DNA from: a virus
Strand: one strand, 5' to 3'
Length of the DNA stretch: 64,000 bases
Virus record (IMG/VR): IMGVR_UViG_3300045988_147927
Span: 138,995 to 202,994 of that record
Positions within the stretch are counted from its first letter, which is position 1, and every line of letters starts with the position of its first letter. A model generated the notes under the pieces. That model had not been told where the DNA came from. It saw nothing but the letters and a program-made list of their open reading frames with translations, and did not search any database. The position numbers were made by a program, and so were the translations under genes. Shown piece by piece: positions 1 to 64,000 of this stretch.

Positions 1-1
1 A

Positions 2-334
2 CAAGAGGATTTACCTAAAACTGTTTTAGTTGTTTCAGATATGCAATTTGATAGGGCTATGGGTAGGTATGGTGAGTCTTTATTTGATACTTTGTCAAGA
101 CAATATAAAGAAGAAGGGTATAGTTTACCTAGGTTAGTTTTTTGGAATGTCGGTTCATATGATAATACAATTCCTTTACAACAGAATGAGAAGGGGTTAG
201 TGTTGATGAGTGGTTTCTCTAAATCTAATTTAGATATGTTATTGAGTGATAACTTAGACCCTCTTAGTGTTTTAAAAGATGAGTTAGATAGAAAATACTC
301 ATTTATTGATAATATTATACCTAAAAGTGTGTAA
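2..334 (+). CDS. C-terminal part of a vWA-type (DUF2828-like) protein; 5' end outside window
   Basis: Frame open from nt 2 to TAA 332-334. VLVVSDMQFD and LVFWNVGS...GLVLMSGFSKSNLDMLL resemble the C-terminal half of DUF2828-type von Willebrand-A proteins seen in phages (recalled similarity, not searched). Confidence 0.45.
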   Translation, partial: QEDLPKTVLVVSDMQFDRAMGRYGESLFDTLSRQYKEEGYSLPRLVFWNVGSYDNTIPLQQNEKGLVLMSGFSKSNLDMLLSDNLDPLSVLKDELDRKYSFIDNIIPKSV

Positions 335-357
335 AACATAGATTGTTTGTATATAAT

Positions 358-389
358 AGAGTAGATATATGATATCTACTCTATTTTTG
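358..389 (+). terminator. Rho-independent terminator
   Basis: Perfect 11-bp stem agagtagatat / atatctactct with 3-nt loop, followed by ATTTTTGT. Confidence 0.8.
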
Positions 390-432
390 TGTTATAATAA
401 TTATAAGAGTGTTTTGGTCTTATAATTATTAT
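390..432 (+). promoter_or_regulatory. Extended -10 promoter (TGtTATAAT 390-398) overlapped by a 14-bp-arm inverted repeat (394-407 / 419-432)
   Basis: tgttataat directly after the terminator. Perfect inverted repeat ataataattataag...cttataattattat with 11-nt spacer, upstream of the sigma-like gene. Confidence 0.45.
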
Positions 433-449
433 AGTTTGGGGAATATTGA

Positions 450-1046
450 ATGGCTTTACAATTATATGAAGATGATTTAAATAATGAAGAGGTATTATCT
501 AAGAAATTAATAACTTTAGCAGAGATTGTTGTTAGAAAGCACTTTTATGCGAGTACAGCTGATAAGGATGATTTAGTTTCTATAGGTGTTCTAAAGGCTA
601 TTAGGATGATTCATTCTGATAATTTTAGAAGTGATAAAGGTAATTTGTGTACTTTTTTGTATACTGGTATGAGGAATGATATTCACAATTATTTATATCA
701 TAAAAATAAGTTTGATACTGTTGATATAGATAATACTTTTGATGATGGTGGAAAATTAGATTTTTATTTTGAAGATGAAGTAGCTAAGATAGATTACTCT
801 TTAGTTCATTTAATATGCATGAAGTTTTCTAAGCAGTTTGGTAATTTTATTGAAGATGAGGTTATTAAAAAACTAAAGTACTATGGATTTACTATTGATG
901 GTTATGTGGAAAAAGAGAAGGTTGACACATCTATTAGGGTAGACATTTCTTGTAGGGAAGATATTGTGCAACGTGCTTTAGGTCTGTTGTTTTGGGAATT
1001 GAAGCAACATGAGATGAGTGTAATGTTACAGAATGGTTTAGATTAG
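450..1046 (+). CDS. Sigma-70 region-2-like transcription factor (possible phage late sigma)
   Basis: DDLVSIGVLKAIRMIHSDNF...KGNLCTFLYTGMRNDIHNYLY matches the sigma region 2.1-2.4 pattern. About 200 aa, like phage gp55/gp28-type sigmas. No clear region 4. Confidence 0.45.
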   Translation: MALQLYEDDLNNEEVLSKKLITLAEIVVRKHFYASTADKDDLVSIGVLKAIRMIHSDNFRSDKGNLCTFLYTGMRNDIHNYLYHKNKFDTVDIDNTFDDGGKLDFYFEDEVAKIDYSLVHLICMKFSKQFGNFIEDEVIKKLKYYGFTIDGYVEKEKVDTSIRVDISCREDIVQRALGLLFWELKQHEMSVMLQNGLD

Positions 1047-1059
1047 GGGTTATATAGAT

Positions 1060-1506
1060 ATGAGTAGTTCTTTTGGTTCTCTTTCTACTATTACTATGAG
1101 TGATGACGAGAAGGATTTATTTGCTGAGTATTTACAGATTAGTATAGGGAATCCTGTATTAGAATTTGTTAGGTATTTACTTGGTGATGATTATTTAAAG
1201 TTTGTTGATATATGTAGTGGCACAAACTTTACAATACCTAGTAATAGGGCTTTAGAGAGGGATATTAATTATATTAAAATATTTTTGTATGTTAAAAAAT
1301 CAAATTTTACAAATGGTTCTATAGTTGATGCAGGTAGTGTGTATAAGAAAACAGAGTTAGCAATTAAAAGAATTGTGTTAAAGGTTTCTAAAGTACTTGG
1401 TATTGAAGATGAGTTAAGAGGTGTTGCTTTAGAGAATTATATAGAAAATATAAAATCTTGTGAAAATAAGAGTAGTGTTAAAGAGGGTTGTGTTGAGGAT
1501 AGTTAA
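1060..1506 (+). CDS. hypothetical protein
   Basis: 148-aa ORF. AGGGG RBS-like sequence upstream of the ATG. Stop overlaps the next start (TAATG). Confidence 0.6.
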   Translation: MSSSFGSLSTITMSDDEKDLFAEYLQISIGNPVLEFVRYLLGDDYLKFVDICSGTNFTIPSNRALERDINYIKIFLYVKKSNFTNGSIVDAGSVYKKTELAIKRIVLKVSKVLGIEDELRGVALENYIENIKSCENKSSVKEGCVEDS

Positions 1507-2201
1507 TGACATCTCCTATTGATAATGAAGATTTGATATCAATACTTTCAAAAGGTAGTGATACAAATGATGATACTAAGGAAAGTGATAACACTATAGA
1601 TGTAGAGTGTAGTGTTAATGATACAGAAGATGTTGAAGAAGAGAGTAGTGGGTTAGTTAGTAGTAAGAAGAAAAATGGAAGTTCTGTTCAGAGTTCTTTA
1701 TCAAATCTAGCAACTGCTATAGAGGTATTGAATAGAAAGAATGAGGATACGGAGAATACTTTTAAGGGTAGTGGTGATGTAGGTACTGATTTAAGTCGGT
1801 GGATTGATGGTAAAGATTTAACACCATCTGATGATTTAAATAGATATGTAAGTTCCTCAGATGTTAAATTCAAATATGGGTTATCACATAGTACCATGAA
1901 TAATTTTGATTTAATGACAAAATTAAAGAAGTTTTTAGATGGTGCTAATGAGATGTTATTTAATGAGGAGGCTGTACTAAATTTATCTCCTTATGAATTA
2001 GAGAATAGGGTGAGAACTGCATTTACGATGTATGCTGAGCTTGCTAAGATTAATCAAAGGACTGTTTTAGCTTTAGAGCAACAACGTAGAAGATATAATG
2101 ATGGTACGAGTGAGGTTGATAAGTTAGCATTACTATTATCATCAGTGCCTACAGAAAAACTCAAAGATATTTTGACAGCTGTTCAGAAAATGGAAGGTTG
2201 A
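1506..2201 (+). CDS. hypothetical protein (position compatible with a small terminase subunit)
   Basis: 231-aa ORF immediately upstream of the large terminase. Acidic N-terminal part and helical C-terminal part. Function assigned only by position. Confidence 0.4.
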   Translation: MTSPIDNEDLISILSKGSDTNDDTKESDNTIDVECSVNDTEDVEEESSGLVSSKKKNGSSVQSSLSNLATAIEVLNRKNEDTENTFKGSGDVGTDLSRWIDGKDLTPSDDLNRYVSSSDVKFKYGLSHSTMNNFDLMTKLKKFLDGANEMLFNEEAVLNLSPYELENRVRTAFTMYAELAKINQRTVLALEQQRRRYNDGTSEVDKLALLLSSVPTEKLKDILTAVQKMEG

Positions 2202-2204
2202 TAG

Positions 2205-3069
2205 ATGAATAGTAGGGTAGAGGATTTATTAGGTTCTTCTAGTTCTTATACTTCCATGACAGATAAAGAGAGAGAATACTTTATAGCACTTCTTAAAGAG
2301 GAGATGCACAAGAGGGAAGAGTCTGGTAAGTATGAGCAGATACGTGATATTGTAAGAATTGAAGAGTGGATTAATTCTGATTATTACATAGGGACAGACC
2401 AAAAAAGTATATACCCATACTGGAAAGATTTTATAGTAGACATATTCAGAGATACTAGAAAAGATAGTGAAAAGATTAATTCCGTCATATTAAGTGGTTC
2501 AATCGGCGTTGGTAAATCAACTGTTGCTGAGTTAATCATGATGCGTAAGATGTATGAGTTGTCTTGTTTTAAAAATATCAATGCTATGTTTAACTTAATG
2601 TCTAAAACTAATATAATGTTCCTGTATTTTTCAGTAAGTCAAAAACAAGCTGAGCGTACTGGGTTTGGTGAGTTTAGGTCTTTGGTTGACAGTTCTCCTT
2701 ATTTTAATGAGAACTTTTTACGTAATCAAAGATTGTCATCTTTATTAGTGTTTCCAGAGGGTATTAATTTTGCATATGGTTCTAGTGCTAGTGATAGTAT
2801 TGGTATGTCAGTTATATGTTCAATGCTCGATGAAGCAAACTTTTTGGGTGGTAATGGGCCTTCTAATGATAGTGAGAAAGCAACAGATTTATATGCTAAT
2901 ATAGTTAATAGGTCTAATTCTAGGTTTATTGTTGATGGTGGTGTCAATCATTCATTAAACATTTTAGTTTCATCAGCAACCTTTGAAAATTCTGCTACTG
3001 AGCGTCAAATTAGGTTATCTAGGAATGACCCACATACGATTGTTGCCGCACCAGCTCAATGGGAAAGAT
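2205..3069 (+). CDS. terL: Terminase large subunit, exon 1 (ATPase domain)
   Basis: Walker A GSIGVGKST and Walker B-like MLDEANF. The ORF ends ...AAPAQWER then TAG 3069-3071, which I read as intronic. Continuity with ...VKPNNF... at 5072. Junction 3069|5070 keeps frame (AGA T|AC GTC) but may be off by a few nt. Confidence 0.8.
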
Positions 3070-3560
3070 AGCAGTATGTAACTCTACATACTGTATAAAA
3101 ACCCCTATTTCATAAGTGATTATGAGATAGCTTGAATTTAAATACTAGGAAATCCTAAAGCTAGTTAAACTACAGCATAATTGGAAACAGTAAGTGCGAA
3201 TGTTGCGAAAGTAGAAAGAATTAACTAGATGGCATATGGTGAAATAAAAGCATGTCTTGTGATAAGATATGTCCTAAGTGCTGTAAATAATGGATGTTTA
3301 GTTACCAACTATTACATTTTGTGTAGTAGAGGTTCAACGACTAGGAGATTGAGTCTCCCTGATTAAATGTCAGATAACCTCTATAGGGTAGAGGGAAAGT
3401 AAAGCTACAAGCATTTATAATGACAAGACATTATAAAAATGGTAGAAGAAAAATATTCACATCTTTTTGTTAAGATGAACAAATAGTCTACGCTTATGTG
3501 AAAGCATAAGAGGTCTGCTAGTGATAGTAAGACTGCGTTAGAGGTTGCGTTCTAGCGTGA
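3070..3560 (+). ncRNA. Group I intron ribozyme core of the IStron
   Basis: P1-extension hairpin cagtatgta/tacatactg (3073-3096). ...aaatcctaaagct... (P4 region). ggttcaacgacta 3331-3343 (P7 5' strand). aaatagtc 3481-3488 (P7 3' strand), followed by hairpin cgcttatgtgaaagcataag. Near-identical blocks occur in capsid introns 1 and 2. Confidence 0.7.
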
Positions 3561-3600
3561 ATAAGATAAATATGTCTAAATTATAATATTACACGTAAAG

Positions 3601-3628
3601 TTGACACTCTTAATGTTTTCTATATAAT
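3601..3628 (+). promoter_or_regulatory. Consensus sigma-70 promoter for tnpB inside the IStron
   Basis: TTGACA (3601-3606), 16-nt spacer, TATAAT (3623-3628). GGAGG at 3645-3649. Confidence 0.7.
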
Positions 3629-3665
3629 TTAAGTTGTATAGAGAGGAGGTGTCAGCTTGGAATAA

Positions 3666-4883
3666 AAATTAAATAGTAACGATAACAAAATATATAGGTC
3701 AGTTAAGATTAGGTTATTACCAACAAAAGAGCAAGAGATTTTGTTTTGGAAGAGTGTAGGTGTTGCTAGATGGTCTTATAATTACTTTTTATCAGAGAGT
3801 TATAGGGTATATCAAGAATGGTTAGAAGATAAAAGTAAACCAAAGCATATATCTGAGATGGAGGTTAGAAAGTATATTAATAATCATCTTAAAAAGACTA
3901 CACATACATGGCTTAAAGAGGTTGGAAGTAATGTAATGAAACAGGGTGTCAAAGATGCCAACATAGCATTACAGAATTTCTTTAAATATAACAAAGGTTA
4001 TCCTAAGTTTAAATCTAAGAAAAGGTCTAAGCCTAGTTTCTATGTTAATTACGAAAGTTTAAAACGTACACCAAATGGATTTCGTGGTGAGAGAATTGGT
4101 TATGTTAAAACTAAGGAATCACTACCTATGATTGGTAAGAATCAAAAATACCGTAGACCTAGAATTAGTTTTGATGGTAGATTTTGGTACTTATCTGTTA
4201 GCTTTGAGGTTAAGAGGTTAGATGTTAAATTATCAGATACTAAGTTAGGTATAGACTTGGGCATTAAAGAGTTAGCTGTTGTTTCTAGTCAGAGTGGTAC
4301 TGATATTAAGAAGTATCATAATATAAATAAAACTTGTGAAGTAAAGAGATTAGAGAAAAAGCTAAAACGTGAGCAACGTAAGTTTTCACGTAAGATTCTT
4401 GTACATAAAGGTCTTTGTAATAATAAAACTAATCATAAAAAAGAACTAGAATTATGTAAAAACATTCAAAAACAAAAGAGTATAATTCAGAGATTATATA
4501 GACGATTGTTAAATATCAGGACTAATTATTTACATCAAACAACTACTGAGATAGTGAAAACCAAACCATCTCATATAGTTTTAGAAGATTTGAATGTTAG
4601 TGGAATGATGAAAAATCGTCATTTATCAAAGTCTATTATGTGTCAAAAATGGTATGAGTTTAGGAGACAGATAGAGTATAAAGCTGAATTATATGGTATT
4701 GAAGTTGTATTAGCAGATAGATTTTATCCTAGTTCTAAGACTTGTAGTTGTTGTGGTAATGTCAAGAGAGACTTAAAATTATCTGACAGAGTATATAGAT
4801 GTGATTGTTGTGGTAATGTTGTTGATAGAGATGTCAATGCATCAATCAATTTAGCTAATTATAATATAGAAAGTGTCAAATAA
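3666..4883 (+). CDS. tnpB: TnpB (RNA-guided RuvC nuclease, IS200/605 family); start codon unresolved
   Basis: RuvC-I GIDLGIKELAV, RuvC-II IVLEDLNVSGM, zinc finger CSCCGN...CDCCGN, RuvC-III DRDVNASINL. The N-terminal signature YRSVKIRLLPTKEQ lies upstream of the ORF-track start at 3741. The frame is open only from 3666, with no ATG/GTG/TTG in 3666-3740. TTG 3657 with a good RBS is followed by an in-frame TAA at 3663. Confidence 0.8.
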   Translation, partial: KLNSNDNKIYRSVKIRLLPTKEQEILFWKSVGVARWSYNYFLSESYRVYQEWLEDKSKPKHISEMEVRKYINNHLKKTTHTWLKEVGSNVMKQGVKDANIALQNFFKYNKGYPKFKSKKRSKPSFYVNYESLKRTPNGFRGERIGYVKTKESLPMIGKNQKYRRPRISFDGRFWYLSVSFEVKRLDVKLSDTKLGIDLGIKELAVVSSQSGTDIKKYHNINKTCEVKRLEKKLKREQRKFSRKILVHKGLCNNKTNHKKELELCKNIQKQKSIIQRLYRRLLNIRTNYLHQTTTEIVKTKPSHIVLEDLNVSGMMKNRHLSKSIMCQKWYEFRRQIEYKAELYGIEVVLADRFYPSSKTCSCCGNVKRDLKLSDRVYRCDCCGNVVDRDVNASINLANYNIESVK

Positions 4884-5069
4884 AAGATACTCTATATATG
4901 TACCTATCGTTACTAGGGAATTTAAGCCTTTGGGGTGTTATAACAAACAAGAGTAGTTGAAGTTATTTTAACAACGAAATTGAACGTAATGATTAAGGAA
5001 GATATATCGTGAGGTATATCAAAGTGTAAGTGTGTGATATTTATAATATGTACATATTTATCGTAACGG
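4800..5069 (+). ncRNA. Candidate TnpB omega (right-end) RNA scaffold overlapping the intron 3' end
   Basis: By analogy with IS200/605 TnpB systems, the guide RNA scaffold spans the 3' end of tnpB plus the right end. Local hairpins are present, e.g. gatatatc...gtatatc near 5003-5022. Boundaries were not determined. Confidence 0.35.
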
Positions 5070-6283
5070 ACGTCAAGCCAAACAATTTTAGTAAAAAGTT
5101 CTTCTATGTATTTAAAGGTTCTAATTACTTAGAGGCTAATATCGTTAATTCTACAGATGATGTAAATAACTTTAGGGTTTCTGAGGGATTAGGGAAGCAG
5201 AAGTATATTGATGGATTAGAAGATTATAAATCTATTAATAAGGCTATTGAAGAATTACCTCCACATATGCAGACTAAGTTTTTAAGAGTTCCTGTAGATT
5301 TGAGGGCTGGTTTTGAGACTAACTTATTGAGGTCTTTACAAGATATTGGTGGTGTATCTACAGGCTCACAAGGTAAGCTATTTAGTTCTCCTATGGTATT
5401 ACAAGATTGTGTTGATGAGAATAGGCATCACCCATTCGTTTCTAAAGAGATAATAATTTCTACTGGTGATGATATTCAAGTTAAGGATTATTTAAGAGAT
5501 GATTTTAGGTTAAAGTATCCTGAGAGACCTAGATATTTACATATTGACCAATCATTTAGGACAGATAGTACTGGTATATCTAGTGTGTATGTTGATGATA
5601 TTATAGAAGAAGATGGTGTTAAGAAGCCTGTTTTTGGTGTTGATTTTATGCTACGTATCAATCCACCTAAATCACCTAAGAAGATAGCTATATATAAGAT
5701 ACGTAATTTTGTCATTTATCTTGCTAATACAGTTGGTATGAGGATAGGTAAGTTGACATATGATATATTCAATTCTGAGGAATCAAGACAGATTCTTGAA
5801 GAGATGGGGTTTAATGTTGGTTATTTGTCAGTAGATAGAACTGATAGACCTTACCTTGATTTAGTAGAGATTATGTATGAGAAGAGGATTAAGTTATATG
5901 ACTATCCTATTTTGAGGTATGAGTTACTTAATCTTTTACATGATAGGGTTAAAAGGAAAGTAGACCACCCTAAAGTAGTTACAGATGCAGGGTTTGTTGA
6001 TTATGATGGTAAAGGTAATGATGGTGTTACAGGGACTAGGGTAGGTTCTAAGGATGTTGCCGATAGTTTATGTGGTGCTATTCAAAATGCTTTGCAGAGT
6101 ACTGTTTCTGATGCAGAGGGGAATAAGGGAACTTTTAATGATTTTCTTATTGCAAATCGTATAGGTTCTTATGTTGGTATAGATACACCTAATGATGTTT
6201 CTGTAGAAGAGTTAATTGATAGACAGATTGATGATATGATAGAAGATATTGAAGTATATGGTATCAATAATTTTAGATATTAA
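5070..6283 (+). CDS. terL: Terminase large subunit, exon 2 (nuclease domain)
   Basis: Continues ...QWE(R/Y)VKPNNFSKKFFYVFKGS. The first 14 codons of ORF 5030.. are read-through of element sequence. The gene is directly followed by the portal gene. Confidence 0.8.
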
Positions 6284-6297
6284 GAAGAGGTTATTAT

Positions 6298-8022
6298 ATG
6301 GCATGGTATGATTTATTTATTGGTAAGAGGGGGAATATTACCAATAATAGTAGTCAGAGTGATACAATAGAGGATTTAAATACAATAAAAGAGAATACAA
6401 CTGGTGATATCATACGAGAGGTTAAGATTGTTGAGGATGGTAGAGTAGGTTCTTTTTTTGATGGGAACATAGAATCAATACACTCAAAACAAAATATTAA
6501 TGAGGGTAAGGTAAATTTATCACCAAGTAATTTACAACAGTTGATAGGTAATGATGATACAAATGCTTTGGGGCAAGTTATCGATGGTATTCGTGGTGAT
6601 TATAGTTTAAGTGATATATTTTTAGAGAATGAAGAAATGTCTAAGGATTCTGTTATAGGTGCAGCTATGGAGATTCTAGCAGATGATTCTTGTACAGTTG
6701 ATGAAACAACTCATTTTGCTATTATGGTAGATTCTACTGATGAGGGGTTAAAGAAATTTATAGAAGATTTTTTGAGAAATAATATCAATATAGAAGATAG
6801 GCTTTGGTCTTGGGCGTATGAGATTGTTAAGCATGGTGATTTTAAACTTAGGAGAAGAGAGTATTATGCTGGTTCTGAAAAGAGTGGTATAAAGTCTGTT
6901 TATTATGAAGATGTAATAAATCCCTACCTTGTTTCTAGGATTGAGTATATGGGGAACGTATTAGGATATGAGGATGAGGATTATGCCTTTGAGAGTGGTT
7001 CATATCAAGATGCTGGTCAGTTTGGTACTGTTGGTAGTGGTATAAGTGGTAGTGCTAGGTTCGAGAAGAGTGATGAATTTGTTCATTTTATATCATCTAA
7101 ACTATCTAAGAGGGAAAAAATTAAGTTAAATGTTAAGAAGGCTGATAACACACGAGAAGAGGTTACTTGTTATCGTGTAGTAGGTACTTCTATAGTAGAC
7201 AGTGCTAGGACTATGTTTAGGATTAATGCTTTAATTGATAATATTCTTGTTTTATCACGTATTGCAAGGTCTACACAATTTAACCTTGTAAAGGTTGAGG
7301 TTGGTAATGCTGGTGCAGGACAAACACAACAAATGTTATCAGATGTTAGAAGGAGATTTCAAGCTAATACTAAGATGCAAAAAGGTGTAGGGTTTAGGTC
7401 TGACCCATCTCCAATTCCTATAAATAGTAATATTTATCTTCCTACAAGAGATGGTAAGGGTGATGTTACAGTAGAGAGTATTGGTGATGGTGTAGACGTG
7501 CAGTCTATTGTTGATGTTGATTACTTTACTGATAAACTTTTTGCTAGTTTAAAAGTTCCTAAACAGTATTTAGGTTTTGCAGAATCATTAGGTTCTATGG
7601 GTAATAATTCCCTTGTTAAACAGGATTTAAGGTATGCTCGTTCTGTTTCTAGGGTTCAACAAATCTTGATTAATGGTATTACAGATTTAGTTGAGAATTA
7701 CTTAAAATATAGGGGTAGAGGTTCTGATGTTGGTGCTTTTAGTATTAGGATGAGACCATTACCTACAAGTGAGACATCAACAAAAGTTGAAGAGTTTGTT
7801 TCAAATCTACAAATGATTGATTCAAGTAGTGCTTTTTTAGAATCTTATGCTGATTATATTGACAAGGCTAAGTGGTTGAAGTCGATGTTAAATCTTATAA
7901 ATGTAGACCCTAGTGATGTAGCTACAGATAAGTTTAAAGAGATAATCAAGTCTATTGAAGATGGTTCGTATAATGAAGAAGATTTTGCTAGTAGTGAGCC
8001 TGAAGATAGTGAAATGTATTAG
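6298..8022 (+). CDS. Portal protein (T4 gp20-like by size and position)
   Basis: 574-aa ORF immediately after terL with RBS GAAGAGG. Size and position are typical of portals, and the C-terminus is acidic. No motif-level proof. Confidence 0.65.
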   Translation: MAWYDLFIGKRGNITNNSSQSDTIEDLNTIKENTTGDIIREVKIVEDGRVGSFFDGNIESIHSKQNINEGKVNLSPSNLQQLIGNDDTNALGQVIDGIRGDYSLSDIFLENEEMSKDSVIGAAMEILADDSCTVDETTHFAIMVDSTDEGLKKFIEDFLRNNINIEDRLWSWAYEIVKHGDFKLRRREYYAGSEKSGIKSVYYEDVINPYLVSRIEYMGNVLGYEDEDYAFESGSYQDAGQFGTVGSGISGSARFEKSDEFVHFISSKLSKREKIKLNVKKADNTREEVTCYRVVGTSIVDSARTMFRINALIDNILVLSRIARSTQFNLVKVEVGNAGAGQTQQMLSDVRRRFQANTKMQKGVGFRSDPSPIPINSNIYLPTRDGKGDVTVESIGDGVDVQSIVDVDYFTDKLFASLKVPKQYLGFAESLGSMGNNSLVKQDLRYARSVSRVQQILINGITDLVENYLKYRGRGSDVGAFSIRMRPLPTSETSTKVEEFVSNLQMIDSSSAFLESYADYIDKAKWLKSMLNLINVDPSDVATDKFKEIIKSIEDGSYNEEDFASSEPEDSEMY

Positions 8023-8059
8023 TTGTTAATGTATGGACATTAATGTATAATATTAGTAT

Positions 8060-8305
8060 ATGATTTTTTACTTTATTAGATGGTGGTGCTACATTTTGGC
8101 TAGATATGTTCCTTGTAAGGATTGTTCTGATAGATACATTGGTTGTCATAGTAAATGTGATAAATATGCTTTATTTAAATTAAATGGTGAGGTACAAAAG
8201 ATTCGTAGGATTAATGAAATAGATGTAGATTCCTATTACATTAAGAAGAATTTAAAGTTACGAGATAAGTACAAAGGTGATTATTATGTCAGAGTTATTA
8301 AATAA
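8060..8305 (+). CDS. Small Cys-rich protein
   Basis: VPCKDCSDRYIGCHSKCDKY cysteine cluster. The true start may be TTG 8096. Confidence 0.5.
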   Translation: MIFYFIRWWCYILARYVPCKDCSDRYIGCHSKCDKYALFKLNGEVQKIRRINEIDVDSYYIKKNLKLRDKYKGDYYVRVIK

Positions 8306-8684
8306 TTCATTATTTGATAGGCTAGAGGAGGCTATATTAAATAATGATATAGAGTTGGTAAAAGAGATTGAAAGTCAGATTATTAGTGGTAAAGATTATT
8401 CTTTAGATAAAGATATGATTCTTTCTATTATTAAGAAGGAACCAGGTAGGGTTATTAAAAATATTATTAATTCTGATGACTTTGATGAGATATCTTCTAT
8501 GAAGGCTTGTAGCTCTCTTTTAACGCATAATATCATAGAGGCACAAATAACTGGTAGGTCTATTGAGGATTATCCTGTTAAGGAATTATATGTTATACTT
8601 GGTAAGTTTATTAATGATGGTTTAGATGAGGGTAAGAATGAGTTCAAAAAATTTGTTACTGAGAGATACAAAAAATTCATTTAG
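8286..8684 (+). CDS. hypothetical protein
   Basis: ORF 8277..8684. ATG 8286 is preceded by AAGGTGA. Confidence 0.6.
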   Translation: MSELLNNSLFDRLEEAILNNDIELVKEIESQIISGKDYSLDKDMILSIIKKEPGRVIKNIINSDDFDEISSMKACSSLLTHNIIEAQITGRSIEDYPVKELYVILGKFINDGLDEGKNEFKKFVTERYKKFI

Positions 8685-9474
8685 CCTTGACTTGGGAGAT
8701 GTTCTAGGTGAGCATCTCCCTTTTTCTTTTTTAATAGATACTGACAGAGATGCTAGATACTATGAAGATTTCATGACTAAATATCAAGCAATAGCTTTTG
8801 ATGGTAGATATGATAAGTATCTTAAAGAAGGGTACACATTACAAGAGATTAATGAGGCTACTAAGAAGGAGTTATTACAGGGTGCTGATAGTGCTAGAAA
8901 AAAGAGAGCGAAAAAGTTAATCACTAAATATGTAGGTGTTAATAATGATGGGTGTGTAGAGTTCTTAACGAATAGTCAATACACTCCGAATAAGAAATAT
9001 CAGCAACTTATAAAATTGAATGATGTTAAAGATATAGGTGCTTTAAAAGAGTTTAAAAAGAGTGATATAACTCGATTATTATTAAATGGGGATTTATCTG
9101 TATATTGTAGTTGTGAAGATTTTTTATATAAAGGCTATAAATATATGGCTTGGAATATGGGGTATGGTTTAGATAAGGAGAATAGATTCCCTAAAATCAA
9201 AAACCCTAGATTAGAGGGTACTATATGCAAGCATTTGATAGCTGTATTGACAGTTATTATGTTTAATAATGCTAAAATATCTTCTGATATATTCAAATCT
9301 AGAGTTGTTGGTAAGATGAGGACTAAGGGAAATACAAATCTAAGTAAGTTGAGGGAAAAGGAAGTAATTTCAAAGAGAAGTTATTGGAAAGGTTTGGGTA
9401 AAGGGATTGCTAAGTCTAGGAATAGTAGAGCAAGGTCTAAGATTAGGGCAAATAAGGTTAGTAGGCATAGGTAA
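8626..9474 (+). CDS. SWIM zinc-finger protein with basic C-terminal tail
   Basis: CxC...CxH pattern (VYCSCEDF...GTICKHLIAV). K/R-rich tail. Start uncertain (ATG 8626 or 8638); both overlap the upstream gene. Confidence 0.5.
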   Translation: MRVRMSSKNLLLRDTKNSFSLDLGDVLGEHLPFSFLIDTDRDARYYEDFMTKYQAIAFDGRYDKYLKEGYTLQEINEATKKELLQGADSARKKRAKKLITKYVGVNNDGCVEFLTNSQYTPNKKYQQLIKLNDVKDIGALKEFKKSDITRLLLNGDLSVYCSCEDFLYKGYKYMAWNMGYGLDKENRFPKIKNPRLEGTICKHLIAVLTVIMFNNAKISSDIFKSRVVGKMRTKGNTNLSKLREKEVISKRSYWKGLGKGIAKSRNSRARSKIRANKVSRHR

Positions 9475-9522
9475 TATATATAAATTTATATAAGTTTATT
9501 TTTTGTGTAAGGAGTATGAATT

Positions 9523-11076
9523 TTGTCTAGGTATTTATTAAAATTTAAATTAGACTCTCCATCTGTTAGAAGTATTTTTGGTGATAAACTTAGGGATATT
9601 TATCATTTACCGGATTTAAAAGATACTAATATTAAGAATAAAGAGGCTAAGAATATCTATACCAGTCTTTTTAGAAATTTAGAAATTAGTAAGGCTAATG
9701 ATAAGTCAGTTAGTAATACACAAGAATCTTTACCGTCAGGTTTTGCTGTTGTTGAAGGTGAAGAGATTATGTGTAGTTATGAAGATTCTGATGTACAGAC
9801 ATACAAGTTGTTTGGTATGGATGTTGGTGAGGATTTTTGTTCCTATGTAAAGTCATATAGTGGGAGTTTTCAAGTTTATAACTTATATAACCCTGATTGG
9901 ATTTTAAGTCTGAATATAAAGGTTAGAAGGAGTGATAATACTTTTATTAGTGATAATTTGGTTAGTGAGGTAGCTAATAGTGTTTTCGGTTCTTCTGCTG
10001 GGTATGATATTGCAAGGGCTGTAGCGACTGCTATGAAATGTGGTGGTCTTTATCAGATGCAAAAAGAAATTGATAGTAATGATAGTAGTAGAACAGTTCA
10101 GGAGATTCTAGGGAGTAGTATTTTTAGTGATATTGTTAGAGCCTATACAGAAGATAATTCATCTGAGGATAATAATACTGTTTTACCTGATAGTGTTGTA
10201 TACAATATCGTTAAAAGTAAGGATGAAGTTATTAGAGATGCCAAAGGTGATTTAGGTGGCAATGATGTTCCTCTAATTGTGTTAAAATACTTATTCACTT
10301 ATTGGGGGATTGTTGCTGATAACTATGCTAGAATCAAAGGTGCATTAGGTACTATTGATACATTGTCATATATCATGAGGCTACAGTTAGGGGATAAGAA
10401 ATTCTTTAAAGACTTTAGGGATTGCTATGAGATTTATGAGAATGATGAGTCTAGTCTTGATAATGAAGATTTCTCTAGTGCTAAGTTGTTAGATAAAGTT
10501 ACTTCTCCTGTATCTGTTTCTTTTGGTGGGATTAGTATTAATATTCCTTATTATGATTACCCTATAAATTGCCCTGCTTTTGAAGCTCTTAAAAATATTG
10601 ATATTACTTCTTCTTTTAGGGATGTTATGGAGTCAAATGTGGATATGTATGATACGTTTGACTTAGTTGATACTATTGATATGAGTGATGAAGAAGTACA
10701 GGCTATGGCTAATATAGATGCTTTAAGGTATATGGATAATGGTGAGTCTACTTTTAATATATCATCCTACGATATGTCTAATGAGGAAGAGAGGAGTTTA
10801 TTCTTTGAGTCTGCAATTAAGACATATGATAAGAAGTTAAAAGTATATAAACCTGAGAAAAATAATGCAGTAGTAAATTCATTATTTGATGTTATCGAGA
10901 GAGGAAGTCTTGAATCACTAAAACTAATGCCTGTGTCTGATACTGTTGATGGTAGTGATAATGTTGTTAATTTGACTGGTACAGAGTTGCAATTACAAGC
11001 TGATAAGAAAGTACTTAGGAGAGTATTGATGTTGGTAAGTAAGTTGAGTGCTAAATTATTAAAACAGTTCTTATAG
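9523..11076 (+). CDS. hypothetical protein
   Basis: 517-aa ORF. TTG start 8 nt after AAGGAG. Confidence 0.6.
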   Translation: MSRYLLKFKLDSPSVRSIFGDKLRDIYHLPDLKDTNIKNKEAKNIYTSLFRNLEISKANDKSVSNTQESLPSGFAVVEGEEIMCSYEDSDVQTYKLFGMDVGEDFCSYVKSYSGSFQVYNLYNPDWILSLNIKVRRSDNTFISDNLVSEVANSVFGSSAGYDIARAVATAMKCGGLYQMQKEIDSNDSSRTVQEILGSSIFSDIVRAYTEDNSSEDNNTVLPDSVVYNIVKSKDEVIRDAKGDLGGNDVPLIVLKYLFTYWGIVADNYARIKGALGTIDTLSYIMRLQLGDKKFFKDFRDCYEIYENDESSLDNEDFSSAKLLDKVTSPVSVSFGGISINIPYYDYPINCPAFEALKNIDITSSFRDVMESNVDMYDTFDLVDTIDMSDEEVQAMANIDALRYMDNGESTFNISSYDMSNEEERSLFFESAIKTYDKKLKVYKPEKNNAVVNSLFDVIERGSLESLKLMPVSDTVDGSDNVVNLTGTELQLQADKKVLRRVLMLVSKLSAKLLKQFL

Positions 11077-11091
11077 TGTCGAGAGATTCTA

Positions 11092-12390
11092 ATGGATATA
11101 ATTACTAAAGATAATAGATACTTTATTCAGATAGATGAGTTAGATGGGTTACATAAGAATTTAGGTTTGAGTAATTCATTTATAAGAAGTGTGCAGATAG
11201 CAAATAGGTCTGTCAAGATAAAGAATGGGTTAGATATTGATAAAAATTACCTAGTGATTGATAGAGTTACTGATAATGATGCGACATTTATTAATCTTTT
11301 TGGTATATGTGTTGATACAAAGACATTTAATATAGCTTTTGGTTTAAATGTTGAATCAGATGATTATATTTTAGTTGGAAATGTTGGCAAATTATTATGT
11401 AATGTGCTAGAGATTAAAAGGTTGCCTGATTGGTTTGATGTTAAGTATCTGCTAGGTTTACTTAAATATGATACAGTTAATACTATATACAATTTTGATA
11501 AGATATTAGTTGAGATGTATAAGTGTAATTTTAATTGTGATGTTGATACTAGCAATTCTATTGTATATGAGATTGTTAAGCAAAAAGAGTCAGAAAAAGA
11601 TACGTTTATTAATGACCCTTTAATTCATAAAGTTATGTATAGCAATACTTTGTACTTATATAAATTTATTAATAAGTGTTTAGTTATACATCAGACCTTT
11701 ACAAGACAGGCAATGTTTTTCTTTAACAATTTTATATTAGAGAGTTCATATGATGAGATGTACTCTAATTATCTTATGTTGTTTTCAAGTGGTGAATTTT
11801 CAATCAAGAATTTATATCAATATTCAGATAGTAATGTTGATATGCTGTATTTGTATTATTTGAGTAAAGGTATTCCTTGTGTATACTTAAATGCATTAAT
11901 GTCTTATGCTTTGTTTTTGAGGCAGAGAGTTATAATGTTTAAAAATTTAAAGAGGTCAAATGTATTGTCTAATATGGATAGTATTGTTAGATGTGCTTTG
12001 AAGATACAGTCTAGTTGTTATAGTAGTAATGATAAATCACAGATATTTGTATATAATTGTATTCAGTTGTTGAAATATAAAGATAAGTATGACATATTTG
12101 TTTTTGCCATAGATAGCAATAATACATATTTAGTTGAGTATATATTAAGTGGGTTAGGGATACTTGATATGCTTAGTGATAATAATATAAGTGTTGTTGA
12201 GTTTTGTAAGTATACATTAGATTACGATAAGAATGTGCAGTGTTTAGTTGATGGGATGTCTTTGTATAGAAAACCAATAATAGATGGACAGTCTAATTTT
12301 GTTCATGTTGGTGTGTCAAGGATATACAATGTGTGTAAGACATTTAATACGTTTAGTAAGTCATTATTGAATTTATTTAATAGAGATTGA
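11092..12390 (+). CDS. hypothetical protein
   Basis: 432-aa ORF, tightly spaced. N/Y/L/C-rich with no recognised motif. Confidence 0.6.
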   Translation: MDIITKDNRYFIQIDELDGLHKNLGLSNSFIRSVQIANRSVKIKNGLDIDKNYLVIDRVTDNDATFINLFGICVDTKTFNIAFGLNVESDDYILVGNVGKLLCNVLEIKRLPDWFDVKYLLGLLKYDTVNTIYNFDKILVEMYKCNFNCDVDTSNSIVYEIVKQKESEKDTFINDPLIHKVMYSNTLYLYKFINKCLVIHQTFTRQAMFFFNNFILESSYDEMYSNYLMLFSSGEFSIKNLYQYSDSNVDMLYLYYLSKGIPCVYLNALMSYALFLRQRVIMFKNLKRSNVLSNMDSIVRCALKIQSSCYSSNDKSQIFVYNCIQLLKYKDKYDIFVFAIDSNNTYLVEYILSGLGILDMLSDNNISVVEFCKYTLDYDKNVQCLVDGMSLYRKPIIDGQSNFVHVGVSRIYNVCKTFNTFSKSLLNLFNRD

Positions 12391-13004
12391 GGGGGTTGCA
12401 GTTGAGGGGTTACTTATTTTATAAGGATAAGACTTTGATAGAATTACGAAAGTTTCTAACAAGTGGTGATTCTATTTTTGGCAAGTTTAGACCACAGGCT
12501 ATGGATTTCATCAAGTATGCTAAGAATGAGTTAGATACTGAGCTTGATACAATGGCAAATAATGGTGGGTTTGAGTTGGATAGTATTGTACTTGAAAAAG
12601 TCTTTCCTACAAAATATAAATGGTTTGTTAGAGATGTCAAGTTAAAGGCTCTTAGGTCTTATTTAAAAGAAGTTGAGTCAAGGATACAAGAGTTTCAAGG
12701 TGGTAAAGAGGATAATTTAAGGTTATTGATAGGGGTACACTTTTTAAGGTTTGTTTTATTGACAAAATTAGTTACATTATATGTATCTACATATAGTGAG
12801 ATGAAAAGAGTGGGTTTGAATGTTGATAATCTAACAATAAGTGAGATTGGTATAGGTCAATCAATTTTAAAATACATTCTATCTTTTGAAGAGTTTGACA
12901 ATAAGACTATAGATGATTGGTTGAATTTGGTAGTAGATAGTAATTTGATGAAATATTATTTCTCTACAATGAAGAGAATAATGTCTATTTTAGATTTTAA
13001 GTAA
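12387..13004 (+). CDS. hypothetical protein
   Basis: 205-aa ORF. TTG start overlaps the upstream TGA. Confidence 0.55.
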   Translation: MRGLQLRGYLFYKDKTLIELRKFLTSGDSIFGKFRPQAMDFIKYAKNELDTELDTMANNGGFELDSIVLEKVFPTKYKWFVRDVKLKALRSYLKEVESRIQEFQGGKEDNLRLLIGVHFLRFVLLTKLVTLYVSTYSEMKRVGLNVDNLTISEIGIGQSILKYILSFEEFDNKTIDDWLNLVVDSNLMKYYFSTMKRIMSILDFK

Positions 13005-13018
13005 TATAGGGGATATAG

Positions 13019-16000
13019 ATGTATAGTATTAATAACTTTTTCCCTTTTATTGATAGGGCTGATTTTGTAAGGAATATTAGGGAAGTTCATAATATTTCTG
13101 AATTTTTTGGGTTTGAAGTTACAAAGACTGATTTTGATGTGGATACTAAGGGTGATAGTCATGTCTTAAAGGCATATAGGGTATTACCTAGTAACACACT
13201 ATTTTTAATGGAAGTTCCTAGTGTTGTAAAAGATGTATTTAATGGTATTTATGGGCAGGAAGTTACTGTAGATATTATTGAATTAGATTATCAAGGAATT
13301 TCTAATTTAATTAATTGTGAAGAAGTGAATGACAGTCTATGTGCTACTTTATATTGTAATGGTGGTTTTGATTCAGAGAATATTATTACAGATACTTTTA
13401 TAAATGCTTGCGGTAATGGTATCGAAGTTCCTTATGATGTAGCAAAAGATTTCCTTATTCTAGAAGATTCTGATAGAAAGTCTAGGGATGTAAATATAAA
13501 TGATTGGTTGTATGATAATGAGCATATTGATGAAAGTTATATTATGGAGTCAGCTGCTGATACATTACAACTGTTAAAAGATAGACGTAAGAATGGTAAA
13601 GATAACTATGCTGAGGAAGTTAAAGGTAAGGATGCAATTTACACTTGGTTAGATGCTTATTTCTCTTTACCTGAAGGTGAGGAAATTAAAAGTGGTGGTA
13701 GGGAAGTTGTTCCACTTTTAATAGGGCCAACCGCCGTTTTCAAATCTGCTACAATTAAAGAATTGTGTAAAAAGTATAATTACAGAATGGTTGACTTTAG
13801 GGTTGCATTTACTTCTAGGTTGGATTATAGTGGTCTATTTCAAATTGGTGAGGTAGAGGGTAAGAAGTATAGCTATGCTTGTCCTATGGAAGAATTGGTT
13901 GTATGTTCTGATGGTTTCCGTGAGTTTTGTAAGCAGTCTTATCAAAAATTAGAAGATATTTTACAAAAGGGGTATATTGAAAAAGATGTAGCCTCTGATG
14001 GTAATGTAGTTGAGAAAGAGCAACAAACCATATCAGATGAGCAGAGAGAGAAGATTGTAAAATTACAATTACAATATAAGGAGTACATGAAAACACCAGT
14101 ACTATTCTTTGATGAAATTACACGTTGCTCTAATAAAGGTGTTAATGGTATTCTTGTACAATTATTGAATCAAAAAAGATTAAATGATATGACATTTAAT
14201 GGGTGTAAATTTGTTGCCGCTACAAACTTAGATATTCAAAAGGGTTTAGAACGTGAAGAGTATAAGATGGAGTTAGAGACATTATATGATGTTAATACTG
14301 ACCTTGATGTTGCGTACTCCAATAGGTTCATTCCTTTGAAGGTATATCCTGAAGATGTTCAAGATAGATGGTTTGAGTGGGCAAAATCTTTAACATCTAA
14401 GAAAGGATTTACAGATACACCTAATATACACCCAGTAGTATTAGAGTTCTTAGAGAAGAATAGGGATTATGTATATAATGATAAACCTGTAATAGATGCT
14501 ATTGCTAATGGATTATCAGATAATGAACAAAGAACAGCAGTTTTCCCTAATTATCGTACATGGGATATGTTGTCTGAGTACTTGTATTCTATTGATGAGA
14601 GTGCTAGTATTGACAATGATGATAAAGATGGTGCAGAAGAGAAGTTATATAAGCGTAGATTAGTTGAGGGTTATATATCTAAGTGGTGTTGTGATAAGTT
14701 TTTACCTTTCTTAGAATCAAAAGGATATAAAGAATATGATTCTGTTAAAGAACCAGTAGAAGATACTGTAAGTGATTTTCTAGATACTGCTTTAGAGAAT
14801 AATTCTCCTGCCATGTTAATCGGGCCGTCATCATTAGGTAAGACCAGCAGGGTTAAAGCATATATGAAAAAAGTTAAGTTACGTACTGGTTTAGAGCCAG
14901 TTTTAATTAATGTAAACTTAGCTAGTAAAGATGCTGTTGACCTTATGGGTATGCCTGTTAAACAATCATTAACTGAATATGTTGGTGGTGGTATATTAAA
15001 GGGTTCAGGTTTAGAAGAGGTTTCTAAAGAATTACAGAATATTGTAAAAAGTGTTTCTAGTGATATCAAATATGGTATGACAGATTTATTGACTTTGAGG
15101 GCGCCAGACAAGACTGTTAAGGATAGGTTTATCACTGCACTTAAAGAGGGTAGAGAAGTTATTTTATTCTTTGATGAAGTTAATAGGGTTCAATCAAGTA
15201 CTGTCACTTCTGCCGTTTTTGAGGCTGTTTCAGATAGTAGGTTTGGTGGTGTAGATTTTTCTGAGTATAAAGACAGAGTAAAAATCATCGCAGCTTGTAA
15301 TATGGCTTGGGAAGGTATGGAAGAAGATGGTGGTGGTTATGGTGATACTGGTACACTAGACCCTGCATTTGCCGCTAGGTTCTCTATTTATTGGAAAAAA
15401 GAATATGATGAGCAGGATGTTAAGTCTTGGATTAGTTTTATGGAGTCTGAGAGAGAAGATGGTACTATTGATGGTACATTACTAGATTTCTTTAAAGATT
15501 TAGATACTAAACAGGCTTTAAAAATTATGGCTAGTGTAGAAAAACGTACATTAGAAGATGCACAACCTTCTACTCGTAATATGTTACAGCTGTCAAAAGA
15601 TATAAAATCTATGCGTGGTAGGAATACATCTAAAGGTTTTATGCCGAAGGCTTTCAATGGTAAAATATTGTTTACTGACGATGTTCAAGCACAATATGAA
15701 AACTTGGTATTTGATAGGCAGTCTAATTCATTAGAAGTTCAAGTTCAAAAAACTATTAAGTTTATAGATTCATTGTTGTATGGTAAAGACTTATGGGAGT
15801 CTTTATTAATAAATGATTCTGTAAAAGTAGGTGGTACTTCAATTTCTGCAAGTGATATTGTAGATAGTTTGGAGGCTTGTTCTTTAGATTTAAAACAGTA
15901 CAACTTAAAGGCTATGTCATCTGATGATAGAGATGAGTGTAGTAATACTCTTGATTTGGTTCAGGATTTAGCAGATTTTATTAGGAGTTTAGATATCAAG

Positions 16001-16534
16001 ACTTCTAATAAACGTGAAGATATTTTCAAAATGTATCTAGGTGAGAGTATTCTTGGTGAGTTTACAAAATACTTTAACAATACTTTTGGTACAGGATTAG
16101 ACGAAGATATTACTATAGAACAGTTAAAAGATGATACTTTGATTATTCCTTATATGAAGTTAGTACAAAGGAATTTCTCTAAGTTTAGTGGTAATACTGA
16201 AAAGATTGTTAATTACTGTTTAGGTTTGTGTAAAGACTTTATGGGTGTTCATGGGACATCATTACCTAATAAACATTATGCTATGTTTTTGAGTGGTATT
16301 AAGGATATATTACCTAATGCTGATAATATGGTTCTTTTCTTGCGATTGTCTGGTGAAGATATTGAAAAGATGTATGAAATGGCAGAGGCTGTGGGTGATG
16401 ATTGGATTATAGATATCACAAGTGATTATGGTACTCGTGTTACTAAAGAATATATTGATAATATTCGAAAACTAATTAGTGATAGCAAAAAAACAAAGAA
16501 AAGTATTAGTAAATCTAAGTTTACAGTTTTATAG
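13019..16534 (+). CDS. Tandem AAA+ ATPase (two MoxR/AAA_5-like modules)
   Basis: Module 1: Walker A LLIGPTAVFKSAT, Walker B VLFFDEITRC, then FVAATN. Module 2: Walker A MLIGPSSLGKTSR, Walker B ILFFDEVNRV, then KIIAACN. Both have the D..DL.G-type motif after Walker A (SRLDYSGL, KDAVDLMG). Confidence 0.75.
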   Translation: MYSINNFFPFIDRADFVRNIREVHNISEFFGFEVTKTDFDVDTKGDSHVLKAYRVLPSNTLFLMEVPSVVKDVFNGIYGQEVTVDIIELDYQGISNLINCEEVNDSLCATLYCNGGFDSENIITDTFINACGNGIEVPYDVAKDFLILEDSDRKSRDVNINDWLYDNEHIDESYIMESAADTLQLLKDRRKNGKDNYAEEVKGKDAIYTWLDAYFSLPEGEEIKSGGREVVPLLIGPTAVFKSATIKELCKKYNYRMVDFRVAFTSRLDYSGLFQIGEVEGKKYSYACPMEELVVCSDGFREFCKQSYQKLEDILQKGYIEKDVASDGNVVEKEQQTISDEQREKIVKLQLQYKEYMKTPVLFFDEITRCSNKGVNGILVQLLNQKRLNDMTFNGCKFVAATNLDIQKGLEREEYKMELETLYDVNTDLDVAYSNRFIPLKVYPEDVQDRWFEWAKSLTSKKGFTDTPNIHPVVLEFLEKNRDYVYNDKPVIDAIANGLSDNEQRTAVFPNYRTWDMLSEYLYSIDESASIDNDDKDGAEEKLYKRRLVEGYISKWCCDKFLPFLESKGYKEYDSVKEPVEDTVSDFLDTALENNSPAMLIGPSSLGKTSRVKAYMKKVKLRTGLEPVLINVNLASKDAVDLMGMPVKQSLTEYVGGGILKGSGLEEVSKELQNIVKSVSSDIKYGMTDLLTLRAPDKTVKDRFITALKEGREVILFFDEVNRVQSSTVTSAVFEAVSDSRFGGVDFSEYKDRVKIIAACNMAWEGMEEDGGGYGDTGTLDPAFAARFSIYWKKEYDEQDVKSWISFMESEREDGTIDGTLLDFFKDLDTKQALKIMASVEKRTLEDAQPSTRNMLQLSKDIKSMRGRNTSKGFMPKAFNGKILFTDDVQAQYENLVFDRQSNSLEVQVQKTIKFIDSLLYGKDLWESLLINDSVKVGGTSISASDIVDSLEACSLDLKQYNLKAMSSDDRDECSNTLDLVQDLADFIRSLDIKTSNKREDIFKMYLGESILGEFTKYFNNTFGTGLDEDITIEQLKDDTLIIPYMKLVQRNFSKFSGNTEKIVNYCLGLCKDFMGVHGTSLPNKHYAMFLSGIKDILPNADNMVLFLRLSGEDIEKMYEMAEAVGDDWIIDITSDYGTRVTKEYIDNIRKLISDSKKTKKSISKSKFTVL

Positions 16535-16625
16535 TTTAGTATTTTAAGTAGAGGTGGTAGTAGCAGATATGTAGTAGTATAAATGTTACTACTATCTCTA
16601 TTATTTTATGAGAGGTAAAATTCTT

Positions 16626-17015
16626 ATGTTGGATGTTTCTTATATTGATAATTTTGTAAGTAGATTACCTATAGATAGTATGGATTTTGGGGATAATGTT
16701 ATTTCTAATGGTGATATTGTTGAGTGTTATGCTCCAGAATACAGTTTTTCTATTATTAATAATGCTATAAGGAGTTATAACCCTTATAGTTCTAAGATTG
16801 TTGATAATGGCACTACATATGTTGAGGTTAAAGATACTATTTATGTTGATGGGTTAAAGACAGATGTAAGGTATCTATTTTTACAAGGTGACTTTGGTAA
16901 GGGTACTAGGGTTAAAATGATTACTGATAGTGTATATGCCTATGTTAATCACGAGGTTAAGCAATTTAGTGGGTTCAATACATATAGTGCTTATATTGAT
17001 AAATTCGTAGTGTAG
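16626..17015 (+). CDS. hypothetical protein
   Basis: ORF 16608..17015. ATG 16626 lies 10 nt after GAGAGG. Confidence 0.55.
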   Translation: MLDVSYIDNFVSRLPIDSMDFGDNVISNGDIVECYAPEYSFSIINNAIRSYNPYSSKIVDNGTTYVEVKDTIYVDGLKTDVRYLFLQGDFGKGTRVKMITDSVYAYVNHEVKQFSGFNTYSAYIDKFVV

Positions 17016-17025
17016 AGGTGACAAT

Positions 17026-18861
17026 ATGGGTTTATCAAATAAGATTAGAGATAGAAAGAAAAGAGTTATTAATTTTATTAATTCTTTGTCTGATAGGTAT
17101 GTAGAATCTTTGGGTGGATATACGCCTTCTATTAATGAGGGTAGCGATAATAAGATTGTCGATTTAGATGCTGTTCAGAGCATTATTGATGAAAATAGTT
17201 TTGAAAAGATAACTTTTGGTAAGGATATGGTGAATCCTTATGATAGTAAGGCAGAAGTTAGGATTTTCTTTATGACAAATAAGAATAAAACTATTGATGA
17301 TACGATGCCTAATACTTATAGGATAGCAATAGAAGAGGTACATGATAGGTATAGTGATGAGATAAGTTATGAGGTTAAATATGGTTTTATTGGAAGGACT
17401 AAAGTAACAGATTTTAATGAATCACCTTTAAAATATAATACAAAAGATGCAACAATGACTTTTGATATTTTGGCAAGTAAGTGTGATAGTGATGTTATAT
17501 ATGATTCCTTAGTAGGTGTTGTAAAAGAAAACTTGCATAATTTTGATATTATGGCATATAGTATGTTTACAAGTAATGACTTAAAACATCTGAGAAGTAG
17601 AGCAGTTTCTACTTTGGCTGTTGGTCTACATAAAAGGACAGGTAAATTCATTTATTATTTTAACCCTGATTTTATTTTGAGGGAGGCATTAGAGGAATAC
17701 TGTAATAATGGTGATATGTATAGGTCATTAAAGGATTGTTATGTTTATCTTTTAACTTTCTTTATTGCACATGAGATGGCACATCTAGTTACTAATAATA
17801 GTACACATAGTATTAAGAATAGCTTTGTTGATTTAGATGACACATATGCTAGTGGTGGTGTTGATAATGTTGTAATGGATGGGTTTATTAATGCTAAGTT
17901 AAAGATAGTGTTATCAAGATTGCCTAACATTTCAAATAAGGCTAAAGGTATTGGTGGTGTTTTTCCTAGTAATTGCATTACAGATATTATTCATTTGAGG
18001 GCACAGCATAATGTGGGGCTAAAAAGTTTTAAATCATTCGATGAGATGACAGAAGTTGTTATAGCATCTATAGATAATGTATCTAAATTGTTTGGTGAAG
18101 AGACAGAAGTAAAATTTTATAATGAGACTAGGAAAGATAGTATTAGTCCTTATGTTGGTGCTGATATATTTTGCAATATTTACATAAATGGTTCTTTTAA
18201 GAAGTTGAGGAGTAGTTCTCATATCTTTCAAAAAGTAATAAATGATATTATTAGGTCAATCACCGATGGGAAAATCTATTGGTCTAAAAATGGTGGTATT
18301 ACTGATGAAGAAAAAGTTTCTGATAAAGAGATTTTAAAAGATGGTACTTTAGTTAAGGTTAAAGGAACATCTGTTGTTGGTATTGTTAAATCTCATAGAG
18401 AGATACCTAAAGGAAAGTATATTGTACAAGAAGTGTATAGTGTAAATTACACTAAAATAGATAAAGTAGATGATACTGATTTGGGAGATGGTAAGATTCT
18501 ACATACACCAATATATGTTGATAGTGGTAATTTTTATGCTGAGTTAGATAGGAAATATATATTACCTATAGAATCTTCTTATGGTTCTTGGATAGAAGAT
18601 ACGAATAAGAGTGATAAAACAGAGTTATCTGAGGAAGATTTAGCTGATAATGATGGTAGTGGTATGGGTGAGATGGATGGTTCCAGTAGTGATAGTGGTT
18701 CTAGTGGAAATTCACCTAAATCAATTAGTGTTGGTGATATTGTGTGGGTTGCTAAGAAAAAAAGGTTCGGAATTGTAACATCTATTGTTAATGGTGTGTT
18801 CCATGTAGAGGATGTTAGGGAAGAGCCTTGTGTTGTTTTAGATGATTCTGATAATCATTAA
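17026..18861 (+). CDS. HExxH metallopeptidase-like protein (DUF2201_N-like) with C-terminal small beta-barrel repeats
   Basis: FFIAHEMAHLV zinc-binding motif in a helical context. Two SH3/KOW-like segments (GTLVKVKGTSVVGIVKS; GDIVWVAKKKRFGIVTS) separated by an acidic, G/S-rich linker. Confidence 0.5.
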   Translation: MGLSNKIRDRKKRVINFINSLSDRYVESLGGYTPSINEGSDNKIVDLDAVQSIIDENSFEKITFGKDMVNPYDSKAEVRIFFMTNKNKTIDDTMPNTYRIAIEEVHDRYSDEISYEVKYGFIGRTKVTDFNESPLKYNTKDATMTFDILASKCDSDVIYDSLVGVVKENLHNFDIMAYSMFTSNDLKHLRSRAVSTLAVGLHKRTGKFIYYFNPDFILREALEEYCNNGDMYRSLKDCYVYLLTFFIAHEMAHLVTNNSTHSIKNSFVDLDDTYASGGVDNVVMDGFINAKLKIVLSRLPNISNKAKGIGGVFPSNCITDIIHLRAQHNVGLKSFKSFDEMTEVVIASIDNVSKLFGEETEVKFYNETRKDSISPYVGADIFCNIYINGSFKKLRSSSHIFQKVINDIIRSITDGKIYWSKNGGITDEEKVSDKEILKDGTLVKVKGTSVVGIVKSHREIPKGKYIVQEVYSVNYTKIDKVDDTDLGDGKILHTPIYVDSGNFYAELDRKYILPIESSYGSWIEDTNKSDKTELSEEDLADNDGSGMGEMDGSSSDSGSSGNSPKSISVGDIVWVAKKKRFGIVTSIVNGVFHVEDVREEPCVVLDDSDNH

Positions 18862-18873
18862 GGTAGGTGTAAT

Positions 18874-20487
18874 ATGGCTAAAAAACAATTAAAAAAGAGA
18901 ATATTTGTACCTACAGGTAATGATTTAGGTAATTTTAATGTTTTTGATTTGCAGCCTGTAGAGTTGACATTTGTAGATTCAGATGAAGGAAATAAAGAGA
19001 GCAATTCTAAAGGTGCTGGTGGTGGTTCTTCTGTACCTGACCCTGTAGATAATAATCCGTTAAGTAAAAGTTCTAGTAAAGACTCTAGTGGTGATGGCTC
19101 AAAAGATAATAATCCATATAGTAATGGATATGATGAAGATAATAACGGTGATGAGTTTGATAAATCTGAGAGAGATTTAAACAATGATTTATATGGCGAT
19201 GATTTAGACAAGGATGAGGCTGAAAAATCTCAGCAAAATAATCAAGATGGTGATGGAGAGGGTTCATCTGGTGGTGAGAGTGGCTCTTCCAGTGCAGGTG
19301 GTATGGGTAGTAATGGTGAGAATGACTTCTCACCACCTAATTATGACAGTAGCATGGCAAATGGTGAGGGTGATGATTCATCAGAAAATAAGTCAGAGAT
19401 GGAAAGTGCCTTAGATAATGAGGAAGAGAATAAGTCAGATATATCAAAAGAGAGGTCTAATGAGGTAGATAATCAAAACTCTCAAAACTCTCAAAACTCT
19501 CAAAACTCTCAAAACTCTCAAAACTCTCAAAACTCACAGAATGGGGATAATTCTCAAAATGGAGATAACTCACAAAATGGTGAAAACTCTCAAAATGGAG
19601 ATAGCTCACAAAATGGTGATAGTTCTCAAAATAAGCTAACTGATAGTGATGAATTTCAGAAGGCACATGAGACTAAGAACAATGATTTTGATGATACTAA
19701 AGGTAAAGAGATTGCTGATAAGATGGTAAGAGATGCCGCTAAAAAAGTTCAAGAGGAATTAGATAAGGATGAGACATTAGCAAATACTAATAGTGATTCT
19801 TTAGATAATTATAAAGACTTCGGTGCTGGTGCTATGACTACTCTATTTAAGAGTACAGGTATGGTAGCTGATTGGAAAGTCAAATTAAATAAATTATTTA
19901 GGATGGCTTTAGGTCAGAGGGTGTTTATGAATCCTGATATGATTAATAAGCGTATTGAAGATGCACCTCCAGGGAGAGAAGATATTGAGTCAACAATGAT
20001 TAAAGTTGGTATATTACTAGACTGTTCATCATCTATGGGTGGTTCTGCTTTCAAAAAGGTTATCACGCAGATGGATGCTATGATACGTGCTGATAAGGGT
20101 ATGAAAAAAGTACAGTTTTATATTATGCCATTTTCAGAATGGTCTGTAGAAGAGAGCATTAAACTTATGAAGAGGTGTAAAGGTACACAATTAAAGCAGA
20201 CTTTATTGACTTTTGGGCCAAAAGGTTCTACTTATATAACAAATGCTGTTGAGGCATTGATGAGGAAGATTAAGAATCCTGATACTGTTATTGTTATGTC
20301 AGACTGTGAAATATGGGATGATGATGCTTTTGCTAGAAATTCATATTGTAAAAAGTTGGTTACTAAATTCAGAAAACGCTTAATATGGGTTATGCCTAGT
20401 AAGAGTGGCCTAGGTTATATGGCTAAATTCGATAAATTCGCTAAAAAAGAAGATAGGTATTTAGTCTTTAAAGGTGACGGGGATTAA
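18874..20487 (+). CDS. vWA (MIDAS) domain protein with long acidic/N-Q-S low-complexity N-terminal region
   Basis: DxSxS MIDAS motif in VGILLDCSSSMGG, with a downstream vWA-like beta-alpha pattern ending VIVMSDCEIWDD. The N-terminal 250 aa are D/E/S/G/N/Q-rich. Confidence 0.65.
   Translation: MAKKQLKKRIFVPTGNDLGNFNVFDLQPVELTFVDSDEGNKESNSKGAGGGSSVPDPVDNNPLSKSSSKDSSGDGSKDNNPYSNGYDEDNNGDEFDKSERDLNNDLYGDDLDKDEAEKSQQNNQDGDGEGSSGGESGSSSAGGMGSNGENDFSPPNYDSSMANGEGDDSSENKSEMESALDNEEENKSDISKERSNEVDNQNSQNSQNSQNSQNSQNSQNSQNGDNSQNGDNSQNGENSQNGDSSQNGDSSQNKLTDSDEFQKAHETKNNDFDDTKGKEIADKMVRDAAKKVQEELDKDETLANTNSDSLDNYKDFGAGAMTTLFKSTGMVADWKVKLNKLFRMALGQRVFMNPDMINKRIEDAPPGREDIESTMIKVGILLDCSSSMGGSAFKKVITQMDAMIRADKGMKKVQFYIMPFSEWSVEESIKLMKRCKGTQLKQTLLTFGPKGSTYITNAVEALMRKIKNPDTVIVMSDCEIWDDDAFARNSYCKKLVTKFRKRLIWVMPSKSGLGYMAKFDKFAKKEDRYLVFKGDGD
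19474..19632 (+). repeat. In-frame tandem repeats: 7 x 9 bp (caaaactct) then about 5 x 18 bp
   Basis: Read directly. 19474-19536 has seven 9-mers encoding (QNS)n. 19537-19626 has 18-bp units caaaatggNgaNaNctca encoding QNG(D/E)(N/S)S. Confidence 0.9.
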
Positions 20488-20736
20488 AAATCACATTACC
20501 TGTATGTGTTACTTATATATTAAATTGTACTAAGTGTGGTGTTAGTGTTGCACTTAGTACAAACATATTAATTTTAAATATTAATTTAATATATAGTTTT
20601 AGTAATAACTCATCAACAGTTTGTAATATTATTTATAATAATATAGATATTTGTTGTAGTTAATGTTTTATTATTAAAAAGCCAAAATATTGATTTTGAT
20701 TGAAAGAACATCTTCTTAAAAGTTTCTTAGTTATAA

Positions 20737-20765
20737 TTGATATTTATACACTTCTTTGGTATTAT
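20737..20765 (+). promoter_or_regulatory. Sigma-70-type promoter for the second tnpB
   Basis: TTGATA (20737-20742), 17-nt spacer, TATTAT (20760-20765). Followed by hairpin aatagata...tatctatt and RBS AGAGGTGA before TTG 20817. Confidence 0.5.
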
Positions 20766-20816
20766 AATAGATAATTAATGCTATCTATTAGTAGTATGGA
20801 AAAGAGGTGAGATATC

Positions 20817-21914
20817 TTGAATAAAAGTTTTAAAGTTAGGATTTATCCTACAAAAGAGCAATGTGTTCTTTTAGAAAAGACCTTTGGTGCAAACAGGTTT
20901 GTTTATAATTACTTTCTCAACTTAAAAAGTAAGTTGTATGAGTTTTATAAAATAAATCTTAGTTACAACAATTCTTCTAAAGTGCTAACAGAATTAAAGA
21001 AAACTAAAACTTGGCTTAAAGAGGTTGATAGTAAATCTTTAATTCAAACACTTAGGGATTTAGATAGAGCATATCAAAACTTTTTTAGTGGTAGAGGTAA
21101 ATACCCTAATTTTAAAAAGAAACAAGATAAAAACTCTTATCGTACTAATCAAAGCATTAAATTAGTCAATTCTTTTATTTCTATTCCAAAGGTAGGTCTA
21201 CTTAGATATAAAGATAAGTGTAAATTTGATGATAAACATATTCTTAAAATTTATAATGTAACAATATCTAAGACATCTAGTGGAAAATATTATGCTAGTA
21301 TATCAGCTGAGGTCTATATACCTAATTTTGAGAAAACCAATCAAAGTTGTGGTATAGACTTAGGTTTAAAAGATTTTGCAATTTTAGATACTGGTGAAAA
21401 GATAAAGAATCCTAGAATATTAAAGCATCTTGAAGTTAAGTATAGAAAATTAGCTAAAGCTGTTTCAAGAAAAGTTAAAGGTTCAGCTAATTATCAAAAA
21501 GCTAAGTTAAAGTTAGCAAGGTTTCATGAGAAAGTTACGAATATTCGTAAAGATTTTCTTCATAAATTATCTACTAACTTAGTAAAAACTTATGATATTA
21601 TTTGTGTTGAGACTCTTAAAGTTAAAAATATGATGAAAAATCATACATTAGCAAAATCATTTCAAGATGTAGCACATTCTGAGTTTATAAGACAGTTAGA
21701 ATATAAAGCTAAGTGGTATGGTAAAACTATCTCTAAAATAGATAGATTTTATCCATCAAGTCAGGTATGTTCTAATTGTGGATATAAAAACAAAGATGTT
21801 AAAAATCTTAGTATTCGTGAGTGGATTTGTCCAGAGTGTGGGGTTCATCATGATAGAGATATCAATGCATCAATTAATATTTTGAATGAGGGATTACGAC
21901 TTATAGAAGTGTAA
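20817..21914 (+). CDS. tnpB: TnpB (RNA-guided RuvC nuclease)
   Basis: N-terminal [11 protein letters not shown], Ruv[13 protein letters not shown], Ruv[14 protein letters not shown], zinc finger CSNCGY...CPECG, Ruv[17 protein letters not shown] start. Confidence 0.85.
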
Positions 21915-22035
21915 ATATATAATTATAACCGTGGGACACATGGGGATAGCCTATTGTCTGGTTGTAAGACTCTTTTAACATAGTATTAAAAGAGCGAACC
22001 GTTGGGTAGGAACTTCAATGACTTATAAGTCATGA
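21915..22035 (+). ncRNA. Candidate omega RNA scaffold / right end of the solo TnpB element
   Basis: Structured tail with ctcttttaa...ttaaaagag (9-bp stem) and palindrome gacttataagtc. It ends just before the protease gene. Confidence 0.4.
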
Positions 22036-22039
22036 GAGG

Positions 22040-23866
22040 ATGTCAGAGGGGATAGATATTTATATTATGGGTAATTTAGAGAAACAATACTTATCAGATA
22101 CGAGTGTTTTTGATAGGTCGCTGTATGAGAGTTATGAGCCTGATACAAAATTTGATGGTTCAAATAATGCAGTGTTGCGTATTATCCGAGGACCATTAGC
22201 AGAGTGGGATAAGTTAAATCGTAATGGTAGGTTATATTCTGAGAAGTTGTGGGATAGGGTGTTAGAAACACCGTATGTTAAAGAACAGCTCATGTATAAT
22301 ACACTTTTTGGTGAGGCTAATCACCCAGTAGATAGAATGGAAGTAGATTTTGAGAGGGTTTCTCATAGAATTGCTAAGATGTGGAAAGTGCCACAATCAA
22401 ATCAAATTTATGGTGAGATTCATATCTTGGATACTCCTTTTGGTCGGATTATCAATACATTGTATGAAGCTGGTGGTGTTATTGGATATTCATCAAGGGC
22501 TGGTGGTGCTTTACATCAACGTAAGGATTATATTGAAGTAGATGAAAATCAATATAATTTTGTTACATTTGATGCTGTTCCATTCCCGTCTGTACAATCT
22601 GCTAGACCTAGTGATTTTGTAACAGAGGGTGCTGAAATTCAAAAACACGCTTTAACAAAAGATGTTCATAATGCTCTTTTTAAGATTATTAAAGAGTGTG
22701 ATGAAAAAGACTTTAATAATATTAAGTCTTTTATAAATAGCATTGAGGGTTATGATTTAACACCTGAAAAGTTATTACTTGAAAGTGTTGAAAATATAAC
22801 TTTTAATAATGGTGATGAAGAAGTTATTGTCCGAGACACTATTGAGGACAATAAGGAAGAATCGCTTGTAGATACTTTACAAAGTACTTTACAGTCAGTT
22901 AAGGCTCAAAAACAATCTTTAGAGAAAGAGAATAGAGGTTTAAAAGATAGCTTAAATAATGCTTTAAATAAAATCTCAACTGTTCTACAGGATGCTAAAG
23001 ATAAAGAGGTTGCAACACAAGATGAGATTTCAAATCTAAAAGACACTATTGCAAGAAAAGAAGTTAAAATCAATGAGTTGCAAGAAGAGATTGATATGTT
23101 ACAAGATGAGCTTGATGGTTTACAAACTGTCGAGGAGGCTTGTAAGGCTTTGAAGTATCAAAACTCTACTTTACTTAAAGAGGGTGTAGAGGATAACAAT
23201 AGGGAATTAGAATCGAAGTTATCTGTTAAAGAGGAAGAAAACAAATCTTTGTTGAAAGATAATAAAAATCTTTCAAAAGAAAAAGAAGAGTTACATTCTG
23301 AATTAAAAGAGGCTTATGGTGAGATTGCTGATACTGTTAAAGATATTAATAGTAAGGATGCTATTATTAAGGCACAACAAGATACTATTAATTCTTTAAA
23401 GAGTGATGTTAAGTCTACACAAGAAGAATTAGATAAGGTAGATGAAGATTATCAAAGTGCTTTAGATAGACGTGATAATCAAATTGAGCAGTATGAGGAA
23501 AGAATTAAAGAGTTAGAAGATAAGATTAGGGAATTGAGTTCAGAGGTAGAAGATATCGATGAGTCATATTCAAAATCAAAATCATACACTAAATCTTTAA
23601 AAAATGACTTAATTTCAGTTATTGCTGGTAATTATGGTTTAACAAATGAAAGTGTTAAAGCTAAGTTACCTGTAGGGTTTGGTAAGTCAGAAATTTATAC
23701 TGTGTGTGAATCGATGAGTCGCAATAGTAGTAAAAATTTAATAAGCAATTCTATTGTAGATACTCAAATTGTTAATGAATCAACTAAAAACAGGGTTACT
23801 GATATTCATTCTAACAATAGGGGTAGTAGATTAAGTGAAATAATCTCTACAAATAGAAGAGGTTAG
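22040..23866 (+). CDS. Prohead protease (T4 gp21-like) fused to a coiled-coil scaffold-like C-terminal region
   Basis: LNRNGRLYSEKLWDRV...FGEANHP...GYSSRAGG parallels T4 gp21 VNRNKRLYPKRILEKAV...LGELNHP...GVSSRGLG (catalytic His and Ser). From about residue 270 to 520 the sequence is heptad-rich (LEKENRGLKDSLNNALNKI...). The start could be ATG 22067. Confidence 0.8.
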   Translation: MSEGIDIYIMGNLEKQYLSDTSVFDRSLYESYEPDTKFDGSNNAVLRIIRGPLAEWDKLNRNGRLYSEKLWDRVLETPYVKEQLMYNTLFGEANHPVDRMEVDFERVSHRIAKMWKVPQSNQIYGEIHILDTPFGRIINTLYEAGGVIGYSSRAGGALHQRKDYIEVDENQYNFVTFDAVPFPSVQSARPSDFVTEGAEIQKHALTKDVHNALFKIIKECDEKDFNNIKSFINSIEGYDLTPEKLLLESVENITFNNGDEEVIVRDTIEDNKEESLVDTLQSTLQSVKAQKQSLEKENRGLKDSLNNALNKISTVLQDAKDKEVATQDEISNLKDTIARKEVKINELQEEIDMLQDELDGLQTVEEACKALKYQNSTLLKEGVEDNNRELESKLSVKEEENKSLLKDNKNLSKEKEELHSELKEAYGEIADTVKDINSKDAIIKAQQDTINSLKSDVKSTQEELDKVDEDYQSALDRRDNQIEQYEERIKELEDKIRELSSEVEDIDESYSKSKSYTKSLKNDLISVIAGNYGLTNESVKAKLPVGFGKSEIYTVCESMSRNSSKNLISNSIVDTQIVNESTKNRVTDIHSNNRGSRLSEIISTNRRG

Positions 23867-23932
23867 AGTGATATATTAGTTTTTAGTTGATAGTCTATAT
23901 GTTAAATAAAAATTTTATGGGGAAAGTTATTA

Positions 23933-24730
23933 ATGAAAACTAATATTTACGAACAATATCGTCCATTATTGGAATCTTGGAAAGGTTATACTGATGTTGT
24001 AAAACAGCACGTAGATGGCTATTCTGATGTAGAAGCTACACAACTATCTATGTTGCTTGAAAATACTAAATCTGAATTGGAAATGACAAAAGGTCGCATG
24101 ATGAATGGTACAGCTATTCATGAAGGCACTGATATTTCTATGGTTAATACATTTACATCTAATGTATTTGATATTATCACAGCTGTCATGCCAAATTTGA
24201 TTGCGAATGATATCGTCAGTGTTCAACCTCTTGACCGTAGGAATGGACAAGTATTCTTCTTGAAATTCACTTATGGTAATAATAAAGGTGCTATTAAAGC
24301 TGGTACTGATATGATTTCTTCTCAACGTGGTTTCGTTGGTGGTGATTATAGTGGTGAACACGTAAGTGGTGAATCATTGACAATCACTTCTAATGCAGTA
24401 TCTCAAAAAGTATTGCATACTCCAATTAAACCTGGTACATTCCGTTTGACTTCACCTGATAAAATCGGCGATGAATTATTGGATGTTCCTAATGCAGATG
24501 GTATCACAGGTACTATTACAGATACTGCACCTACTGGTTTGGGTGCTGGTACTGTAAACTATGTTACTGGTGAAATTACATTGACTGGTGTAACAGTTGC
24601 ACATCTAGAAGCTGATTTTGACTATGACCAAAATAGTTTCGATGCTCCTGTAGACCAAGTTGATGTACGTGTGGTTTCTGAGCCTGTAGTTGCTCGTCCA
24701 CGTAAATTAAAATCCGTATATATGTTCGAT
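23933..24730 (+). CDS. Major capsid protein (T4 gp23-like), exon 1
   Basis: PNLIANDIVSVQPLDRRNGQVFFLKFTYG parallels T4 gp23 PNLIAFDICGVQPM.SPTGQVFALR.VYG. Exon end CGAU 24727-24730 pairs with intron GUCG 24765-24768 (U-G wobble at the splice site). Confidence 0.85.
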
Positions 24731-25927
24731 AAAACTTGTGCATAATAGTTTTCATTTATGCAATGTCGCCTTATCATAGAAATATGGTGAGTGATAACTC
24801 TACGAATTGCTGGAAGTTCCTAAAGTATAACACACTACAACGTAACTCGAAAGGGTAAGCGTGAAAGTTGCGAAAGCAGAAAAAAGTTGTTATAATACCC
24901 TATGATGAAATAAAAGGTATTTTAGTATTATACTAAAATATTTCTAAGGGGGATAATAAGAATGGATAATCAGCAGTCAGTGGTTACATATATTGAATGT
25001 CCTTATTGTGGTAAGAAATTAAAATTTTTAAATGCAACTCATCTTAAACGTCATGGCAAAACAGTTAGTGATGTTAAATCAGAGTTTCCAAATCAATCTT
25101 TAGCCTCTCAGTCTTATAGAGATAGGCAGAGAGAAGATACAAGAGATAGGTGGGAAGAGGAAGGTTATAGAGATAGAGTTTCTGCTACATTAAAAATTAC
25201 ACAAAATAGGGAAGATATAAAAGAGAAAATAGCTAATGGGAATAGAGTTAAATGGTCTAATGAAGATTATAAAAGGAGGGTATCTAAGAAGATAAGAGAT
25301 ACTCAAAATAGACCAGATAAGAAATTACATATGTCTAAGTTATCTTCAATGGCTTTAACAGATGGAACTATAGGTGATATATGGAAGCATGTTACTTATG
25401 GTGATAAAGTGTTGTGTTTGAGGAGTTCATTAGAGTTAAAGACTTTTAATTACTTAGTTGAATTAAATATTCCTTTTGAGTATGAAAGTATTAGATATGA
25501 GTATAAGATTGATGGTTTTAGTTTATTTCATGTAATTGATTTTTATTTATCTCAATATAATTTAATTATAGAGGTTAAACCTAAGTATAAATTTAAAGAA
25601 GGGTTTATTAAAAATCACAATGAAGAGTATCGAAAAATCATCGCAAAACGTGATGGTGGTATTGCTCTCGGGTATAACTATATTTTCATAACAGAGGATA
25701 ATTTAGACAGTAAAGACTCTTTTTATAAAGCTATTAGTAAGTATATGTAGTCAAAGATTCAACGACTAACCCAGACATGGGTGTAGGTTATTATGAAAGA
25801 TAGCCGAAGTGTAGAGTACCTAAGTTACAATAGGTAATATGGTAAAGATATAGTCTGTTCTCATGTGAAAGCATGAGTTTTGAATTGTTAAACTTTCATT
25901 AAATACAATTCAATTTGATACAATTAG
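24731..25927 (+). ncRNA. Group I intron 1 in the capsid gene (carries an endonuclease ORF)
   Basis: P1 hairpin tgcataa/ttatgca plus IGS gtcg. gaattgctgg...tcctaaag (P3/P4). attcaacgacta 25757-25768 and aagatatagtc 25845-25855 (P7 strands). Hairpin ctcatgtgaaagcatgag. Terminal G at 25927. Confidence 0.75.
24962..25750 (+). CDS. Intron-encoded homing endonuclease: MucR/Ros-like zinc finger + PD-(D/E)xK nuclease
   Basis: N-terminus CPYCGKKLKFLNATHLKRHGKTVSDV. C-terminus RSSLELKTFNYL...FEYE...IDFYLSQYNLIIEVKP (E...D...ExK). RBS AAGGGGG. Confidence 0.65.
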   Translation: MDNQQSVVTYIECPYCGKKLKFLNATHLKRHGKTVSDVKSEFPNQSLASQSYRDRQREDTRDRWEEEGYRDRVSATLKITQNREDIKEKIANGNRVKWSNEDYKRRVSKKIRDTQNRPDKKLHMSKLSSMALTDGTIGDIWKHVTYGDKVLCLRSSLELKTFNYLVELNIPFEYESIRYEYKIDGFSLFHVIDFYLSQYNLIIEVKPKYKFKEGFIKNHNEEYRKIIAKRDGGIALGYNYIFITEDNLDSKDSFYKAISKYM

Positions 25928-26035
25928 GTTGCATACGATTTAAAAATGTCATTCGGCTTAGATATGGATACAGTTATCCTAAAAGCTACGAGTGGTGAAA
26001 TTGGTTACGAAATTGACAATGAGATTAACGTAGAT
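25928..26035 (+). CDS. Major capsid protein, exon 2
   Basis: Translates VAYDLKMSFGLDMDTVILKATSGEIGYEIDNEINVD. Joined to exon 1 it gives KLKSVYMFDVAYDL..FGLDMD, with the same spacing as the gp23 motif KLKA.WS.ELAQDL.A.HGMDAE. Exon end AGAU pairs with intron GUCU 26073-26076. Confidence 0.75.
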
Positions 26036-27203
26036 AATGCTATTATGTTGTTAGTAGCTTAAATAATACATAGTCTCCGTACATAGTGATATGTGCGAAA
26101 AATAATCTATTTAATTGCTGGAAAGTCCTAAAGCTAACTAAACTACAACGTAATCATGAAATATGGGTAAGCGTGAGAGTTGCTAAAGCAGAAAAAATTA
26201 GTTAGATGACATAAGGTGAAATAAAAGCTATAATATGATATAATTATAGTCCTAAGTGTTGTAATAATGGATAATCAGCCGCTAAGTCCTTAATAGGGAA
26301 AAGTTCAACGACTATCCGAAAGCAACAAAAGTTGTGAGTAGATAATGAGAATTATCAAAAGGAGTACGGCTCTAGTGAGTGGGTGAGAATCCCTTAAATG
26401 GAAATGGTAGATGTGTACAAAGGATGGTTTAAAATTACATATAGAATGTCCTATATGTCATAAGAAGTATAAGATGATATCAAATAATCATCTTGTTAAA
26501 AAACATAATATTACATTAGAAGAGTTTAGAGATATCTATAAAGGTTATCCTACAGAGAGTGAGTATTTACAAAAGGTTAGAGTGGATGTTGGATTAGCAA
26601 TAGGCTCTAAAGAGAGTGTTAAGTCTTTTAGAAGTGCTAAAGCTAAGAGACAGCATGAGAGTGGAAATCTCAATCCGTCTAAAACACTTAATTATTTGTG
26701 GGAAAATAAAAAAAGATTGGATGCGTGAAAGACAGCATATAGGTAATAGTACTGAAGCTGAGTTTAAACGTAAATCAGAAGTTTCTAGACGTTTATGGTC
26801 TTGTCCTGAGTGGGTTAATTCTCGTAGGGATAGGAATGTGAGATGTGAATTAAATGGTTATGTTTTATATGTTAGAAGTTCTTATGAAAAGGTAGCTTGC
26901 CAGTTCTTAGATTCTTTGGGTGTTAAATTTGAGTATGAAACAAAAGTATTCAAATATTACTATGATGGAAGATTTAGAAATTATATTGTTGATTTATATC
27001 TTCCTTTACATGATGTTTATTTAGAGGTAAAACCTAAAGACCTAGAATCAGATGATAAAAATAAAGCTAAAATACAGTCTGTAATTGATAGTGGTAATAT
27101 AATTACTTATGTTGATGAGGATTGGATATGTTCTATAGATGATTTTAAACATCATTTGAGTAAGTACATAAAGATATAGTCTGCTCTATGGTGAAAGTCA
27201 TAG
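26036..27203 (+). ncRNA. Group I intron 2 in the capsid gene (carries a frameshifted endonuclease gene)
   Basis: IGS gtct in the same context as intron 1 (ata-GTCT-cc versus aat-GTCG-cc). aattgctggaaagtcctaaagct. gttcaacgactat. aaagatatagtc plus hairpin ctatggtgaaagtcatag. Terminal G at 27203. Confidence 0.75.
26411..27179 (+). pseudogene. Intron-encoded zinc-finger + PD-(D/E)xK endonuclease interrupted by a +1 frameshift at an A7 run (about 26706-26712)
   Basis: ORF 26411..26728 (CPICHKKYKMISNNHLVKKHNITLEEF) and ORF 26616..27179 (RSSYEKVACQFL...FEYE...VDLYLPLHDVYLEVKP) together match the architecture of the intron-1 enzyme. The frames switch at aataaaaaaag. Confidence 0.6.
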
Positions 27204-27602
27204 AAGGGTATAATGGAAACGATTATACTCGTAACAAAAGGTATGCAAGACCTTTTAAAAATTGCTGGTAGCCAATCTACTTGGAATAAACTTCCTGAGT
27301 ATAAAGGTCAAGACGTTAAAACACATGAAGCTACATTGTTTAATGCTATCAATGATGCGTCCAATACAATTCTTGGTAACACTAAACGCTATGAAGCTAC
27401 ATTTATTATCTGTGGTAAAAATGCCGCTACATACATTGAATCCTTGAACACAAATATCGGTCAAGTACGTGAAATCTTCAAACGTGTGTCTACAAATGGT
27501 ATCGTTGGTGGTCCACACTTGGTAGGTATCTTGGATGAAAAATATAAAGTATATAAAAATCCATACTACCCTGATAATGAAATCTTGGTAGGTGCTAAGG
27601 GT
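27204..27602 (+). CDS. Major capsid protein, exon 3
   Basis: KGIMETIILV...KVYKNPYYPDNEILVGAKG. Exon end AAGGGU 27597-27602 is complementary (with a U-G wobble) to intron GCCCUU 27637-27642. Confidence 0.75.
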
Positions 27603-27997
27603 GAACATATTAATGTTGCTTAATGATAAACATTTTGCCCTTGTAAAACCCTGTGAATTGCTGGGACGTGCTAAAGACTGTTATACCAAAGTGTAAAAAT
27701 TAACAGTATGAGTTGTGGGTTAGCACTCCACAACGATGAAATGTACAATCAGCAGCCTTATATATTTAAAGATAGAATATATGGGGTTCATCGACTATCG
27801 AAAACAGAGATGTAAAGTAAGACTGGTAACTCGGTCAAGGTTATTATAGGTTACATCTTTTAAGTGAGTAGAGTAGGAATTAAAGTTCCGAAGTGCAGGG
27901 AGTTATTACTGATAACCTAAAGGTAATAACTATGATATAGTCAGTGCTAACAAGAAATATGTTAGTTATTTAATTTAATAGTCAGTTAAAATGTTAG
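27603..27997 (+). ncRNA. Group I intron 3 in the capsid gene (ORF-less, about 395 nt)
   Basis: gaattgctggg...gctaaag. ggttcatcgactatcg and atgatatagtc (P7 strands). Terminal G at 27997. No ORF inside. Confidence 0.7.
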
Positions 27998-28183
27998 GAA
28001 ATGTTCATTGAAGCTGGCTATATTTATGCTCCATACTTGCCTTTATTCGCAAGTCAATTATTGGTTGATGCAGACTTCAAAGCACAACGTGGGTTCTGTA
28101 CACTATACGCCAAAAAAGCAGTAAATAAATATATGTATCATCGTTTGACTTTGGTAGATAACAAACAAGTAGCCGCTAACTAA
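27998..28183 (+). CDS. Major capsid protein, exon 4
   Basis: EMFIEAGYIYAPYLPLF... Joined to exon 3 it gives GAKGEMFIEAGYIYAPYLPL, with the same spacing as the gp23-type G.RGASEWDAGIFYAPYVPL. Confidence 0.75.
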   Translation, partial: EMFIEAGYIYAPYLPLFASQLLVDADFKAQRGFCTLYAKKAVNKYMYHRLTLVDNKQVAAN

Positions 28184-28261
28184 TTAAGGTTAAAATAGCT
28201 ACATAATATTCAGTAATATGTATTGAATATACTTTACAAAACTAAATAATATATCCAATTA

Positions 28262-28296
28262 ATAGAGATGAGTTTTATACTCATCTCTATTTTTAT
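28262..28296 (+). terminator. Rho-independent terminator after the capsid gene
   Basis: Stem atagagatgag / ctcatctctat followed by TTTTT. Confidence 0.8.
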
Positions 28297-28372
28297 TTGA
28301 ATATCTTTGTGTTTATGTTGTATAATTTAAATGTACATAGATGTAAGATATTGTAAAATAATGTAAGGTTAG

Positions 28373-29149
28373 TTGGAGGGTATATTGATAGTGAAAGATA
28401 TTTTAGCTAAAGATGGTATATTGTGTGGTATTCCTAGTGATAGGAGTTGTAATTTGATTGTATTGTTCTCTGGTGGATTTGATTCTACTGCATTATTACA
28501 TATGGCAGTTAATACTAAGAAGAAATATAATACTATAAAAACAGTATATGCTTTGTATGTTAAAAGTAATCTATTAGATGAAGGGAAAGTTAAGTTAGAG
28601 GAAAATCATGTAAAAAAGTTTATTTCTTATATTAATCAAGATGAGGAGATTGTAAAGTTAGTTACTTATGAGAGTTCATTTAGTGATTTAGAAGAGTATG
28701 CTTATAGTGAAAATTCATATGACTTAATATTTATTAATGCTATTAATTCAGTAGTACATATGATGGGTGGTGCTGATGTTAATATAGTATTGAATGGCTC
28801 ATTAGATGGAGATTCAAGGGTATATCATCTACCATATTATAAAAGTATGGTTGAAGGCTTCAATAAAGAGTATAGGGGTGTAGATGTGGTTATGATGTTC
28901 CCACTTATGCAGATTAATAAACCTAGAATTATAGATTATTTACTCAACAACAATTTATATCAGTATTGTACTTGTTGTGAGAGTCCTAATAGTGATGTCT
29001 TTTGTAATAGTTGTAAGGAGCATTTAAGGGCTTTATATGAATTATTACTTATCTATGATGTGTATGGTGATATTGAGCCTAAAGATGGAAATGAAGAGTT
29101 TGTTCGTGGTGAAATAAATAGGATACATGGGGTTGAGTCTGATGAGTGA
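28373..29149 (+). CDS. PP-loop ATPase, QueC-like
   Basis: LIVLFSGGFDSTALL (SGGxDS PP-loop). C-terminal Cys cluster CTCCES...FCNSCKEHLRA resembles the QueC zinc site. TTG start. Confidence 0.5.
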   Translation: MEGILIVKDILAKDGILCGIPSDRSCNLIVLFSGGFDSTALLHMAVNTKKKYNTIKTVYALYVKSNLLDEGKVKLEENHVKKFISYINQDEEIVKLVTYESSFSDLEEYAYSENSYDLIFINAINSVVHMMGGADVNIVLNGSLDGDSRVYHLPYYKSMVEGFNKEYRGVDVVMMFPLMQINKPRIIDYLLNNNLYQYCTCCESPNSDVFCNSCKEHLRALYELLLIYDVYGDIEPKDGNEEFVRGEINRIHGVESDE

Positions 29150-31091
29150 TACTAACGATAAAAGACACTTATGGGGTGGTAAGGGTAAAAGAACATATAA
29201 TAATGGTGTGATAGCTAAAAGATATTTTGAAGGTGAGCAACCTGAAGGATTTGTACTTGGAATGTTACCACGTACTGATGAGCAAAAGGCTAAAAGTAAT
29301 GCTAAGAGGGTTAAAACTACAATAGAGAAGTACGGTGTTTCTAATGTAGCACAGTCTAAAGATGTGTATGAAAAGATGTTAGAGACAAATCTTAAAAAGT
29401 ATGGTGTTGAGCATCCACAGACTCTTGAATCTCAAAAAGAAAAGGTAAAGAAAACAAATCTAGAGAGATATGGTACTACTAATGGTAAGGTGTTAAAACC
29501 AAAAGTAGATAAGCCTAAAAAAGAGAAAAAAGTAAAATTACCTAAAGTTAAAGATACTCGTAAAGGACATTACTATAATAATAGTATCATCACTAGAAAA
29601 ATTAAAGAGGGTGATGTTATACCTGATGGGTTTGTTAGAGGAATGTTATTAAGTGATGAACTTAAAAAGAATAGGTCAGCTAAGGCTAAAGAGACATTTC
29701 TCAAAAAATATGGTGTAGATAACCCTGCTAAGTCTAAAGAGGTACTAGTTAAGATACAGAAAACAAATTTAGATAGGTATGGTGTTGAATGTTCTGCACA
29801 ATCAGAAGTTGTTAAAGAAAAGATAAAAGCTACAAATCTTAAAAAATACGGTGTTGAGTATTCTTTTCAAGCAGAGGAAGTTAAGGATAAAATCAAAGCT
29901 ACAAGTCTAGAGAGGTATGGTGTAGAAAATCCATCTAAGTCAGAAGTTATTAAGAGTAAGATTGTTGAATCTAATCGTAAGAATTTAGGTGTAGATTATC
30001 CTATGCAGTCTAAGGATGTGATGGATAAGTCTAGGGCAACTTCTTTTGAAAAGTATGGAACTGAGTATCCTAATCAGTCAGAAATTGTTAAATCTAAGAT
30101 TGACGCTAGTACTTTAGAGCATTATGGTGTTAATCGTGCTTGTAAGTTAGATGAATTTAAGCAAAAAATCGTAGATACTAATAGAGAACGGTATGGTGTA
30201 GATTATACTTGTTTAATATATAGTGGTAAGTTAAAGGGTAATGACAGTAGTTACAACCGTTCTTTTGCTGAGTTATTAGATATTAATAACATTACATATG
30301 AGAGAGAGTTTTTATTACAAAAATATTCCTATGATTTTAAAGTAGGGAATACTTTGATTGAGATAGACCCCACTGCTACTCATAATACTTATTTCAGCCC
30401 TTATGGTGATAATAGAATTGATGTTAATTATCATAGAGATAAGACTAAGTTAGCTAAAGATAATGGATATAGTGTAATTCATATATTTGAATGGGATGAT
30501 ATTAATAAAGTTATGCAATTATTGAAAAATAGGGTTACTGTATATGCTAGAAAATGTGAAGTAAGGATGGTTAGTGATGTAGATACTGGTAATTACTTAG
30601 ATACATACCATTTACAGGGTACTTGTAGAGGACAGAAAATTAGATTAGGTCTATATTATGATAATCAATTAGTATCATTAATGACTTTTGGTAAATCACG
30701 TTTTAATAAAAATTGTGAATATGAATTATTGAGATATTGTGCTAGTTACAATGTAGTAGGTGGTGCTGAGAAGTTATTTAAGTACTTTGTAGATAATTAT
30801 AAACCTAGCAGCATTGTGTCATATTGTGATACATCAAAATTTAGTGGTAAGGTGTATGATACTTTGAGTTTTGAGTTTATTAAGACAAACAAACCTAGAA
30901 AGCATTGGTATAGTATGAAAGAGAAACGTCATATTACTGATGGATTATTATTAAGTCAGGGATATGATAGATTATTTAAAGAGAATCATGGTAAAGGCAC
31001 TTCTAATGAAGAGTTAATTCTTAGTAGAGGGTATTTACCTGTATATGATTGTGGTCAATCAACTTATATTTGGAGAAGTGATAATGTCTAG
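29142..31091 (+). CDS. Free-standing endonuclease-like protein: about 12 tandem 32-33-aa KYGV repeats + PD-(D/E)xK-like core + C-terminal domain
   Basis: Repeats of the type T.LKKYGVENPSQS.EVK.KIK. Core FAELLD...YEREF...YSYDFKVGNTLIEIDPTATHN. ATG 29142 overlaps the upstream stop (ATGAGTGA). Confidence 0.5.
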   Translation: MSDTNDKRHLWGGKGKRTYNNGVIAKRYFEGEQPEGFVLGMLPRTDEQKAKSNAKRVKTTIEKYGVSNVAQSKDVYEKMLETNLKKYGVEHPQTLESQKEKVKKTNLERYGTTNGKVLKPKVDKPKKEKKVKLPKVKDTRKGHYYNNSIITRKIKEGDVIPDGFVRGMLLSDELKKNRSAKAKETFLKKYGVDNPAKSKEVLVKIQKTNLDRYGVECSAQSEVVKEKIKATNLKKYGVEYSFQAEEVKDKIKATSLERYGVENPSKSEVIKSKIVESNRKNLGVDYPMQSKDVMDKSRATSFEKYGTEYPNQSEIVKSKIDASTLEHYGVNRACKLDEFKQKIVDTNRERYGVDYTCLIYSGKLKGNDSSYNRSFAELLDINNITYEREFLLQKYSYDFKVGNTLIEIDPTATHNTYFSPYGDNRIDVNYHRDKTKLAKDNGYSVIHIFEWDDINKVMQLLKNRVTVYARKCEVRMVSDVDTGNYLDTYHLQGTCRGQKIRLGLYYDNQLVSLMTFGKSRFNKNCEYELLRYCASYNVVGGAEKLFKYFVDNYKPSSIVSYCDTSKFSGKVYDTLSFEFIKTNKPRKHWYSMKEKRHITDGLLLSQGYDRLFKENHGKGTSNEELILSRGYLPVYDCGQSTYIWRSDNV

Positions 31092-32487
31092 TAGGGTTAA
31101 AAAGAAATATTATCATAATGGCATTGTTAATAAAATGTATGAGGAGGGTAAACAGCCAGATGGTTTTGTACTAGGAATGTTACCACGTACAAAAGAAAAA
31201 CAAGATGCTATTAATAAAAAGAGAGAAGAGACTACATTAAAGAAGTATGGTGTTTCTCATGTGTCGCATTTAAGTGATGTTAAGTCTAAAAAGAAAAAGT
31301 CTTTACTAGAGCATTATGGGGTAGATAATCCATCTAAGTCTAAGGAGATACAAAATAAGAAAAGAGATATCTTTATTAAGAAGTATGGTGTAGATAACCC
31401 TATGAAGTCTGAAGAGATTAAACAGAAGTTTAGGGATAACTATAACACTAAATATGGTGTAGATAATCCTTTTCAATTAGATGTTGTTAAAGATAAAATC
31501 AAAGATACTAGTAGGGAAAATTTAGGTGTAGATTATCCTACTCAATGTCAAGAGGTTAGAGATAAGGTTAGGAATACCTTTATGGAACGATATGGTGTAC
31601 CGTATACATTTATGTTGTCTAAAGAGTGGATAGAGGCTAATGATAGTAAACCTAACAGAGATTTTGCTGAGTTGTTAGATACTAACAATATTAAGTATGA
31701 ACGTGAGTTTAGGTGTGGTAAGTATTCATATGATTTTAAAATAGGGAATACACTTATAGAGATAAACCCTACAGCTACACACAATACTCATTTTAGTCCT
31801 TATGGTGATAATAGAATTGATTCAAATTATCACAGAGATAAATCTAAGTTAGCTAATGATAATGATTATAGTGTAATACATATATTTGACTGGGATGATA
31901 AGAATAAGATTATCAATCTTCTTAGAGATAGGGATATAGTATATGCTAGAAAATGTGATATAAGATTAGTTGATAGTGTAGAGTGTAATCAATATCTTAT
32001 GACATACCATTTACAGGGTAAGTGTAATAATCAAACAATTAGATTAGGGTTATATTATGATAATCAATTAGTATCATTAATGACTTTTGGTAAGCCTAGA
32101 TATAACAGTAGGTATGAGTATGAGTTGTTGAGATACTGTGCTAGTCATAATGTAATAGGTGGTGCTGAGAAGTTATTTAAGTATTTTATTAATACCTATA
32201 AACCTAGCAGCATTGTGTCATATTGTGATACATCAAAATTTAGTGGTAAAGCCTATGACACTTTGGGGTTTAATAGGGTTAATGATAATAAACCATCTTG
32301 CCATTGGTATAGTGTAGAAGAAGATAAACATATAACTGATAATTTGTTGCGTATGCAAGGGTATGATAGACTTTTCAAAGAAAATCATGGTAAAGGGACT
32401 TCTAATGAAGAATTAATTCTAGCTAGGGGATATTTACCAGTATATGATTGTGGACAGTCTACTTATGTTTATATTAATAAAAAATAA
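31084..32487 (+). CDS. Paralogue of the preceding endonuclease-like protein (fewer repeats)
   Basis: Same N-terminus (YHNGIVNKMYEEGKQPDGFVLGMLPRT), KYGV repeats, core YSYDFKIGNTLIEINPTATHN and a near-identical C-terminal domain. ATG 31084 follows GGAG. Confidence 0.5.
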   Translation: MSSRVKKKYYHNGIVNKMYEEGKQPDGFVLGMLPRTKEKQDAINKKREETTLKKYGVSHVSHLSDVKSKKKKSLLEHYGVDNPSKSKEIQNKKRDIFIKKYGVDNPMKSEEIKQKFRDNYNTKYGVDNPFQLDVVKDKIKDTSRENLGVDYPTQCQEVRDKVRNTFMERYGVPYTFMLSKEWIEANDSKPNRDFAELLDTNNIKYEREFRCGKYSYDFKIGNTLIEINPTATHNTHFSPYGDNRIDSNYHRDKSKLANDNDYSVIHIFDWDDKNKIINLLRDRDIVYARKCDIRLVDSVECNQYLMTYHLQGKCNNQTIRLGLYYDNQLVSLMTFGKPRYNSRYEYELLRYCASHNVIGGAEKLFKYFINTYKPSSIVSYCDTSKFSGKAYDTLGFNRVNDNKPSCHWYSVEEDKHITDNLLRMQGYDRLFKENHGKGTSNEELILARGYLPVYDCGQSTYVYINKK

Positions 32488-32665
32488 CAAATAAAATTAA
32501 TGTGTACTATATATAGGAGTGGATATATTAATTTTAGAATTTGTAAAATAGTTTGGATATATTGATTTAGTTTTGTTAGTCGATATATGTTACTGAGGAT
32601 GTATAGGATTCTATTGAAGTATTCTATATGTCCTTTATTTTACATTAGAGAAATAGGAGATATTG

Positions 32666-33205
32666 ATGGGTTTAGAGTTATATAATACAACTAAAAACAC
32701 AATTCGTATTCCTGAGTACAATTATAATGGCACATTGGTGTTTGCTCCTAATGAAGCAAAACCATTGGATAGTTTAGATAAGGTTGGTTTCTTCCGTCCT
32801 TATGCTAGGGCTGGTATTATTGTGAGGAATAGTGATGTTGACTTAGGTTTATCTCAACGTACTATTGATGACATTAAGCATGCTAAAGAGGAATTAAAAG
32901 GTCATGTTTCTAAAGTGGCTGATAGTGTTGTTGATAGTGTTAAGAATGTTTCAGATAAAACTAAAGATGCAGTTAAATCTGTAACTGATAATGCTGGTAA
33001 AATTGCTAGTGATGTTGTAGAAGATACAGTTAGTGATGTTACTGAAAAAGTAGAAAAAGTAAAAAAATTCACTGCTGATTTTCTTGATACTTTAACATTA
33101 AAAGAGTTGAAAGCTACTGCTAAAGAAGTAGGTGTAGATGCTGATAGTGTTAATAAAAAAGCAGACGTTAAGGAAATGATTTTATCTGCACAAAATAAAA
33201 AATAG
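32666..33205 (+). CDS. hypothetical protein with C-terminal helix-extended-helix (SAP/Rho-N-like) motif
   Basis: ATG after AGGAG. C-terminus LTLKELKATAKEVGVDADSVNKKADVKEMI. Confidence 0.55.
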   Translation: MGLELYNTTKNTIRIPEYNYNGTLVFAPNEAKPLDSLDKVGFFRPYARAGIIVRNSDVDLGLSQRTIDDIKHAKEELKGHVSKVADSVVDSVKNVSDKTKDAVKSVTDNAGKIASDVVEDTVSDVTEKVEKVKKFTADFLDTLTLKELKATAKEVGVDADSVNKKADVKEMILSAQNKK

Positions 33206-33226
33206 ATATATAGAGGGTGAGTAGTC

Positions 33227-34057
33227 ATGAGTAGAATAGACGATAATTTACTTGTAGATAGTAGTTCATTTAGTAATGACTACATGGAATCACTTTCTAA
33301 AGAACGCAGAGATATTATTGAGGATTGTATGGTGGCTTTAGGTTATCCTGTAATCACTCTATATATTACTCAGCGTCAAATTGACAGGTTAATAGATTTT
33401 GCAACTCGTAGGTGTGAGAGTAAGGTATCGTTACCATATTTAGCAACTTTTAGTGTCGGAAATGGTGTTGTTGATGTTAGTGGTTATGATATGTTAGCTG
33501 TTAGACAGATATATAATGGAGTTGGCAGTGGGGTATCTACAGAAAATGCTAATTTAGTGGCAAACCCAGATAGTCCTAATAGTGGTTGTAATATTTCAAT
33601 GAGTAATTGTGATATTTGTAATCAATTATGCCAGTATCGTGGTATGCAGTCTTTAGCTGGCTCATATGGTACAAAAGGGATATATGATTATGTAGCATAT
33701 GCTGGTGCTAAGTCAGAGTTAAATGTGCTAATGACTAATGATTGGTATTTAGACCCTACTGATAATAAGTTATATGTTGATGGTTTTAGTGGTGTTGTTA
33801 CAGTAGAGTATGTGAAATCTAATAATTCTTTTGAGGATATAGCTAAGGATAACTTTTGGAGGCAGTGGATTCGTGATTATACACTTGCTATGGTTAAAAT
33901 CACTGAGGGACGTATTCGTTCTAAGTATAAGATTAGTAGTGGTGTGTTTGAGATTGAGTCTGATGAGTTGATAAGTGAAGGTAACAATGATAAACAGGAA
34001 TTAGAGCAACGATTGGAAGATGGTGGCTTTGGTTATTGGAATATCATGAGAGGTTAG
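33227..34057 (+). CDS. hypothetical protein (structural-module position)
   Basis: 276-aa ORF. RBS AGAGGGTGA. Confidence 0.6.
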   Translation: MSRIDDNLLVDSSSFSNDYMESLSKERRDIIEDCMVALGYPVITLYITQRQIDRLIDFATRRCESKVSLPYLATFSVGNGVVDVSGYDMLAVRQIYNGVGSGVSTENANLVANPDSPNSGCNISMSNCDICNQLCQYRGMQSLAGSYGTKGIYDYVAYAGAKSELNVLMTNDWYLDPTDNKLYVDGFSGVVTVEYVKSNNSFEDIAKDNFWRQWIRDYTLAMVKITEGRIRSKYKISSGVFEIESDELISEGNNDKQELEQRLEDGGFGYWNIMRG

Positions 34058-34082
34058 TTATATTCTTAGGAAGGTAGTATTA

Positions 34083-34607
34083 ATGAAGTTTACAAATTGC
34101 CCTTTTGGTGATAATACTCCAACACTTATTGGTGGTGTAGGTGGAGGACAGCAAGTTAGGTGGTTGTACTCCGAGTTTGACCATTTTTTAAATGTGTGGG
34201 GTAAAAATAATGGTGTTAATGTTACTTTCAATCTAAGGTCTAAAGATGATATTGATGCTAAATTAGATATGCTACATCAATATGTTTTAAATGGTTCTTT
34301 GTCAAAAGAAGATTTGTGTGAGTTAGAGGAAAGGTTAAGGACATATAGTAACCTTTCAAGTGGTGGTAATGGTAGTCATACTCATTCTGCTATAGTTTCT
34401 GAGGCACATAAAAAGGGTGAGAAATATACAACTTATCAAGATGGTAAGTTGGTAGAGAAAGTTGGTAGGGGTAAGCGTAAGCATATTACTCAGGCTCAAC
34501 TTAAAGCCTTAGCTGAGGCTAGGAAAAAGGCTCATTCAGATGAGGCTCGTGCTAAAAGAAGAAAATCTATTCAAGCAAGGCGAGATGCCAAGATTTTAGA
34601 TATTTAA
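34083..34607 (+). CDS. hypothetical protein with basic C-terminus
   Basis: 174-aa ORF. RBS AGGAAGG. Confidence 0.6.
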   Translation: MKFTNCPFGDNTPTLIGGVGGGQQVRWLYSEFDHFLNVWGKNNGVNVTFNLRSKDDIDAKLDMLHQYVLNGSLSKEDLCELEERLRTYSNLSSGGNGSHTHSAIVSEAHKKGEKYTTYQDGKLVEKVGRGKRKHITQAQLKALAEARKKAHSDEARAKRRKSIQARRDAKILDI

Positions 34608-34667
34608 CATTATACATAAAATTAGTTATACAAAATAAATTTTTGATTTTAGGGGGATACCTTATAA

Positions 34668-35861
34668 ATGAGGCAAGTAAGAAAATTAAGCAATTTGATT
34701 GCTGATGAGTTGGAAATGCAGGGTATGAAGTCTGGTTCTGCTTTGTTTGAATCAACAGTTTCTAGCATTGTTAAAAGTGTTAATGAAGCATTGAAAGATG
34801 CTGACCGTAAAGATGCTGGTAATACTGATGTTTTTGAAGAAGTAGAAGAGGGTTCTTTCTACTTTGCTACTGACGATACAGTTCTAGGTGACTATGAGGT
34901 TAATCAAGATGAAATTGTAGAGTTGGTTACGAATGGTGAACCTTGCATTGTTAATATTTATGATGTTGATGGTGAGTTGCGTGAAGATGGTGTAGAAGTA
35001 CCTGCCGAGGCTTTTGTAGCATTTGTTGAAGATGCTGATGAAGTTGTGGTAGAGGATGCTGAAGAACTCTTTGATGAAGATGATGAAGAAATCGAAGAAG
35101 GTGCTAAAATCTCTTTCAAGGGTGGTAAAAAACGTAAAATCAACGCTAAAAAAGCAAAACTTCTTTTGAAATCTAAACAAAAAGGTGAGAAGTGGAAAGT
35201 TCAAGGCGATAAATTGGTTCGTAGGTCTGCCGCAGAAATCAAAGCATCTAAGAAAAATATTAAGAAAGCTAAAAAAGGTAAAGCTAAAGCTAAGAAAAAC
35301 CGCAAAAAAGCCATGAAGGCAAATGAATGTGTTGTTGTAGAGGGTTTTGATATTTCTGCAAATGGCACAATCTTCCATGTAGAAGATGGTGATATCTTAA
35401 CATATGAAGATGGTTTCTTGACTGTAACACGTGATGGTGTAGAAGTATTCTCTAATTTGACAGTTTCTGAATCTTTCATTTCTCGTTGCATTTCTGAGGG
35501 TGTTGTTGAAGATGATGACACTGAAGAATTGGATGAATCTAAAAAATCTAAATGTGTTAAAGAAGATTCTGAGGAAGAAGATTCTGAGGAAGAAGATTCT
35601 GAGGAAGATATTGATGAAGATGATGATTCCGATGAGGATGATGAAGAAGATTCCGATGAGGAAGAAGATTCTGATGAAGATGAAGTTTCTGAATCTATGT
35701 TGACTTGGAAAGTTGGTAAAGGTTATTGCTTAGTGTCAGAGGGTAGGGAATTACAAATGGGTAATCGTATCCGTGCTAGGGCAATGCTTTTAAATGAAGG
35801 TTTTGAAGTTAAATCTTCTGACTTAGATAAAGCAGCTAGTGGTAAAGTTGTAGTTCTTTAG
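34668..35861 (+). CDS. Highly charged protein (acidic blocks flanking a Lys-rich block)
   Basis: 397-aa ORF. RBS GGGGGA. KKAKKGKAKAKKNRKKAMK block and DSEEEDSEEEDSEED...DDEEDSDEEEDSDEDE block. Confidence 0.6.
   Translation: MRQVRKLSNLIADELEMQGMKSGSALFESTVSSIVKSVNEALKDADRKDAGNTDVFEEVEEGSFYFATDDTVLGDYEVNQDEIVELVTNGEPCIVNIYDVDGELREDGVEVPAEAFVAFVEDADEVVVEDAEELFDEDDEEIEEGAKISFKGGKKRKINAKKAKLLLKSKQKGEKWKVQGDKLVRRSAAEIKASKKNIKKAKKGKAKAKKNRKKAMKANECVVVEGFDISANGTIFHVEDGDILTYEDGFLTVTRDGVEVFSNLTVSESFISRCISEGVVEDDDTEELDESKKSKCVKEDSEEEDSEEEDSEEDIDEDDDSDEDDEEDSDEEEDSDEDEVSESMLTWKVGKGYCLVSEGRELQMGNRIRARAMLLNEGFEVKSSDLDKAASGKVVVL
35562..35606 (+). repeat. 3 x 15-bp in-frame tandem repeat (gaagattctgaggaa)
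   Basis: Read directly. Encodes (EDSEE)3. Confidence 0.9.
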
Positions 35862-35876
35862 TAGAGGTGTCTTAGA

Positions 35877-36686
35877 ATGGGTAAATTGTATTTGAGTGAT
35901 ACATTAAATCTCATTCTATCAGATGATTATAACGTAGAAGATAGTGATATTAAAAGGCTATCTTCTACTTTTTATAATTTAGGTATTTCTGATAATAATG
36001 AGTTATATGGGATTCTATTTATGATTTATTCCATAGCTAAATCTGATATTACATTACCTGTTTCGGTTGGTTTATTTAGAGATATATGGGATTCTAATGG
36101 TGGTGTCAGTTTAGATTTTGTGTCAACATTAGCTAATTTTGTCAAGGGTGGTTTTATTAAGTTAAGTAAACAAAAACTAGATGGTGGTCTTAGTGGTAAT
36201 ATCACAGGTGATGAGAGTCTAGAAAGTATTATTGTGTTTGTTAATGGTACTGATTTACTTAATAGTTGTGTTCAAGTTTTCAAGGATTTTATAAAATCTA
36301 AAGAAGTTTCAATACAAGAGGGTGTTGGTGTTAATGAAGTGCCGTCTTTTGTTAAAACTTATATTAAGAGATTATATGATGTTTTAGATGATTTGAGTGT
36401 TTATGTTGAGTTGGAATCTTTTTCTGATGAAGATTCAGTTAGAAGGGTTAATTTAAATATTAATAACACTTCTAAATATGACATTAGTGATAGTGCTATT
36501 GAAAAGTTAGCTAAGTCTTTTATTAAGAATGGTGAGAGACGTGTTGTTGATGTAGAGTGCTATAAGGATAGTAGTAGAACTTTGTTCTTAGGTATTGATT
36601 TTAGGAAAGATACAAAAGATTTTAATTTCTCATGTGCAGATATTTTTAATTTCATTGAGGATTTAGAAGTTAATCATGTGAGGTAA
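35877..36686 (+). CDS. hypothetical protein
   Basis: 269-aa ORF. RBS AGAGGTG. Confidence 0.6.
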   Translation: MGKLYLSDTLNLILSDDYNVEDSDIKRLSSTFYNLGISDNNELYGILFMIYSIAKSDITLPVSVGLFRDIWDSNGGVSLDFVSTLANFVKGGFIKLSKQKLDGGLSGNITGDESLESIIVFVNGTDLLNSCVQVFKDFIKSKEVSIQEGVGVNEVPSFVKTYIKRLYDVLDDLSVYVELESFSDEDSVRRVNLNINNTSKYDISDSAIEKLAKSFIKNGERRVVDVECYKDSSRTLFLGIDFRKDTKDFNFSCADIFNFIEDLEVNHVR

Positions 36687-36707
36687 TGTATAGAGTGGTG
36701 GGTGTAT

Positions 36708-37157
36708 ATGGAAATTATAAATCGTGGTGGAACTAATATATTAAAGGCTATACAACAAGGTGCTAAAGAAGTTAGTAAGAGAAATGGTATAGCTGATATG
36801 CATCTTGTTGATGATAGTACTGTTCAGTCTAAGGTTGAAGAGGCTTTTGGTTCTATACCCAATTCTAGTCATACATCTGGTGGACAGGAAGTTTTTACAA
36901 ACTATAATTCTGTTGCTAAGGTAAGTTCAAATATAGCTAAAAATGTATCTTTTGAGGATAAATTAGTCTTGAAGTTACAGAAATGTATAGAGACTCTTGC
37001 TGATACTGGTGAGTACTATAATGCTGTTGATGCCTTATTCACTTTATATACTATGGATTCTCTGACAGATGGTGTTGTTGATAGTATCACAAGAAGAGAT
37101 TTAAAAGAGATAAAGAGTATTGTATCTGAGTTTAAAGAGATGGTAGACTCTTTATAA
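36708..37157 (+). CDS. hypothetical protein
   Basis: ORF 36702..37157. ATG 36708 follows GGTGGGTG. Confidence 0.6.
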   Translation: MEIINRGGTNILKAIQQGAKEVSKRNGIADMHLVDDSTVQSKVEEAFGSIPNSSHTSGGQEVFTNYNSVAKVSSNIAKNVSFEDKLVLKLQKCIETLADTGEYYNAVDALFTLYTMDSLTDGVVDSITRRDLKEIKSIVSEFKEMVDSL

Positions 37158-37218
37158 GTTTTGATAGTATGGTATAATATATGTTATTATGTCATATTAT
37201 TTATAAAGAGGTTATATT

Positions 37219-38238
37219 ATGAATCATAGCACAAAAGAATGTTTGTATCATATTATTAATAGACAAGATGAGATACTAATAGTAGATGTGTCTAATTATC
37301 TATATAGATATGTTTGGGCATACAGAGATTTGAGTATTGATATTAATGGTAGTAATGTTCAAATAGGGCATATTTATGGGTTTCTTAGATTTGTTACTTC
37401 TTTGTATCGTACTTTCAATAACCCGTCTATTATATTAGCATTAGATGGGTGTGATTTAAGTCGAAGAGAGATAAATTCTAATTATAAATCTAATAGGGAA
37501 AAGTCAAGTGATGTTAAATCGTTGATAAAATCTACTACTGACGATATTTTATCAATGCTTAGATTATTGCCTAGTGTTTATAGTTGTTATGATAGTTCTT
37601 TTGAGGCAGATGATTGTATAGGTTCTATAGCTAATTCTGTATCGTCTTTGTGTTGTAAGAATAAAATTAATAAGAATGTATACATAATGTCTAATGATAA
37701 GGATATGTATCAGTTAGTTAGGGATAATGCATATGCTAAAGTTAATATTATTAGGAAATTAGTTAGTGGTAGATGTTGGAGAGATAAGTCTGAGATTGTT
37801 AATGAAGAAGTTGTGAGAGATACTTTTAATGGTGTATCTCCTACAGATTTAGTAAAGTTTCGTTCAATCGTAGGGGATAGCTCTGATAATCTTAAAGGAT
37901 ATTACAGGTTTTTAAAGAGTAAAGCTAGTGATATTGCTACTAATTTTGAGTATAGTTTACAGGATAATAGATTGGTTCAAAAAGATGGTTCGCTAGTTTG
38001 TAAAGATATACTTGAAAAGTATTTACCTATTATTAATAGCAATTTTCACATTTTTGAAAGCAATTACAAAATTATGAAAATCAAGGATTTTGATTATGAA
38101 ATATCACCTATTTCAAGTAATTGTTCATGTGAGGATATTAATAATAGTTTGTCTTTGATTAAATTATATCGTTTGAATGAATTTTTTAATTTTTGTAAAT
38201 TTATATCACCATATAGGGATATTATAGTTAATTCTTAG
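37219..38238 (+). CDS. 5'-3' exonuclease / flap endonuclease (PIN-like, Pol I N-terminal type)
   Basis: ILALDG...SNYKSNRE, FEADDCIGSIA, IMSNDKDMYQLV, VGDSSDNLKG. Confidence 0.9.
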   Translation: MNHSTKECLYHIINRQDEILIVDVSNYLYRYVWAYRDLSIDINGSNVQIGHIYGFLRFVTSLYRTFNNPSIILALDGCDLSRREINSNYKSNREKSSDVKSLIKSTTDDILSMLRLLPSVYSCYDSSFEADDCIGSIANSVSSLCCKNKINKNVYIMSNDKDMYQLVRDNAYAKVNIIRKLVSGRCWRDKSEIVNEEVVRDTFNGVSPTDLVKFRSIVGDSSDNLKGYYRFLKSKASDIATNFEYSLQDNRLVQKDGSLVCKDILEKYLPIINSNFHIFESNYKIMKIKDFDYEISPISSNCSCEDINNSLSLIKLYRLNEFFNFCKFISPYRDIIVNS

Positions 38239-38240
38239 TT

Positions 38241-38492
38241 ATGTATTATGTGTATATATTAGAATGTAATGATGGTACATTATATACAGGATATACAAGC
38301 AATGTTGAGAATAGAGTCAAACAGCATAACAAAGGTATAGGTGCTAAATATACTAGAGGGAGAGTTCCTTGTCGGTTAGTATATGTTGAAGAATTTCAAA
38401 CAAAGAGTGGTGCTATGAGCAGGGAATGGTACATAAAACATAAGATTAATAGAGATGGTAAGTTGAAGTTAATATATGATTATAATAATTAA
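38241..38492 (+). CDS. GIY-YIG domain protein (UPF0213/YhbQ-like, 83 aa)
   Basis: YYVYILECNDGTLYTGYTSNVENRVKQHN...AKYTRGR...MSREWYIK. Confidence 0.9.
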   Translation: MYYVYILECNDGTLYTGYTSNVENRVKQHNKGIGAKYTRGRVPCRLVYVEEFQTKSGAMSREWYIKHKINRDGKLKLIYDYNN

Positions 38493-38550
38493 ATTTTAGG
38501 TATTTATAATGTTTTCACTAAATTATTATAGTCATGGTTAGGTAGTGTGT

Positions 38551-38670
38551 ATGGAGAATTTGGTAGTTTTTTTAGCAAGTATCCCTTTTATTTTGGGGAT
38601 TTGTGTTGCTGTATTTGCGTATTGTATATTCTGTATGGTTAGTGCTTTATGGAAGCATTTTAAAAAATAG
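38551..38670 (+). CDS. Small membrane peptide (39 aa), not in the ORF track
   Basis: MENLVVFLASIPFILGICVAVFAYCIFCMVSALWKHFKK. Directly followed by a strong terminator. Confidence 0.4.
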   Translation: MENLVVFLASIPFILGICVAVFAYCIFCMVSALWKHFKK

Positions 38671-38678
38671 AGTTATAT

Positions 38679-38718
38679 TAAGAGTGTATAAATATTTTAT
38701 ATTTATACACTCTTTTTT
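38679..38718 (+). terminator. Rho-independent terminator
   Basis: Stem aagagtgtataaata / tatttatacactctt followed by a T run. Confidence 0.8.
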
Positions 38719-38791
38719 TATGTAAAAATTTAGGTAGATATGTTAAAATTTATTATGTGTAGGTATATGTTTAGATAGTGAGGAGATTGAT

Positions 38792-39100
38792 ATGTTAGAA
38801 TTATCAAATATCGTTTATGTTGCTCACCCTTATAGTGGTTTACAGAAAAATTATGATAAAGTGTCAGTTATTATGAGTACGTTATGTAATAAATTCCCTA
38901 ATATTACATTTATCTCACCTATTCATGCTTATGGGTTTATGTATGAGAGTGTAGATTATAATAAGGGAATAGAAATGTGTTTTAAGTTGTTGGAGTTATG
39001 TGATACTGTACTATTATGTGGTGAGTGGGTTGATTCAAAGGGGTGTTGTATGGAGAAACAGTATGCAGAGTTACATGGTAAGAAAGTAGAGGTTCTATAG
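38792..39100 (+). CDS. Nucleoside 2-deoxyribosyltransferase-like (DUF4406-like) protein
   Basis: IVYVAHPYSG...N...FISPIH...LELCDTVLLCGEW.DSKGCCMEKQYA fits the small NDT/DUF4406 pattern (recalled). Confidence 0.5.
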   Translation: MLELSNIVYVAHPYSGLQKNYDKVSVIMSTLCNKFPNITFISPIHAYGFMYESVDYNKGIEMCFKLLELCDTVLLCGEWVDSKGCCMEKQYAELHGKKVEVL

Positions 39101-39502
39101 ATGGGTATTTCTGATATTATAGAGAGTCTTGATAGTAAAGCAGATTTAGAGAGTAGGAATATTAGATTTGTTAAGAAAGGTCAGTATAAAGAAGTATCTG
39201 ATGGGTATCATACAATAGGTGATTTATACGAACATAGGACATATCTTTTTGCTATGATTTGTAAGCTGTATGTGCCTACAGTATATATGTGGAAAACTAA
39301 AAAACATGAAGATGGTACAATGTATGATGATATGTTTTTAGTTGGTATTGATTTACCTGAAGGTCAAATATCATATCATATCAATAATAGGTACTGGGAT
39401 TTATTTGATGGTGTTGAAGAAATACCTAATGCACCTGAGTTTGATGGTTATACATCTGATGATGTTATCAATCGTATAGGGAGGTATATTAAGGATGGCT
39501 AA
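39101..39502 (+). CDS. hypothetical protein
   Basis: 133-aa ORF abutting the upstream stop. The SDGYHTIGDLYEHR motif is common in phage proteins of unknown function. Confidence 0.6.
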   Translation: MGISDIIESLDSKADLESRNIRFVKKGQYKEVSDGYHTIGDLYEHRTYLFAMICKLYVPTVYMWKTKKHEDGTMYDDMFLVGIDLPEGQISYHINNRYWDLFDGVEEIPNAPEFDGYTSDDVINRIGRYIKDG

Positions 39503-40475
39503 ATTTGATGATATATTCAAATCTATGTGTGATGATATTTTGAGTAATGGTACTATTTCTGATGGTGAGGAAGTCAGACCTAAGTGGGAGGATGGGTCAG
39601 ATGCTCACACTATTAAGAAGTTCGCAGTTGTTAATAGATATGATGTTGGTAAGGAGTTTCCGATACCTACTCAAAGACCTATAGCTTATAAGTCATGTGT
39701 GGAAGAGATGTTGTGGATATGGCAAAAACATTCTAATAATGTGAAAGACTTAAACACTCGGATATGGGATAGCTGGGCAGATAGTGATGGTACTATAGGT
39801 ACTGCATATGGGTATCAGATAGGTAAGTTATCTACATATAGGATACATTCAGATGATATTGTGAGTGATATTAGTGATGTATTTGAGGATTTGTTTTATG
39901 ATAGGGAATATAATTGTTTTTATAATAATGGTGGAAGTCATTATATTTCTTATGAATGTATTGAAGATAATGTATATGATGTTAAGATGAATCAGATTGA
40001 TAAGGTGCTATTTGATTTAGTTCATACACCTTTCTCACGTAGGATTATTGCTCATATGTATAATTTTGATGAGTTGAGTACAATGAATTTATATCCTTGT
40101 GCTTATTCTTGTACATTTAATGTTACTTTAGATGATAAAGGTAATAAGGTGTTAAATCTTCTATTAAATCAGAGGAGTCAGGATATTCTAGCTGCTAATG
40201 CTTGGAATGTAGTACAGTATTCAGTATTATTACATATGGTGGCTCGTCATGTTAATATGAGGGTTGGTGAATTAGTTCATGTGATTGCTGATGCTCATAT
40301 TTATGACAGGCACATTCCTATTATAAAAGAGTTAATTAGTAGGGAGACATATAAGGCACCTGAGTTTATTCTTAACAAAGATAAGAATAACTTCTATGAT
40401 TTTACTGTTGATGATGTGTCATTTAAAGATTATAAACATGGTGAACAGATTAAAAATATACCTATTGCAGTTTAG
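39495..40475 (+). CDS. thyA: Thymidylate synthase (Bacillus ThyA-type) with an internal insertion
   Basis: EEMLWIWQ, DGTIGTAYGYQIGK, PFSRRI, LYPCAYSCTFNV (catalytic Cys), LNQRSQD...NAWNVVQYSVL, ADAHIYDRH, and C-terminus APEF...FYDFTVDD..FKDYKHG...IAV, closely parallel to B. subtilis ThyA as I recall it. Confidence 0.88.
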   Translation: MAKFDDIFKSMCDDILSNGTISDGEEVRPKWEDGSDAHTIKKFAVVNRYDVGKEFPIPTQRPIAYKSCVEEMLWIWQKHSNNVKDLNTRIWDSWADSDGTIGTAYGYQIGKLSTYRIHSDDIVSDISDVFEDLFYDREYNCFYNNGGSHYISYECIEDNVYDVKMNQIDKVLFDLVHTPFSRRIIAHMYNFDELSTMNLYPCAYSCTFNVTLDDKGNKVLNLLLNQRSQDILAANAWNVVQYSVLLHMVARHVNMRVGELVHVIADAHIYDRHIPIIKELISRETYKAPEFILNKDKNNFYDFTVDDVSFKDYKHGEQIKNIPIAV

Positions 40476-40500
40476 TTATTTTAGGAGAGGTTGTGTTAAA

Positions 40501-40620
40501 ATGAAAAAGGCATTACGTGTAATATTGTTATTGGTAGTACTTAATTCAAGTATTGCAAGATTGATTAATATATTCAAATGCTATATGAAGTGTTATAGAG
40601 AGGTTTGTTATGAAAGATAA
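40501..40620 (+). CDS. Small hydrophobic/Cys-rich peptide (39 aa)
   Basis: ATG follows AGGAGAGG. MKKALRVILLLVVLNSS... Confidence 0.4.
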   Translation: MKKALRVILLLVVLNSSIARLINIFKCYMKCYREVCYER

Positions 40621-40849
40621 AAAAGCTATTAAGAAGATTATGAATATTATAGAGAAAGTAGCAGTACATGATAATGATTGTGTATCATATTTTGATATGG
40701 ATGATTTTAAAGTACAGAAGAGAATGAAGAGGAAAGAGATTGTACAGACTATTGATAGTGTGATAGATGTTCTTAATGATGATACTGGTACATACACAAA
40801 AGAGGATGCACTAGATTTACTTGTTAAGATAAGAAATAATACACTATAA
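40610..40849 (+). CDS. hypothetical protein
   Basis: 79-aa ORF. Confidence 0.55.
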   Translation: MKDKKAIKKIMNIIEKVAVHDNDCVSYFDMDDFKVQKRMKRKEIVQTIDSVIDVLNDDTGTYTKEDALDLLVKIRNNTL

Positions 40850-41086
40850 TATAGTTATTATAAGGTAATAAATAGGTACACTATATTGTATGAATATATG
40901 AGAGTATGATTGTATCATATAGGATAGATATAGTGTATCTTCATAATCACATACTAATAATAATAAAGATATAACTAATATAATAATTACTATATAACAT
41001 ATTATTAATACACTAGATATTAATAAATAAATTTCTTCTAACGAAGAAAAGTATTTATTTACTATGTGGAGGTAGTATAAAGATAT

Positions 41087-41170
41087 TAGTAAAACTAATA
41101 TAGTAAAACTAATATAGTAAAACTAATATAGTAAAACTAATATAGTAAAATTAATATAGTAAAATTAATA
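41087..41170. repeat. Six tandem 14-bp repeats (4 x tagtaaaactaata, 2 x tagtaaaattaata)
   Basis: Read directly. Perfectly head-to-tail with no spacers. Confidence 0.95.
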
Positions 41171-41414
41171 TAAGTATAAAAAATAGGGTACAGGGATAAT
41201 ACTAACTGTATTTTATTAGAGAAAAGAAATAAACAAAAAGTGAGTATTCAAGAGAGATATAATAGAGGTTCTATATACTGTATTATACTAAAGAAGAGAT
41301 ATAGAGAGATACTATAAGTTCTATGTATTATAGTATTCATAAAAGGAAACATAGAAAGGATAAGAGAGAATTAATTTAGGTTCTATATACTAATTAAGTT
41401 CTAAAAGAAAAGAT

Positions 41415-41488
41415 ATAGGAAATATAAAAATAGGAATATAAAAATAGGAAATATAAAAATAGGAATATAAAATATAGGAAATATAAAA
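41415..41488. repeat. Alternating 15/14-bp tandem repeats ataggaaatataaaa / ataggaatataaaa (phased A-tracts)
   Basis: Read directly. About five units, immediately upstream of the gene at 41511. Confidence 0.9.
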
Positions 41489-41510
41489 AAGAAGATAGGG
41501 GATATAGGAT

Positions 41511-41792
41511 ATGAAGAAGATACCAATCACTGAGGATAAATTAGAGATATATAGGAAATTAGAGGAGAATGATTTGTATGATGGATTGAGAGTAGGGATG
41601 ATACGGAAATTGTTAGTAGGATTAGGGATTAGGGTGAGTGGTAGTACTGTAGCACATAGTGATGATTTACGAGTATTATTAAAGAATACAGTAAAGAGAG
41701 TGTTGTATCGAGAAGAGTTGTTGAAATTAGGGATAGATGGTCGAAGAGTCAATAAAGAGATTGATGAGAGGGTTCGTATGGACAAATCATAG
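41511..41792 (+). CDS. hypothetical protein
   Basis: 93-aa ORF, the first gene after the repeat region. Confidence 0.55.
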   Translation: MKKIPITEDKLEIYRKLEENDLYDGLRVGMIRKLLVGLGIRVSGSTVAHSDDLRVLLKNTVKRVLYREELLKLGIDGRRVNKEIDERVRMDKS

Positions 41793-41818
41793 ATATTCTA
41801 GGTTATATAAATTAACAA

Positions 41819-41850
41819 AACTTTACAATATCATAGAGATATAGTAAGAT
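41819..41850 (+). promoter_or_regulatory. Promoter of the AACTTTACA class
   Basis: aacTTTACA (TTTACA 41822-41827), 17-nt spacer, TAAGAT (41845-41850). Confidence 0.5.
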
Positions 41851-41892
41851 ATTGTATGAAAGAGATAGATATACTATAAAGGAGATATTTCT

Positions 41893-43002
41893 ATGAAAGA
41901 TATAATTATGATGTCAATTTATGGTAGACATAATAGATGTAATGTAAGTATGTATGATTCAAATACATATAAGGGATTGAAGAGTAGTGTTATAGAAGTA
42001 GATGCTAATTTGTATCGAGATTTGAGTGTAGAGTTTGGGTTGATACGAATGGCATTAGGGATGATACGTAGTGTAGAGACAGTTGCATTTAAGAATGTAG
42101 GAACGATGTTACAGTCTAAGAAGGTAACAGTCACTACTCATTATGAGGGATATTCTAGTGATATCACTATGTATATGTTGCAAGAGATATACTATGTTAA
42201 TCAGGTTCATTATGATGATTATGTATTAGGTGTAGAGGTGTCATTAGATAGGTATAATCAATTTAGGGTTGCTATGGATACATCATATACAGCTATGTTG
42301 GAGTATATGAGGCATATATTACAAAGTGTGTTAGAGACATTAATGCGTGAGTATTTACATTTAGGTATAGAGTATGGTGATATTCAAAGTCATGTGTATC
42401 AAGATGTGGTATCTGTGTTGAGGTTACAATGTAAAGTGATGACAGAGAGTGTACCCTATGCTATTTTGTATCAAAGTGGGTTTGATGTGAGTGATACTGA
42501 ACAGTCAATGTACTATGATGTAGATGGGATAGGTTCTATAGGTGTTACTATTGATGGGATACAATTTGTTACTAAGATACATGAGAGTTCCTATGATGAT
42601 ACGTTTGGTGATATTAAAGGTAGTGTAGCCACTACTATAAAGATGCAACTCTATCTAAAGATATTGTGTACTACTAAGAGTGTGTTAGAGACTATTTCAT
42701 CTTATATGGGTAGAGAAGGTCGATATGTGAGAGGTGTGTATGGTATATGGGGCATTCATGTAGGTACTAAGTTAAGTATATTGCATAAGCAGATATTAGA
42801 TAGTAATGATATGTTGGTGTTTTATAAAGATGGTGTACATCATAATTATTATGAAGTAGTAGATACCTATGGTATTGTACGTATACCTATAAAAGTATTT
42901 CAAAAGAGAGTGATGTTGAATACAGTGATACAATTACAATCTATAAAAGATACGGTATATGATTATGTAGATGGTATATTAGATACTTTATATAATTATT
43001 GA
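41893..43002 (+). CDS. hypothetical protein, paralogue family member 1
   Basis: RBS AAAGGAG. Shares the Y.GY...DYVL.V.V.L block and the C-terminal P(I).VF..RVMLN...D(T)..YNY with the next gene. Confidence 0.6.
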   Translation: MKDIIMMSIYGRHNRCNVSMYDSNTYKGLKSSVIEVDANLYRDLSVEFGLIRMALGMIRSVETVAFKNVGTMLQSKKVTVTTHYEGYSSDITMYMLQEIYYVNQVHYDDYVLGVEVSLDRYNQFRVAMDTSYTAMLEYMRHILQSVLETLMREYLHLGIEYGDIQSHVYQDVVSVLRLQCKVMTESVPYAILYQSGFDVSDTEQSMYYDVDGIGSIGVTIDGIQFVTKIHESSYDDTFGDIKGSVATTIKMQLYLKILCTTKSVLETISSYMGREGRYVRGVYGIWGIHVGTKLSILHKQILDSNDMLVFYKDGVHHNYYEVVDTYGIVRIPIKVFQKRVMLNTVIQLQSIKDTVYDYVDGILDTLYNY

Positions 43003-43052
43003 TGAGTGGTTAATAGGGTATATGGTTATATAGGTTAATAAGGTATAGGGGT

Positions 43053-44000
43053 ATGAAAGAAAAGGTTAGATTACAGGATGGTGGGTTATCCGTAGAGATA
43101 GAGTATGATTTTAGAATTGTTATTACTAGAAGTCAGTTTTCTGTAGTCAGTAGTAAGAGTAAAGCATCTAGGCAATTCTTAGAGAAGTCGATGGTAGGTT
43201 TTAATCTATGTCATTTGATGAGTGTAGGGCTTGATTTACATCGTGTAGATACGTTTAATGTATTTACAAATTCTGCACATAGGTATACACGAATACAGTA
43301 TAGTGGGTATGTAGTCCATTTATATCGGTGGTTAGATGGTGTATTTGGTGATTATGTTCTAACTGTGTTTGTTGAGTTACAGGATATATCATTACAAGAT
43401 GCTTATAAGAATTTCAATAAGGCCATGTCTATGCCAATATGTAATTATGAATATCAAAGAGATAGTATCATTATTAAATCACTTTATTTCACTGTTATTA
43501 AAGATGTGTATGAGTGGTTGTCTTATTTCTTATTAGGTATCTATCTAACTGCAAGTGATATTGTTAGGGTTGATGGTAGTAAGAGTTCCATGTATTCATT
43601 GTGTAAGGATGTGTTGGTGTATAAGGTATTGTTAAGGTGTTTAGAAGATACATCATATTGTGTTGATACTAATAAGTATGTGGTAGTGTCCATACGAGAT
43701 AGGGATGTGTTACCTAAAGATATTAGTAATATGGATATATTAAATGTATTAAGTATTATGGACTATTGTCAAAATGCTGTTAATAGTGTTGTTAATAGGG
43801 GTGTAGGTACTGTGGATTGTATGAGAACTGTTACGTTTCACACATTGTATAAGTCAAAGCCATATACAAGTTTTGATGTAGTAGAGTGTCCTATTACTGT
43901 ATTTACATATAGGGTTATGTTAAATAATTGTATGGATGTGAGTGATTTTTACAATAGGGTTCATCAGTATTGGTGTAGTTTAGATACATTTAATTATTGA
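43053..44000 (+). CDS. hypothetical protein, paralogue family member 2
   Basis: C-terminus CPITVFTYRVMLNNCMDVSDFYNRVHQYWCSLDTFNY, compared with IPIKVFQKRVMLNTV...DTLYNY in member 1. Confidence 0.6.
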   Translation: MKEKVRLQDGGLSVEIEYDFRIVITRSQFSVVSSKSKASRQFLEKSMVGFNLCHLMSVGLDLHRVDTFNVFTNSAHRYTRIQYSGYVVHLYRWLDGVFGDYVLTVFVELQDISLQDAYKNFNKAMSMPICNYEYQRDSIIIKSLYFTVIKDVYEWLSYFLLGIYLTASDIVRVDGSKSSMYSLCKDVLVYKVLLRCLEDTSYCVDTNKYVVVSIRDRDVLPKDISNMDILNVLSIMDYCQNAVNSVVNRGVGTVDCMRTVTFHTLYKSKPYTSFDVVECPITVFTYRVMLNNCMDVSDFYNRVHQYWCSLDTFNY

Positions 44001-44010
44001 GGTTGGTAGG

Positions 44011-44676
44011 ATGACTGAGTTTTACATAACAATCACTAAAGAGGAGAATAAGATAGTATTTTCTTTTAAGAAGGATTTTGTGTTTTTTCCATGTACAAGT
44101 GTTAGGTGGTTTGAAGTTGATTTGTCTGTGTATGTGGATATCTTATTTCAATATCGTGGTGATACTACATTTACTATTGAACGAAGTGGGTATACTTTTA
44201 TATTCGATATGCATGGTGGTGTTAGGCGAGATGATGGGTATATTAAGATTACAATAATGTCCTATATACCAGAGAATGATATTAGGTTGTATGATGCCTC
44301 ATATGGTGATATCAATCATTGTTGTAGAGTGATTAATGATACATTGTCTAGTGAGGATACTATTAATCATATGTTGAGTGTGGTTGTTGGACATGAGGTA
44401 TCGTTACAACATACTATTACACTGGGAGCATTATCACATATTACATTACATATATTTTGTGATGTAAGGTTATTGGAAGGGTATGCATATTTTATATGTC
44501 GAGAGAATGAAGAGTTTGATATAGTTACGATGGTTTCTACGTGTCATAGGTTACGTAGTAATAGTATTAAACAATTAAATGCATTACCTGGTATAGTTGG
44601 CAGAGACTATCAATATTTTCTCTTAATACTAAGTTTATGTGTGATATTGATGTTAGTGAGGTTGTGGATACAGTAG
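44011..44676 (+). CDS. hypothetical protein, probable shorter family member 3 with C-terminal TM helix
   Basis: ERSGYTFIFDMHGGVRRDDGYIKITIMSY resembles the Y.GY...DYVL block. The protein ends YQYFLLILSLCVILMLVRLWIQ. Confidence 0.55.
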   Translation: MTEFYITITKEENKIVFSFKKDFVFFPCTSVRWFEVDLSVYVDILFQYRGDTTFTIERSGYTFIFDMHGGVRRDDGYIKITIMSYIPENDIRLYDASYGDINHCCRVINDTLSSEDTINHMLSVVVGHEVSLQHTITLGALSHITLHIFCDVRLLEGYAYFICRENEEFDIVTMVSTCHRLRSNSIKQLNALPGIVGRDYQYFLLILSLCVILMLVRLWIQ

Positions 44677-44902
44677 GTGTTATGTTAAATAAGGGATATA
44701 CCATATCTACAGATAAGGTTGTACATAGTATGTATAGTGGTAAAGCATTTGTCTACTAATATTCATTTATTTACGTTATTTACGTTGTGTTGCGATTTTA
44801 TATGTTTAATGTATAAATTAATGTATAGTTATTAAAATTAGCACACAAGTTAATATAAGCGTTTTTATAAGGTATTTTTATAGTGTTGAGGTTTTGGTTT
44901 TT

Positions 44903-45403
44903 ATGGTTAATATGATTATGTGTTTAGATGTGTGTAATGGGTTAGGTAGGGATAATGATTTATTGTATCGATTACCTAGTGATATGAAAATGTTTAGACA
45001 AAGGACATTAGGTATGATTGTTATTATGGGACGAAAGACTTTTGAAAGTTTACCTAAGGTATTACCACATCGTGAGCATTGGGTGATTACTAATCAAGAG
45101 GGATATATTGTACCTGATGGTGTTAAGGTATTTCATTCAAAAGAAGAGGTATTACAGGAATTAGGGGATAGGAGAGCCTTTGTAATAGGTGGTAGTTCTA
45201 TTTATCATATGTTTTTAGACGTGTGTACTAATATCTATGTAACACGTGTCAATGATACTAAAAAGGCTGATACTGTGTTTGATTTTGATGAATCACAGTT
45301 TAGTCATAGTCAGATTGGTATGGGGTTAAAGGAGAAAGATGAGGTAAGTGGTAGATGGGTAAATTATACTTTTGATATGTATACAAGGAAAAAATTAAAA
45401 TAA
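44903..45403 (+). CDS. folA: Dihydrofolate reductase
   Basis: LLYRLPSDMKMFRQRTLG.IVIMGRKTFESLP..LPHREHWVIT...AFVIGGSSIY. Start uncertain (44894 TTG, or 44903/44912 ATG). Confidence 0.85.
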   Translation: MVNMIMCLDVCNGLGRDNDLLYRLPSDMKMFRQRTLGMIVIMGRKTFESLPKVLPHREHWVITNQEGYIVPDGVKVFHSKEEVLQELGDRRAFVIGGSSIYHMFLDVCTNIYVTRVNDTKKADTVFDFDESQFSHSQIGMGLKEKDEVSGRWVNYTFDMYTRKKLK

Positions 45404-45480
45404 TACTTTACAAAACATTACAACTTGTGGTATTGTGTAAGTAGAAAATATAGTGTTTATTTAAAAGGAGATTTTTCACT

Positions 45481-47310
45481 ATGAATAAGAAAACAATGTT
45501 AACAGCTTTAATTATTTCATCTATGGCAATGAGTGTAGGTGCTGTAGATAATGTTGCTGGTACAGGTAATGGTATCGCTTATGGTAGTGGTAGTCATGCA
45601 CCTAAAGTAGAAAATATTGCTATTGGTGGTAATGCATCTATCAGCTATTCCAATGGTAATAGTAATGCTACAGGTGATATTGTAGTTGGTAAAGATGCTA
45701 ATATCAATAACTATGCTAGTCAAGGTGGTAGTGTTGCTATTGGTAAAAATGCTAAAGTAGAGAATATGGCAGGTGGTCAGGAGGCAAGTTTTGCTTTTGG
45801 ACAAACTTCATATAGTGGTGGTATGTTTTCATCTTCACGTATTCCAGCAGACCCAACAAAGGTAGTAGGAAGTGTGGTTGTTGGTGATAATACGTTTGCT
45901 CGTACTGGTTCTACTATGGTTGGTTCACACAATTATAAAGGTGAGTTAGGTGATACTACAGTTGATACTGCCACTACTCGTAAAGATAATTTAGGTGTGT
46001 ATGCTACTACTATTGGTGCTAATAGTTTTAGTAATGGTGCTTTTATTACTAATACTGGTACATATAACATTGTGTCTAGTGATTATAAAGGTGGTCGCTC
46101 AGATGATATGTTTGGTATCTCTATTAAGAATATGGGCGCTACTGTAAATGGTTCATTCAATAGTATTGAGTCTAAGACTGCTGATGGGTATGGTGCAGGT
46201 ATTGCTAATACTGTAACAGGTGTTGCCAATCGTACTTTCAATACGAATGGTACTTTAGTGTATGGTGCAGGTAATGTGGTAACTAATTCGATTGGTTCAT
46301 TAAGTGGATTCCCTACAAGTGGTGGTAATTCTGCTAAGGATTTTTCTAATAGATTACGTGATGGTGTAAGGAGTTCTCATGGTGCTGGTGCTACTATGGT
46401 TTTTGGTGGTGGTAATGTCGCTGATTATACAAAACGTACCTCTATTATTGGTGTTAATAATGTAGTGGCTGGTGATAGTACACATAGTAGTGAAGATAAT
46501 TTTGTAGTTGGTTATCAAAATACAGGTGTTAGTTTGAATGGTACTACTGTTATTGGTTCTAATCGTTCTGTAGCTAATACCAATAATACTGTAATTATTG
46601 GTAATGTGGTAGATAGTACAGGTTCTATTACTGCAAGTAATGCTGTAGCTATTGGTACTGATACTAATGTTTTGTTTGATGGTGGTGTGGCTTTAGGTTC
46701 TAAATCATATTCTAATCGTAGTGCTAATGAAAATGGTGGGTATGATGTAGTTACTAAGATGTCATCTAGTGATACTTCTAGTGTATGGAAACCTACAGAT
46801 AGTGCTGTTTCAGTAGGTAATGGTGTTGAAGTAACTCGTAGAATTACTTCTGTTGCCGCTGGTTTAGAAGATACAGATGCTGTTAATGTGGCTCAATTAA
46901 AGCGTGTTGTTGATATTGTTGGTGATAATTCATTACAAGAATCAAAATCTTACACTGATAAAGAAGTAGGTAAAGTAGGGGCATCATCTAATGCATTGGC
47001 AGGGTTAAAATTCCTAGATTATAACCCTAATGATAAGTGGTCTTTTGCCACAAGTTTAGGTCATTATCAAGGTTCTAGTGCAGTAGCTTTGGGTGTTGCA
47101 TATCAACCTAATGCGAATGTCATGTTACATGGTGGTGTAGTGCTAGATGGAAAATCATCTTATAATATTGGTGCTAGTTTTAAAGTTGGTAATGGTGGCA
47201 ATAAGGTTGTAGATACAAATGCCTATGGTATGATTAAAAAACTACAGGAAGATAATGAACAGTTGCGAAAAGAATTAGAAGATATTAAGTTCATGTTAAA
47301 TAATAAGTAG
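45481..47310 (+). CDS. Trimeric autotransporter adhesin (YadA-like) with signal peptide, head repeats, neck/stalk, beta-barrel anchor and a short coiled-coil tail
   Basis: MNKKTMLTALIISSMAMSVGA signal peptide. Many G.NA.A.G-type head repeats. AVSVGNG...RRITSVAAGLEDTDAVNVAQLK neck motif. C-terminus ALAGLKFLDY...WSFATSLGHYQGSSAVALGVAYQPNANVMLHGGV...YNIGASFKVG anchor. About 40 extra residues follow (LQEDNEQLRKELEDIKFML). Confidence 0.85.
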   Translation: MNKKTMLTALIISSMAMSVGAVDNVAGTGNGIAYGSGSHAPKVENIAIGGNASISYSNGNSNATGDIVVGKDANINNYASQGGSVAIGKNAKVENMAGGQEASFAFGQTSYSGGMFSSSRIPADPTKVVGSVVVGDNTFARTGSTMVGSHNYKGELGDTTVDTATTRKDNLGVYATTIGANSFSNGAFITNTGTYNIVSSDYKGGRSDDMFGISIKNMGATVNGSFNSIESKTADGYGAGIANTVTGVANRTFNTNGTLVYGAGNVVTNSIGSLSGFPTSGGNSAKDFSNRLRDGVRSSHGAGATMVFGGGNVADYTKRTSIIGVNNVVAGDSTHSSEDNFVVGYQNTGVSLNGTTVIGSNRSVANTNNTVIIGNVVDSTGSITASNAVAIGTDTNVLFDGGVALGSKSYSNRSANENGGYDVVTKMSSSDTSSVWKPTDSAVSVGNGVEVTRRITSVAAGLEDTDAVNVAQLKRVVDIVGDNSLQESKSYTDKEVGKVGASSNALAGLKFLDYNPNDKWSFATSLGHYQGSSAVALGVAYQPNANVMLHGGVVLDGKSSYNIGASFKVGNGGNKVVDTNAYGMIKKLQEDNEQLRKELEDIKFMLNNK

Positions 47311-47320
47311 TTGATTTTTT

Positions 47321-47364
47321 ATATTGGTGAGGTATATACTTTTCGTATCTCACCAATATTTTTG
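47321..47364 (+). terminator. Rho-independent terminator after the adhesin gene
   Basis: atattggtgag...ctcaccaatat stem followed by TTTTT. Confidence 0.8.
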
Positions 47365-47382
47365 TATGAGGAGATTTTGATT

Positions 47383-47883
47383 ATGCATTATACAACTTTT
47401 GCTAGTACTTGTGATAATTTAGGTGTTGTTGCTCATATTACTGATTTTAACGATAAATCAGATGTTATCGAACAGATTAATCATTATAGATGGGATTCTC
47501 AAATTATTAAAGAGAGTGATGATGAGATTGTAGCACTCATATATTTAAGGGTTGGTATCGGTAAAAATTTTCAATCAATCTCTAAAAAACTTGGATGTAT
47601 GGTACAGGTTAATCCTTATAGTGTGGTGTATGGGTTAGGTGCAGTTACAACCTATAAGGATGGTAATATCATTAATTATTATGATGATGTTGATGAGAGA
47701 TATGAGTGGTGGCTCACATGGGGCGATAAGGATACACTTATGGGGTTTGGGTTTATTGACCTAGATGAGGGTGATAGTCCTTTTGCATTAATGGATAATG
47801 AGTTAATTGGTTATGAGTTTACAGATGAAGAAGTAGAGTTATTTACTGATAGACTTAATAGTGGATATAATTGTGGTTTTTGA
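47383..47883 (+). CDS. hypothetical protein
   Basis: ATG 47383 follows GAGGAG. The upstream part of ORF 47311.. covers the terminator and is unlikely to be coding. Confidence 0.6.
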   Translation: MHYTTFASTCDNLGVVAHITDFNDKSDVIEQINHYRWDSQIIKESDDEIVALIYLRVGIGKNFQSISKKLGCMVQVNPYSVVYGLGAVTTYKDGNIINYYDDVDERYEWWLTWGDKDTLMGFGFIDLDEGDSPFALMDNELIGYEFTDEEVELFTDRLNSGYNCGF

Positions 47884-47901
47884 GTTTGAGGTGTTATTAA
47901 A

Positions 47902-48159
47902 TTGAATATCAATGTTACAGTAAGCAAGTCTGTGTTTAAAGTAGGTGTAGTTTTAAAGTGTTTGTGGATGTGTATAAAAACTTTACCTAAAAGTGGATAC
48001 TATGGGTGGATGAAATGTATGTCAGAGTATTTGTGCTACAATGGTTTAATAGGTGGTAAAGATATGCTTTCTCTTATTGATGATTGTCATCAACATGGAA
48101 AATTAAATTACTATGAGTATAAAGATTTACGTAAGTTAGTTATTGAAAAATATTTATAG
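47902..48159 (+). CDS. hypothetical protein
   Basis: 85-aa ORF. TTG start after TGAGGTG. Confidence 0.5.
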   Translation: MNINVTVSKSVFKVGVVLKCLWMCIKTLPKSGYYGWMKCMSEYLCYNGLIGGKDMLSLIDDCHQHGKLNYYEYKDLRKLVIEKYL

Positions 48160-48168
48160 GTGTGAGAT

Positions 48169-49530
48169 ATGTATATAATCTGTAGATTTACTAATACTGA
48201 AGGAATAGAAAATTTTAATAAGGTTAATGCTGATAGAGGTATTTATATTCATTCAGATATGGTTGAATATAACCTAGATACTGGTGTTTATAGATGTAGT
48301 GGATTAAATGCCTATAATACTGTTGACACTTCGTCTGATGAAAGGTATGACTATTGGCTAGGTATGCCTAGATTTGTTAATAATAAAGTAAGATATGTTG
48401 CAACTATAAAATTTACAACAAAAAATTTAGGGATTGAAGAGCTTGAAAAGATATTTTCTCAGAAAATATCTCCAAAGACTAAGAGTCTTAAATATCCTAA
48501 ACAAGATGTTTTTGCAAACCGTTATTTGAGAGTTGTTGGTGGTGATAATCCGAGTTATCCAGTATACGTTGTTTCAAAAGGCAGATATGAAAAGACTTTA
48601 GCAAAGACTGTTAGAGTTTTGAATAGGATGAATGTTCCTCATTTTGTTGTTGTTGAACCTGATGAAGTTGGTTTGTATAGAGAGTCATTCAATGCTCTTG
48701 GGTATACTTATAGTACTATACTTGAGCTAGATATGTCTTATAAAGACAATTATGCTACTCTTGATGATAGAGGTAATACTATTGGTAAAGGTCCTGGTGG
48801 TGCTAGGAACTTTTGCTGGGATGATTCTATTAAGAGAGGGTTTTCTTATCACTGGGTTTTAGATGATAATATTGAGTGGTTTAGGTATTTTACAGATAAT
48901 TTTCAAAGAAAAACTCTTAGTGGTGTTTGTTTTAAAGCAGCTGAGGATTTTATCACTAGATTTAAGAATGTAGCAATGGGTTCTCTTAATTATAGTATGT
49001 TTTTAGATGCTAGAAATACTGCATATCCATATATAAAAAATACTAGAATGTATTCTATTATTTTCATTAGGAATGATATACCTTATAGGTGGAGAGGTAG
49101 GTATAATGAAGATACTATAATATCTTTGGATTGTTTGTCAGATGGTTGGTGTACTATTCAGATGTGTGCTTTTACTGCTGACAAGTTAGCTACACAACGT
49201 ATAGGTGGTGGCAACTCATATATGTTTTATTTCAAAGAAGGTACTGATAATAAATCTCAAATGTTAGTTGATGTTTATCCTCAATATGCTCAAAAGGTTT
49301 TTAAGTTTAACAGAATACATCATTATGTTGACTATAGTATCTTTAATGGTAGGCTTGAATATAAAGATGATTTTGATATATCTAAGTTATCTAAGGTTGA
49401 TAATTATGGTATGAAGATGGTAAAAATACCTAAAGAGTGGGATTACACTGAAAAAGATTCAAGGGAATACATAGAATCTCATATTGATGAGTGTGAAGTT
49501 GTTGATATGTTTGAAGGATTTAGTGTTTGA
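48169..49530 (+). CDS. Two-domain protein; C-terminal part glycosyltransferase-like (GT-A-type DDN motif)
   Basis: YPVYVVSKGRYEKTLAKTVRVLNRMNVPHFVVVEPDE...GPGGARNFCWDDS...YHWVLDDNI resembles GT-A / TET-JBP-associated glycosyltransferase layouts (recalled, weak). Confidence 0.35.
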   Translation: MYIICRFTNTEGIENFNKVNADRGIYIHSDMVEYNLDTGVYRCSGLNAYNTVDTSSDERYDYWLGMPRFVNNKVRYVATIKFTTKNLGIEELEKIFSQKISPKTKSLKYPKQDVFANRYLRVVGGDNPSYPVYVVSKGRYEKTLAKTVRVLNRMNVPHFVVVEPDEVGLYRESFNALGYTYSTILELDMSYKDNYATLDDRGNTIGKGPGGARNFCWDDSIKRGFSYHWVLDDNIEWFRYFTDNFQRKTLSGVCFKAAEDFITRFKNVAMGSLNYSMFLDARNTAYPYIKNTRMYSIIFIRNDIPYRWRGRYNEDTIISLDCLSDGWCTIQMCAFTADKLATQRIGGGNSYMFYFKEGTDNKSQMLVDVYPQYAQKVFKFNRIHHYVDYSIFNGRLEYKDDFDISKLSKVDNYGMKMVKIPKEWDYTEKDSREYIESHIDECEVVDMFEGFSV

Positions 49531-49573
49531 TTTGTTTACATAACTTTACAATTTGATATATAGTGTGTTATAA

Positions 49574-49606
49574 TAACCTTGTAAATATTACAAGGTTATT
49601 TTTTTT
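49574..49606 (+). terminator. Rho-independent terminator
   Basis: taaccttgta / tacaaggtta stem followed by T8. Confidence 0.85.
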
Positions 49607-49621
49607 ATGTGAGGTGCTATT

Positions 49622-50164
49622 ATGTCAGATTCTAGACTTGGTTTTTACAAAATACTTGGTAACATTGATGGTAATGATACAATACTTATGTCTTTAGCAA
49701 AAGTAAAATATACTAAAGATGAAAATACATATTTAATGTTAAAGAAGGATACTTTATATGAGGAGTTGTTGTTTGATTTATCAGACTCATATGATGTTTT
49801 AGAAATTTCAGAGATTGAGTATTATGGTGATTTAGATAAAGAATTTAAATTAGAAGTTTCTAATTATTTTGGTTCTGCATCATCAACATATATTTCTATT
49901 GGTAGTGTACATAGAAGGTTAATTGGCAAATCTTTCGATGTTACCTTTAATAGTGGGTATCACAGTATATACTTTGAATTTTTAGATTATAATAATGTTA
50001 AAATTCATTATCGTAAATTACATTTAGATGTTAATTATGGAGATACTGAGATAGGTTTGGATGATTTAGAAATTATTTTAAGAGCCATTAGGTTATTTAA
50101 CATGGGTATACGTAAAGAAGTTTCTAGTGATAGTATTAGAAGAGCTTTTCATAATGAGGGATAA
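49622..50164 (+). CDS. hypothetical protein
   Basis: 180-aa ORF. RBS GTGAGGTG. Confidence 0.6.
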   Translation: MSDSRLGFYKILGNIDGNDTILMSLAKVKYTKDENTYLMLKKDTLYEELLFDLSDSYDVLEISEIEYYGDLDKEFKLEVSNYFGSASSTYISIGSVHRRLIGKSFDVTFNSGYHSIYFEFLDYNNVKIHYRKLHLDVNYGDTEIGLDDLEIILRAIRLFNMGIRKEVSSDSIRRAFHNEG

Positions 50165-50165
50165 A

Positions 50166-51068
50166 ATGATTCATTATAGGAATGGTAATGCAGATATAAC
50201 ATTATATGATGATGGTACTAGGATTATTGAGACTGATGATAGTATTCTCAGATTAGATACGCCTCTTAACATTGATATAAGGGTATCTAAAAGATGTCCT
50301 TATGGATATAATGCTGACACAGGTGTTAGTGTTTGTAGTTTTTGTCATGAATCAGCTACTACAGATGGTGATGTGTGTGATTATGATAAATTGTTAGATG
50401 TTATCATGGCTGCTGATTTACCAAAAGGTACTGAGTTGGCAATAGGTGCAAATCAAATATCTGATGATTTTATAGAGTTTGTTAAGGATTTGTATAATCT
50501 AGGTTTTATAGTTAATGTAACTGTTAATGAGAGATATATTGCAGATGGTGGTGATAGGCATCTTAAAAAGGTTATGCAGTATATCAAGGGGTTAGGTATT
50601 AGTTTTCGTACATTAGATGGTAGTATGGGTTTACCTGAATGGATATCAGATTATAGTAATACTGTTGTTCATGTGATATGTGGTATTGATAGTCTTAGGG
50701 ATGTGTGTAAGTTGCATAAAAAATATCGTAAAGTACTTGTTCTAGGTGAGAAAGATTTTGGGTTTAATGCTAATAAAGTAGACCTAACTTCTAATTCTCA
50801 TATTGAATGGGATACACATATTATGAAATTGACTAAGTTGTTTGATATAGTTTCTTTTGATAATTTAGCTTTAGAGCAGTTACACATTAAAGATAAAATC
50901 TCTAAAGAGGAGTATCAGGCTTTTTATCAAGGTGAGCATTCAATGTATATTAATGCTGTTGATGAGTATTTTGCACCTAGTAGTAGAATAATGGATGTTA
51001 TTAAGAAGTTTGATGAGATTAGTTTACGTGAATATTTTAAAATGAAGGAGAACATGATATGCGATTAG
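50166..51068 (+). CDS. Cys-cluster protein, possible non-canonical radical-SAM / Fe-S TIM-barrel enzyme
   Basis: IDIRVSKRCPYGYNADTGVSVCSFCHESATTDG (C-x12-C-x2-C following a beta-strand, reminiscent of variant QueE-type clusters). Alternating beta/alpha pattern downstream. ATG 50166 follows TGAGGGA. Confidence 0.25.
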   Translation: MIHYRNGNADITLYDDGTRIIETDDSILRLDTPLNIDIRVSKRCPYGYNADTGVSVCSFCHESATTDGDVCDYDKLLDVIMAADLPKGTELAIGANQISDDFIEFVKDLYNLGFIVNVTVNERYIADGGDRHLKKVMQYIKGLGISFRTLDGSMGLPEWISDYSNTVVHVICGIDSLRDVCKLHKKYRKVLVLGEKDFGFNANKVDLTSNSHIEWDTHIMKLTKLFDIVSFDNLALEQLHIKDKISKEEYQAFYQGEHSMYINAVDEYFAPSSRIMDVIKKFDEISLREYFKMKENMICD

Positions 51069-51847
51069 TTAGAAATGGTGTATTTGAGACAAATAGTTCT
51101 TCTGCCCATTCTTTGGCTTATAAGAATACAGTCTTGCGTGATTATGATTATAAACCAAGCAAAGATTTGTGTTTATCTATTAAGGAATTGAGGCTAACAG
51201 AAAAACCAAAGGAATATGAAATGTATTCATATATGCCGTTATATTTTGATGAGTATGGATGGGGGTTCGATATATTGACTTCCCCAGCAGAAAAGTTAAG
51301 TTATTTAATGTCATCTGTTTATCCGTATAAAACTTGGGGAATTGTTAAAGAAGACCAATTTTTCAAGCAAGTGATTCAATGGTTAAGTGAATTGGATATT
51401 GTGGTAGAATTGCCAGAGGAATATGGTGAATCTTCTGAAGTTGATGCCTATGTTGACCATCAATCTTGGAATGTCGTTACAAAGGATATGTTTCAAACAA
51501 AAGAAGATTTGTTGACATATCTATTTAATAACGACATTGTAATCTATATTGAAAATGATAATTCTGATGTCATGCAAAACTGGGTTGATACACCAAAAGA
51601 AGAAATTGATTATCGTCAAGCAATGTATTGGTGTGTTTCACAAAGTAAATGTGTAAGACGAAAATCTTGGGATGATGGTGTGTATTTGATTTATGATGTT
51701 GTAGAGGATGATGAAAATCATTATAGATTGGATTATTTATTGGTAGACAACAAAATTAAAACCAATTATAAACCGACTGAAGATGATAAAAATGCAAATG
51801 ACTGGACAGTTGCTTTGGAGGTATCTAAATATGAAATTAATTCGTAA
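51059..51847 (+). CDS. Unknown putative metalloenzyme domain (FETNSSSAHS family) fused to a C-terminal DUF2829/Tad2-like domain
   Basis: N-terminal domain motifs NGVFETNSSSAHS, FDEYGWGFD, YVDHQS, DIVIYIENDN. C-terminal 75 aa, IDYRQAMYWCVSQSKCVRRKSWDDGVYLIY...NYKPTEDDKNANDWTVA, fit the DUF2829 pattern (..A...l..G..vrR..W......, W.P...D..A.DW.v). Confidence 0.5.
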   Translation: MRLVRNGVFETNSSSAHSLAYKNTVLRDYDYKPSKDLCLSIKELRLTEKPKEYEMYSYMPLYFDEYGWGFDILTSPAEKLSYLMSSVYPYKTWGIVKEDQFFKQVIQWLSELDIVVELPEEYGESSEVDAYVDHQSWNVVTKDMFQTKEDLLTYLFNNDIVIYIENDNSDVMQNWVDTPKEEIDYRQAMYWCVSQSKCVRRKSWDDGVYLIYDVVEDDENHYRLDYLLVDNKIKTNYKPTEDDKNANDWTVALEVSKYEINS

Positions 51848-52379
51848 TGGTGTGTTTGAAACAAATTCTAGTTCCGCACATTCTTTAGCTTATAAGAATG
51901 AAGATGTTTTACGAGGTGTTTATGAAAGTAATGGTGTTAAAGATTTTAAAGATGGTAGATATAGACTAACTGAAATACCTGAAAAGTATAAGAATTATGT
52001 ATTACACCCTAGATTTGATGAGTATGGGTGGGGATTTGACATATTAGAAACACCTGATGAAAAATTAAGTTATATCTTAACTAATGAGTATGAAGATGTA
52101 AAATCTTTACAGAAGGTATATAATGGTAAGTTTTTTGTAACTATTGTTAAGTGGTTGCAAGAGTTTGGTATAAATGTTAGCATTAAAAAATTACAATTAG
52201 ATGAGTGGGGATACGTTGATGGGTATATTGACCATGAGAGTAAATTTGTAATTCCAAAGGATATTTTTCATGATAAAGAGGATTTAATCACTTATCTGTT
52301 CAATGATGATATTGTTGTGTACATTGAGAATGATAATGAAGAGTGTATGCAGTGGCTAAAGAAGAGTAATAAAAAGTGA
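51831..52379 (+). CDS. Paralogue of the FETNSSSAHS-family domain (no Tad2-like extension)
   Basis: MKLIRNGVFETNSSSAHSLAYKN, FDEYGWGFD, YIDHES, DIVVYIENDN. ATG follows GGAGG and overlaps the upstream gene by 17 nt. Confidence 0.6.
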   Translation: MKLIRNGVFETNSSSAHSLAYKNEDVLRGVYESNGVKDFKDGRYRLTEIPEKYKNYVLHPRFDEYGWGFDILETPDEKLSYILTNEYEDVKSLQKVYNGKFFVTIVKWLQEFGINVSIKKLQLDEWGYVDGYIDHESKFVIPKDIFHDKEDLITYLFNDDIVVYIENDNEECMQWLKKSNKK

Positions 52380-52399
52380 TTAAATATGGAGGTTAAATT

Positions 52400-54664
52400 A
52401 TGAAAGCGTTAGTGTTACTTAGGGGTTGTCCAGGAAGTGGTAAATCGACTCTTGTTAATGATTTAGGTTTGGGACAGTATACATTGTGTCCAGATAAACT
52501 TAGATTGATGTATGGTTCTTCTGTAATGTTAGAAGATGGTACTTATGGTATTGACCAATCATGTAATAAGGAAGTGTTTGATACTTTTTATAAGATGTTG
52601 GAGTATCGTATGAGTAAAGGTGAGTTTACTGTTATAGATGCTACACACTGTTCCTCTGTAAAAACTGTAAAAAAACAAATTTCTGAATATAGAAAATTAG
52701 CTAAGAGATATAATTATAGAATTTATCAACATGATATGACTACAGATTTATTAAAGATATCTGAGCAGAATGAAATGCGTAATGGTACATATTCTTTTGT
52801 ACCACATTATATTGTTGATAAGATGTTACGTGTTATGGAAAGTATGGATACGTTACATCGAGAGATTAAAAAGATAGATTTAGAGGAATTTATCAATTCG
52901 TACAATACTGATACTATATGTAATGATACTCAATATGATAAAGTAAAAGTAATAGGTGATATACATTCTTGTAATAGTGTTCTTAAAGATGCTTTAGAAG
53001 ATTTTAACAATGATACATTATATGTGTTTGTTGGTGATTATTTCGATAGAGGTATTGAGCATTATGATACTCTAAAAACTATTCAAGAGCTGTCTGAGTA
53101 TAAGAATGTTGTATTATTAGAAGGTAATCATGAGTCGCATTGGATTCGATATGCACATGATGAAGTAGGAGAAGATTTAGGGTATAAGAGATTTGTCAAT
53201 ACAACATTAAAGGATTGGCTAACTCATTATGATAGTGAAAAGACATTAAAGAAAGAATTGCGTATATTATATCGAAAACTCAATTCAGTCTATTTTTTTA
53301 GCTGTGGTGATAGAAAGTATATGGTAACTCATGCAGGGTTGACTAATTTTATTGACAATGCCTTAACTGTATCATCTGAGCAGTGTATTAAAGGTGTTGG
53401 TGGGTATGATTTTGAGGTTTCACTAGAATATAAAAAGAATCATGATAATGATGGATATATTCAAGTTTTTGGACATAGAGGTGTAGTTTCTGCAAAAGAT
53501 TGTAGCTATTCCTTAGAGGGTAGAGTTGAGTTTGGTGGTTATTTAAGAGTTTTAGATGTCAATACTGAAGGTGCAGTTGTATTCAATTATGAAAATGTAG
53601 TGTATAACAAGAACTATATGGAAGATGAGTATAAATTCTTAAAAGAGGTTGGTAGAAGCTCTATTGAGACTGATTCATTGGAAGTTAATGTTATAGCTAA
53701 CTCTAAACTTGTTAGAGTTAAAGATTGTAAACCTGATATGATTAGTCTTAATTTCACAGAAAAGGCTTTTCATAAATGTTTGTGGGATGATGTTACTGTT
53801 AAAGCCAGAGGTTTATTTGTACATAATAAAACCGGAAAGGTAAAGGCTCGTTCTTATGATAAATTCTTCAATCTTGGGCAGATGATGGATAAGGATGAAG
53901 AATTAAATTCTTTTGAATACCCTATCAGAGTTTCAAAAAAAGAAAATGGTTTTCTAGGAATTGTTTCTTGGGATTTTGATAATGATTGCTTTATTATCGC
54001 TAGTAAAACATCTACTTCATCTGAACATGCTGGATATGTTAAAGAAAACTTTGAAATGGTTGATTATAATATTAGATATGCTTTACGAGATATTTTAATC
54101 AAGTACAAATGTTCCGCAGTTTTTGAAGTTATTCACCCTAAAGATGTGCATATTGTTGATTATAACAAAAAGCATAAAATGTTCTTATTAGATTTTGTAC
54201 CTAATAAGTTACATTTAGACAATGGAATTAATATTGATTATGAGTTTTCTGAAAAATGTAGAAAAGAGTTCAGTAAAATCTATGAAGAGAATCCTATGTA
54301 TGCTTTTGATGATGTGTTTAGTGTTGTTTGGTCTGCTACTATTAATGATAGGAAAATGCTAGATTCATATATTCAAAAAGCACATGATGCTGATTTTGAG
54401 GGGTATGTACTAACTGATGCTAGAGGATATATGACTAAGATAAAGTCAAATATGTACCTAGAGTGGAAATATTGTAGGACAATGTTGAGTCATTATATTA
54501 AGGGATGGGAAATTGATACCACTAAATTAAATGACTTTGAGAAGAGTTTCTATAATTTTCTACGCAGTCAGTTTATAGAGGATTTAACAGATAAAAACAT
54601 TATAGAAATTAGAGAAATGTACAATTCTTATATTAATAAATCAGTTGGTGATAGTAATGAATAA
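52400..54664 (+). CDS. Trifunctional RNA repair enzyme (Pnkp-like): 5'-kinase + metallophosphatase + RNA ligase-like nucleotidyltransferase
   Basis: Kinase: LLRGCPGSGKST and CPDKLR. Phosphatase: VIGDIHSC, FVGDYFDRG, LLEGNHE, VTHAG, FGHRG. Ligase: motif I SKKENGFLG, motif IV FEGYVLTD, motif V MTKIKS. Confidence 0.8.
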   Translation: MKALVLLRGCPGSGKSTLVNDLGLGQYTLCPDKLRLMYGSSVMLEDGTYGIDQSCNKEVFDTFYKMLEYRMSKGEFTVIDATHCSSVKTVKKQISEYRKLAKRYNYRIYQHDMTTDLLKISEQNEMRNGTYSFVPHYIVDKMLRVMESMDTLHREIKKIDLEEFINSYNTDTICNDTQYDKVKVIGDIHSCNSVLKDALEDFNNDTLYVFVGDYFDRGIEHYDTLKTIQELSEYKNVVLLEGNHESHWIRYAHDEVGEDLGYKRFVNTTLKDWLTHYDSEKTLKKELRILYRKLNSVYFFSCGDRKYMVTHAGLTNFIDNALTVSSEQCIKGVGGYDFEVSLEYKKNHDNDGYIQVFGHRGVVSAKDCSYSLEGRVEFGGYLRVLDVNTEGAVVFNYENVVYNKNYMEDEYKFLKEVGRSSIETDSLEVNVIANSKLVRVKDCKPDMISLNFTEKAFHKCLWDDVTVKARGLFVHNKTGKVKARSYDKFFNLGQMMDKDEELNSFEYPIRVSKKENGFLGIVSWDFDNDCFIIASKTSTSSEHAGYVKENFEMVDYNIRYALRDILIKYKCSAVFEVIHPKDVHIVDYNKKHKMFLLDFVPNKLHLDNGINIDYEFSEKCRKEFSKIYEENPMYAFDDVFSVVWSATINDRKMLDSYIQKAHDADFEGYVLTDARGYMTKIKSNMYLEWKYCRTMLSHYIKGWEIDTTKLNDFEKSFYNFLRSQFIEDLTDKNIIEIREMYNSYINKSVGDSNE

Positions 54665-55031
54665 GTATATGATTAATATGAGTGTGCCTTTGGATGAGAA
54701 TCATCAAAATGCAAATATTAAAGCTAATATCTTATCGGATAGTGAGATGAGAGAGATAGGGTTTACAGATTTTGCTAAAGATTCATGGTATTTTAATAGG
54801 AGAGTTGGTGGCAAGAATAGTTTTCTTAGTTTCAACATCACTATTTCTAAGCGTACTGGTAATATTCATATAGATGTTTTAGATGAGATGTTTCTACAAT
54901 CATATGATTTTCAGATGTATATTGGCAAAAATGAGATTGCTAATAAGGTATATGATGATGTTCAGTCTTATATGAAGTATTTTATGGATAAAGGTGTTAT
55001 TAGTGGGTATACTTTAGGTGATTATATTTAA
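54657..55031 (+). CDS. hypothetical protein
   Basis: ORF 54645..55031. ATG 54657 overlaps the upstream stop region. Confidence 0.55.
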   Translation: MNKYMINMSVPLDENHQNANIKANILSDSEMREIGFTDFAKDSWYFNRRVGGKNSFLSFNITISKRTGNIHIDVLDEMFLQSYDFQMYIGKNEIANKVYDDVQSYMKYFMDKGVISGYTLGDYI

Positions 55032-55043
55032 TGGAGTGTTCTT

Positions 55044-55475
55044 ATGTATAAAAATTTCTGTAAAATATATGACATATTGGAAGTATTATCTAGCTACTTA
55101 GATTATGCACATGATTGTATGAATGGGTTATTTAAGTTAGGTGATAATTCTATTAAGTATGATAAGTATACAGGTAAAACCACTATTGTTATTGAAGGTG
55201 AAACATACTTAATTACTGATACTTCATTATTACCATATGTAGTATATGATTACTATGTGGATAATTACGATAATATGTTTGATGATTCATTAGATTTTTA
55301 TCACACTTTCTTGTTTGTGTGTTGTATTTCATTTAAAGATATGGCTTCAAATCTTGATAGTATTGTTGGTTTTAGAAGTAATTTTGGTTATAAAACTGAT
55401 GAATCAGATATTAAATTTCTTAGAGAGTATTTTTTGCTTATTCATAGTAAATTGTGTGAGTTAGATAATTTATAG
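55044..55475 (+). CDS. hypothetical protein
   Basis: 143-aa ORF. RBS TGGAG. Confidence 0.6.
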   Translation: MYKNFCKIYDILEVLSSYLDYAHDCMNGLFKLGDNSIKYDKYTGKTTIVIEGETYLITDTSLLPYVVYDYYVDNYDNMFDDSLDFYHTFLFVCCISFKDMASNLDSIVGFRSNFGYKTDESDIKFLREYFLLIHSKLCELDNL

Positions 55476-55490
55476 GGTTTTTAGTGTTGT

Positions 55491-56021
55491 ATGGAAATAT
55501 ATTTTACAAGTGATTTACATTTAGGACATGAAAATATAATACGTTTTACTAATAGACCTTTTGGTAGTGTTGAAGAGATGAATGATAGAATTATACAAAA
55601 TTATAATTCTATCATTCATAAAAATGACTTGGTGTATATCTTAGGTGATTTAACGTATAAGATTAATGTTGAAGAGTCTAATAAATTAATATGGAAGTTA
55701 AAAGGTCTAAAGGTTCTAATTCGTGGCAATCATGACTTAAAGTATGATAGTAGTTTGTTTGAAGATATTCTTGATTATAAAGAGTTTAACTATAATAAAG
55801 TAAAGTATGTTCTTATGCATTATCCGTTAATGGAATGGAATGATAGTTATAAGAAAAAAAGTATCCATTTACATGGACATATTCATGCTGATAGTGAGTA
55901 TAATCATAAAAACTTAGAGAATGGTATTATGAGGTATGATGTAGGTGTAGATGCTAATAACTATTATCCTGTATCATTAGAGTATATTGAGAGTTATTTT
56001 AAGAATTTAATTCATAGATAG
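55491..56021 (+). CDS. Metallophosphoesterase (calcineurin-like)
   Basis: YFTSDLHLGHENI, YILGDL, IRGNHD, MHYP, HLHGHIH. Confidence 0.85.
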   Translation: MEIYFTSDLHLGHENIIRFTNRPFGSVEEMNDRIIQNYNSIIHKNDLVYILGDLTYKINVEESNKLIWKLKGLKVLIRGNHDLKYDSSLFEDILDYKEFNYNKVKYVLMHYPLMEWNDSYKKKSIHLHGHIHADSEYNHKNLENGIMRYDVGVDANNYYPVSLEYIESYFKNLIHR

Positions 56022-56038
56022 GTGGTGTCGTATTAGTA

Positions 56039-56464
56039 ATGAGTTTTGATGATATTAAATTTAATAGTGAATATTCACCAGATGACATACAAAAAATTAC
56101 TAAAGGTTTTGTAGATATGGTTAAGTATTTGAAACAGAATGAGAGTTACTTTAGTTCTGTTGTGAATGAGTGTGATAAGGCTTTAGGCGATTTATACCAT
56201 TATTGCGAGTTACACTATCCTACTGATAGAAGTGGTAAGACAAAGGTAGTACAGGGTATTAGAGATATATCCATCACAAGGAGAAAGGCTAAAGATATGT
56301 TAGAACTCACTGATTCTATCATTAAGTTAGATACTCCTATAATTAATGATGTGTATAAAATGTCAAATACTGTAACTAAGAGCTATATTAAGTTATTCTT
56401 AAAAGAAAGAGTATATGTTCCTCGTGTGCTAAATGAGTTATTTGAGGATGAGGCTGAGGAGTAG
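56039..56464 (+). CDS. hypothetical protein
   Basis: 141-aa ORF. Confidence 0.6.
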   Translation: MSFDDIKFNSEYSPDDIQKITKGFVDMVKYLKQNESYFSSVVNECDKALGDLYHYCELHYPTDRSGKTKVVQGIRDISITRRKAKDMLELTDSIIKLDTPIINDVYKMSNTVTKSYIKLFLKERVYVPRVLNELFEDEAEE

Positions 56465-56472
56465 TATGTGTA

Positions 56473-56652
56473 ATGGATAGTTCTAATTCTGATGAATTAA
56501 GACATAAGCTAGAAGAGTGTTTTAATAGATATAGCTTTGAGTATGTTTGGCTTTATATGAAAAATAAGGAAGATATCTGTAGTCTGTATCCTAAGTTAGT
56601 TAATGAGTTGTACGATATTATTAGTGAAGAGAAGAGTAAGATTGATGGGTAA
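56473..56652 (+). CDS. hypothetical protein (59 aa, below the ORF-track cutoff)
   Basis: MDSSNSDELRHKLEECFNRYSFEYVWLYMKNKEDICSLYPKLVNELYDIISEEKSKIDG. Starts 9 nt after the upstream stop. Confidence 0.45.
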   Translation: MDSSNSDELRHKLEECFNRYSFEYVWLYMKNKEDICSLYPKLVNELYDIISEEKSKIDG

Positions 56653-56849
56653 TTTTTAGGTGAGTTACTATTTACATATGTCGGAGTATGTGGTATATTG
56701 TATATGTAATTTGTGAGTTGTTATGTAATAATAAGCACTCTCACATATAAAGTTTTTATATTTTTCTCCCTTTGATAAATGAAATATAAAAAATAACATA
56801 ATTCTCACAAGTTACACTATGAATTTTTTTCATAGATTTCTCTCCTATA

Positions 56850-56877
56850 AAAGACCTACAATTTGTAGGTCTTTTTT
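56850..56877 (+). terminator. Rho-independent terminator
   Basis: aagacctaca / tgtaggtctt stem followed by TTTTT. Confidence 0.8.
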
Positions 56878-56899
56878 ATTATATTAATTGAGGTTGTAT

Positions 56900-58774
56900 A
56901 TGAGTGATTTTGTATTAGAAGATAGGTATAAATCATTTAATGGCATAACATTAGGTAAAGACCAAGTAGATTGTGTAGAGTTTATGCTATCTAGACAGGG
57001 GTGTATACTTGGAGCCCAGTGTGGTATTGGTAAAACATTAATTACATCTGTTGCTAATAAGGTTTTGCTTGATATGTATAATAACGTAGTTTCTATTATT
57101 GTCTGTCCTGTTAAGGCTTTAAAGGCTTTCAGAAGAGAGTTGTTTGATAAATTATTATTAAGTATTGATGTTGTTGGTATCATTTCTACTGAAAGTACAG
57201 AGTATAATTTAGATACTAATAGGATTATTGTGTGTACTGATACACAGTTGGATAAACTTGATAGGGTTACTGCTGAGTTAAAGTCAAGAAATGTACCTAT
57301 GATTCTTAATGTTGACGAGGCACATAAATTACAGGATAAGAAGAGTAAATATTATCAAGTTATGTCTAGTATTCGGTCAAGGTGTTCTGTTGTTTGGTTA
57401 ATGACAGCAACTCCTATACTCAACTCATTGGATTCCTTGTATAATATTGTTAATTTCTCCTCTCCTACATTTTTAGGTAAGAAGGTAGACTTTGATAATT
57501 ACTTTACTCTGTGGGAATTGAGAGACCAATATATTAAAAGAGGTGGCAAACCTCAAAAGATAAAAGTAAAAGAGGTTTATGGGTATAAGAATTTAGATAT
57601 TCTTAGAGATAAACTTAATGAGATAATGATTGTACGTGGTAAAGAGTATAATTTAAAATTTACTGCACTTCATTGTGATTTAAGTGATGATGATTATGAT
57701 ACGTATAAGAGGGTTTCAAGTGGTATATTGAATTTTAATGATGATGCTCGTAATTTTTCCCGTAGGATGCATGATTTACAAAGATTTGTTGATAGAGTCT
57801 ATAATGATGAGACTATGGAGGATTTGATTTCAAATTATTGTAAGTCAGAATATTCACCTAAAGAGGAGTTACTCTTAAAGTCTTTGGATGGTGCTTTTAG
57901 TAATGGGTATAGTGTGATTATTTATGCGGAATATAAAGAGACTATTGTTAGGTTAGAAGAAATATTAAAGAAAAATAAAAAAGACCTCAACTTAGGTAAA
58001 ATACATAAAGTTACAGGTGCTATTAATATTAAGGCACGTGAGGCTGTTGAGGAGAATATAGGTTCTAGGGATGTTGTGTTAATTACATCTGCTGGTACAG
58101 AGTCTGTAAATCTACAGAAATGTAATACAATTATTTTCTATGATATTTCTTTTTCAACTAAGAATATGATACAGGCAGTTGGTAGAGTGTGTAGAAGGGA
58201 TTCTAAGTTTGATATACAGTATGCTATATTACTTGTAACAAATCGTACTATAGATGAGTATAAATATCGCTTATTTAACAATAACCTTAATATGGTTAAG
58301 GGTGCTGTTGGTGCTGGTAAAGATATACCTCTATCTGAAGATATGTTATTAAGTGATGCAAAAGATTTACGCAAATTAAAAGATGAGTTACTGTGGGCAT
58401 ACAAGAATACTAAAAAGAGAGTAAGAAAATCTAAATCTTCTGATTATAAGGTTGTAGATAAACAGTTAATACCTGTTACATATGCAGAAGCATTAAATGA
58501 GATGTCAAGTTATAAGTTTTTAGTTGAGCCTAGTCATATGGATGGGTTCGATGATAATTCTTGTATAAAATTGTATTCCTACATTTCAGAAAATGAAATA
58601 CCTTTTGCTGTATTAAAAACTAAATATAATCAATACTTTAATACTGAAATGGGTAAAGCTATGTTACAAAGCATAAAAGATGGTGCTTTACATAAGGGTA
58701 GGTTACTGTTAGTTGCTAACCATATAGAATTAGCTAAGATGATTAAAAAAGAGGTATTAAAGTTGTGTAAGTGA
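56900..58774 (+). CDS. SNF2/DEAD-like superfamily 2 helicase
   Basis: GAQCGIGKTL (motif I), VDEAHKLQ (DEAH), LMTATPILNS (III), ITSAGTESVNLQ (V), QAVGRVCRRDS (VI). ATG 56900 follows TGAGG. Confidence 0.85.
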   Translation: MSDFVLEDRYKSFNGITLGKDQVDCVEFMLSRQGCILGAQCGIGKTLITSVANKVLLDMYNNVVSIIVCPVKALKAFRRELFDKLLLSIDVVGIISTESTEYNLDTNRIIVCTDTQLDKLDRVTAELKSRNVPMILNVDEAHKLQDKKSKYYQVMSSIRSRCSVVWLMTATPILNSLDSLYNIVNFSSPTFLGKKVDFDNYFTLWELRDQYIKRGGKPQKIKVKEVYGYKNLDILRDKLNEIMIVRGKEYNLKFTALHCDLSDDDYDTYKRVSSGILNFNDDARNFSRRMHDLQRFVDRVYNDETMEDLISNYCKSEYSPKEELLLKSLDGAFSNGYSVIIYAEYKETIVRLEEILKKNKKDLNLGKIHKVTGAINIKAREAVEENIGSRDVVLITSAGTESVNLQKCNTIIFYDISFSTKNMIQAVGRVCRRDSKFDIQYAILLVTNRTIDEYKYRLFNNNLNMVKGAVGAGKDIPLSEDMLLSDAKDLRKLKDELLWAYKNTKKRVRKSKSSDYKVVDKQLIPVTYAEALNEMSSYKFLVEPSHMDGFDDNSCIKLYSYISENEIPFAVLKTKYNQYFNTEMGKAMLQSIKDGALHKGRLLLVANHIELAKMIKKEVLKLCK

Positions 58775-58778
58775 ATAA

Positions 58779-58810
58779 ATGAGGTGTTAGTTTATCTATC
58801 ACCTCATTTT
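58779..58810 (+). terminator. Rho-independent terminator
   Basis: atgaggtg / cacctcat stem, 13-nt loop, TTTT. Confidence 0.7.
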
Positions 58811-58829
58811 CATTATATTTTAAAAATAT

Positions 58830-58861
58830 AACTTTACATAACATTACATATATGTTAGTAT
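58830..58861 (+). promoter_or_regulatory. Promoter of the AACTTTACA class
   Basis: aacTTTACA (58830-58838), 17-nt spacer, TAGTAT (58856-58861). Confidence 0.45.
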
Positions 58862-58889
58862 ATAGGTGTAAATAGAAAGGAAAGTAAGT

Positions 58890-59075
58890 ATGGATAATGA
58901 GTTTGTTTTAAAAGCATTGAGATGGTATTATCCATTATCTAAGTTTTTCATTTCAGAGAGTGGGGTGTTAATGGGGAAAGATTTTCTTTTCGATGGTATC
59001 TATAATGTATTTACAGTATCAGATACCATGAAAGAGGAAGCATTAGTTTATTATAAGGATTTTTTAAATGGTTGA
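58890..59075 (+). CDS. hypothetical protein
   Basis: 61-aa ORF. RBS AAGGAAAG. Confidence 0.5.
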   Translation: MDNEFVLKALRWYYPLSKFFISESGVLMGKDFLFDGIYNVFTVSDTMKEEALVYYKDFLNG

Positions 59076-59112
59076 TTATTTATTTAAAAGGTGAAATTAG
59101 AGGAGATTTATT

Positions 59113-59679
59113 ATGTGGGAAAAATTTAAACGTCTTGGTTACGGTGAAAATGGTGAAGTTAAGTCTTGGGTGTATTGTGTATTGACTTTGCTTTTTGTAA
59201 TGTGGTGTATTGGTGGTATATATCGTTTCATTGTTGGGACACCACCATCTGATAAGATTATGAATACTCAATACTCTGTTGTTTTAGGTGAAAATTTAAC
59301 TTTAAAGGATAGTCTATTATATGCTAGTTATGGCTTTACTCAAAATCCGACTGTTGCAAAAATGAAAGATTTTAAAAATATTGATATTGATTGGAAAAAA
59401 GTTGATAAAAAAGATGTTCCTGAGAGAGTTCTTAAACAATATGGTGATGTAGAAAAAGGTACTGACATTTATGAGGGTGATGTAGATGAATCCTTAGCTA
59501 AGGGTGTAGATTCCGTTAAACATTATGTATTTGTAACATTTACTGATGGTGAGGGTACTCATTTAGATAGTGCTTATACTTTTATTACCCTCAAGGATGG
59601 GAGTGAGAAAGTAAAGTCTTTAGAGGGTGCTGTTAATTTTACAACTGCATATTTAATTACTAGAGGTACTAAAAAATAA
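59113..59679 (+). CDS. Membrane-anchored protein (N-terminal TM helix)
   Basis: RBS GGAGGAG. WVYCVLTLLFVMWCIGGIYRFIV followed by a soluble domain. Confidence 0.6.
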   Translation: MWEKFKRLGYGENGEVKSWVYCVLTLLFVMWCIGGIYRFIVGTPPSDKIMNTQYSVVLGENLTLKDSLLYASYGFTQNPTVAKMKDFKNIDIDWKKVDKKDVPERVLKQYGDVEKGTDIYEGDVDESLAKGVDSVKHYVFVTFTDGEGTHLDSAYTFITLKDGSEKVKSLEGAVNFTTAYLITRGTKK

Positions 59680-60392
59680 TGGAGAAGTATATCAAAAAAC
59701 CTGTTGTAGTTGAGGCTTTTCAATATTTTTATAATAATGAGAAGTCTACAGAAGAGTTAAAAAATAATGTTGGTGTGGATAATTACTTTTTTGATTGTGA
59801 TGGGAAATTATTTTTAAGAACACTTGAAGGTGCTTTGAAGGTACGTGATGGTGATTATATTATCAAGGGTGTTAAGGGTGAGTTTTATTCTTGTAGAGAG
59901 GATATATTTAATCTAACTTATAATACTACAAAGATTGAGGCTGACACTCGGTATTGTGTTCATTTGTGTGAAAATTCTTTTTATTCCTTTGATACATTTA
60001 AAACTATTGAAGAGGCTAAGTCTTTTGGTAGAGATTTTTTCTCTAAAGTACCAGACCCTGATGAGTTAAGTGAGTGTAATTGTGTATTTAATGTAGATGA
60101 TTATGTTGATAGAGATTTAGAATATTTCTATGTTAGCAAGTGTAAACATTATATTCCTGATATATTTGTTGATGATTTTATTGAGACGTTACAAGAAATA
60201 ATCGATGAAGATTATACTGACTGTTGTTTAAAAGGTGAAGTTTTGAGTGTTAAAGATTTTAATGAGGCAAGAACTGTATTAGATTATGAGTTACGTAAAA
60301 TGGTTGCCGATTGGTTTGGTAGGTTTGTAAAAACTAATATTCCATATACAGTACATGGGGATGCTATTAAGGTTTCTAAAGTGAAAGATTAA
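59679..60392 (+). CDS. hypothetical protein
   Basis: 237-aa ORF. Start overlaps the upstream stop (TAATG). The N-terminal KKPVVVEAFQY...GDYIIKG.KGEFY motif is common in small phage beta-barrel domains. Confidence 0.6.
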   Translation: MEKYIKKPVVVEAFQYFYNNEKSTEELKNNVGVDNYFFDCDGKLFLRTLEGALKVRDGDYIIKGVKGEFYSCREDIFNLTYNTTKIEADTRYCVHLCENSFYSFDTFKTIEEAKSFGRDFFSKVPDPDELSECNCVFNVDDYVDRDLEYFYVSKCKHYIPDIFVDDFIETLQEIIDEDYTDCCLKGEVLSVKDFNEARTVLDYELRKMVADWFGRFVKTNIPYTVHGDAIKVSKVKD

Positions 60393-60405
60393 AGTGGTGA
60401 TAGAT

Positions 60406-60633
60406 ATGTTACAGTTAGAGTTCGATGCTATGGTAGAAGAGTGTAATTCTTTACAAGATAAAATTGATGTGTTGGCTAAGTTGTTAGATACTGATGAGGG
60501 TAAGACTCGAAAAGATTTTGAGTTGATGAGTTTACAGCTCACATATATGGTTGATTATCATAAAGTACTTGTAGAACGTATTAATATGTTTAAAATGATG
60601 GTGTGTTGGAATGAAACAGGGCTTAATTATTAA
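60406..60633 (+). CDS. hypothetical protein
   Basis: ORF 60394..60633. ATG 60406 follows GTGGTGA. Confidence 0.5.
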   Translation: MLQLEFDAMVEECNSLQDKIDVLAKLLDTDEGKTRKDFELMSLQLTYMVDYHKVLVERINMFKMMVCWNETGLNY

Positions 60634-60841
60634 GGTATTGTTGGTTTTTAATTTTATAGAGATACTCGTATTCTGTGGGTTATTTAATTTTCTAGATTCC
60701 ATAGAGTATATCTTTGGTATTATTAGAGGATATGGTTTTGTTGTACAGTATGCTTTGTATTTTGTAACATTTTGTATGATTTATTTACAAGGTGTGTTTT
60801 TGTATCGGTATATGAAATTACTAGAAGGTGATGGTAAATAG
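60611..60841 (+). CDS. Small multi-pass membrane protein (holin-like topology)
   Basis: 76 aa with 2-3 hydrophobic helices (LIIKVLLVFNFIEILVFCGLF; FVVQYALYFVTFCMIYLQGVFLY) and a charged C-terminus. Confidence 0.45.
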   Translation: MKQGLIIKVLLVFNFIEILVFCGLFNFLDSIEYIFGIIRGYGFVVQYALYFVTFCMIYLQGVFLYRYMKLLEGDGK

Positions 60842-61255
60842 ATGTTGAATACTAGAAATATCGTTGAGTATAAGAATCTAATTTCTTATGATACTATGAC
60901 TGGTTTGTTACGTTTTGACAGGGGAAAGCATTATTTTTCATTGAGTATTGTTAATCTTGTTTATATTTTTAATGGGTATTTGTATGTTAGTGTGAGGATT
61001 CCTAAAGGTGTGAGGGTATTTAAGTGTCGATTACCTAAAGATATATCCTATGAGGAGTTAATTATATTAGATGATGTGATATGTGATATCAATGATTATA
61101 TTAAAAATGATGATTCAAATGAGTATCGCATGAAATGTTGTGATATTTTTCAAGACTATAATCTTGGTGGTGAGAGATTTGATGCTGTAGATACTTTAAT
61201 GTTATTTGTATTAATAGCATTGGTGTTTTTATTGATTGGAATGGTAGTGTGGTGA
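60842..61255 (+). CDS. Tail-anchored membrane protein, family member A
   Basis: 137 aa. Extreme C-terminal TM helix LMLFVLIALVFLLIGMVVW. Confidence 0.6.
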   Translation: MLNTRNIVEYKNLISYDTMTGLLRFDRGKHYFSLSIVNLVYIFNGYLYVSVRIPKGVRVFKCRLPKDISYEELIILDDVICDINDYIKNDDSNEYRMKCCDIFQDYNLGGERFDAVDTLMLFVLIALVFLLIGMVVW

Positions 61256-61259
61256 TTGT

Positions 61260-61640
61260 ATGAATCGTGATTATTATATTGCAGGAGAGTATGCTGTCTT
61301 TGGGGGTATTCATGCATTTCCAGTCCAGTTAGTGCGAAGTATACACATAATCGGTGATATTATGCGTGTAGGGGTACAAAGAGGTTGTAATACTGAGATA
61401 GAATTACATGACTATTATATTGATGTTAGTAAAGAGACATTAATTAAGATTGGTGAATTTGTAGAGGCTATTAAAAAGGAGAAAGAGGGGTATAATGCTC
61501 ATATAGAATACAATAGTTCTAATGGTATGACATTATTCCCTAGAATCACACGATATGAGTTAGAGTTATGCTCCTTTTTGTTGATATTTGTCAATATTCT
61601 ATTGATAGCATTTTTATTCTATTTTATTTCAGTACATTGA
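61260..61640 (+). CDS. Tail-anchored membrane protein, family member B
   Basis: 126 aa. DYYIAGEYAVFGG...VRSIHIIGD N-terminal domain. C-terminal TM helix LCSFLLIFVNILLIAFLFYFISV. Confidence 0.6.
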   Translation: MNRDYYIAGEYAVFGGIHAFPVQLVRSIHIIGDIMRVGVQRGCNTEIELHDYYIDVSKETLIKIGEFVEAIKKEKEGYNAHIEYNSSNGMTLFPRITRYELELCSFLLIFVNILLIAFLFYFISVH

Positions 61641-61870
61641 TGGTGATATATATGGGTTTTAATGAATTAAAGAGTGAGTATTATATTCATAATGGGTATT
61701 TAATGATTGGTAACAATACTGTATATAAGGTTGATGATATACGTGAAATATATTTTAAAGGGAGTTTTTTATTTATTGTTTTTAAAAGTGGTTTTATTAG
61801 AGACTATTGGTTTAATACTGTAGACCCAGATACTATTGATTTCTTTCAAGAGTTAAATAGGGAGATATAG
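61640..61870 (+). CDS. Family member C soluble domain, ending at an in-frame TAG; the TM tail continues in frame to 61963
   Basis: EYYIHNGYLMIGNN...IREIYFKGS is paralogous to member B. After TAG 61868-61870 the same frame encodes SGRSKFSLDVVVFVVLVVITLGLALWWLTL, then a TGA that overlaps the next ATG. Confidence 0.5.
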   Translation: MVIYMGFNELKSEYYIHNGYLMIGNNTVYKVDDIREIYFKGSFLFIVFKSGFIRDYWFNTVDPDTIDFFQELNREI

Positions 61871-61959
61871 TCTGGTAGAAGTAAATTTAGCTTAGATGTT
61901 GTGGTGTTCGTTGTATTAGTTGTTATTACTTTAGGGTTAGCATTATGGTGGTTGACATT

Positions 61960-62370
61960 ATGAGATTTCAAGATAAAGCATTAGAGGTAGTGAGTGAGGT
62001 ATTGAAAGAGGATTGTAAGGTATCTGTAGAGGAGTATGATGTAGATACATTACGATTGGTGTGGTTTAGCAAAACTTTACAACACTGGAAGGCTTTGGTG
62101 TCTGCCACTAAGGCTGGGAGATATGTAGAAGTAACGTATAATGGAGATATTGATAGCTATTTTGTAGATGTGTATGTAAAAGTAATGAATATTGAATGTT
62201 ATGACAATGATTCTGAAATGCATGATACTCCTACATCTATGGCTGATACTCATGAGGTTCCAGTATATGTAGGTTCTCAGAAAGTAGATACAGTAGAAAT
62301 TGCTAAAGGGGTTAAAACTAAAGAGGTGGATGTGTCTTTGGTGACTGAACCTGTCAAATCTGTTAATTAA
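61960..62370 (+). CDS. hypothetical protein
   Basis: ORF 61945..62370. ATG 61960 forms an ATGA overlap with the stop of the upstream tail frame. Confidence 0.55.
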   Translation: MRFQDKALEVVSEVLKEDCKVSVEEYDVDTLRLVWFSKTLQHWKALVSATKAGRYVEVTYNGDIDSYFVDVYVKVMNIECYDNDSEMHDTPTSMADTHEVPVYVGSQKVDTVEIAKGVKTKEVDVSLVTEPVKSVN

Positions 62371-62383
62371 CAAAGAATTTCAA

Positions 62384-62415
62384 AACTTTACATAAGTTAA
62401 TTAATAATGTATAAT
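62384..62415 (+). promoter_or_regulatory. Promoter of the AACTTTACA class (best example)
   Basis: aacTTTACA (62384-62392), 17-nt spacer, TATAAT (62410-62415). Confidence 0.55.
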
Positions 62416-62843
62416 ATAGGTAAGATATAGTCATATATTAATATTGTATATGTCATATAGTTATACAATTTCATATGGGTAGATAGGATATGTATTAGAA
62501 TACAACACATTTATAGGTTAGCTAGATTATCGAAGTATCATGTATATGATATGGGTTCTTTTACAAATTTGTTTCTAATATAAGGTATACATCATATTCG
62601 CAATAGGGATACTATATTCTATCAATTCATAGTGATTTTGTGTAATGTTATGTAATGTAGTGTAATTTTATATATAGTATTGTATGGTTTTATAGTTTTA
62701 GTCATAGCTTAACAATTAAAACTATGTATACTGTGAGTTTATTATTTAGTAGTAGACTAACACTGATAGGATTCATCATAAGCAGTATATGACTATATCG
62801 AACATTATCTATATAGTTTAATAATAAAGAAGAGGTAACATAT

Positions 62844-63503
62844 ATGGATTTCTATGTTAATGAATTTATGGAAAACAATGGTATTATTATTGATAAGCCT
62901 TTTAAGGTAGAGAATGTAAATAGACCATTGGTAATTAATACTGATGGTACTATGTTATATCAAGATACTGAAGAGGTAGTACCTATTGGTATTGTATTTA
63001 GTATTTTAAGTGGTGCTTATAAGGTAGTAAAAGATACTACTGATGATAGGCTATATCGTAAGGGAGATAGTTATTACTATATTGGTAGTAGTGGTACTGT
63101 TTCTTATGTGTTGTGGAATAATGATGTAGTTGATTATTCTTTATTGTATATGGGAAATGTCTTTAAAACTCGTGAAGAGGCAGAAAGTCAAGTAGAGTCT
63201 ATGTTAAGTATGTTTGATAGTATTAATACAAAGACAGCTATTTTACCTAATTCTATGGGGACTGTAAAAGAAGATACTATTAAAGATACTATTAAAGATA
63301 GTAAAGATAATAAAGATAGTAAAGATAATAAAGATAGTAAACAATCAGCTACAATGTCTTTTGAGAAAGATAAAGGTGGCACATATAGTGGGTATGTGTC
63401 TTATATTAATAATAAAGGTAATGTAGTAACTAAAGAGTTAGATAGTTATAAAAGTCTATCTGATATTTTAAAGATGGCATTAAAGGATGTATATAGTGAA
63501 TAG
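62844..63503 (+). CDS. hypothetical protein with KDSKDN repeats
   Basis: 219-aa ORF. RBS AAGAAGAGG. Confidence 0.6.
   Translation: MDFYVNEFMENNGIIIDKPFKVENVNRPLVINTDGTMLYQDTEEVVPIGIVFSILSGAYKVVKDTTDDRLYRKGDSYYYIGSSGTVSYVLWNNDVVDYSLLYMGNVFKTREEAESQVESMLSMFDSINTKTAILPNSMGTVKEDTIKDTIKDSKDNKDSKDNKDSKQSATMSFEKDKGGTYSGYVSYINNKGNVVTKELDSYKSLSDILKMALKDVYSE
63297..63341 (+). repeat. 2.5 x 18-bp in-frame tandem repeat (gatagtaaagataataaa)
   Basis: Read directly. Encodes (DSKDNK)n. Confidence 0.9.
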
Positions 63504-63554
63504 GTAAATAAGTAAATAGGTAATATATTAGCATGAGGGTAGGGGGTGTTTTAT

Positions 63555-63887
63555 ATGTTAGATATGACGATTCAACAGTTAGTTAATGCTATGGATTATT
63601 ATTATAAAGATAATGTAGTGTGTGGTGTTAATCAAGAAGATACTGGTTCTAATCATATTATTCAAGTTGATTTCTCTATGGATAGTGTGAAATGTACTAT
63701 TACAGATGGGGTTATTTCTATGGATGCTACGTTGTATGTAGTGGATAGGAAATGTATGGTATATATTCGTGGTTATCATGATAATGATGATACCTCTAAA
63801 CTTGATGAAGTTATCAAATCTATTTGTGATAATGATGAAGTATTAAACCATGATAATAATGTAGAGGTACAGGTACAAATCATTTAA
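63555..63887 (+). CDS. hypothetical protein
   Basis: ORF 63546..63887. ATG 63555 follows GAGGGTAGGGGG. Confidence 0.55.
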   Translation: MLDMTIQQLVNAMDYYYKDNVVCGVNQEDTGSNHIIQVDFSMDSVKCTITDGVISMDATLYVVDRKCMVYIRGYHDNDDTSKLDEVIKSICDNDEVLNHDNNVEVQVQII

Positions 63888-63938
63888 CATATATGTAAAT
63901 GATGTAGTAGATATAATAAAATATAAGGTGTGTTTGTA

Positions 63939-64000
63939 ATGGCAGTAATTCGATTTAAGCTACGGAGTGGTGCAATAGAGAAGGAAATGCAGAAACAGAT
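63939..64000 (+). CDS. 5' end of a gene continuing beyond the window
   Basis: ATG 63939 follows AAGGTG. MAVIRFKLRSGAIEKEMQKQ... remains open to the window end. Confidence 0.4.
   Translation, partial: MAVIRFKLRSGAIEKEMQKQ

What the first reader, a model, noticed from the sequence alone, without database searches (positions are those of the whole stretch)
3070..5069. Large-terminase gene split by a 2.0-kb IStron (group I intron fused to a TnpB element)
Seen: the TerL ATPase half (2205-3069) and nuclease half (5070-6283) are separated by a stretch with four parts.
- Group I core blocks nearly identical to those of the capsid introns: ...tcctaaagct..., ggttcaacgacta 3331-3343, and aaatagtc 3481-3488 plus the cgcttatgtgaaagcataag hairpin.
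- A consensus TTGACA-N16-TATAAT promoter and GGAGG.
- A tnpB ORF with an intact RuvC D/E/D triad and zinc finger.
- A structured tail of about 190 nt ending in G 5069.
Joining 3069 to 5070 restores the frame (…AAPAQWER-Y-VKPNNF…).
Known: chimeric group I intron / IS200-605 elements (IStrons) were described in Clostridioides difficile, the Bacillus cereus group and Fusobacterium. They splice out as a whole, and TnpB guide-RNA processing competes with splicing.
Inference: an essential packaging gene of a phage depends on ribozyme excision of a whole RNA-guided transposon. The element could home to intron-less terL alleles of co-infecting phages through TnpB cleavage.
Basis: partly seen in the sequence, partly recalled or inferred. 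Interest (0 to 1): 0.75.

Follow-up and report, generated by a model that had tools for sequence, protein, structure and literature searches.

The report
IStron splitting a phage terminase gene
The DNA-packaging (large terminase) gene of an oral jumbo phage is interrupted by a 2-kb self-splicing intron fused to a TnpB guide-RNA transposon; this is a new example of a known element type, and its own nuclease gene carries an early stop codon.

Summary
The core observation holds. terL is interrupted by a group I intron, a tnpB gene and a guide-RNA (omegaRNA) tail. Several details are wrong.

- **Boundaries.** The element is 3064-5069 (2006 nt), not 3070-5069. Nearly identical phages with an empty site read CAATGGG|ACGTG. 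All uninterrupted homologues read QW(D/E)VKP, not QWERYVKP.
- **Subtype.** It is the group B, IS607-type IStron, like those of Clostridium botulinum phage c-st. It is not the IS200/IS605 type.
  - It sits after TGGG and ends in ACGG.
  - Its tail contains a RAGATH-18 RNA.
  - Its TnpB matches the IS607 TnpB structure 8iaz.
  - It has no tnpA.
- **tnpB.** The gene is not intact. Codon 3 is TAA where every relative has GAA. The rest of the gene and the RuvC and zinc-finger residues are preserved.
- **Ribozyme.** Rfam's group I model does not detect this copy. The ribozyme is supported by homology to sister and c-st copies and by compensatory changes in most helices.
- **Host gene.** The spliced protein folds like a large terminase.
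- **Family.** Sister copies sit in many other phage genes, including the portal gene. They sit preferentially on in-frame Trp codons.

Verdict: a new member of a known kind, of moderate interest. Splicing and cleavage were not tested.

The parts
2205..3063 (+). terL exon 1. It ends ...CAA TGG G. If unspliced, the frame runs on to TAG at 3069-3071.
   Evidence: ORF list. Junction fixed by the empty-site alleles and homologues. Walker A GSIGVGKS, Walker B MLDEANF and VSSAT are read directly from the translation.
3060..3063 (+). TGGG: the insertion target, the TnpB TAM, and the 5'-exon side of P1. TGG is the in-frame Trp286 codon.
   Evidence: TGGG is invariant immediately 5' of all 12 aligned sister copies, which sit at different sites. 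The experimentally defined TAM of the related CboIStron is TGGG (bioRxiv 10.1101/2023.11.20.567912).
3064..5069 (+). The whole IStron, 2006 nt. Because of the GG at both junctions it could equally be 3063-5068.
   Evidence: Comparison of filled and empty sites. Sister copies share the same ends.
3064..3566 (+). Group I (IA2-like) ribozyme.
- P1: internal guide CCC 3102-3104, with an extension hairpin 3072-3093.
- P2: 3105-3130.
- P3: 3133-3139 with 3453-3459.
- P4-P6 domain: about 3146-3330.
- P7: 3339-3343 with 3484-3488.
- P7.1 and further hairpins: 3344-3393.
- P7.2: 3405-3445.
- P8: 3460-3477.
- P9, P9.1 and P9.2: 3493-3559.
   Evidence: Alignment to sister copies and to the phage c-st IStron. 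Hairpins are re-predicted in each copy from different sequences. P3 and P7 are complementary in three sequence types. On P7.2 and P9-P9.2, 100% of 423 cells pair, 9 pairs show compensatory changes, and 0/500 shuffles match this. The sister copy in L006 scores 43.5 bits (E = 2.4e-8) against Rfam Intron_gpI.
3601..3628 (+). Internal sigma-70-type promoter, TTGACA-N16-TATAAT. It lies downstream of the ribozyme and upstream of tnpB.
   Evidence: 12/12 consensus match. Conserved in the sister copies (columns 730-770).
3657..4883 (+). tnpB, an IS607-type RNA-guided nuclease gene. The Shine-Dalgarno GGAGG lies at 3645-3649 and the TTG start at 3657. A premature TAA lies at 3663-3665 (codon 3). The rest of the frame is open to TAA at 4881-4883.
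   Evidence: Pfam domains. PDB 8iaz, E = 3e-74, with the RuvC Asp/Glu/Asp aligned. 96% identity to the intact 408-aa P0121. GAA at codon 3 in L001, L020 and L021.
4884..5069 (+). omegaRNA (reRNA) scaffold, which is also the transposon right end and the intron 3' end.
- RAGATH-18 core: 4927-5000.
- Pseudoknot: CGTTAC 4908-4913 with GTAACG 5063-5068.
- Terminal ACGG, with the final G at 5069 (or 5068).
   Evidence: Rfam hit. All sister copies end ...ATCGT(A/G)ACGG and then diverge. The minimum-free-energy fold pairs 4908-4913 with 5063-5068. Phage c-st has CGATAC/GTATCG at the same places, a compensatory change.
5070..5089 (+). The first ~20 nt of exon 2 (ACGTCAAGCCAAACAATTTT). This is the predicted guide segment of the omegaRNA and matches the target in an empty allele.
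   Evidence: Inferred from the TnpB/omegaRNA architecture: the guide is the sequence just 3' of the right end (bioRxiv 10.1101/2023.11.20.567912; PMC11061315). Empty alleles read ACGTGAAGCCTAACAATTTT, with 2 mismatches at positions 5 and 11.
5070..6283 (+). terL exon 2, including the nuclease domain.
   Evidence: ORF list and homologues. The model of the spliced 690-aa protein matches large terminases.

Best explanation
Window 3064-5069 is a non-autonomous group B (IS607-type) IStron. It is inserted in the sense strand of the large-terminase gene, directly after the TGG-G of Trp286.

**Splicing (inferred).** terL is transcribed through the element. The 5' 500 nt fold into an IA2-like group I ribozyme. 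Its CCC guide pairs with the exon GGG. The ribozyme excises the entire 2006 nt, using the terminal G of ...ACGG as the final intron nucleotide. This joins CAATGGG to ACGTC and restores ...AAPAQW-D-VKPNNF. Unspliced RNA is translated only to the TAG at 3069-3071. This gives a 288-aa fragment, so packaging depends on splicing.

**Guide RNA (inferred).** An internal promoter at 3601-3628 can make transcripts that lack the ribozyme. These carry tnpB and the omegaRNA, whose scaffold ends at the 3' splice site and whose guide is the first ~16-20 nt of exon 2. In the characterised relative, TnpB plus omegaRNA cuts empty TGGG-plus-target alleles, and recombinational repair copies the element in. Guide maturation and splicing compete for the same 3' end.

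**This copy (shown).** tnpB has a G-to-T nonsense change at codon 3 and there is no tnpA. On its own the copy is probably a splicing-competent passenger. Its guide RNA would work only with TnpB supplied by a sibling copy or by a co-infecting phage.

**Shown:** the anatomy, the boundaries, the homology, the covariation and the coexistence of empty and filled alleles.
**Inferred:** splicing, cleavage and homing.
For: - **Boundaries and ORF restoration.** Empty-site alleles. The spliced sequence is 99.25% identical to them over 800 nt without gaps. Seventeen homologues read QW(D/E)VKP.
- **Subtype.**
  - TGGG lies 5' of all sister copies and ...ACGG ends all of them, at 7 or more different sites.
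  - RAGATH-18 is present, and this RNA is the IS607 TnpB guide-RNA core (PMC11061315).
  - The best PDB hit is 8iaz, E = 3e-74.
  - The nearest isolate-phage relative is phage c-st orfB, at 62.5% identity.
  - The c-st intron core is 78% identical to the window's over 149 nt.
  - Group B is defined by GG-ending targets and a CGG 3' end (PMC4227781).
  - The CboIStron has a TGGG TAM, a UCGG scaffold end, and demonstrated splicing and cleavage (bioRxiv 10.1101/2023.11.20.567912).
- **Ribozyme.** Compensatory changes in P1ext, P2, P3, P5, P6, P7.1, P7.2, P8, P9, P9.1 and P9.2. A sister copy scores 43.5 bits against Intron_gpI.
- **Pseudoknot covariation** between the window and c-st.
- **tnpB nonsense codon**.
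- **No tnpA** in the window or the fetched loci.
- **Host gene is TerL by fold** and lies next to a T4-type portal gene.
- **Persistence.** The same filled site occurs in 11 or more contigs from human oral metagenomes. Their tnpB is intact.
Against: - Rfam Intron_gpI gives no hit for this copy even at E <= 10, and the sister copy stays below the gathering score.
- P3 has one U-U mismatch in the terL-type copies.
- P1 is only a 3-bp GGG/CCC pairing, and the nucleotide before the splice site is a G rather than the canonical U.
- The tail's folding energy is no better than that of shuffled sequence (z = -0.28).
- No RNA data exist, so splicing is inferred.
- The empty alleles found differ from this copy's guide at 2 of the first 16 positions. 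Cleavage of those particular alleles is therefore uncertain.
- Only 64 kb of a genome of roughly 200-250 kb is visible. A tnpA or a second intact tnpB of this type elsewhere cannot be excluded.
Confidence: 0.85

Rival explanations
1. One reading: an IS200/IS605-type IStron at 3070-5069. It splices after U3069 to give ...QWER-Y-VKP..., has an intact TnpB, and actively homes into intron-less terL alleles.
For: U3069 would give the canonical U before the 5' splice site. The 3069+5070 join is in frame. The RuvC and zinc-finger residues are intact.
Against: - No homologue has the two extra residues.
- The empty alleles place the boundary after TGGG.
- Sequence similarity among sister copies starts right after TGGG.
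- There is no TTGAT-like target, no TCAG 3' end and no subterminal palindromes of the group A kind (PMC4227781).
- The omegaRNA is RAGATH-18, which belongs to IS607 TnpBs.
- tnpB has TAA at codon 3.
Confidence: 0.03
2. There is no splicing. TerL is made as two polypeptides, a 288-aa N fragment and a C fragment, which assemble into a working terminase.
For: Gene callers annotate two ORFs, 288 aa plus about 410 aa. An in-frame GTG at 5030 opens a 417-aa ORF.
Against: - The break falls in an invariant QW-x-VKP motif inside the ATPase region.
- Close relatives (98% identity) are contiguous at this point.
- There is no Shine-Dalgarno sequence before GTG 5030, which lies inside the omegaRNA.
- The insert has every part of a mobile IStron and also occurs in other genes.
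Confidence: 0.03
3. The TAA at codon 3 of tnpB is a sequencing or assembly error, or is bypassed by re-initiation at TTG 3741. In that case this copy makes active TnpB and homes autonomously.
For: It is a single G-to-T difference from contigs that are 98-99.8% identical. The remaining 405 codons are open and 96% identical to the intact P0121. Several database entries (P0201-P0210) are called from the equivalent internal TTG.
Against: The window sequence reads TAA unambiguously. Starting at TTG 3741 removes 28 N-terminal residues, including most of the HTH_OrfB_IS605 match (E = 4e-12 with the N-terminus, 0.0027 without).
Confidence: 0.15
4. terL is restored at the DNA level. A serine-recombinase TnpA supplied in trans excises the element, so RNA splicing is dispensable.
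For: IS607-type elements excise precisely at the GG core (bioRxiv 10.1101/2023.11.20.567912). Empty and filled alleles coexist in the population.
Against: No TnpA homologue was found in the window or in any fetched locus. The ribozyme helices are maintained by compensatory changes, which argues for selection on splicing. Excision in a minority of genomes could not supply TerL for the rest.
Confidence: 0.04

Closest known systems
CboIStron / CbISt3 and CbISt4: group B, IS607-type IStrons of Clostridium botulinum and its phages c-st and D-1873 (Tourasse 2014, PMC4227781; Zedaveinyte 2023, bioRxiv 10.1101/2023.11.20.567912; PMC13521648)
   Same: - Same layout: an IA2-like ribozyme at the 5' end, then tnpB, then an omegaRNA whose end is the 3' splice site.
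- TGGG target and TAM, and a terminal CGG preceded by AT-rich sequence.
- A pseudoknot that overlaps the last nucleotides of the element.
- An internal promoter-like site before the ORFs.
- TnpB is 62.5% identical, and the ribozyme core is 78% identical over 149 nt.
- Also found in phage genomes, inside phage genes.
- CbISt4 likewise lacks tnpA.
   Different: - Different host lineage: jumbo phage contigs of about 200-250 kb from human oral metagenomes, whose only isolate-phage DNA match was to Fusobacterium phages.
- The scaffold ends ACGG rather than UCGG.
- The terL copies have a diverged 5' end (AAAGATAG... instead of TAACAAAAC...) and extra hairpins after P7.1.
- The host gene is terL.
- This copy's tnpB has a nonsense codon.
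BcISt1 (Bacillus cereus group B IStron)
   Same: Inserted after a GG-ending site. The nucleotide before the 5' splice site is not a U. The 3' end is CGG. Splicing was shown in vivo (PMC4227781).
   Different: More distant in sequence. It is chromosomal rather than in phage structural genes. It was not compared directly here.
CdISt1 / FnISt1 / FnISt2 (group A, IS200/IS605-type IStrons of C. difficile and Fusobacterium)
   Same: The same concept: an intron-transposon chimera that splices out as a whole. Fusobacterium is a known IStron host genus.
   Different: Group A elements have T-rich pentanucleotide targets (TTGAT and similar), a TCAG 3' end, subterminal palindromes and a tyrosine-type (Y1) TnpA lineage. 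None of these is present here.
ISFba1 TnpB with RAGATH-18-derived reRNA (PMC11061315; best PDB match 8iaz)
   Same: The same TnpB clade (E = 3e-74) and the same RAGATH-18 guide-RNA core. The RuvC Asp/Glu/Asp residues are conserved.
   Different: The ISFba1-type TAM is AGGAG or GAGGG, not TGGG, and those elements carry no intron.
Homing-endonuclease group I introns of phages (T4 td / nrdB, Twort, and this window's own capsid-gene introns)
   Same: A self-splicing IA2-type ribozyme in an essential phage gene at a conserved site. The window's capsid introns share the P, Q, R and S core blocks.
   Different: Here the mobility module is an RNA-guided nuclease plus guide RNA at the 3' end, not a protein-only endonuclease in a loop. 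One family can therefore occupy many different genes.

Membership tests
IStron (group I intron / IS chimera) | A group I ribozyme occupies the 5' part of the element | tested here: met
   Homologous to the c-st and sister IStron ribozymes. P1-P9.2 can be drawn, with compensatory changes. The P7 and R/S core blocks are present. See the separate row for the Rfam score.
IStron (group I intron / IS chimera) | An IS200/IS605- or IS607-family orfB (tnpB) lies in the 3' part, inside the intron boundaries | tested here: met
   Three Pfam TnpB domains, within 3064-5069.
IStron (group I intron / IS chimera) | The transposon ends coincide with the splice sites, and removal restores the host ORF exactly | tested here: met
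   The empty-site alleles are contiguous at TGGG|ACGT. 99.25% identity over 800 nt without gaps.
IStron (group I intron / IS chimera) | The whole element self-splices from RNA | not testable with these tools
   This needs RT-PCR or in vitro splicing. It has been shown for CdISt1, BcISt1 and the CboIStron in the literature.
Group B (IS607-type) IStron | Inserted after a GG-ending site (AGGG / TGGG / GAGG), with a non-U nucleotide before the 5' splice site | tested here: met
   TGGG is invariant before all 12 aligned copies.
Group B (IS607-type) IStron | The 3' terminus is CGG | tested here: met
   All 13 aligned copies end ...ACGG. One further terL copy (L019) ends ...GCGG.
Group B (IS607-type) IStron | Serine-recombinase TnpA (ORF A) | tested here: not met
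   tblastn with c-st TnpA finds nothing in the window or the loci. There is no room between 3566 and 3657. Known members such as CbISt4 also lack ORF A, so this makes the element non-autonomous rather than a non-member.
   The target is TGGG and the end is ACGG.
Rfam RF00028 Intron_gpI | Score at or above the gathering score of 50 bits | tested here: not met
   No hit for 2900-5300 even at E <= 10. The sister copy in L006 scores 43.5 bits. The capsid introns score 22-33 bits.
Rfam RF03064 RAGATH-18 (IS607 TnpB guide-RNA core) | Score at or above the gathering score of 44.9 bits, located downstream of an IS607-type tnpB | tested here: met
   55.7 bits at 4927-5000, 44 nt after the tnpB stop codon.
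Functional TnpB RNA-guided nuclease | RuvC Asp/Glu/Asp residues and a zinc finger | tested here: met
   Aligned to 8iaz (GIDLG, LEDLN, VDRD and CxxC...CxxC).
Functional TnpB RNA-guided nuclease | An uninterrupted full-length ORF | tested here: not met
   TAA at codon 3 (3663-3665). Relatives have GAA there.
Phage large terminase (host gene) | ATPase plus RNase H-like nuclease fold of TerL | tested here: met
   The top 11 Foldseek PDB hits are all large terminases (HK97, E = 8.7e-16). The model is of moderate confidence (pLDDT 68.9). Sequence profiles (Pfam, PHROGs, PDB) give no hit.

The most novel reading that the evidence does not exclude
This IStron family may be the main homing system of a clade of human oral jumbo phages. 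It occupies many essential genes, including terL and portal. It may preferentially anchor its TGGG TAM on in-frame Trp codons, which cannot be changed synonymously, so the host cannot escape at the TAM without changing the protein. Copies whose tnpB is dead, like this one, would persist as guide-RNA-only riders served in trans by TnpB from sibling copies or co-infecting phages. The synonymous differences in the target of empty alleles would then be escape mutations.
Probability: 0.3. Interest if true: 0.6.

Novelty: new member of a known kind. Interest (0 to 1): 0.4.

Why it matters
- **Spread of the element type.** RNA-guided transposon-introns of the experimentally characterised CboIStron kind are common in uncultured oral jumbo phages. 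There they interrupt genes the phage cannot do without, including terminase and portal.
- **A natural test system.** Filled, empty, tnpB-intact and tnpB-dead alleles coexist at about 98-99% identity. This lets two questions be tested: whether TnpB-guided homing operates between co-infecting phages, and how the trade-off between splicing and guide-RNA maturation plays out when fitness depends directly on splicing.
- **Annotation.** terL, portal and capsid genes in these phages are called as fragments. They need intron-aware annotation.

Tried and rejected
- **Rfam on the element.** At the gathering threshold and at E <= 10, only RAGATH-18 was found and no group I hit.
- **Sequence identification of TerL.** Pfam on each half and on 17 homologues, PHROGs, and a PDB profile search all failed to identify the host protein as TerL. 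Only the fold comparison did.
- **MAFFT alignment A1.** It is out of register between the terL-type and the common copy type around P6, R, P7.1 and P8. RNAalifold on it was uninformative there. I used folding between conserved anchor motifs and explicit strand checks instead, and ran the pair-count tool only on the well-aligned 3' domain.
- **Canonical U-G 5' splice site.** I looked for an internal guide complementary to GAAAGAU and found none. A splice after U3060 is impossible, because the right end supplies only GG.
- **Orientation of insertions.** This is not informative. Sense-strand TGGG outnumbers antisense 159 to 14 in this genome anyway.
- **An absolute Trp-codon rule.** The first 7 sites suggested one. 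It did not hold with more sites and is only an enrichment, 20 of 32.
- **Chance pattern hits.** 75 of the left-end pattern hits had no CCTAAAG intron motif within 260 nt downstream. They were discarded as chance or unrelated matches.
Full report
**What is in the sequence.**
Window 2205-6283 holds one reading frame interrupted by about 2 kb. The N part (288 aa to a TAG at 3069-3071) carries Walker A (GSIGVGKS), Walker B (MLDEANF) and VSSAT motifs. The C part resumes at 5070. Between them lie four features.
- A structured region with group I core blocks: GGTTCAACGACTA at 3331-3343, TAGTC at 3484-3488, and a CTTATGTGAAAGCATAAG hairpin. Three introns in the capsid gene of the same window carry related blocks.
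- A 12/12 sigma-70 consensus promoter at 3601-3628, followed by GGAGG at 3645-3649.
- A tnpB frame with all three Pfam TnpB domains.
- A 186-nt tail with a RAGATH-18 match at 4927-5000 (55.7 bits against a gathering score of 44.9).

**Where the element really begins.**
A search with the joined protein found about 200 homologues. Every contiguous one reads AAPAQW-(D/E)-VKP across the break. The closest ones (97-98% identical, 1117 aa because they carry an intein elsewhere) read QWDVKPNNF. Joining 3063 to 5070 gives QWDVKP exactly.

At the DNA level, two contigs with an empty site (L002, L003) read ...CTCAATGGG|ACGTGAAGCC... without interruption. The window's 400 nt on each side of 3063|5070, joined in silico, align to them at 99.25% over 800 nt with no gap. 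The element is therefore 3064-5069 (2006 nt). There is a one-nucleotide ambiguity because G precedes both junctions. The final intron nucleotide must be a G, so the choice is 3063|5070 or 3062|5069. A splice after U3060 is impossible, because the right end supplies only GG.

**Which kind of IStron.**
I aligned twelve sister copies, fetched through the TnpB protein from metagenomic and viral contigs.
- All have TGGG immediately 5' of the element. Upstream of that their flanks are unrelated, so they sit at different insertion sites.
- All thirteen aligned right ends finish ...ATCGT(A/G)ACGG and then diverge.

Tourasse et al. (PMC4227781) define group B IStrons by GG-ending targets (AGGG/TGGG/GAGG), a CGG 3' end, a non-U nucleotide before the 5' splice site, and IS607-type ORFs. 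Group A (CdISt1, FnISt1/2) has T-rich pentanucleotide targets and a TCAG end. This element is group B. Further support:
- RAGATH-18 is the guide-RNA core of IS607 TnpBs (PMC11061315).
- The best PDB match of the TnpB is 8iaz (E = 3e-74), with the RuvC Asp/Glu/Asp residues and the zinc finger aligned.
- The closest TnpB in isolated phages is orfB of Clostridium phage c-st (62.5% identity). It lies in the c-st IStron next to split phage genes.
- The c-st ribozyme core is recognisably homologous, and that element ends ...TCGTATCGG.
- The CboIStron of the same family has a TGGG TAM and a UCGG scaffold end. It has been shown to splice, to cleave DNA and to promote its own retention (bioRxiv 10.1101/2023.11.20.567912).
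- In that element, 3' splice-site choice depends on a terminal CGG preceded by AT-rich sequence within the last 18 nt (PMC13521648). This fits ...ATATTTATCGTAACGG here.
- No TnpA homologue is present in the window or the loci. The element is therefore non-autonomous, like CbISt4.

**Is the 5' part a group I ribozyme?**
Rfam's Intron_gpI model does not hit this copy, even at E <= 10. The sister copy in L006 scores 43.5 bits (E = 2.4e-8), below the gathering score of 50. The window's capsid introns score 22-33 bits. The model is therefore insensitive to this lineage, and I relied on comparative structure.

I used conserved single-stranded motifs as anchors. The segments between anchors fold into the same hairpins in each copy from different sequences.
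- P1 extension: CAGUAUGU/ACAUACUG, against ...AUAU/AUAU..., against CUGUU/AACAG.
- P2: an 11-bp or 10-bp stem with a GNRA loop, completely different in sequence between the two copy types.
- P5: CUAGUUAA/UUAACUAG, against CUCUAC/GUAGAG, against CCUUAC/GUAAGG.
- A GNRA-capped P5 sub-hairpin with eight different 4-bp stems.
- P6a: CCC/GGG, UCC/GGA and UCC/GGG.
- P7.1: GGAGA-UUGAG-UCUCC against UCUCC-UUGAG-GGAGA, so all five pairs are flipped.
- P8: CAUCUU/AAGAUG, UCCUGU/ACAGGA, UCCUAC/GUAGGA and CAUCUC/GAGAUG.

The long-range helices P3 and P7 are complementary in all three sequence types. The terL type has one U-U mismatch in P3.

On the well-aligned 3' domain (P7.2, P9, P9.1, P9.2; 14 distinct sequences including c-st), all 423 cells pair. 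Nine pairs carry compensatory changes. No shuffle of 500 and no slid register comes close.

P1 is minimal. The exon GGG pairs with CCC at 3102-3104, plus two intron pairs in the common copy type. This matches the report that mutating the TAM disrupts 5' splice-site pairing in the CboIStron.

**The guide-RNA end.**
CGUUAC (4908-4913) pairs with GUAACG (5063-5068) in the minimum-free-energy fold. In c-st the same two places read CGAUAC and GUAUCG, a compensatory flip. This corresponds to the pseudoknot described for IS607 omegaRNAs, whose 3' half overlaps the nucleotides needed for splicing (PMC13521648). The folding energy of the tail alone is unremarkable (z = -0.28). The predicted guide is the start of exon 2, ACGUCAAGCCAAACAA. 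The donor's own ACGG differs from the TGGG TAM at positions -4 and -3. This is the self-avoidance logic shown for the CboIStron.

**tnpB is damaged in this copy.**
The frame that carries the TnpB domains is open from 3666. Its natural start is the TTG at 3657, 7 nt after GGAGG. This is followed by GAA and then TAA (3663-3665). More than a hundred relatives begin M/L-(E/K/V)-E-K-L-N-S-N-D. The contigs closest to the window (L020, L021 and L001, 95-98% identical) have GAA at this codon. It is a single G-to-T nonsense change. The other 405 codons are 96% identical to the intact P0121. Starting at the next TTG (3741) would remove most of the N-terminal HTH match. It could be a recent inactivation or a sequencing error, and I cannot tell which.

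**Is the host gene a terminase?**
Sequence profiles are silent: Pfam, PHROGs and PDB give no hit. Two database entries are named terminase by their source. An AlphaFold2 model of the spliced 690-aa protein, built with 16 homologues, has a mean pLDDT of 68.9. Its top eleven PDB matches are all phage large terminases: HK97 (E = 8.7e-16), D6E, Sf6 gp2, the T4 gp17 ATPase and the G20c nuclease. The next gene is a T4-type portal. The break is at Trp286, about 25 residues after VSSAT, in an invariant QW-x-VKP motif. It lies inside the ATPase region, not between the ATPase and nuclease domains.

**Population context.**
- The exact 288-aa N fragment occurs in 11 contigs, some labelled human oral metagenome and up to 248 kb long. 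In the places shown the adjacent tnpB is the intact 408-aa form.
- Other relatives combine the IStron with one or two inteins in terL.
- The window's only matches to isolated phages are short stretches of Fusobacterium phage introns.
- Sister copies interrupt other ORFs, and joining their flanks restores long frames. One site is the portal gene, which is uninterrupted in this window.
- Scans with the conserved left end gave 32 distinct intragenic TGGG sites. In 20 the TGG is an in-frame Trp codon, in 7 the phase is xTG-GG, and in 5 it is xxT-GGG. The background in this window's ORFs is 45:44:70 (binomial P = 6e-5).
  - This bias is exploratory: the sites are not phylogenetically independent, and the baseline comes from one window.
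  - A possible reason is that TGG cannot be changed synonymously, so such TAMs persist.
- Orientation is not informative, because antisense TGGG is rare in these genes.

**Mechanism and standing.**
The best-supported reading has four parts.
- terL mRNA must lose the whole 2006-nt IStron by group I self-splicing, which joins 3063 to 5070.
- Transcripts from the internal promoter would give tnpB mRNA and omegaRNA without the ribozyme.
- Guide maturation and splicing compete for the 3' end, as shown for the CboIStron.
- This copy cannot make full-length TnpB and has no TnpA. It probably persists as a spliced passenger, and its guide could be used only in trans.

None of the RNA or cleavage steps was tested here. 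The element type, its mechanism and its occurrence in phage genes are already published. What is new is the host lineage, the terL site, the abundance of the family in these phages, and possibly the Trp-codon bias.

Noticed in passing
window 23933-28183: The major capsid gene appears to be split into four exons by three group I introns (about 24746-25925, 26065-27200 and 27625-27990). The first carries a 262-aa endonuclease-like ORF (24962-25750). The second carries a related ORF broken into two frames (26411-26728 and 26616-27179). Rfam Intron_gpI hits are below threshold (33, 22.8 and 22.2 bits). The exon junctions were not mapped.
   Followed up: partly
window 20817-21914: A second, intact tnpB (365 aa, PHROG 506, E = 5e-134). 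It is only 34% identical to the IStron TnpB. It lies in an intergenic gap between a structural gene and the next ORF. No RAGATH-18 and no intron-sized upstream region were seen. It is probably a plain IS605/IS607-type element with its own guide RNA.
   Followed up: no
L001-L003, L023 and proteins P0001-P0069 (relatives of window 2205-6283): The closest terL homologues are 825-1130 aa long because they carry one or two inteins (Intein_splicing and LAGLIDADG or PT-HINT domains) that the window's terL lacks. Some contigs combine inteins and the IStron in the same gene. terL is a hotspot for three different kinds of selfish element.
   Followed up: partly
L002 about 6880-7671, L006 2411-4406; compare window 6298-8022: In relatives a sister IStron interrupts the portal gene at ...EDRLWSW|AYEIVKH. 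The window's portal gene is uninterrupted at that TGGG.
   Followed up: partly
sister-copy insertion sites (L004-L139): Of 32 distinct intragenic TGGG insertion sites, 20 place TGG as an in-frame Trp codon, against a 28% background in this window's ORFs (binomial P = 6e-5). This is a possible preference for TAMs that cannot be changed synonymously. The test was not corrected for phylogeny.
   Followed up: partly
window 5070-5089 versus L002/L003 5141-5160: The empty terL alleles differ from this copy's predicted guide at positions 5 and 11, both synonymous (GTC/GTG and CCA/CCT). Other filled alleles differ again. This could be drift or escape from TnpB targeting.
   Followed up: no
window 29127-32470: Two tandem paralogous regions about 80% identical (30321-31071 and 31720-32470). 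They lie within or after a 654-aa ORF built from many 69-nt (23-aa) KYGV-type repeats. They were not identified.
   Followed up: no
window 41073-41172: Seven or so tandem copies of a 14-nt unit (TAGTAAAACTAATA), with a related sequence at 43715-43751. The function was not examined.
   Followed up: no
phages collection hits H8-H45: TnpB homologues about 51-53% identical occur in many Twort-like Staphylococcus phages, annotated as 'transposase'. Whether these are also intron-linked was not checked.
   Followed up: no

What the first reader, a model, noticed from the sequence alone, without database searches (positions are those of the whole stretch)
8626..20487. SWIM / tandem MoxR-like AAA+ / HExxH / vWA-MIDAS gene set inserted between portal and prohead protease
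Seen: in an otherwise T4-like head module (terL, portal ... gp21-like protease, gp23-like capsid), about 12 kb of co-directional, tightly coupled genes lie between portal and protease.
- A SWIM zinc-finger protein (8626-9474).
- Three large unknowns of 517, 432 and 205 aa.
- An 1171-aa protein with two complete AAA_5/MoxR-type modules (GPTAVFKS/FFDEITR and GPSSLGKTS/FFDEVNR).
- A 135-aa ORF.
- A 611-aa HExxH protein (AHEMAH) with two SH3/KOW-like barrels.
- A 537-aa protein whose C-terminus is a vWA domain with a DxSxS MIDAS motif, after a 250-aa acidic/NQS repeat region.
A further vWA (DUF2828-like) gene ends at 334.
Known: MoxR-type AAA+ ATPases work with vWA-MIDAS partners. DUF2201-type proteins combine a metallopeptidase-like domain with vWA. 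SWIM + AAA_5 + vWA gene clusters exist in bacteria and have been proposed as NTP-dependent conflict or chaperone systems.
Inference: this is a phage-borne, split and expanded version of such a system, placed where T4 keeps its prohead core genes. It might be a capsid-internal or ejected machine, a maturation chaperone, or a counter-defence device. I do not know of a characterised phage system with this composition.
Basis: partly seen in the sequence, partly recalled or inferred. Interest (0 to 1): 0.75.

Follow-up and report, generated by a model that had tools for sequence, protein, structure and literature searches.

The report
Conserved AAA+/vWA/zincin phage head-module block
A nine-gene block (a double AAA+ motor, a metal-binding vWA adaptor, an HExxH protein, a SWIM zinc-finger protein and five unknowns) sits between the portal and the prohead protease in a whole group of uncultivated ~200-kb T4-like phages, which points to an unstudied ATP-driven step in building or loading the phage head.

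Summary
The block really starts one gene earlier, at 8277.

It is not a recent insertion. The same nine genes lie in the same order between a T4-type portal and a gp21-type (Peptidase_S77) protease in every relative found, down to 36% AAA identity.

In more distant lineages the HExxH and vWA genes are one fused protein with weak DUF2201_N/DUF2201 matches, and it still lies directly upstream of the protease. This confirms the "split" reading. A shorter AAA–x–HExxH–vWA unit occurs away from head genes in cultured Rhizobium phages.

The nearest cultured portal relatives lack the block. There are no defence-library hits.

Inteins sit in the AAA P-loop, near the AAA D1 Walker B motif, and in the SWIM CxC motif. 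This marks these as highly conserved sites.

Portal, SWIM, AAA, HExxH and capsid proteins each carry a conserved [I/L/V]-x-E motif where a variable N-terminus meets the conserved body. This is a lead that the prohead protease trims them.

Best reading: a MoxR/midasin-like chaperone–protease module working on or inside the prohead. A MoxR + peptidase-vWA pair in jumbo phages was already predicted in 2021 (PMC7824862), so this is a new variant, uncharacterised experimentally.

The parts
6298..8022 (+). Portal protein (upstream anchor of the block; context)
   Evidence: phrog_213 at 1.7e-28. Orthologs carry Pfam Portal_T4. A conserved [I/V/L]-x-E motif at residue 69 separates the variable N-terminus from the conserved body in 10 of 10 lineages.
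8277..8684 (+). p135a: acidic 135-aa protein, first conserved gene of the block
   Evidence: Ortholog present directly after the portal in 10 related lineages in which the portal-proximal part of the block is visible. No family hit.
8694..8720 (+). Terminator-like hairpin plus U-tract, 10 nt after the p135a stop, inside the 5' end of the SWIM gene
   Evidence: Folds at -19.8 kcal/mol, z = -5.2. Kept in L001, L014 and L035 with compensating changes.
8626..9474 (+). SWIM zinc-finger protein with a basic C-terminal tail (probable start 8638)
   Evidence: Pfam SWIM. phrog_4315 at 1e-14. phrog_1722, the P1 gp25 group, at 4e-12. C161, C163, C201 and H203 are invariant. An intein sits between the two Cys in L039.
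9523..11076 (+). p517: acidic, fast-evolving unknown protein
   Evidence: Syntenic orthologs at 21-28% identity. No family or PDB-level hit. Conserved C-terminal ...K-x-F tail.
11092..12390 (+). p432: fast-evolving unknown protein
   Evidence: Syntenic orthologs. Profile match in L050 (99.8%) and L043 (73.6%). C-terminal ...K-K-F tail.
12387..13004 (+). p205: conserved helical protein with a central hydrophobic segment
   Evidence: 33-56% identity in the clade. 96% profile match in L043. Kyte-Doolittle 19-mer score of 1.9-2.4 at residues ~102-132 in all 10 lineages.
13019..16534 (+). Tandem AAA+ ATPase (two AAA_5/MoxR-type modules, an N-terminal domain and a ~360-aa C-terminal domain)
   Evidence: Pfam AAA_5, AAA and AAA_7. 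phrog_1297 at 4e-33. Catalytic motifs conserved. Inteins at GK|T of module 2 and near the Walker B motif of module 1 in relatives. Homolog is Rhizobium phage gp273.
16608..17015 (+). p135b: small beta-rich protein always found between the AAA and HExxH genes
   Evidence: Profile matches of 96-98% in L047 and L048. AF2 model has pLDDT 48.6. Only weak fold similarity to BamC-N, DcrB and EagT6.
17026..18861 (+). HExxH (zincin-like) protein with C-terminal SH3/KOW-like barrels
   Evidence: H249, E250 and H253 are invariant, including in Rhizobium phage gp275. Fused to vWA in distant homologs, with weak DUF2201_N hits.
18874..20487 (+). Acidic low-complexity region followed by a vWA domain with an intact MIDAS motif
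   Evidence: Pfam VWA and VWA_2. DxSxS...T...D conserved. N-terminal half has 21-28% D+E in all orthologs. Profile match to Rhizobium phage gp276 (91.7%).
22040..23866 (+). Prohead protease fused to a coiled-coil scaffold (downstream anchor; context)
   Evidence: phrog_207 at 1e-37. Orthologs carry Pfam Peptidase_S77.

Best explanation
The block is a dedicated head-morphogenesis module.

Proposed mechanism.
- The 1171-aa protein carries two AAA_5 modules. Three copies would give a six-module ring, as in MoxR hexamers or the concatenated ring of midasin. It acts as an ATP-driven protein remodeller.
- Its partner is a DUF2201-type protein that in this clade is split in two. One part is an HExxH zincin-like protein with SH3-like barrels. 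The other is a protein with a long acidic disordered region and a MIDAS-bearing vWA domain.
- The MIDAS site holds an acidic residue of a client, the motor pulls, and the HExxH domain may cut.
- The small p135b protein, the possibly membrane-anchoring p205, the SWIM zinc-finger protein, and p135a, p517 and p432 are accessory factors or clients.
- The module is made together with portal, protease-scaffold and capsid protein. It acts on or inside the prohead, either assembling or clearing its core or loading and processing internal proteins.

What is shown: the composition, the intact motifs, the split-versus-fused relationship, and the fixed position upstream of the gp21-type protease in many lineages.

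What is inferred: ring formation, the client, peptidase activity, the membrane anchor, and trimming by the prohead protease.
For: 1. Strict synteny. Portal - p135a - SWIM - p517 - p432 - p205 - AAA - p135b - HExxH - vWA - protease - capsid is kept in all relatives, down to 44% portal and 36% AAA identity. The same order is seen in L050 and L059.
2. In more distant lineages (L043, L045, L047, L056), AAA - small protein - HExxH/vWA still lies directly before Peptidase_S77 and Gp23. Tail genes follow in L043 and L045.
3. The catalytic motifs of both AAA modules, the MIDAS motif and HExxH are conserved.
4. Inteins sit in the module-2 P-loop (GK|T), near the module-1 Walker B motif and in the SWIM CxC motif. 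From general knowledge, inteins persist at highly conserved sites of important genes.
5. There is no PADLOC hit.
6. A conserved terminator-like hairpin after p135a would lower expression of the genes downstream. That fits catalytic rather than bulk structural amounts.
7. Precedents exist. MoxR/vWA pairs are chaperones (midasin, RavA-ViaA, ATV tail assembly; PMC7159879). Iyer et al. proposed virion assembly plus proteolytic processing for a MoxR + peptidase-vWA pair of T4-like jumbo phages (PMC7824862).
8. Conserved [I/L/V]-x-E motifs lie at the boundary between the variable N-terminus and the conserved body in portal, SWIM, HExxH, AAA and capsid proteins. The exact string INE[GA] occurs only three times in the 66 ORFs of at least 80 aa on the + strand (0.53 expected), and all three are at these sites. 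gp21-family proteases cleave after Glu at such short motifs (PMC5694885).
Against: - No experiment exists for any member, and no cultured phage carries the head-linked form.
- The nearest cultured portal relatives lack the block, so T4-like heads can be built without it. SP-15 and GXN1 were checked by gene map. A tblastn search with the AAA protein found nothing in any cultured phage except Rhizobium phages.
- In Rhizobium phages, L051 and L057, the AAA-x-HExxH-vWA unit is not next to head genes.
- The HExxH protein has no detectable third zinc ligand and no Pfam or PDB match of its own. Peptidase activity is therefore unproven.
- The AAA protein is remote from solved MoxR proteins. The best PDB match is CbbQ at E = 0.05.
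- Gene position is circumstantial evidence.
- The cleavage-motif pattern was found post hoc and rests on a three-residue motif.
Confidence: 0.5

Rival explanations
1. Packaged and ejected cargo. Some or all block proteins are built into the prohead core and trimmed once at an N-terminal [I/L/V]-x-E site, as T4 internal proteins and Alt are. They stay in the mature head and enter the next cell with the DNA. There, with ATP available, the AAA+/MIDAS/zincin machine remodels or cuts host proteins or helps genome entry.
For: - Single conserved Glu-motif sites lie near the N-termini of SWIM (E77), HExxH (E38) and AAA (E177 or E65), beside those of portal and capsid protein.
- The position is that of the T4 prohead core genes 67 and 68.
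- p517 and p432 evolve fast, at 21-28% identity, as arms-race cargo might.
- The P1 SWIM-like protein gp25 gives a weak virion signal (PMC9024508).
- A MoxR-like ATPase co-purified with a Staphylococcus jumbo phage (PMC10638138).
Against: - No proteomics exists for this clade.
- The motif evidence is post hoc.
- An ~800-kDa AAA ring would be an unusual capsid passenger.
- The terminator-like hairpin suggests low expression.
- The Rhizobium-type unit is not in a head gene cluster.
- The authors flagged the DC4 MoxR signal as possible carry-over.
Confidence: 0.22
2. Cytoplasmic counter-defence or host-takeover system that merely rides in the late operon. It would be an NTP-dependent MoxR-vWA device related to the bacterial conflict systems or to yehLMPQ.
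For: - Bacterial MoxR-vWA ternary systems are proposed conflict systems (PMC7159879).
- E. coli yehLMPQ shares AAA_5, VWA and SWIM.
- The unit occurs outside head clusters in Rhizobium phages.
- The block is absent from the nearest cultured relatives (gene maps of SP-15 and GXN1).
Against: - No PADLOC hit.
- No VMAP, effector or DUF5682 partner was detected.
- Order and place next to the prohead protease are fixed over deep divergence. This is unlike mobile anti-defence islands.
- The conflict-system paper does not mention SWIM.
Confidence: 0.12
3. Neck or tail assembly and stability factor, by analogy with the ATV MoxR/vWA pair and with the P1 gp25 'tail stability' protein.
For: - The SWIM protein matches phrog_1722 'tail protein' and P1 gp25.
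- In Streptococcus phage GXN1 the SWIM homolog lies between the neck and sheath genes.
- ATV precedent, as cited.
Against: - In this genome no neck or tail gene was recognised among the ten large downstream ORFs that were scanned.
- In all lineages the block is tied to portal and protease, not to sheath or tube.
- The SWIM similarity covers about 80 to 170 residues around the zinc finger.
- The Maribacter phage SWIM homolog lies among replication genes.
Confidence: 0.08

Closest known systems
MoxR AAA+ / metallopeptidase-vWA pair of 'group 2.2' (T4-like) jumbo phages (Iyer et al. 2021, PMC7824862)
   Same: A phage-encoded MoxR-type ATPase next to a vWA protein that carries an N-terminal metallopeptidase domain. 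It was proposed to act in virion assembly with proteolytic processing. Distant homologs of the window's HExxH protein have exactly this fused architecture.
   Different: - Here the ATPase is a 1171-aa tandem of two modules with extra N- and C-terminal domains.
- The peptidase and vWA parts are separate genes.
- Five or six further conserved genes, including SWIM, belong to the block.
- The block is fixed between portal and prohead protease.
- I could not retrieve the published example proteins, so direct homology to them was not tested.
Bacterial DUF2201_N + DUF2201 (HExxH + VWA-like) proteins paired with MoxR ATPases
   Same: Domain logic of HExxH followed by vWA. Weak Pfam DUF2201_N and DUF2201 hits in the fused phage homologs P0180, P0183, P0177 and P0188.
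   Different: The window proteins themselves give no DUF2201_N or DUF2201 hit. The hits in homologs are below the Pfam cut-offs. The phage family is small, with 67 clusters at 50% identity. The bacterial family is itself uncharacterised.
Rhizobium phage RHph_TM30 gp273-gp276 (Kleczkowskaviridae) and similar units in L051 and L057
   Same: A homologous tandem AAA protein (25% identity over 600 aa, E 2e-36; profile match 99.9%), then a small protein, an HExxH protein (92.8%) and an acidic-plus-MIDAS vWA protein (91.7%).
   Different: No SWIM, p517, p432 or p205 homologs. The unit is not next to portal or protease and lies among tRNA and miscellaneous genes. All four genes are annotated only as ATPase or hypothetical.
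Acidianus two-tailed virus MoxR/vWA pair (named p618/p892 from my own memory)
   Same: A virus-encoded MoxR ATPase plus a vWA co-chaperone, reported as required for tail assembly (as cited in PMC7159879 and PMC7824862).
   Different: It is an archaeal virus, with no peptidase domain and a single-module ATPase. It acts in tail development, not at the prohead. Sequence relationship was not tested here.
Midasin/Rea1
   Same: Concatenated AAA_5 modules, a D/E-rich region and a C-terminal MIDAS domain that grips a client while the ring remodels a large assembly (general knowledge; listed in PMC7159879). The phage set has AAA_5 modules and an acidic region followed by MIDAS.
   Different: Midasin is one polypeptide with six modules. 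The phage has two modules, with MIDAS on a separate protein. No UBL-like client was identified. The low-confidence p135b model is not ubiquitin-like. This is an analogy, not membership.
E. coli yehLMPQ
   Same: Clustered AAA_5 (YehL), VWA_CoxE (YehP) and SWIM (YehQ) genes. The phage vWA profile weakly matches YehP (59.6%).
   Different: The DUF5682 partner (YehM) was not detected in the phage. Yeh has no HExxH protein. YehQ is 614 aa against 282 aa here. Function is unknown in both.
T4 prohead core genes 67 and 68
   Same: Same genomic slot between gene 20 (portal) and gene 21 (protease).
   Different: No sequence or profile similarity. The T4 proteins are small scaffold-core proteins without enzymatic domains.

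Membership tests
MoxR-type (AAA_5) AAA+ ATPase | Match to Pfam AAA_5 above the curated cut-off | tested here: met
   32.2 bits against a cut-off of 22 for residues 233-389. Module 2 hits AAA (32.1 bits against 21.2) and AAA_7 (26.8 bits against 25.8). The module-2 region of the Rhizobium homolog hits AAA_3.
MoxR-type (AAA_5) AAA+ ATPase | Walker A Lys, Walker B hhhhDE(I/V)xR, sensor-1 Asn and Arg conserved | tested here: met
   Both modules in 8 lineages, including the Rhizobium phage. The module-1 P-loop is deviant (GPTxVFKS) but keeps the Lys.
MoxR-type (AAA_5) AAA+ ATPase | Genomic coupling to a vWA-MIDAS partner | tested here: met
   A vWA gene lies two or three genes downstream, or is fused to the HExxH gene, in every locus in which the downstream genes are visible.
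MoxR-type (AAA_5) AAA+ ATPase | Close similarity to characterised MoxR proteins; ring formation and ATPase activity | tested here: inconclusive
   The best solved relative is CbbQ at E = 0.05. Oligomer state and activity are not testable with these tools.
vWA domain with MIDAS | Pfam VWA match and the DxSxS...T...D motif | tested here: met
   VWA scores 24.5 bits against a cut-off of 23.8. The motif is conserved in the six clade orthologs, Rhizobium phage gp276 and E. coli YehP, with Ser for Thr at the T position in some.
DUF2201-type protein (DUF2201_N metallopeptidase + VWA-like DUF2201) | HExxH motif in the N-terminal domain | tested here: met
   H249, E250 and H253 are invariant in 11 and in 8 sequences.
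DUF2201-type protein (DUF2201_N metallopeptidase + VWA-like DUF2201) | Match to Pfam DUF2201_N / DUF2201 | tested here: inconclusive
   The window proteins give none. Fused homologs give sub-threshold hits: DUF2201_N at 22.0 bits against 23.2, and DUF2201 at 22.4 bits against 26.4.
DUF2201-type protein (DUF2201_N metallopeptidase + VWA-like DUF2201) | Both domains on one polypeptide | tested here: not met
   They are split into two genes in the window, its clade and the Rhizobium phages. They are fused in L043, L045, L046, L047 and L057.
SWIM zinc finger | CxCxnCxH signature and Pfam match | tested here: met
   21.1 bits against a cut-off of 19.6. C161, C163, C201 and H203 are invariant.
yehLMPQ-type cluster | AAA_5 + DUF5682 + VWA_CoxE + SWIM | tested here: not met
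   DUF5682 is absent: no Pfam hit, and profile probability against YehM is below 20%. VWA_CoxE is only at E 0.021.
vWA-MoxR-VMAP ternary conflict systems (Kaur et al. 2020) | VMAP component and effector modules | tested here: not met
   No Pfam or PADLOC hit of that kind in any block protein. This is limited to what those libraries hold.
T4 prohead core proteins (gp67, gp68, gp22, internal proteins) | Sequence or profile similarity | tested here: not met
   hhalign probability is at most 15% for every block family against gp67, gp68, gp22, Inh and gp21.
T4 prohead core proteins (gp67, gp68, gp22, internal proteins) | Presence in the prohead and cleavage by the gp21-type protease | not testable with these tools
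   There is only a motif lead: conserved [I/L/V]-x-E at N-terminal boundaries.

The most novel reading that the evidence does not exclude
An ATP-driven AAA+/MIDAS/zincin machine is built into the prohead core of these phages. It would be targeted by N-terminal propeptides that the gp21-type protease removes at I-N-E|G/A-like sites. It would then either power a maturation step unknown in model phages, such as core extraction or cargo loading, or be ejected with the DNA as a ready-made remodelling motor that acts in the newly infected cell.
Probability: 0.3. Interest if true: 0.85.

Novelty: new variant of a known kind. Interest (0 to 1): 0.6.

Why it matters
Head assembly in tailed phages is thought to need no dedicated ATPase before DNA packaging. 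Here a large AAA+/MIDAS/zincin module is held for a long evolutionary time between portal and prohead protease. It occurs in phages that are assembled again and again as ~200-kb genomes from public metagenomes. This suggests an extra energy-dependent step in capsid morphogenesis, or a new class of capsid cargo.

It also gives the uncharacterised DUF2201/MoxR pairing a concrete biological setting. The candidate clients (portal, scaffold-protease, capsid) are known, and the predictions can be tested by mass spectrometry. The homologous unit in cultured Rhizobium phages offers an experimental entry point.

Tried and rejected
- DNA search of the block against GenBank phages: no match.
- tblastn with the vWA domain and with two fused homologs: no match.
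- Pfam, NCBIfam, PHROGs and PADLOC on p135a, p517, p432, p205 and p135b: nothing usable.
- Sequence and profile searches of the PDB with the AAA, HExxH and SWIM proteins: nothing significant.
- AF2 model of the HExxH protein: pLDDT 59. Foldseek against the PDB gave only partial KOW/SH3-like hits. The model had vanished from the server before the viral library could be searched.
- AF2 model of p135b from a 9-sequence alignment: pLDDT 48.6. I had hoped for a ubiquitin-like fold as a MIDAS client. The weak hits were to BamC-N, DcrB and EagT6 instead, and I treat them as inconclusive.
- Profile comparison of p517, p432, p205 and SWIM with YehM, YehQ and YehI, and of all families with T4 gp67, gp68, gp22, Inh and gp21: negative.
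- All-against-all comparison within the block: no paralogy. The only signal was a short C-terminal tail similarity between p517 and p432.
- p135a/SWIM overlap as a programmed frameshift: rejected. An ordinary start (ATG 8638 after GAGGG) explains it.
- Maribacter and P1 SWIM contexts: no AAA or vWA neighbours.
- Attempt to locate the published example pair in phage Atu_ph07: wrong genome, so abandoned.
- The AAA homolog search was swamped by near-identical sequences.

Full report
**1. What is in the sequence**

The window has about 30% G+C, a strong positive GC skew, and essentially all genes on the + strand.

Gaps between them run from -59 to +73 nt.

Pfam gives these hits:
- SWIM for 8626-9474: 21.1 bits against a cut-off of 19.6.
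- AAA_5 for residues 233-389 of the 1171-aa protein: 32.2 bits against 22.
- AAA and AAA_7 for residues 585-762 of the same protein.
- VWA for residues 380-468 of the 537-aa protein: 24.5 bits against 23.8.

PHROGs adds phrog_1297 'ATPase' at 4e-33. For the SWIM protein it adds phrog_4315 and phrog_1722, the group of P1 gp25.

The flanks are as described:
- Portal (phrog_213).
- Protease fused to a coiled-coil scaffold (phrog_207).
- N-terminal part of a gp23-type capsid protein (phrog_138).

The proteins of 517, 432, 205 and 135 aa, and the 611-aa HExxH protein, have no hit in Pfam, NCBIfam, PHROGs or PADLOC.

**2. Not an insertion but a clade-wide core block**

Relatives were fetched from IMG/VR, Logan, ENA and GTDB. 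In all of them the same nine genes lie in the same order between a Portal_T4 gene and the protease: p135a (8277-8684), SWIM, p517, p432, p205, AAA, p135b, HExxH and vWA.
- This holds down to 44% portal identity and 36% AAA identity.
- It also holds in a contig binned with a Limnochordia genome (L050) and in L059.
- SWIM, p205 and AAA are well conserved. p517 and p432 diverge fast, at 21-28% identity.

The two TnpB genes are peculiar to this genome. One lies in terL and one between vWA and protease. Relatives have an intact terL, and in most of them the protease directly follows vWA.

Near-identical copies of the AAA protein occur on dozens of contigs of about 195-205 kb. The phage is therefore common in public data.

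No cultured phage matches at the DNA level. The closest cultured portals are Bacillus SP-15, Listeria LIS04, B. cereus HSE3 and Streptococcus GXN1, at 28-31% identity.
- SP-15 and GXN1 have no such block between portal and capsid genes.
- A tblastn search with the AAA protein finds nothing in any of them.

**3. The split reading is right**

A profile of the HExxH protein was searched against 1.84 billion representative proteins. It found only 67 clusters. The distant ones are longer proteins of about 700-1280 aa.
- Several carry VWA, VWA_2 or DUF2201 at the C-terminus.
- P0180 and P0183 also carry an MSSS-type SH3 domain in the middle and a weak DUF2201_N hit exactly at the HExxH.
- Profile comparison matches both the HExxH family (99.2-99.7%) and the vWA family (99.7-99.9%) to these single proteins.

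Their genomic contexts are striking:
- L043 (198-kb contig): 204 / 417 / p432-like / p205-like / AAA with an intein / 130 aa / fused protein / Peptidase_S77 / Gp23 / gp13 / sheath / gp19.
- L045 and L047 show the same right-hand part.
- L056 has AAA / 164 aa / HExxH / vWA / protease / capsid.

So the unit 'AAA - small protein - HExxH(-)vWA' directly precedes the gp21-type protease in at least eleven lineages.

A second arrangement also exists: AAA - protein of about 230-350 aa - HExxH - vWA, or a fusion of the last two. It is not next to head genes. It occurs in cultured Rhizobium phages (gp273-gp276 of RHph_TM30), in L051 and in L057.

**4. Motifs**

Both AAA modules keep the Walker A Lys, Walker B DE(I/V)xR, sensor-1 Asn and an Arg, including in the Rhizobium homolog. 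Module 1 has a deviant P-loop.

Inteins interrupt the gene in relatives at two places:
- Exactly between K608 and T609 of the module-2 P-loop.
- Near the module-1 Walker B motif.

Another intein sits between the two Cys of the SWIM CxC motif in L039.

The vWA domain keeps DxSxS...T...D. It is always preceded by 250-500 residues of acidic, S/G/N/Q-rich sequence. HExxH is invariant, but I found no conserved third metal ligand.

p205 has a hydrophobic 19-mer (Kyte-Doolittle 1.9-2.4) at the same place in all ten lineages. It is the only candidate membrane segment in the block.

p135a, p517 and p432 end in similar ...[K/R]-x-[K/Q]-F-[L/I/V] tails. Four of the five window ORFs that fit a loose C-terminal pattern belong to the block. 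That pattern was defined after seeing the data.

**5. A lead on prohead residence**

The capsid protein has a conserved I-x-E|G-T site at residue 65. This is the expected maturation cut, since T4 removes 65 residues (PMC9958956).

The exact string INE[GA] occurs only three times in the 66 ORFs of at least 80 aa on the + strand, against 0.53 expected. The three sites are portal residues 67-70, SWIM residues 75-78 and HExxH residues 36-39. Each lies where a variable N-terminus meets the conserved body.

The column [I/L/V]-x-E is kept as follows:
- Portal: 10 of 10 sequences.
- SWIM: 10 of 10.
- Capsid protein: 5 of 6, with K-Y-E in the sixth.
- HExxH: at least 12 of 17.
- AAA E177: 9 of 11, counting M-F-E in one.
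- AAA E65: 4 of 11 with I/L/V, and 8 of 11 if F and M are allowed at the first position.

gp21-family proteases cut after Glu at such short motifs. The SPN3US portal is processed in this way (PMC5694885).

This was noticed post hoc and rests on three residues. I treat it as a testable lead, not a finding.

**6. Function**

The composition is that of a MoxR-vWA chaperone pair with an added zincin domain. The tandem AAA_5 modules plus 'acidic region then MIDAS' recall midasin, but only as an analogy.

Three observations argue for a head-linked role and against a mobile counter-defence island:
- The fixed position in the portal - protease - capsid operon.
- The inteins at conserved sites.
- The lack of any defence-library hit.

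A conserved terminator-like hairpin lies right after p135a. It folds at -19.8 kcal/mol (z = -5.2) and is kept in four lineages. It would reduce expression of the downstream genes, as expected for enzymes rather than bulk structural proteins.

Two observations point the other way:
- The nearest cultured relatives build T4-like heads without the block.
- The Rhizobium-type unit sits elsewhere in its genome.

I cannot separate 'transient assembly/maturation machine' from 'packaged and ejected machine'. I give 0.5 to the former and 0.22 to the latter.

**7. Comparison with what is known**

- Iyer et al. (PMC7824862) already reported a MoxR ATPase next to a vWA protein with an N-terminal metallopeptidase domain in T4-like jumbo phages. 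They proposed virion assembly with proteolytic processing, citing the MoxR/vWA pair of Acidianus two-tailed virus.
- Bacillus phage 0305phi8-36 was annotated with a two-subunit MoxR chaperone (PMC2147016).
- A MoxR-like ATPase co-purified with a Staphylococcus jumbo phage, but the authors flagged it as unconfirmed (PMC10638138).
- P1 gp25, which shares the SWIM region, gives a weak virion signal. Its role is unresolved (PMC9024508).
- E. coli yehLMPQ shares AAA_5, VWA_CoxE and SWIM. Its DUF5682 partner was not detected here.
- The MoxR-vWA conflict-system paper does not mention SWIM.

What is new here:
- The tandem 1171-aa motor.
- The split peptidase and vWA genes.
- The extra conserved partners: SWIM, p205, p135a, p135b, p517 and p432.
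- The fixed slot upstream of the prohead protease across many uncultivated lineages.
- The possible protease trimming.

**8. Verdict**

The feature is real and correctly described. It is a new variant of a predicted but uncharacterised kind of system. Interest is 0.6.

Noticed in passing
window 3066-5068: terL is interrupted at residue ~590 by a ~2-kb element. The element carries a TnpB gene (3741-4883) followed by a RAGATH-18 RNA (4927-5000; 55.7 bits against a cut-off of 44.9). Relatives have an intact ~989-aa TerL. This looks like an IStron-type or IS605-family insertion in an essential gene. No group I intron model reached the Rfam threshold.
   Followed up: partly
window 20817-21914: A second TnpB (phrog_506 at 5e-134) lies between the vWA gene and the protease gene. 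It is absent at this place from all relatives examined. No Rfam RNA hit lies next to it.
   Followed up: partly
window 23933-28156: The capsid gene is in four pieces: 23933-24730, 25931-26035, 27243-27605 and 27998-28156. The three intervening stretches hold a homing-endonuclease-like ORF (24962-25750) and an Endonuclease I-like ORF (26616-27179). The Bacillus phage SP-15 capsid gene is interrupted in a similar way.
   Followed up: partly
window 8694-8720: A conserved hairpin plus U-tract lies 10 nt after the p135a stop and inside the SWIM coding region. It folds at -19.8 kcal/mol (z = -5.2). It is kept with compensating changes in L001, L014 and L035. It may be an attenuator between the portal/p135a genes and the rest of the block.
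   Followed up: partly
L012, L015, L017, L018, L022 (AAA gene); L039 3863-5008 (SWIM gene); L031 (portal): Inteins occur in relatives at the AAA module-2 P-loop (K608|T609), near the AAA module-1 Walker B motif, and inside the SWIM CxC motif. A faint intein signal is also seen in a portal gene. The window copy has none. It is therefore not the IMG/VR contig 3300008138_000009 but a near-identical genome.
   Followed up: yes
window 45481-47310: An ORF has YadA-like stalk and membrane-anchor domains, as in trimeric autotransporter adhesins. This hints at a host with an outer membrane, despite the Firmicute hosts of the nearest cultured portal relatives.
   Followed up: no
window 52400-54664 and 41-334: One ORF is a Pnkp-like kinase/phosphatase fused to a T4-type RNA ligase. 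The other is the C-terminal fragment of a DUF7788/phrog_850 (Ro-like 'RNA-binding') protein at the window edge. Together they look like an RNA-repair gene set.
   Followed up: no
window 8277-12390 (C-termini of p135a, p517, p432) and 16534 (AAA C-terminus): There are similar extreme C-terminal tails: ...[K/R]-x-[K/Q]-F-[L/I/V] in p135a, p517 and p432, and [K/R]-x-[K/R]-hydrophobic-[L/I] in the AAA protein. They are partly conserved across lineages and could be a shared docking peptide. The pattern was defined post hoc.
   Followed up: partly
window 28373-32487: A QueC/PP-loop-like ORF is followed by two large DUF7487 proteins directly downstream of the capsid gene. In other lineages this position holds neck and tail genes.
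   Followed up: no

What the first reader, a model, noticed from the sequence alone, without database searches (positions are those of the whole stretch)
45481..47364. Phage-encoded trimeric autotransporter adhesin as a self-contained cassette
Seen: the 609-aa ORF has the following parts.
- A classic signal peptide.
- More than 20 YadA-like head repeats.
- The neck motif ...ITSVAAGLEDTDAVNVAQLK.
- A four-strand YadA-type anchor (…WSFATSLGHYQGSSAVALGVAYQPNANVMLHGGV…YNIGASFKVG).
- An additional coiled-coil tail of about 40 aa after the anchor.
The gene has its own strong RBS, an upstream TTTACA-type promoter box (45404-45436) and a strong terminator.
Known: YadA-type anchors insert into outer membranes through BAM. 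Extensions after the anchor, facing the periplasm, are a feature of some Fusobacterium and Negativicutes adhesins.
Inference: the host is a low-GC diderm. The phage decorates the infected cell surface with an adhesin, which could drive aggregation or biofilm formation, exclude superinfecting phage, or mask a receptor. This gene is unusual in a genome segment that otherwise looks virulent.
Basis: partly seen in the sequence, partly recalled or inferred. Interest (0 to 1): 0.65.

Follow-up and report, generated by a model that had tools for sequence, protein, structure and literature searches.

The report
Adhesin gene carried by virulent Veillonella phage
A large virulent phage of the gut and mouth bacterium Veillonella carries an intact, conserved copy of a bacterial surface adhesin with its own promoter and terminator, so infected cells probably get a new sticky surface coat before they burst.

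Summary
ORF 45481-47310 (+) encodes a 609-aa trimeric autotransporter adhesin (TAA). It has a Sec-type signal peptide, a beta-roll head, a YadA neck (PF05662), a YadA anchor (PF03895) and a 39-aa periplasmic coiled coil. It also has its own promoter, RBS and terminator.

The window is a T4-like phage of about 200 kb (gp20-like portal, Gp23 capsid proteins, no integrase found).

The head is 62-70% identical to chromosomal Veillonella TAAs that end in an SLH domain. The anchor and tail belong to the coiled-coil-only Veillonella class.

- **Not a recent capture.** Third-position C is 4.8%, matching the phage mean of 5.0%; host TAA genes have 10-17%.
- **Under purifying selection.** dN/dS is 0.12-0.14, with no amino-acid changes in the neck or anchor.
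- **Kept at full length.** The 90% cluster holds 152 sequence variants; nearly all of the 15 members listed are 609 aa.
- **Dispensable.** One relative has a clean in-frame deletion.
- **Acquired more than once.** An unrelated phiKZ-like jumbo-phage lineage gained a similar TAA independently.

Best reading: an accessory gene that displays an adhesin on the infected cell. Whether it serves adhesion or superinfection exclusion is untested. This is a new variant of a known kind; prophage Eib TAAs are the precedent.

The parts
45405..45436 (+). Sigma-70-type promoter, ACTTTACA (-35) - 18 nt - TGG TATTGT (extended -10)
   Evidence: One of 5 intergenic + strand matches to ACTTTACA-N17/18-TADDRT, against 0.17 expected (pattern defined post hoc). 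The region is 100% identical in 4 related genomes. As a single generic sigma-70 match it is not above chance.
45464..45471 (+). Ribosome-binding site AAAGGAGA, with 10 nt between GGAG and the ATG
   Evidence: Read directly from the sequence. Invariant in relatives.
45481..47310 (+). TAA coding sequence, 609 aa plus stop
   Evidence: ORF list. Pfam YadA_anchor and YadA_stalk above their cutoffs. dN/dS 0.12-0.14 against relatives. 152 variants in the 90% cluster; nearly all of the 15 members listed are 609 aa.
45481..45543 (+). Sec/SPase I signal peptide, aa 1-21 (MNKK / hydrophobic 5-19 / VGA|VD)
   Evidence: Hydropathy profile. No Cys, so no lipobox. Heuristic only.
45544..46800 (+). Head, aa 22-440: about 20 beta-roll-like x-h-x-h-G units with insertions. 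The C-terminal third is YadA-like.
   Evidence: Regex and seed HMM. AF2 is confident only for aa 300-410, a beta-roll. Family profile hits to SadA, AtaA Ylhead, CbpF and YadA head. 62-70% identity to chromosomal Veillonella TAA heads.
46801..47016 (+). Neck and short stalk helix, aa 441-512 (…VTRRITSVAAGLEDTDAVNVAQLK…), leading into the barrel
   Evidence: PF05662 at 454-483. SadA and YadA alignments. No nonsynonymous changes in aa 441-485 against L001 and L002.
47017..47190 (+). YadA-type membrane anchor, aa 513-570 (four beta-strands per monomer)
   Evidence: PF03895 at 513-567, E 2.3e-9. 2lme alignment. No nonsynonymous changes in aa 486-570. 56-63% identity to coiled-coil-class Veillonella anchors, 42-49% to SLH-class anchors.
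47191..47307 (+). Periplasmic tail, aa 571-609, with about 3.5 heptads of coiled coil and no SLH domain
   Evidence: Heptad a/d positions I585, L588, N592, L595, L599, I602, L606. AF2 helix 579-608. Aligns with the CbpF post-anchor helix. No Pfam hit in the downstream ORF.
47321..47365 (+). Intrinsic terminator: 15-bp hairpin followed by a U-tract
   Evidence: dG -18.1 kcal/mol, z -3.2. Inverted repeat I1. Two compensatory stem substitutions in L001/L024 and L002. One of about ten such intergenic hairpins in the window.

Best explanation
The gene is a functional accessory ('moron') gene of a virulent T4-like Veillonella phage of about 200 kb. It encodes a complete Negativicutes-type trimeric autotransporter adhesin.

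**Proposed mechanism** (steps 1-4 are inferred from sequence and family knowledge; step 5 is the least certain)
1. The gene is transcribed by host RNA polymerase from its own sigma-70-like promoter. It may also be transcribed by read-through from the upstream thyA-DHFR block. Transcription stops at its own terminator.
2. The precursor is exported by Sec and cleaved after VGA21.
3. Three chains form a 12-stranded barrel, inserted by BAM. The 39-aa C-terminal coiled coil stays in the periplasm, where it stabilises the protein as in VtaA, VtaE and VtaF.
4. A compact head and neck with almost no stalk is displayed on the surface of the still-intact infected cell.
5. The head, a homologue of chromosomal Veillonella adhesin heads, makes the infected cell stick. 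Targets could be other Veillonella cells, partner bacteria or surfaces. The burst then happens inside a dense host-rich biofilm rather than in the flowing fluid.

The gene helps the phage but is not required for replication.
For: **Identity**
- Pfam anchor and neck score above their cutoffs.
- PDB matches include CbpF anchor plus tail, SadA, YadA head and YadA anchor.

**Phage context**
- Portal 31% identical to the Bacillus phage SP-15 gp20-type portal.
- Prohead protease.
- Two Gp23-family proteins and a sigma factor; no integrase family found.
- Thymidylate synthase, DHFR and Pnkp/RNA ligase nearby.
- Contigs carrying the gene reach 192-206 kb.

**Host**
- Closest homologues sit in chromosomal Veillonella contexts.

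**Long residence and selection**
- Third-position C is 0.048, against a phage-gene mean of 0.050 +/- 0.017 and 0.10-0.17 in host TAA genes.
- dN/dS is 0.12-0.14, similar to Pnkp and ThyA and lower than the neighbouring hypothetical genes.
- There are no nonsynonymous changes in the neck or anchor.
- The 90% cluster holds 152 variants; nearly all of the 15 members listed are 609 aa.
- The gene is intact in 6 of the 7 related contigs held (some may be the same phage assembled twice).

**Own expression signals**
-.

**Accessory status**
- L024 carries an in-frame deletion joining aa 1-71 to about aa 572-609 at an 11-nt microhomology.

**Convergence**
- A phiKZ-like jumbo phage lineage (RNAP beta subunit) carries a 594-aa TAA with the same layout.
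- Each phage TAA is closer to cellular Veillonella TAAs than to the other phage's TAA.

**Literature**
- The periplasmic coiled coil is needed for TAA stability in V. parvula. Coiled-coil domains do not bind peptidoglycan.
- TAA heads mediate homotypic autoaggregation (abstract of PMC7568254).
Against: - There are no expression, localisation or binding data.
- The signal peptide was judged by eye and hydropathy only.
- The AF2 monomer model is poor (mean pLDDT 46.5) and Foldseek matches are not significant.
- The N-terminal two-thirds of the head has no verified fold.
- The closest V. parvula homologue appears to be Vpar_0041, an assignment made by gene size only. It is split in strain SKV38 and has no known ligand.
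- The deletion variant shows the phage can do without the gene.
- Nothing here separates an adhesion benefit from a shielding benefit.
- Host assignment rests on homology of this gene, not on CRISPR spacers or culture.
Confidence: 0.55

Rival explanations
1. The protein acts in superinfection exclusion or receptor masking. It is displayed as above, but its benefit is steric. A dense, short, stalk-less layer covers the phage receptor or the outer membrane. This blocks secondary infection and stops progeny from adsorbing to infected cells and debris, analogous in purpose to T5 Llp.
For: - The architecture has almost no stalk, so the heads sit close to the membrane.
- A sigma-70-type promoter would allow early expression.
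- The coiled-coil-only tail does not bind peptidoglycan, so the protein should not be excluded from the septum as SLH-type TAAs are.
- The V. parvula chromosomal homologue is split in some strains. That would fit a surface protein under phage pressure, but this is speculative.
Against: - No receptor is known.
- The head stays 62-70% identical to host adhesin heads with many invariant positions. That fits a retained binding function at least as well as steric shielding.
- No homology to known exclusion proteins was found.
Confidence: 0.25
2. This is lysogenic-conversion-type cargo. On this reading the element is temperate or persists as a carrier state, and the TAA serves the bacterium during long-term carriage, as Eib TAAs do on E. 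coli prophages.
For: - Phage-borne TAAs known so far are on prophages (own knowledge: Sandt and Hill 2000/2001).
- PHROG families 9547 and 10464 weakly match the anchor at their C-termini.
Against: - T4-type portal and Gp23 capsid proteins.
- Genome of about 200 kb with all genes on one strand.
- No integrase, recombinase or repressor family among about 60 ORFs scanned. Only the 64-kb window was scanned.
- Related contigs of 134-206 kb have the same phage genes on both sides of the TAA in the stretches read, with no bacterial genes.
Confidence: 0.05
3. The gene is a hitch-hiking captured host gene with no role for the phage, slowly decaying.
For: - One relative has deleted it.
- The flanking region is a hot spot for insertions: TAGT in the window and TnpB in L068.
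Against: - dN/dS is 0.12-0.14, and the anchor and neck are invariant.
- The 90% cluster holds 152 variants; nearly all of the 15 members listed are 609 aa.
- Composition is fully ameliorated, which implies long retention.
- The promoter region is conserved and the terminator shows compensatory changes.
- A second phage lineage acquired one independently.
Confidence: 0.05
4. The protein is a virion component (tail fibre or decoration) that uses a YadA-like head, as in the YadA-domain structural proteins reported for several phages.
For: YadA-domain structural proteins exist in phages such as phiEco32, My1 and Syn19 (PMC9146016).
Against: - It has a cleavable signal peptide and a membrane beta-barrel anchor under the strictest constraint in the protein.
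- It lies among nucleotide-metabolism genes, far from the portal, capsid and protease block.
- It is deleted in frame in a 199-kb relative.
- It has no paralogue elsewhere in the window.
Confidence: 0.03

Closest known systems
Veillonella TAAs with a short periplasmic coiled-coil domain (VtaA, VtaE, VtaF class; Bechon et al. 2020, PMC7549365; Dorison et al. 2026, bioRxiv 10.64898/2026.01.22.700529)
   Same: - Signal peptide, passenger, YadA anchor, then a coiled coil of under 100 aa after the barrel.
- The anchor and tail are 55-63% identical to chromosomal Veillonella anchors of this class.
   Different: - VtaA, VtaE and VtaF are about 3000-aa fibres with long stalks; this protein is 609 aa with almost no stalk.
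- Its head resembles the SLH class instead.
- It is encoded by a phage.
Chromosomal SLH-type Veillonella TAAs of 723-934 aa (P0002, P0008, P0035; in V. parvula, 801-818 aa proteins that appear to be Vpar_0041-like)
   Same: The head and neck are 62-70% identical over aa 22-485, with many invariant positions.
   Different: - They carry a short coiled coil plus an SLH peptidoglycan-binding domain after the anchor; the phage protein stops after the coiled coil.
- Their anchors are only 42-49% identical.
- The Vpar_0041 assignment rests on matching gene sizes only.
Fusobacterium nucleatum CbpF (PDB 9gh4, 9gh5)
   Same: It is the best PDB match. The anchor plus post-anchor helix align at residues 486-607 (E 1.9e-10), and the family profile matches from the head to the tail.
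   Different: - It comes from a different phylum and is chromosomal.
- It binds CEACAM; no evidence of that specificity was found here.
- Identity is low.
E. coli Eib immunoglobulin-binding TAAs on lambdoid prophages (own knowledge: Sandt and Hill 2000, 2001; EibD structure 2xqh)
   Same: A phage genome carries a complete TAA as a non-essential cargo gene. A YadA-like head is a weak Foldseek match.
   Different: - Eib genes sit on temperate prophages and act in lysogens.
- They have an Ig-binding coiled-coil stalk and no periplasmic extension.
- This gene is on a T4-like virulent phage of a diderm Firmicute.
Phage structural proteins with YadA-like domains (PMC9146016)
   Same: They share the YadA-like beta-roll motif.
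   Different: Those are reported as virion structural proteins. This protein has a signal peptide and a membrane anchor and is dispensable.

Membership tests
Trimeric autotransporter adhesins (type Vc secretion) | C-terminal YadA-type translocator (PF03895), four beta-strands per chain | tested here: met
   PF03895 at 513-567, 37.6 bits against a cutoff of 22.7. Alignment with the YadA anchor 2lme.
Trimeric autotransporter adhesins (type Vc secretion) | N-terminal Sec signal peptide | tested here: met
   n/h/c regions and a VGA|V cleavage site by hydropathy and inspection. No dedicated predictor was available.
Trimeric autotransporter adhesins (type Vc secretion) | Passenger built from head, neck and stalk modules | tested here: met
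   Neck PF05662 above its cutoff. Family profile matches SadA, AtaA and YadA head-neck structures. Pfam YadA_head on the single sequence is below its cutoff, and the N-terminal two-thirds of the head has no verified fold.
Trimeric autotransporter adhesins (type Vc secretion) | Obligate homotrimer displayed on the outer membrane | not testable with these tools
   Only monomer AF2 was available, and the model was poor. Biochemistry is needed.
Negativicutes/Fusobacteria TAAs with a periplasmic domain, short (coiled-coil) class | [quoted passage not shown] | tested here: met
   39 aa after G570. Heptad pattern. AF2 helix 579-608. Aligns with the CbpF tail. Class definition.
Negativicutes TAAs, long (SLH) class | SLH domain (PF00395) after the anchor | tested here: not met
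   No SLH hit in the protein or in the downstream ORF. The head homologues do carry SLH.
Prophage-borne Eib TAAs | Carried by a temperate (lambdoid) prophage; Ig-binding coiled-coil stalk | tested here: not met
   T4-like virulent gene content and no integrase family found. There is almost no stalk. Only a weak structural resemblance to EibD was found. Ig binding cannot be tested here.
Phage moron / accessory cassette | Own promoter and terminator; dispensable; host-derived | tested here: met
   Promoter class and conservation. Terminator with covariation. In-frame deletion in L024. Host homologues.

The most novel reading that the evidence does not exclude
Strictly virulent phages of Veillonella have independently captured complete outer-membrane adhesins and keep them under selection. 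The two lineages are a T4-like phage of about 200 kb and a phiKZ-like jumbo phage. In both, a head like that of SLH-type host adhesins is joined to the non-peptidoglycan-binding coiled-coil anchor class. The phages would use these proteins to re-program the adhesion of the infected cell during the lytic cycle ('lytic conversion'), steering where in an oral or gut biofilm the burst occurs or who can superinfect.
Probability: 0.4. Interest if true: 0.7.

Novelty: new variant of a known kind. Interest (0 to 1): 0.52.

Why it matters
Veillonella is a keystone bridging organism in oral and gut biofilms, and its adhesins decide whom it sticks to. Its phages are almost unstudied: a 2026 survey called one contig the first predicted virulent phage of V. 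atypica.

A virulent phage that supplies its own adhesin would mean that infection changes the adhesive behaviour of cells before lysis. That bears on three things:
- phage spread in biofilms;
- the design of phage therapy for oral communities;
- the idea that surface-modifying cargo genes are not confined to temperate phages.

The system is testable, because V. parvula SKV38 is genetically tractable and has established TAA assays. Natural deletion variants also exist.

Tried and rejected
- **INPHARED searches.** A megablast of 12 kb around the gene found nothing. A tblastn of the TAA found only a mis-filed Salmonella contig. No cultured relative carries it.
- **Structure.** The AF2 monomer with a 31-sequence alignment had mean pLDDT 46.5. 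Foldseek against PDB gave no match at E <= 0.001. I used these only as weak support.
- **Counting head repeats.** A seed HMM recovered only its own seven seed units, so the count rests on a motif.
- **Generic promoter and terminator scanner.** It was uninformative: promoters were at chance level and the terminator was missed.
- **'The phage copy is a truncated SLH-type TAA'.** Rejected. No SLH remnant lies downstream. The anchor is of the coiled-coil class. Coiled-coil-only TAAs with this head type exist in cells, for example Megasphaera L027.
- **'A phage-specific TAA clade is shared by the two phage lineages'.** Rejected. Each phage TAA is closer to cellular TAAs than to the other phage's TAA.
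- **'Recent capture'.** Rejected by composition.
- **Exact look-up of the window protein's contig.** Not on record.
- **Literature.** Searches found no report of TAAs in Veillonella phages. I could not find an open-access statement that Eib genes are prophage-borne, so that point rests on my own knowledge.
Full report
**1. The observation**

The ORF is real. It runs 45481-47310 on the + strand and encodes 609 aa.

Pfam places a YadA neck/stalk motif at residues 454-483 and a YadA membrane anchor at 513-567. Both score above their curated cutoffs.

The single sequence matches these solved structures:
- the anchor plus post-anchor helix of a 'cell surface protein', 9gh4;
- SadA head-neck fragments;
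- the YadA head;
- the YadA anchor, 2lme.

9gh4's companion entry 9gh5 is annotated as Fusobacterium nucleatum CbpF.

A profile built from the protein and 30 homologues raises these matches to:
- E 1.7e-23 for SadA;
- E 6e-19 for the AtaA YadA-like head;
- E 1e-16 for CbpF;
- E 5e-12 for the YadA head;
- E 7e-11 for the YadA anchor.

The N-terminus has two lysines, a hydrophobic stretch of about 15 residues and a VGA|VD cleavage motif. There is no cysteine.

The 39 residues after the last barrel strand carry a clean heptad pattern, with I585, L588, N592, L595, L599, I602 and L606 at the a/d positions. AF2 predicts them as one helix.

The head claim is only partly verifiable:
- About 20 x-h-x-h-G units can be counted.
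- Pfam YadA_head is below threshold on the single sequence.
- AF2 is confident only for residues 300-410.
- Profile matches to solved heads cover only the C-terminal third.

**2. Expression signals**

- **RBS.** AAAGGAGA lies at 45464-45471, with 10 nt between GGAG and the ATG.
- **Promoter, generic scan.** A generic sigma-70 scan finds no more sites than in shuffled sequence.
- **Promoter, specific class.** The octamer ACTTTACA occurs in 6 intergenic regions, which make up about 10% of the window, out of 10 occurrences on the + strand. The full form ACTTTACA-N17/18-TAnnrT occurs five times, at 41820, 45405, 49543, 58831 and 62385. All five are on the + strand and fall in intergenic intervals, against 0.17 expected. 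I defined this pattern post hoc.
- **Upstream conservation.** The 88 nt before the ATG are identical in four related genomes. In the same genomes the coding sequence has dS of 0.12-0.19.
- **Terminator.** Downstream, a 15-bp hairpin plus U-tract has dG -18.1 kcal/mol and z -3.2. It carries two independent compensatory stem changes among relatives. It is one of about ten such intergenic hairpins in the window. The previous one lies at about 38.7 kb, so read-through from the thyA-DHFR block is also possible.

**3. The genome around it**

The window is phage DNA, with all long ORFs on one strand. It encodes:
- a T4-type portal, 31% identical to that of Bacillus phage SP-15;
- a prohead protease;
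- two Gp23-family capsid proteins and a sigma-70-region-2 protein;
- thymidylate synthase and a 5'-3' exonuclease;
- DHFR directly upstream of the TAA;
- a TET-associated glycosyltransferase and a Tad2-like protein;
- a Pnkp/RNA-ligase fusion, 37% identical to those of Fusobacterium phages;
- a helicase.

No integrase or recombinase family appeared among about 60 ORFs scanned. Contigs carrying the same TAA reach 192-206 kb. This supports a virulent T4-like phage of about 200 kb. That T4-like phages are strictly virulent is established knowledge, not something tested here.

**4. Origin of the gene**

The closest proteins outside the phage cluster are 723-934-aa proteins with YadA anchor plus SLH domains. 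The named ones are from Veillonella, and one sits among housekeeping genes on a 254-kb contig. A scan of reference genomes finds the head type in V. parvula, Megasphaera, Acidaminococcus and Dialister. It finds the anchor-plus-tail type across many Veillonella species.

The protein is mosaic relative to these:

| Module | Compared with | Identity |
|---|---|---|
| Head and neck (aa 22-485) | SLH-class chromosomal TAAs | 62-70% |
| Anchor | SLH-class anchors | 42-49% |
| Anchor plus tail | Coiled-coil-class Veillonella anchors | 55-63% |

Both periplasmic-domain classes are documented for V. parvula. In that species:
- the coiled coil is required for TAA stability;
- SLH binds peptidoglycan and excludes TAAs from the septum;
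- barrels co-evolve with their periplasmic domains.

The phage protein is therefore a normal short-class TAA, not a truncated SLH protein. No SLH remnant follows it. A Megasphaera TAA combines the same head type with a coiled-coil-only tail.

V. parvula homologues are 801-818 aa. One strain has a 476-aa split version, the same size as FNLLGLLA_00036 ('split Vpar_0041') in SKV38. That assignment rests on size only.

**5. Not a recent capture, and under selection**

| Measure | Phage TAA | Comparison |
|---|---|---|
| Third-position C | 4.8% | 5.0 +/- 1.7% in other phage genes; 10-17% in host TAA genes |
| GC skew | 0.33 | mean 0.38 over 24 other phage genes |
| dN/dS against two relatives | 0.12-0.14 | Pnkp 0.09-0.10; ThyA 0.07-0.13; neighbouring hypothetical genes 0.19-0.44 (one Tad2-like comparison 0.12) |
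| Nonsynonymous changes in neck and anchor | 0 | |

The 90%-identity cluster holds 152 distinct sequences. Nearly all of the 15 members listed are 609 aa.

Some of these contigs may be the same phage assembled twice.

One relative, L024 on a 199-kb contig, has an in-frame deletion. It fuses residues 1-71 to about 572-609 at an 11-nt microhomology. The gene is therefore useful to the phage but dispensable.

**6. A second phage lineage**

Thirteen IMG/VR contigs of up to 267 kb carry a 592-594-aa TAA with the same layout. They have GC of about 33% and ordinary skew.

On the one locus examined in detail (L017):
- a phiKZ-type RNA polymerase beta subunit is encoded;
- a 905-aa SLH-type TAA follows directly.

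No window gene other than the TAA is shared with these contigs.

The jumbo-phage head is 60% identical to 931-932-aa Veillonella TAAs, and its anchor plus tail is 72-73% identical to chromosomal Veillonella anchors. It is only 52-54% identical to the window protein. This points to independent acquisition and suggests a recurrent benefit.

**7. Mechanism**

Shown here:
- domain content;
- conserved expression signals;
- purifying selection;
- dispensability;
- phage context.

Inferred from family knowledge:
- Sec export;
- BAM-dependent trimeric barrel insertion;
- a periplasmic coiled coil that stabilises the protein;
- a short head-neck 'lollipop' on the infected cell surface.

The purpose is the weakest step. 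I favour adhesion or aggregation that keeps the infected cell in a host-rich biofilm. Two observations support this. The head is a well-conserved homologue of host adhesin heads. TAA heads are known to drive homotypic aggregation.

Steric exclusion or receptor masking is a serious rival. Virion, hitch-hiker and lysogenic-conversion readings are disfavoured for the reasons listed under each rival.

**8. Comparison and novelty**

As a protein, it is a new member of the Negativicutes short-periplasmic-domain TAAs.

As a phenomenon, phage-borne TAAs are known from E. coli prophages (Eib proteins; own knowledge). Two PHROG families weakly match the anchor at their C-termini.

I found no report of a complete TAA on a virulent T4-like or jumbo phage, or on any Veillonella phage. 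I therefore rate it a new variant of a known kind, of moderate interest.

Noticed in passing
window 1-64000: The strand composition is extreme throughout. C is 9.6%, G is 21.2% and GC skew is about +0.38. All long ORFs are on the + strand, and third-position C is only about 5%. This suggests strong C-to-T pressure or selection against C, possibly linked to DNA modification genes.
   Followed up: partly
window 48169-49530: A TET-associated glycosyltransferase gene (PF20691, E 4e-34) is present in the window. It is absent from the same position in all six related contigs: L001, L002, L066, L067, L068 and L024. It is a strain-specific insertion or deletion in a DNA-hypermodification function.
   Followed up: partly
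window ~3690-4883 and 20817-21914; L068:15516-16679; L024 from 16113: IS605-family TnpB (OrfB) genes are scattered in this phage. There are two copies in the window. In L068 a third is inserted immediately after the TAA terminator hairpin.
   Followed up: partly
window 51059-51847 and 51783-52379: A Tad2-like (Thoeris anti-defence) protein is followed by an ORF whose product resembles the Tad2-like protein's N-terminal part at 47-51% identity.
   Followed up: no
window 28373-29149 and 50127-51068: A QueC-like PP-loop protein and a radical-SAM/Fe-S oxidoreductase-like protein are present. They may hint at 7-deazaguanine-type DNA modification alongside the cytosine pathway.
   Followed up: no
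window 29127-31091 and 31045-32487: Two adjacent, overlapping large paralogous ORFs (654 and 480 aa) match HNH/homing-endonuclease PHROGs 3339 and 559.
   Followed up: no
L017:10001-14580 (and L003-L012, L015, L016): A phiKZ-like jumbo phage lineage carries a 594-aa coiled-coil-tail TAA on 13 contigs. On L017, the one locus examined, a 905-aa SLH-type TAA follows directly and a radical-SAM gene lies upstream.
   Followed up: partly
L024:8001-8330: A relative's TAA is reduced to a 109-aa in-frame remnant (signal peptide, first head repeats and coiled-coil tail) by deletion at an 11-nt microhomology. The promoter and terminator are kept.
   Followed up: yes
L031:3001-4431: The V. parvula chromosomal homologue of the head is split to 476 aa in strain LFYP99. 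That is the same size as the split gene FNLLGLLA_00036 in SKV38. This would be recurrent inactivation of this adhesin in hosts.
   Followed up: no
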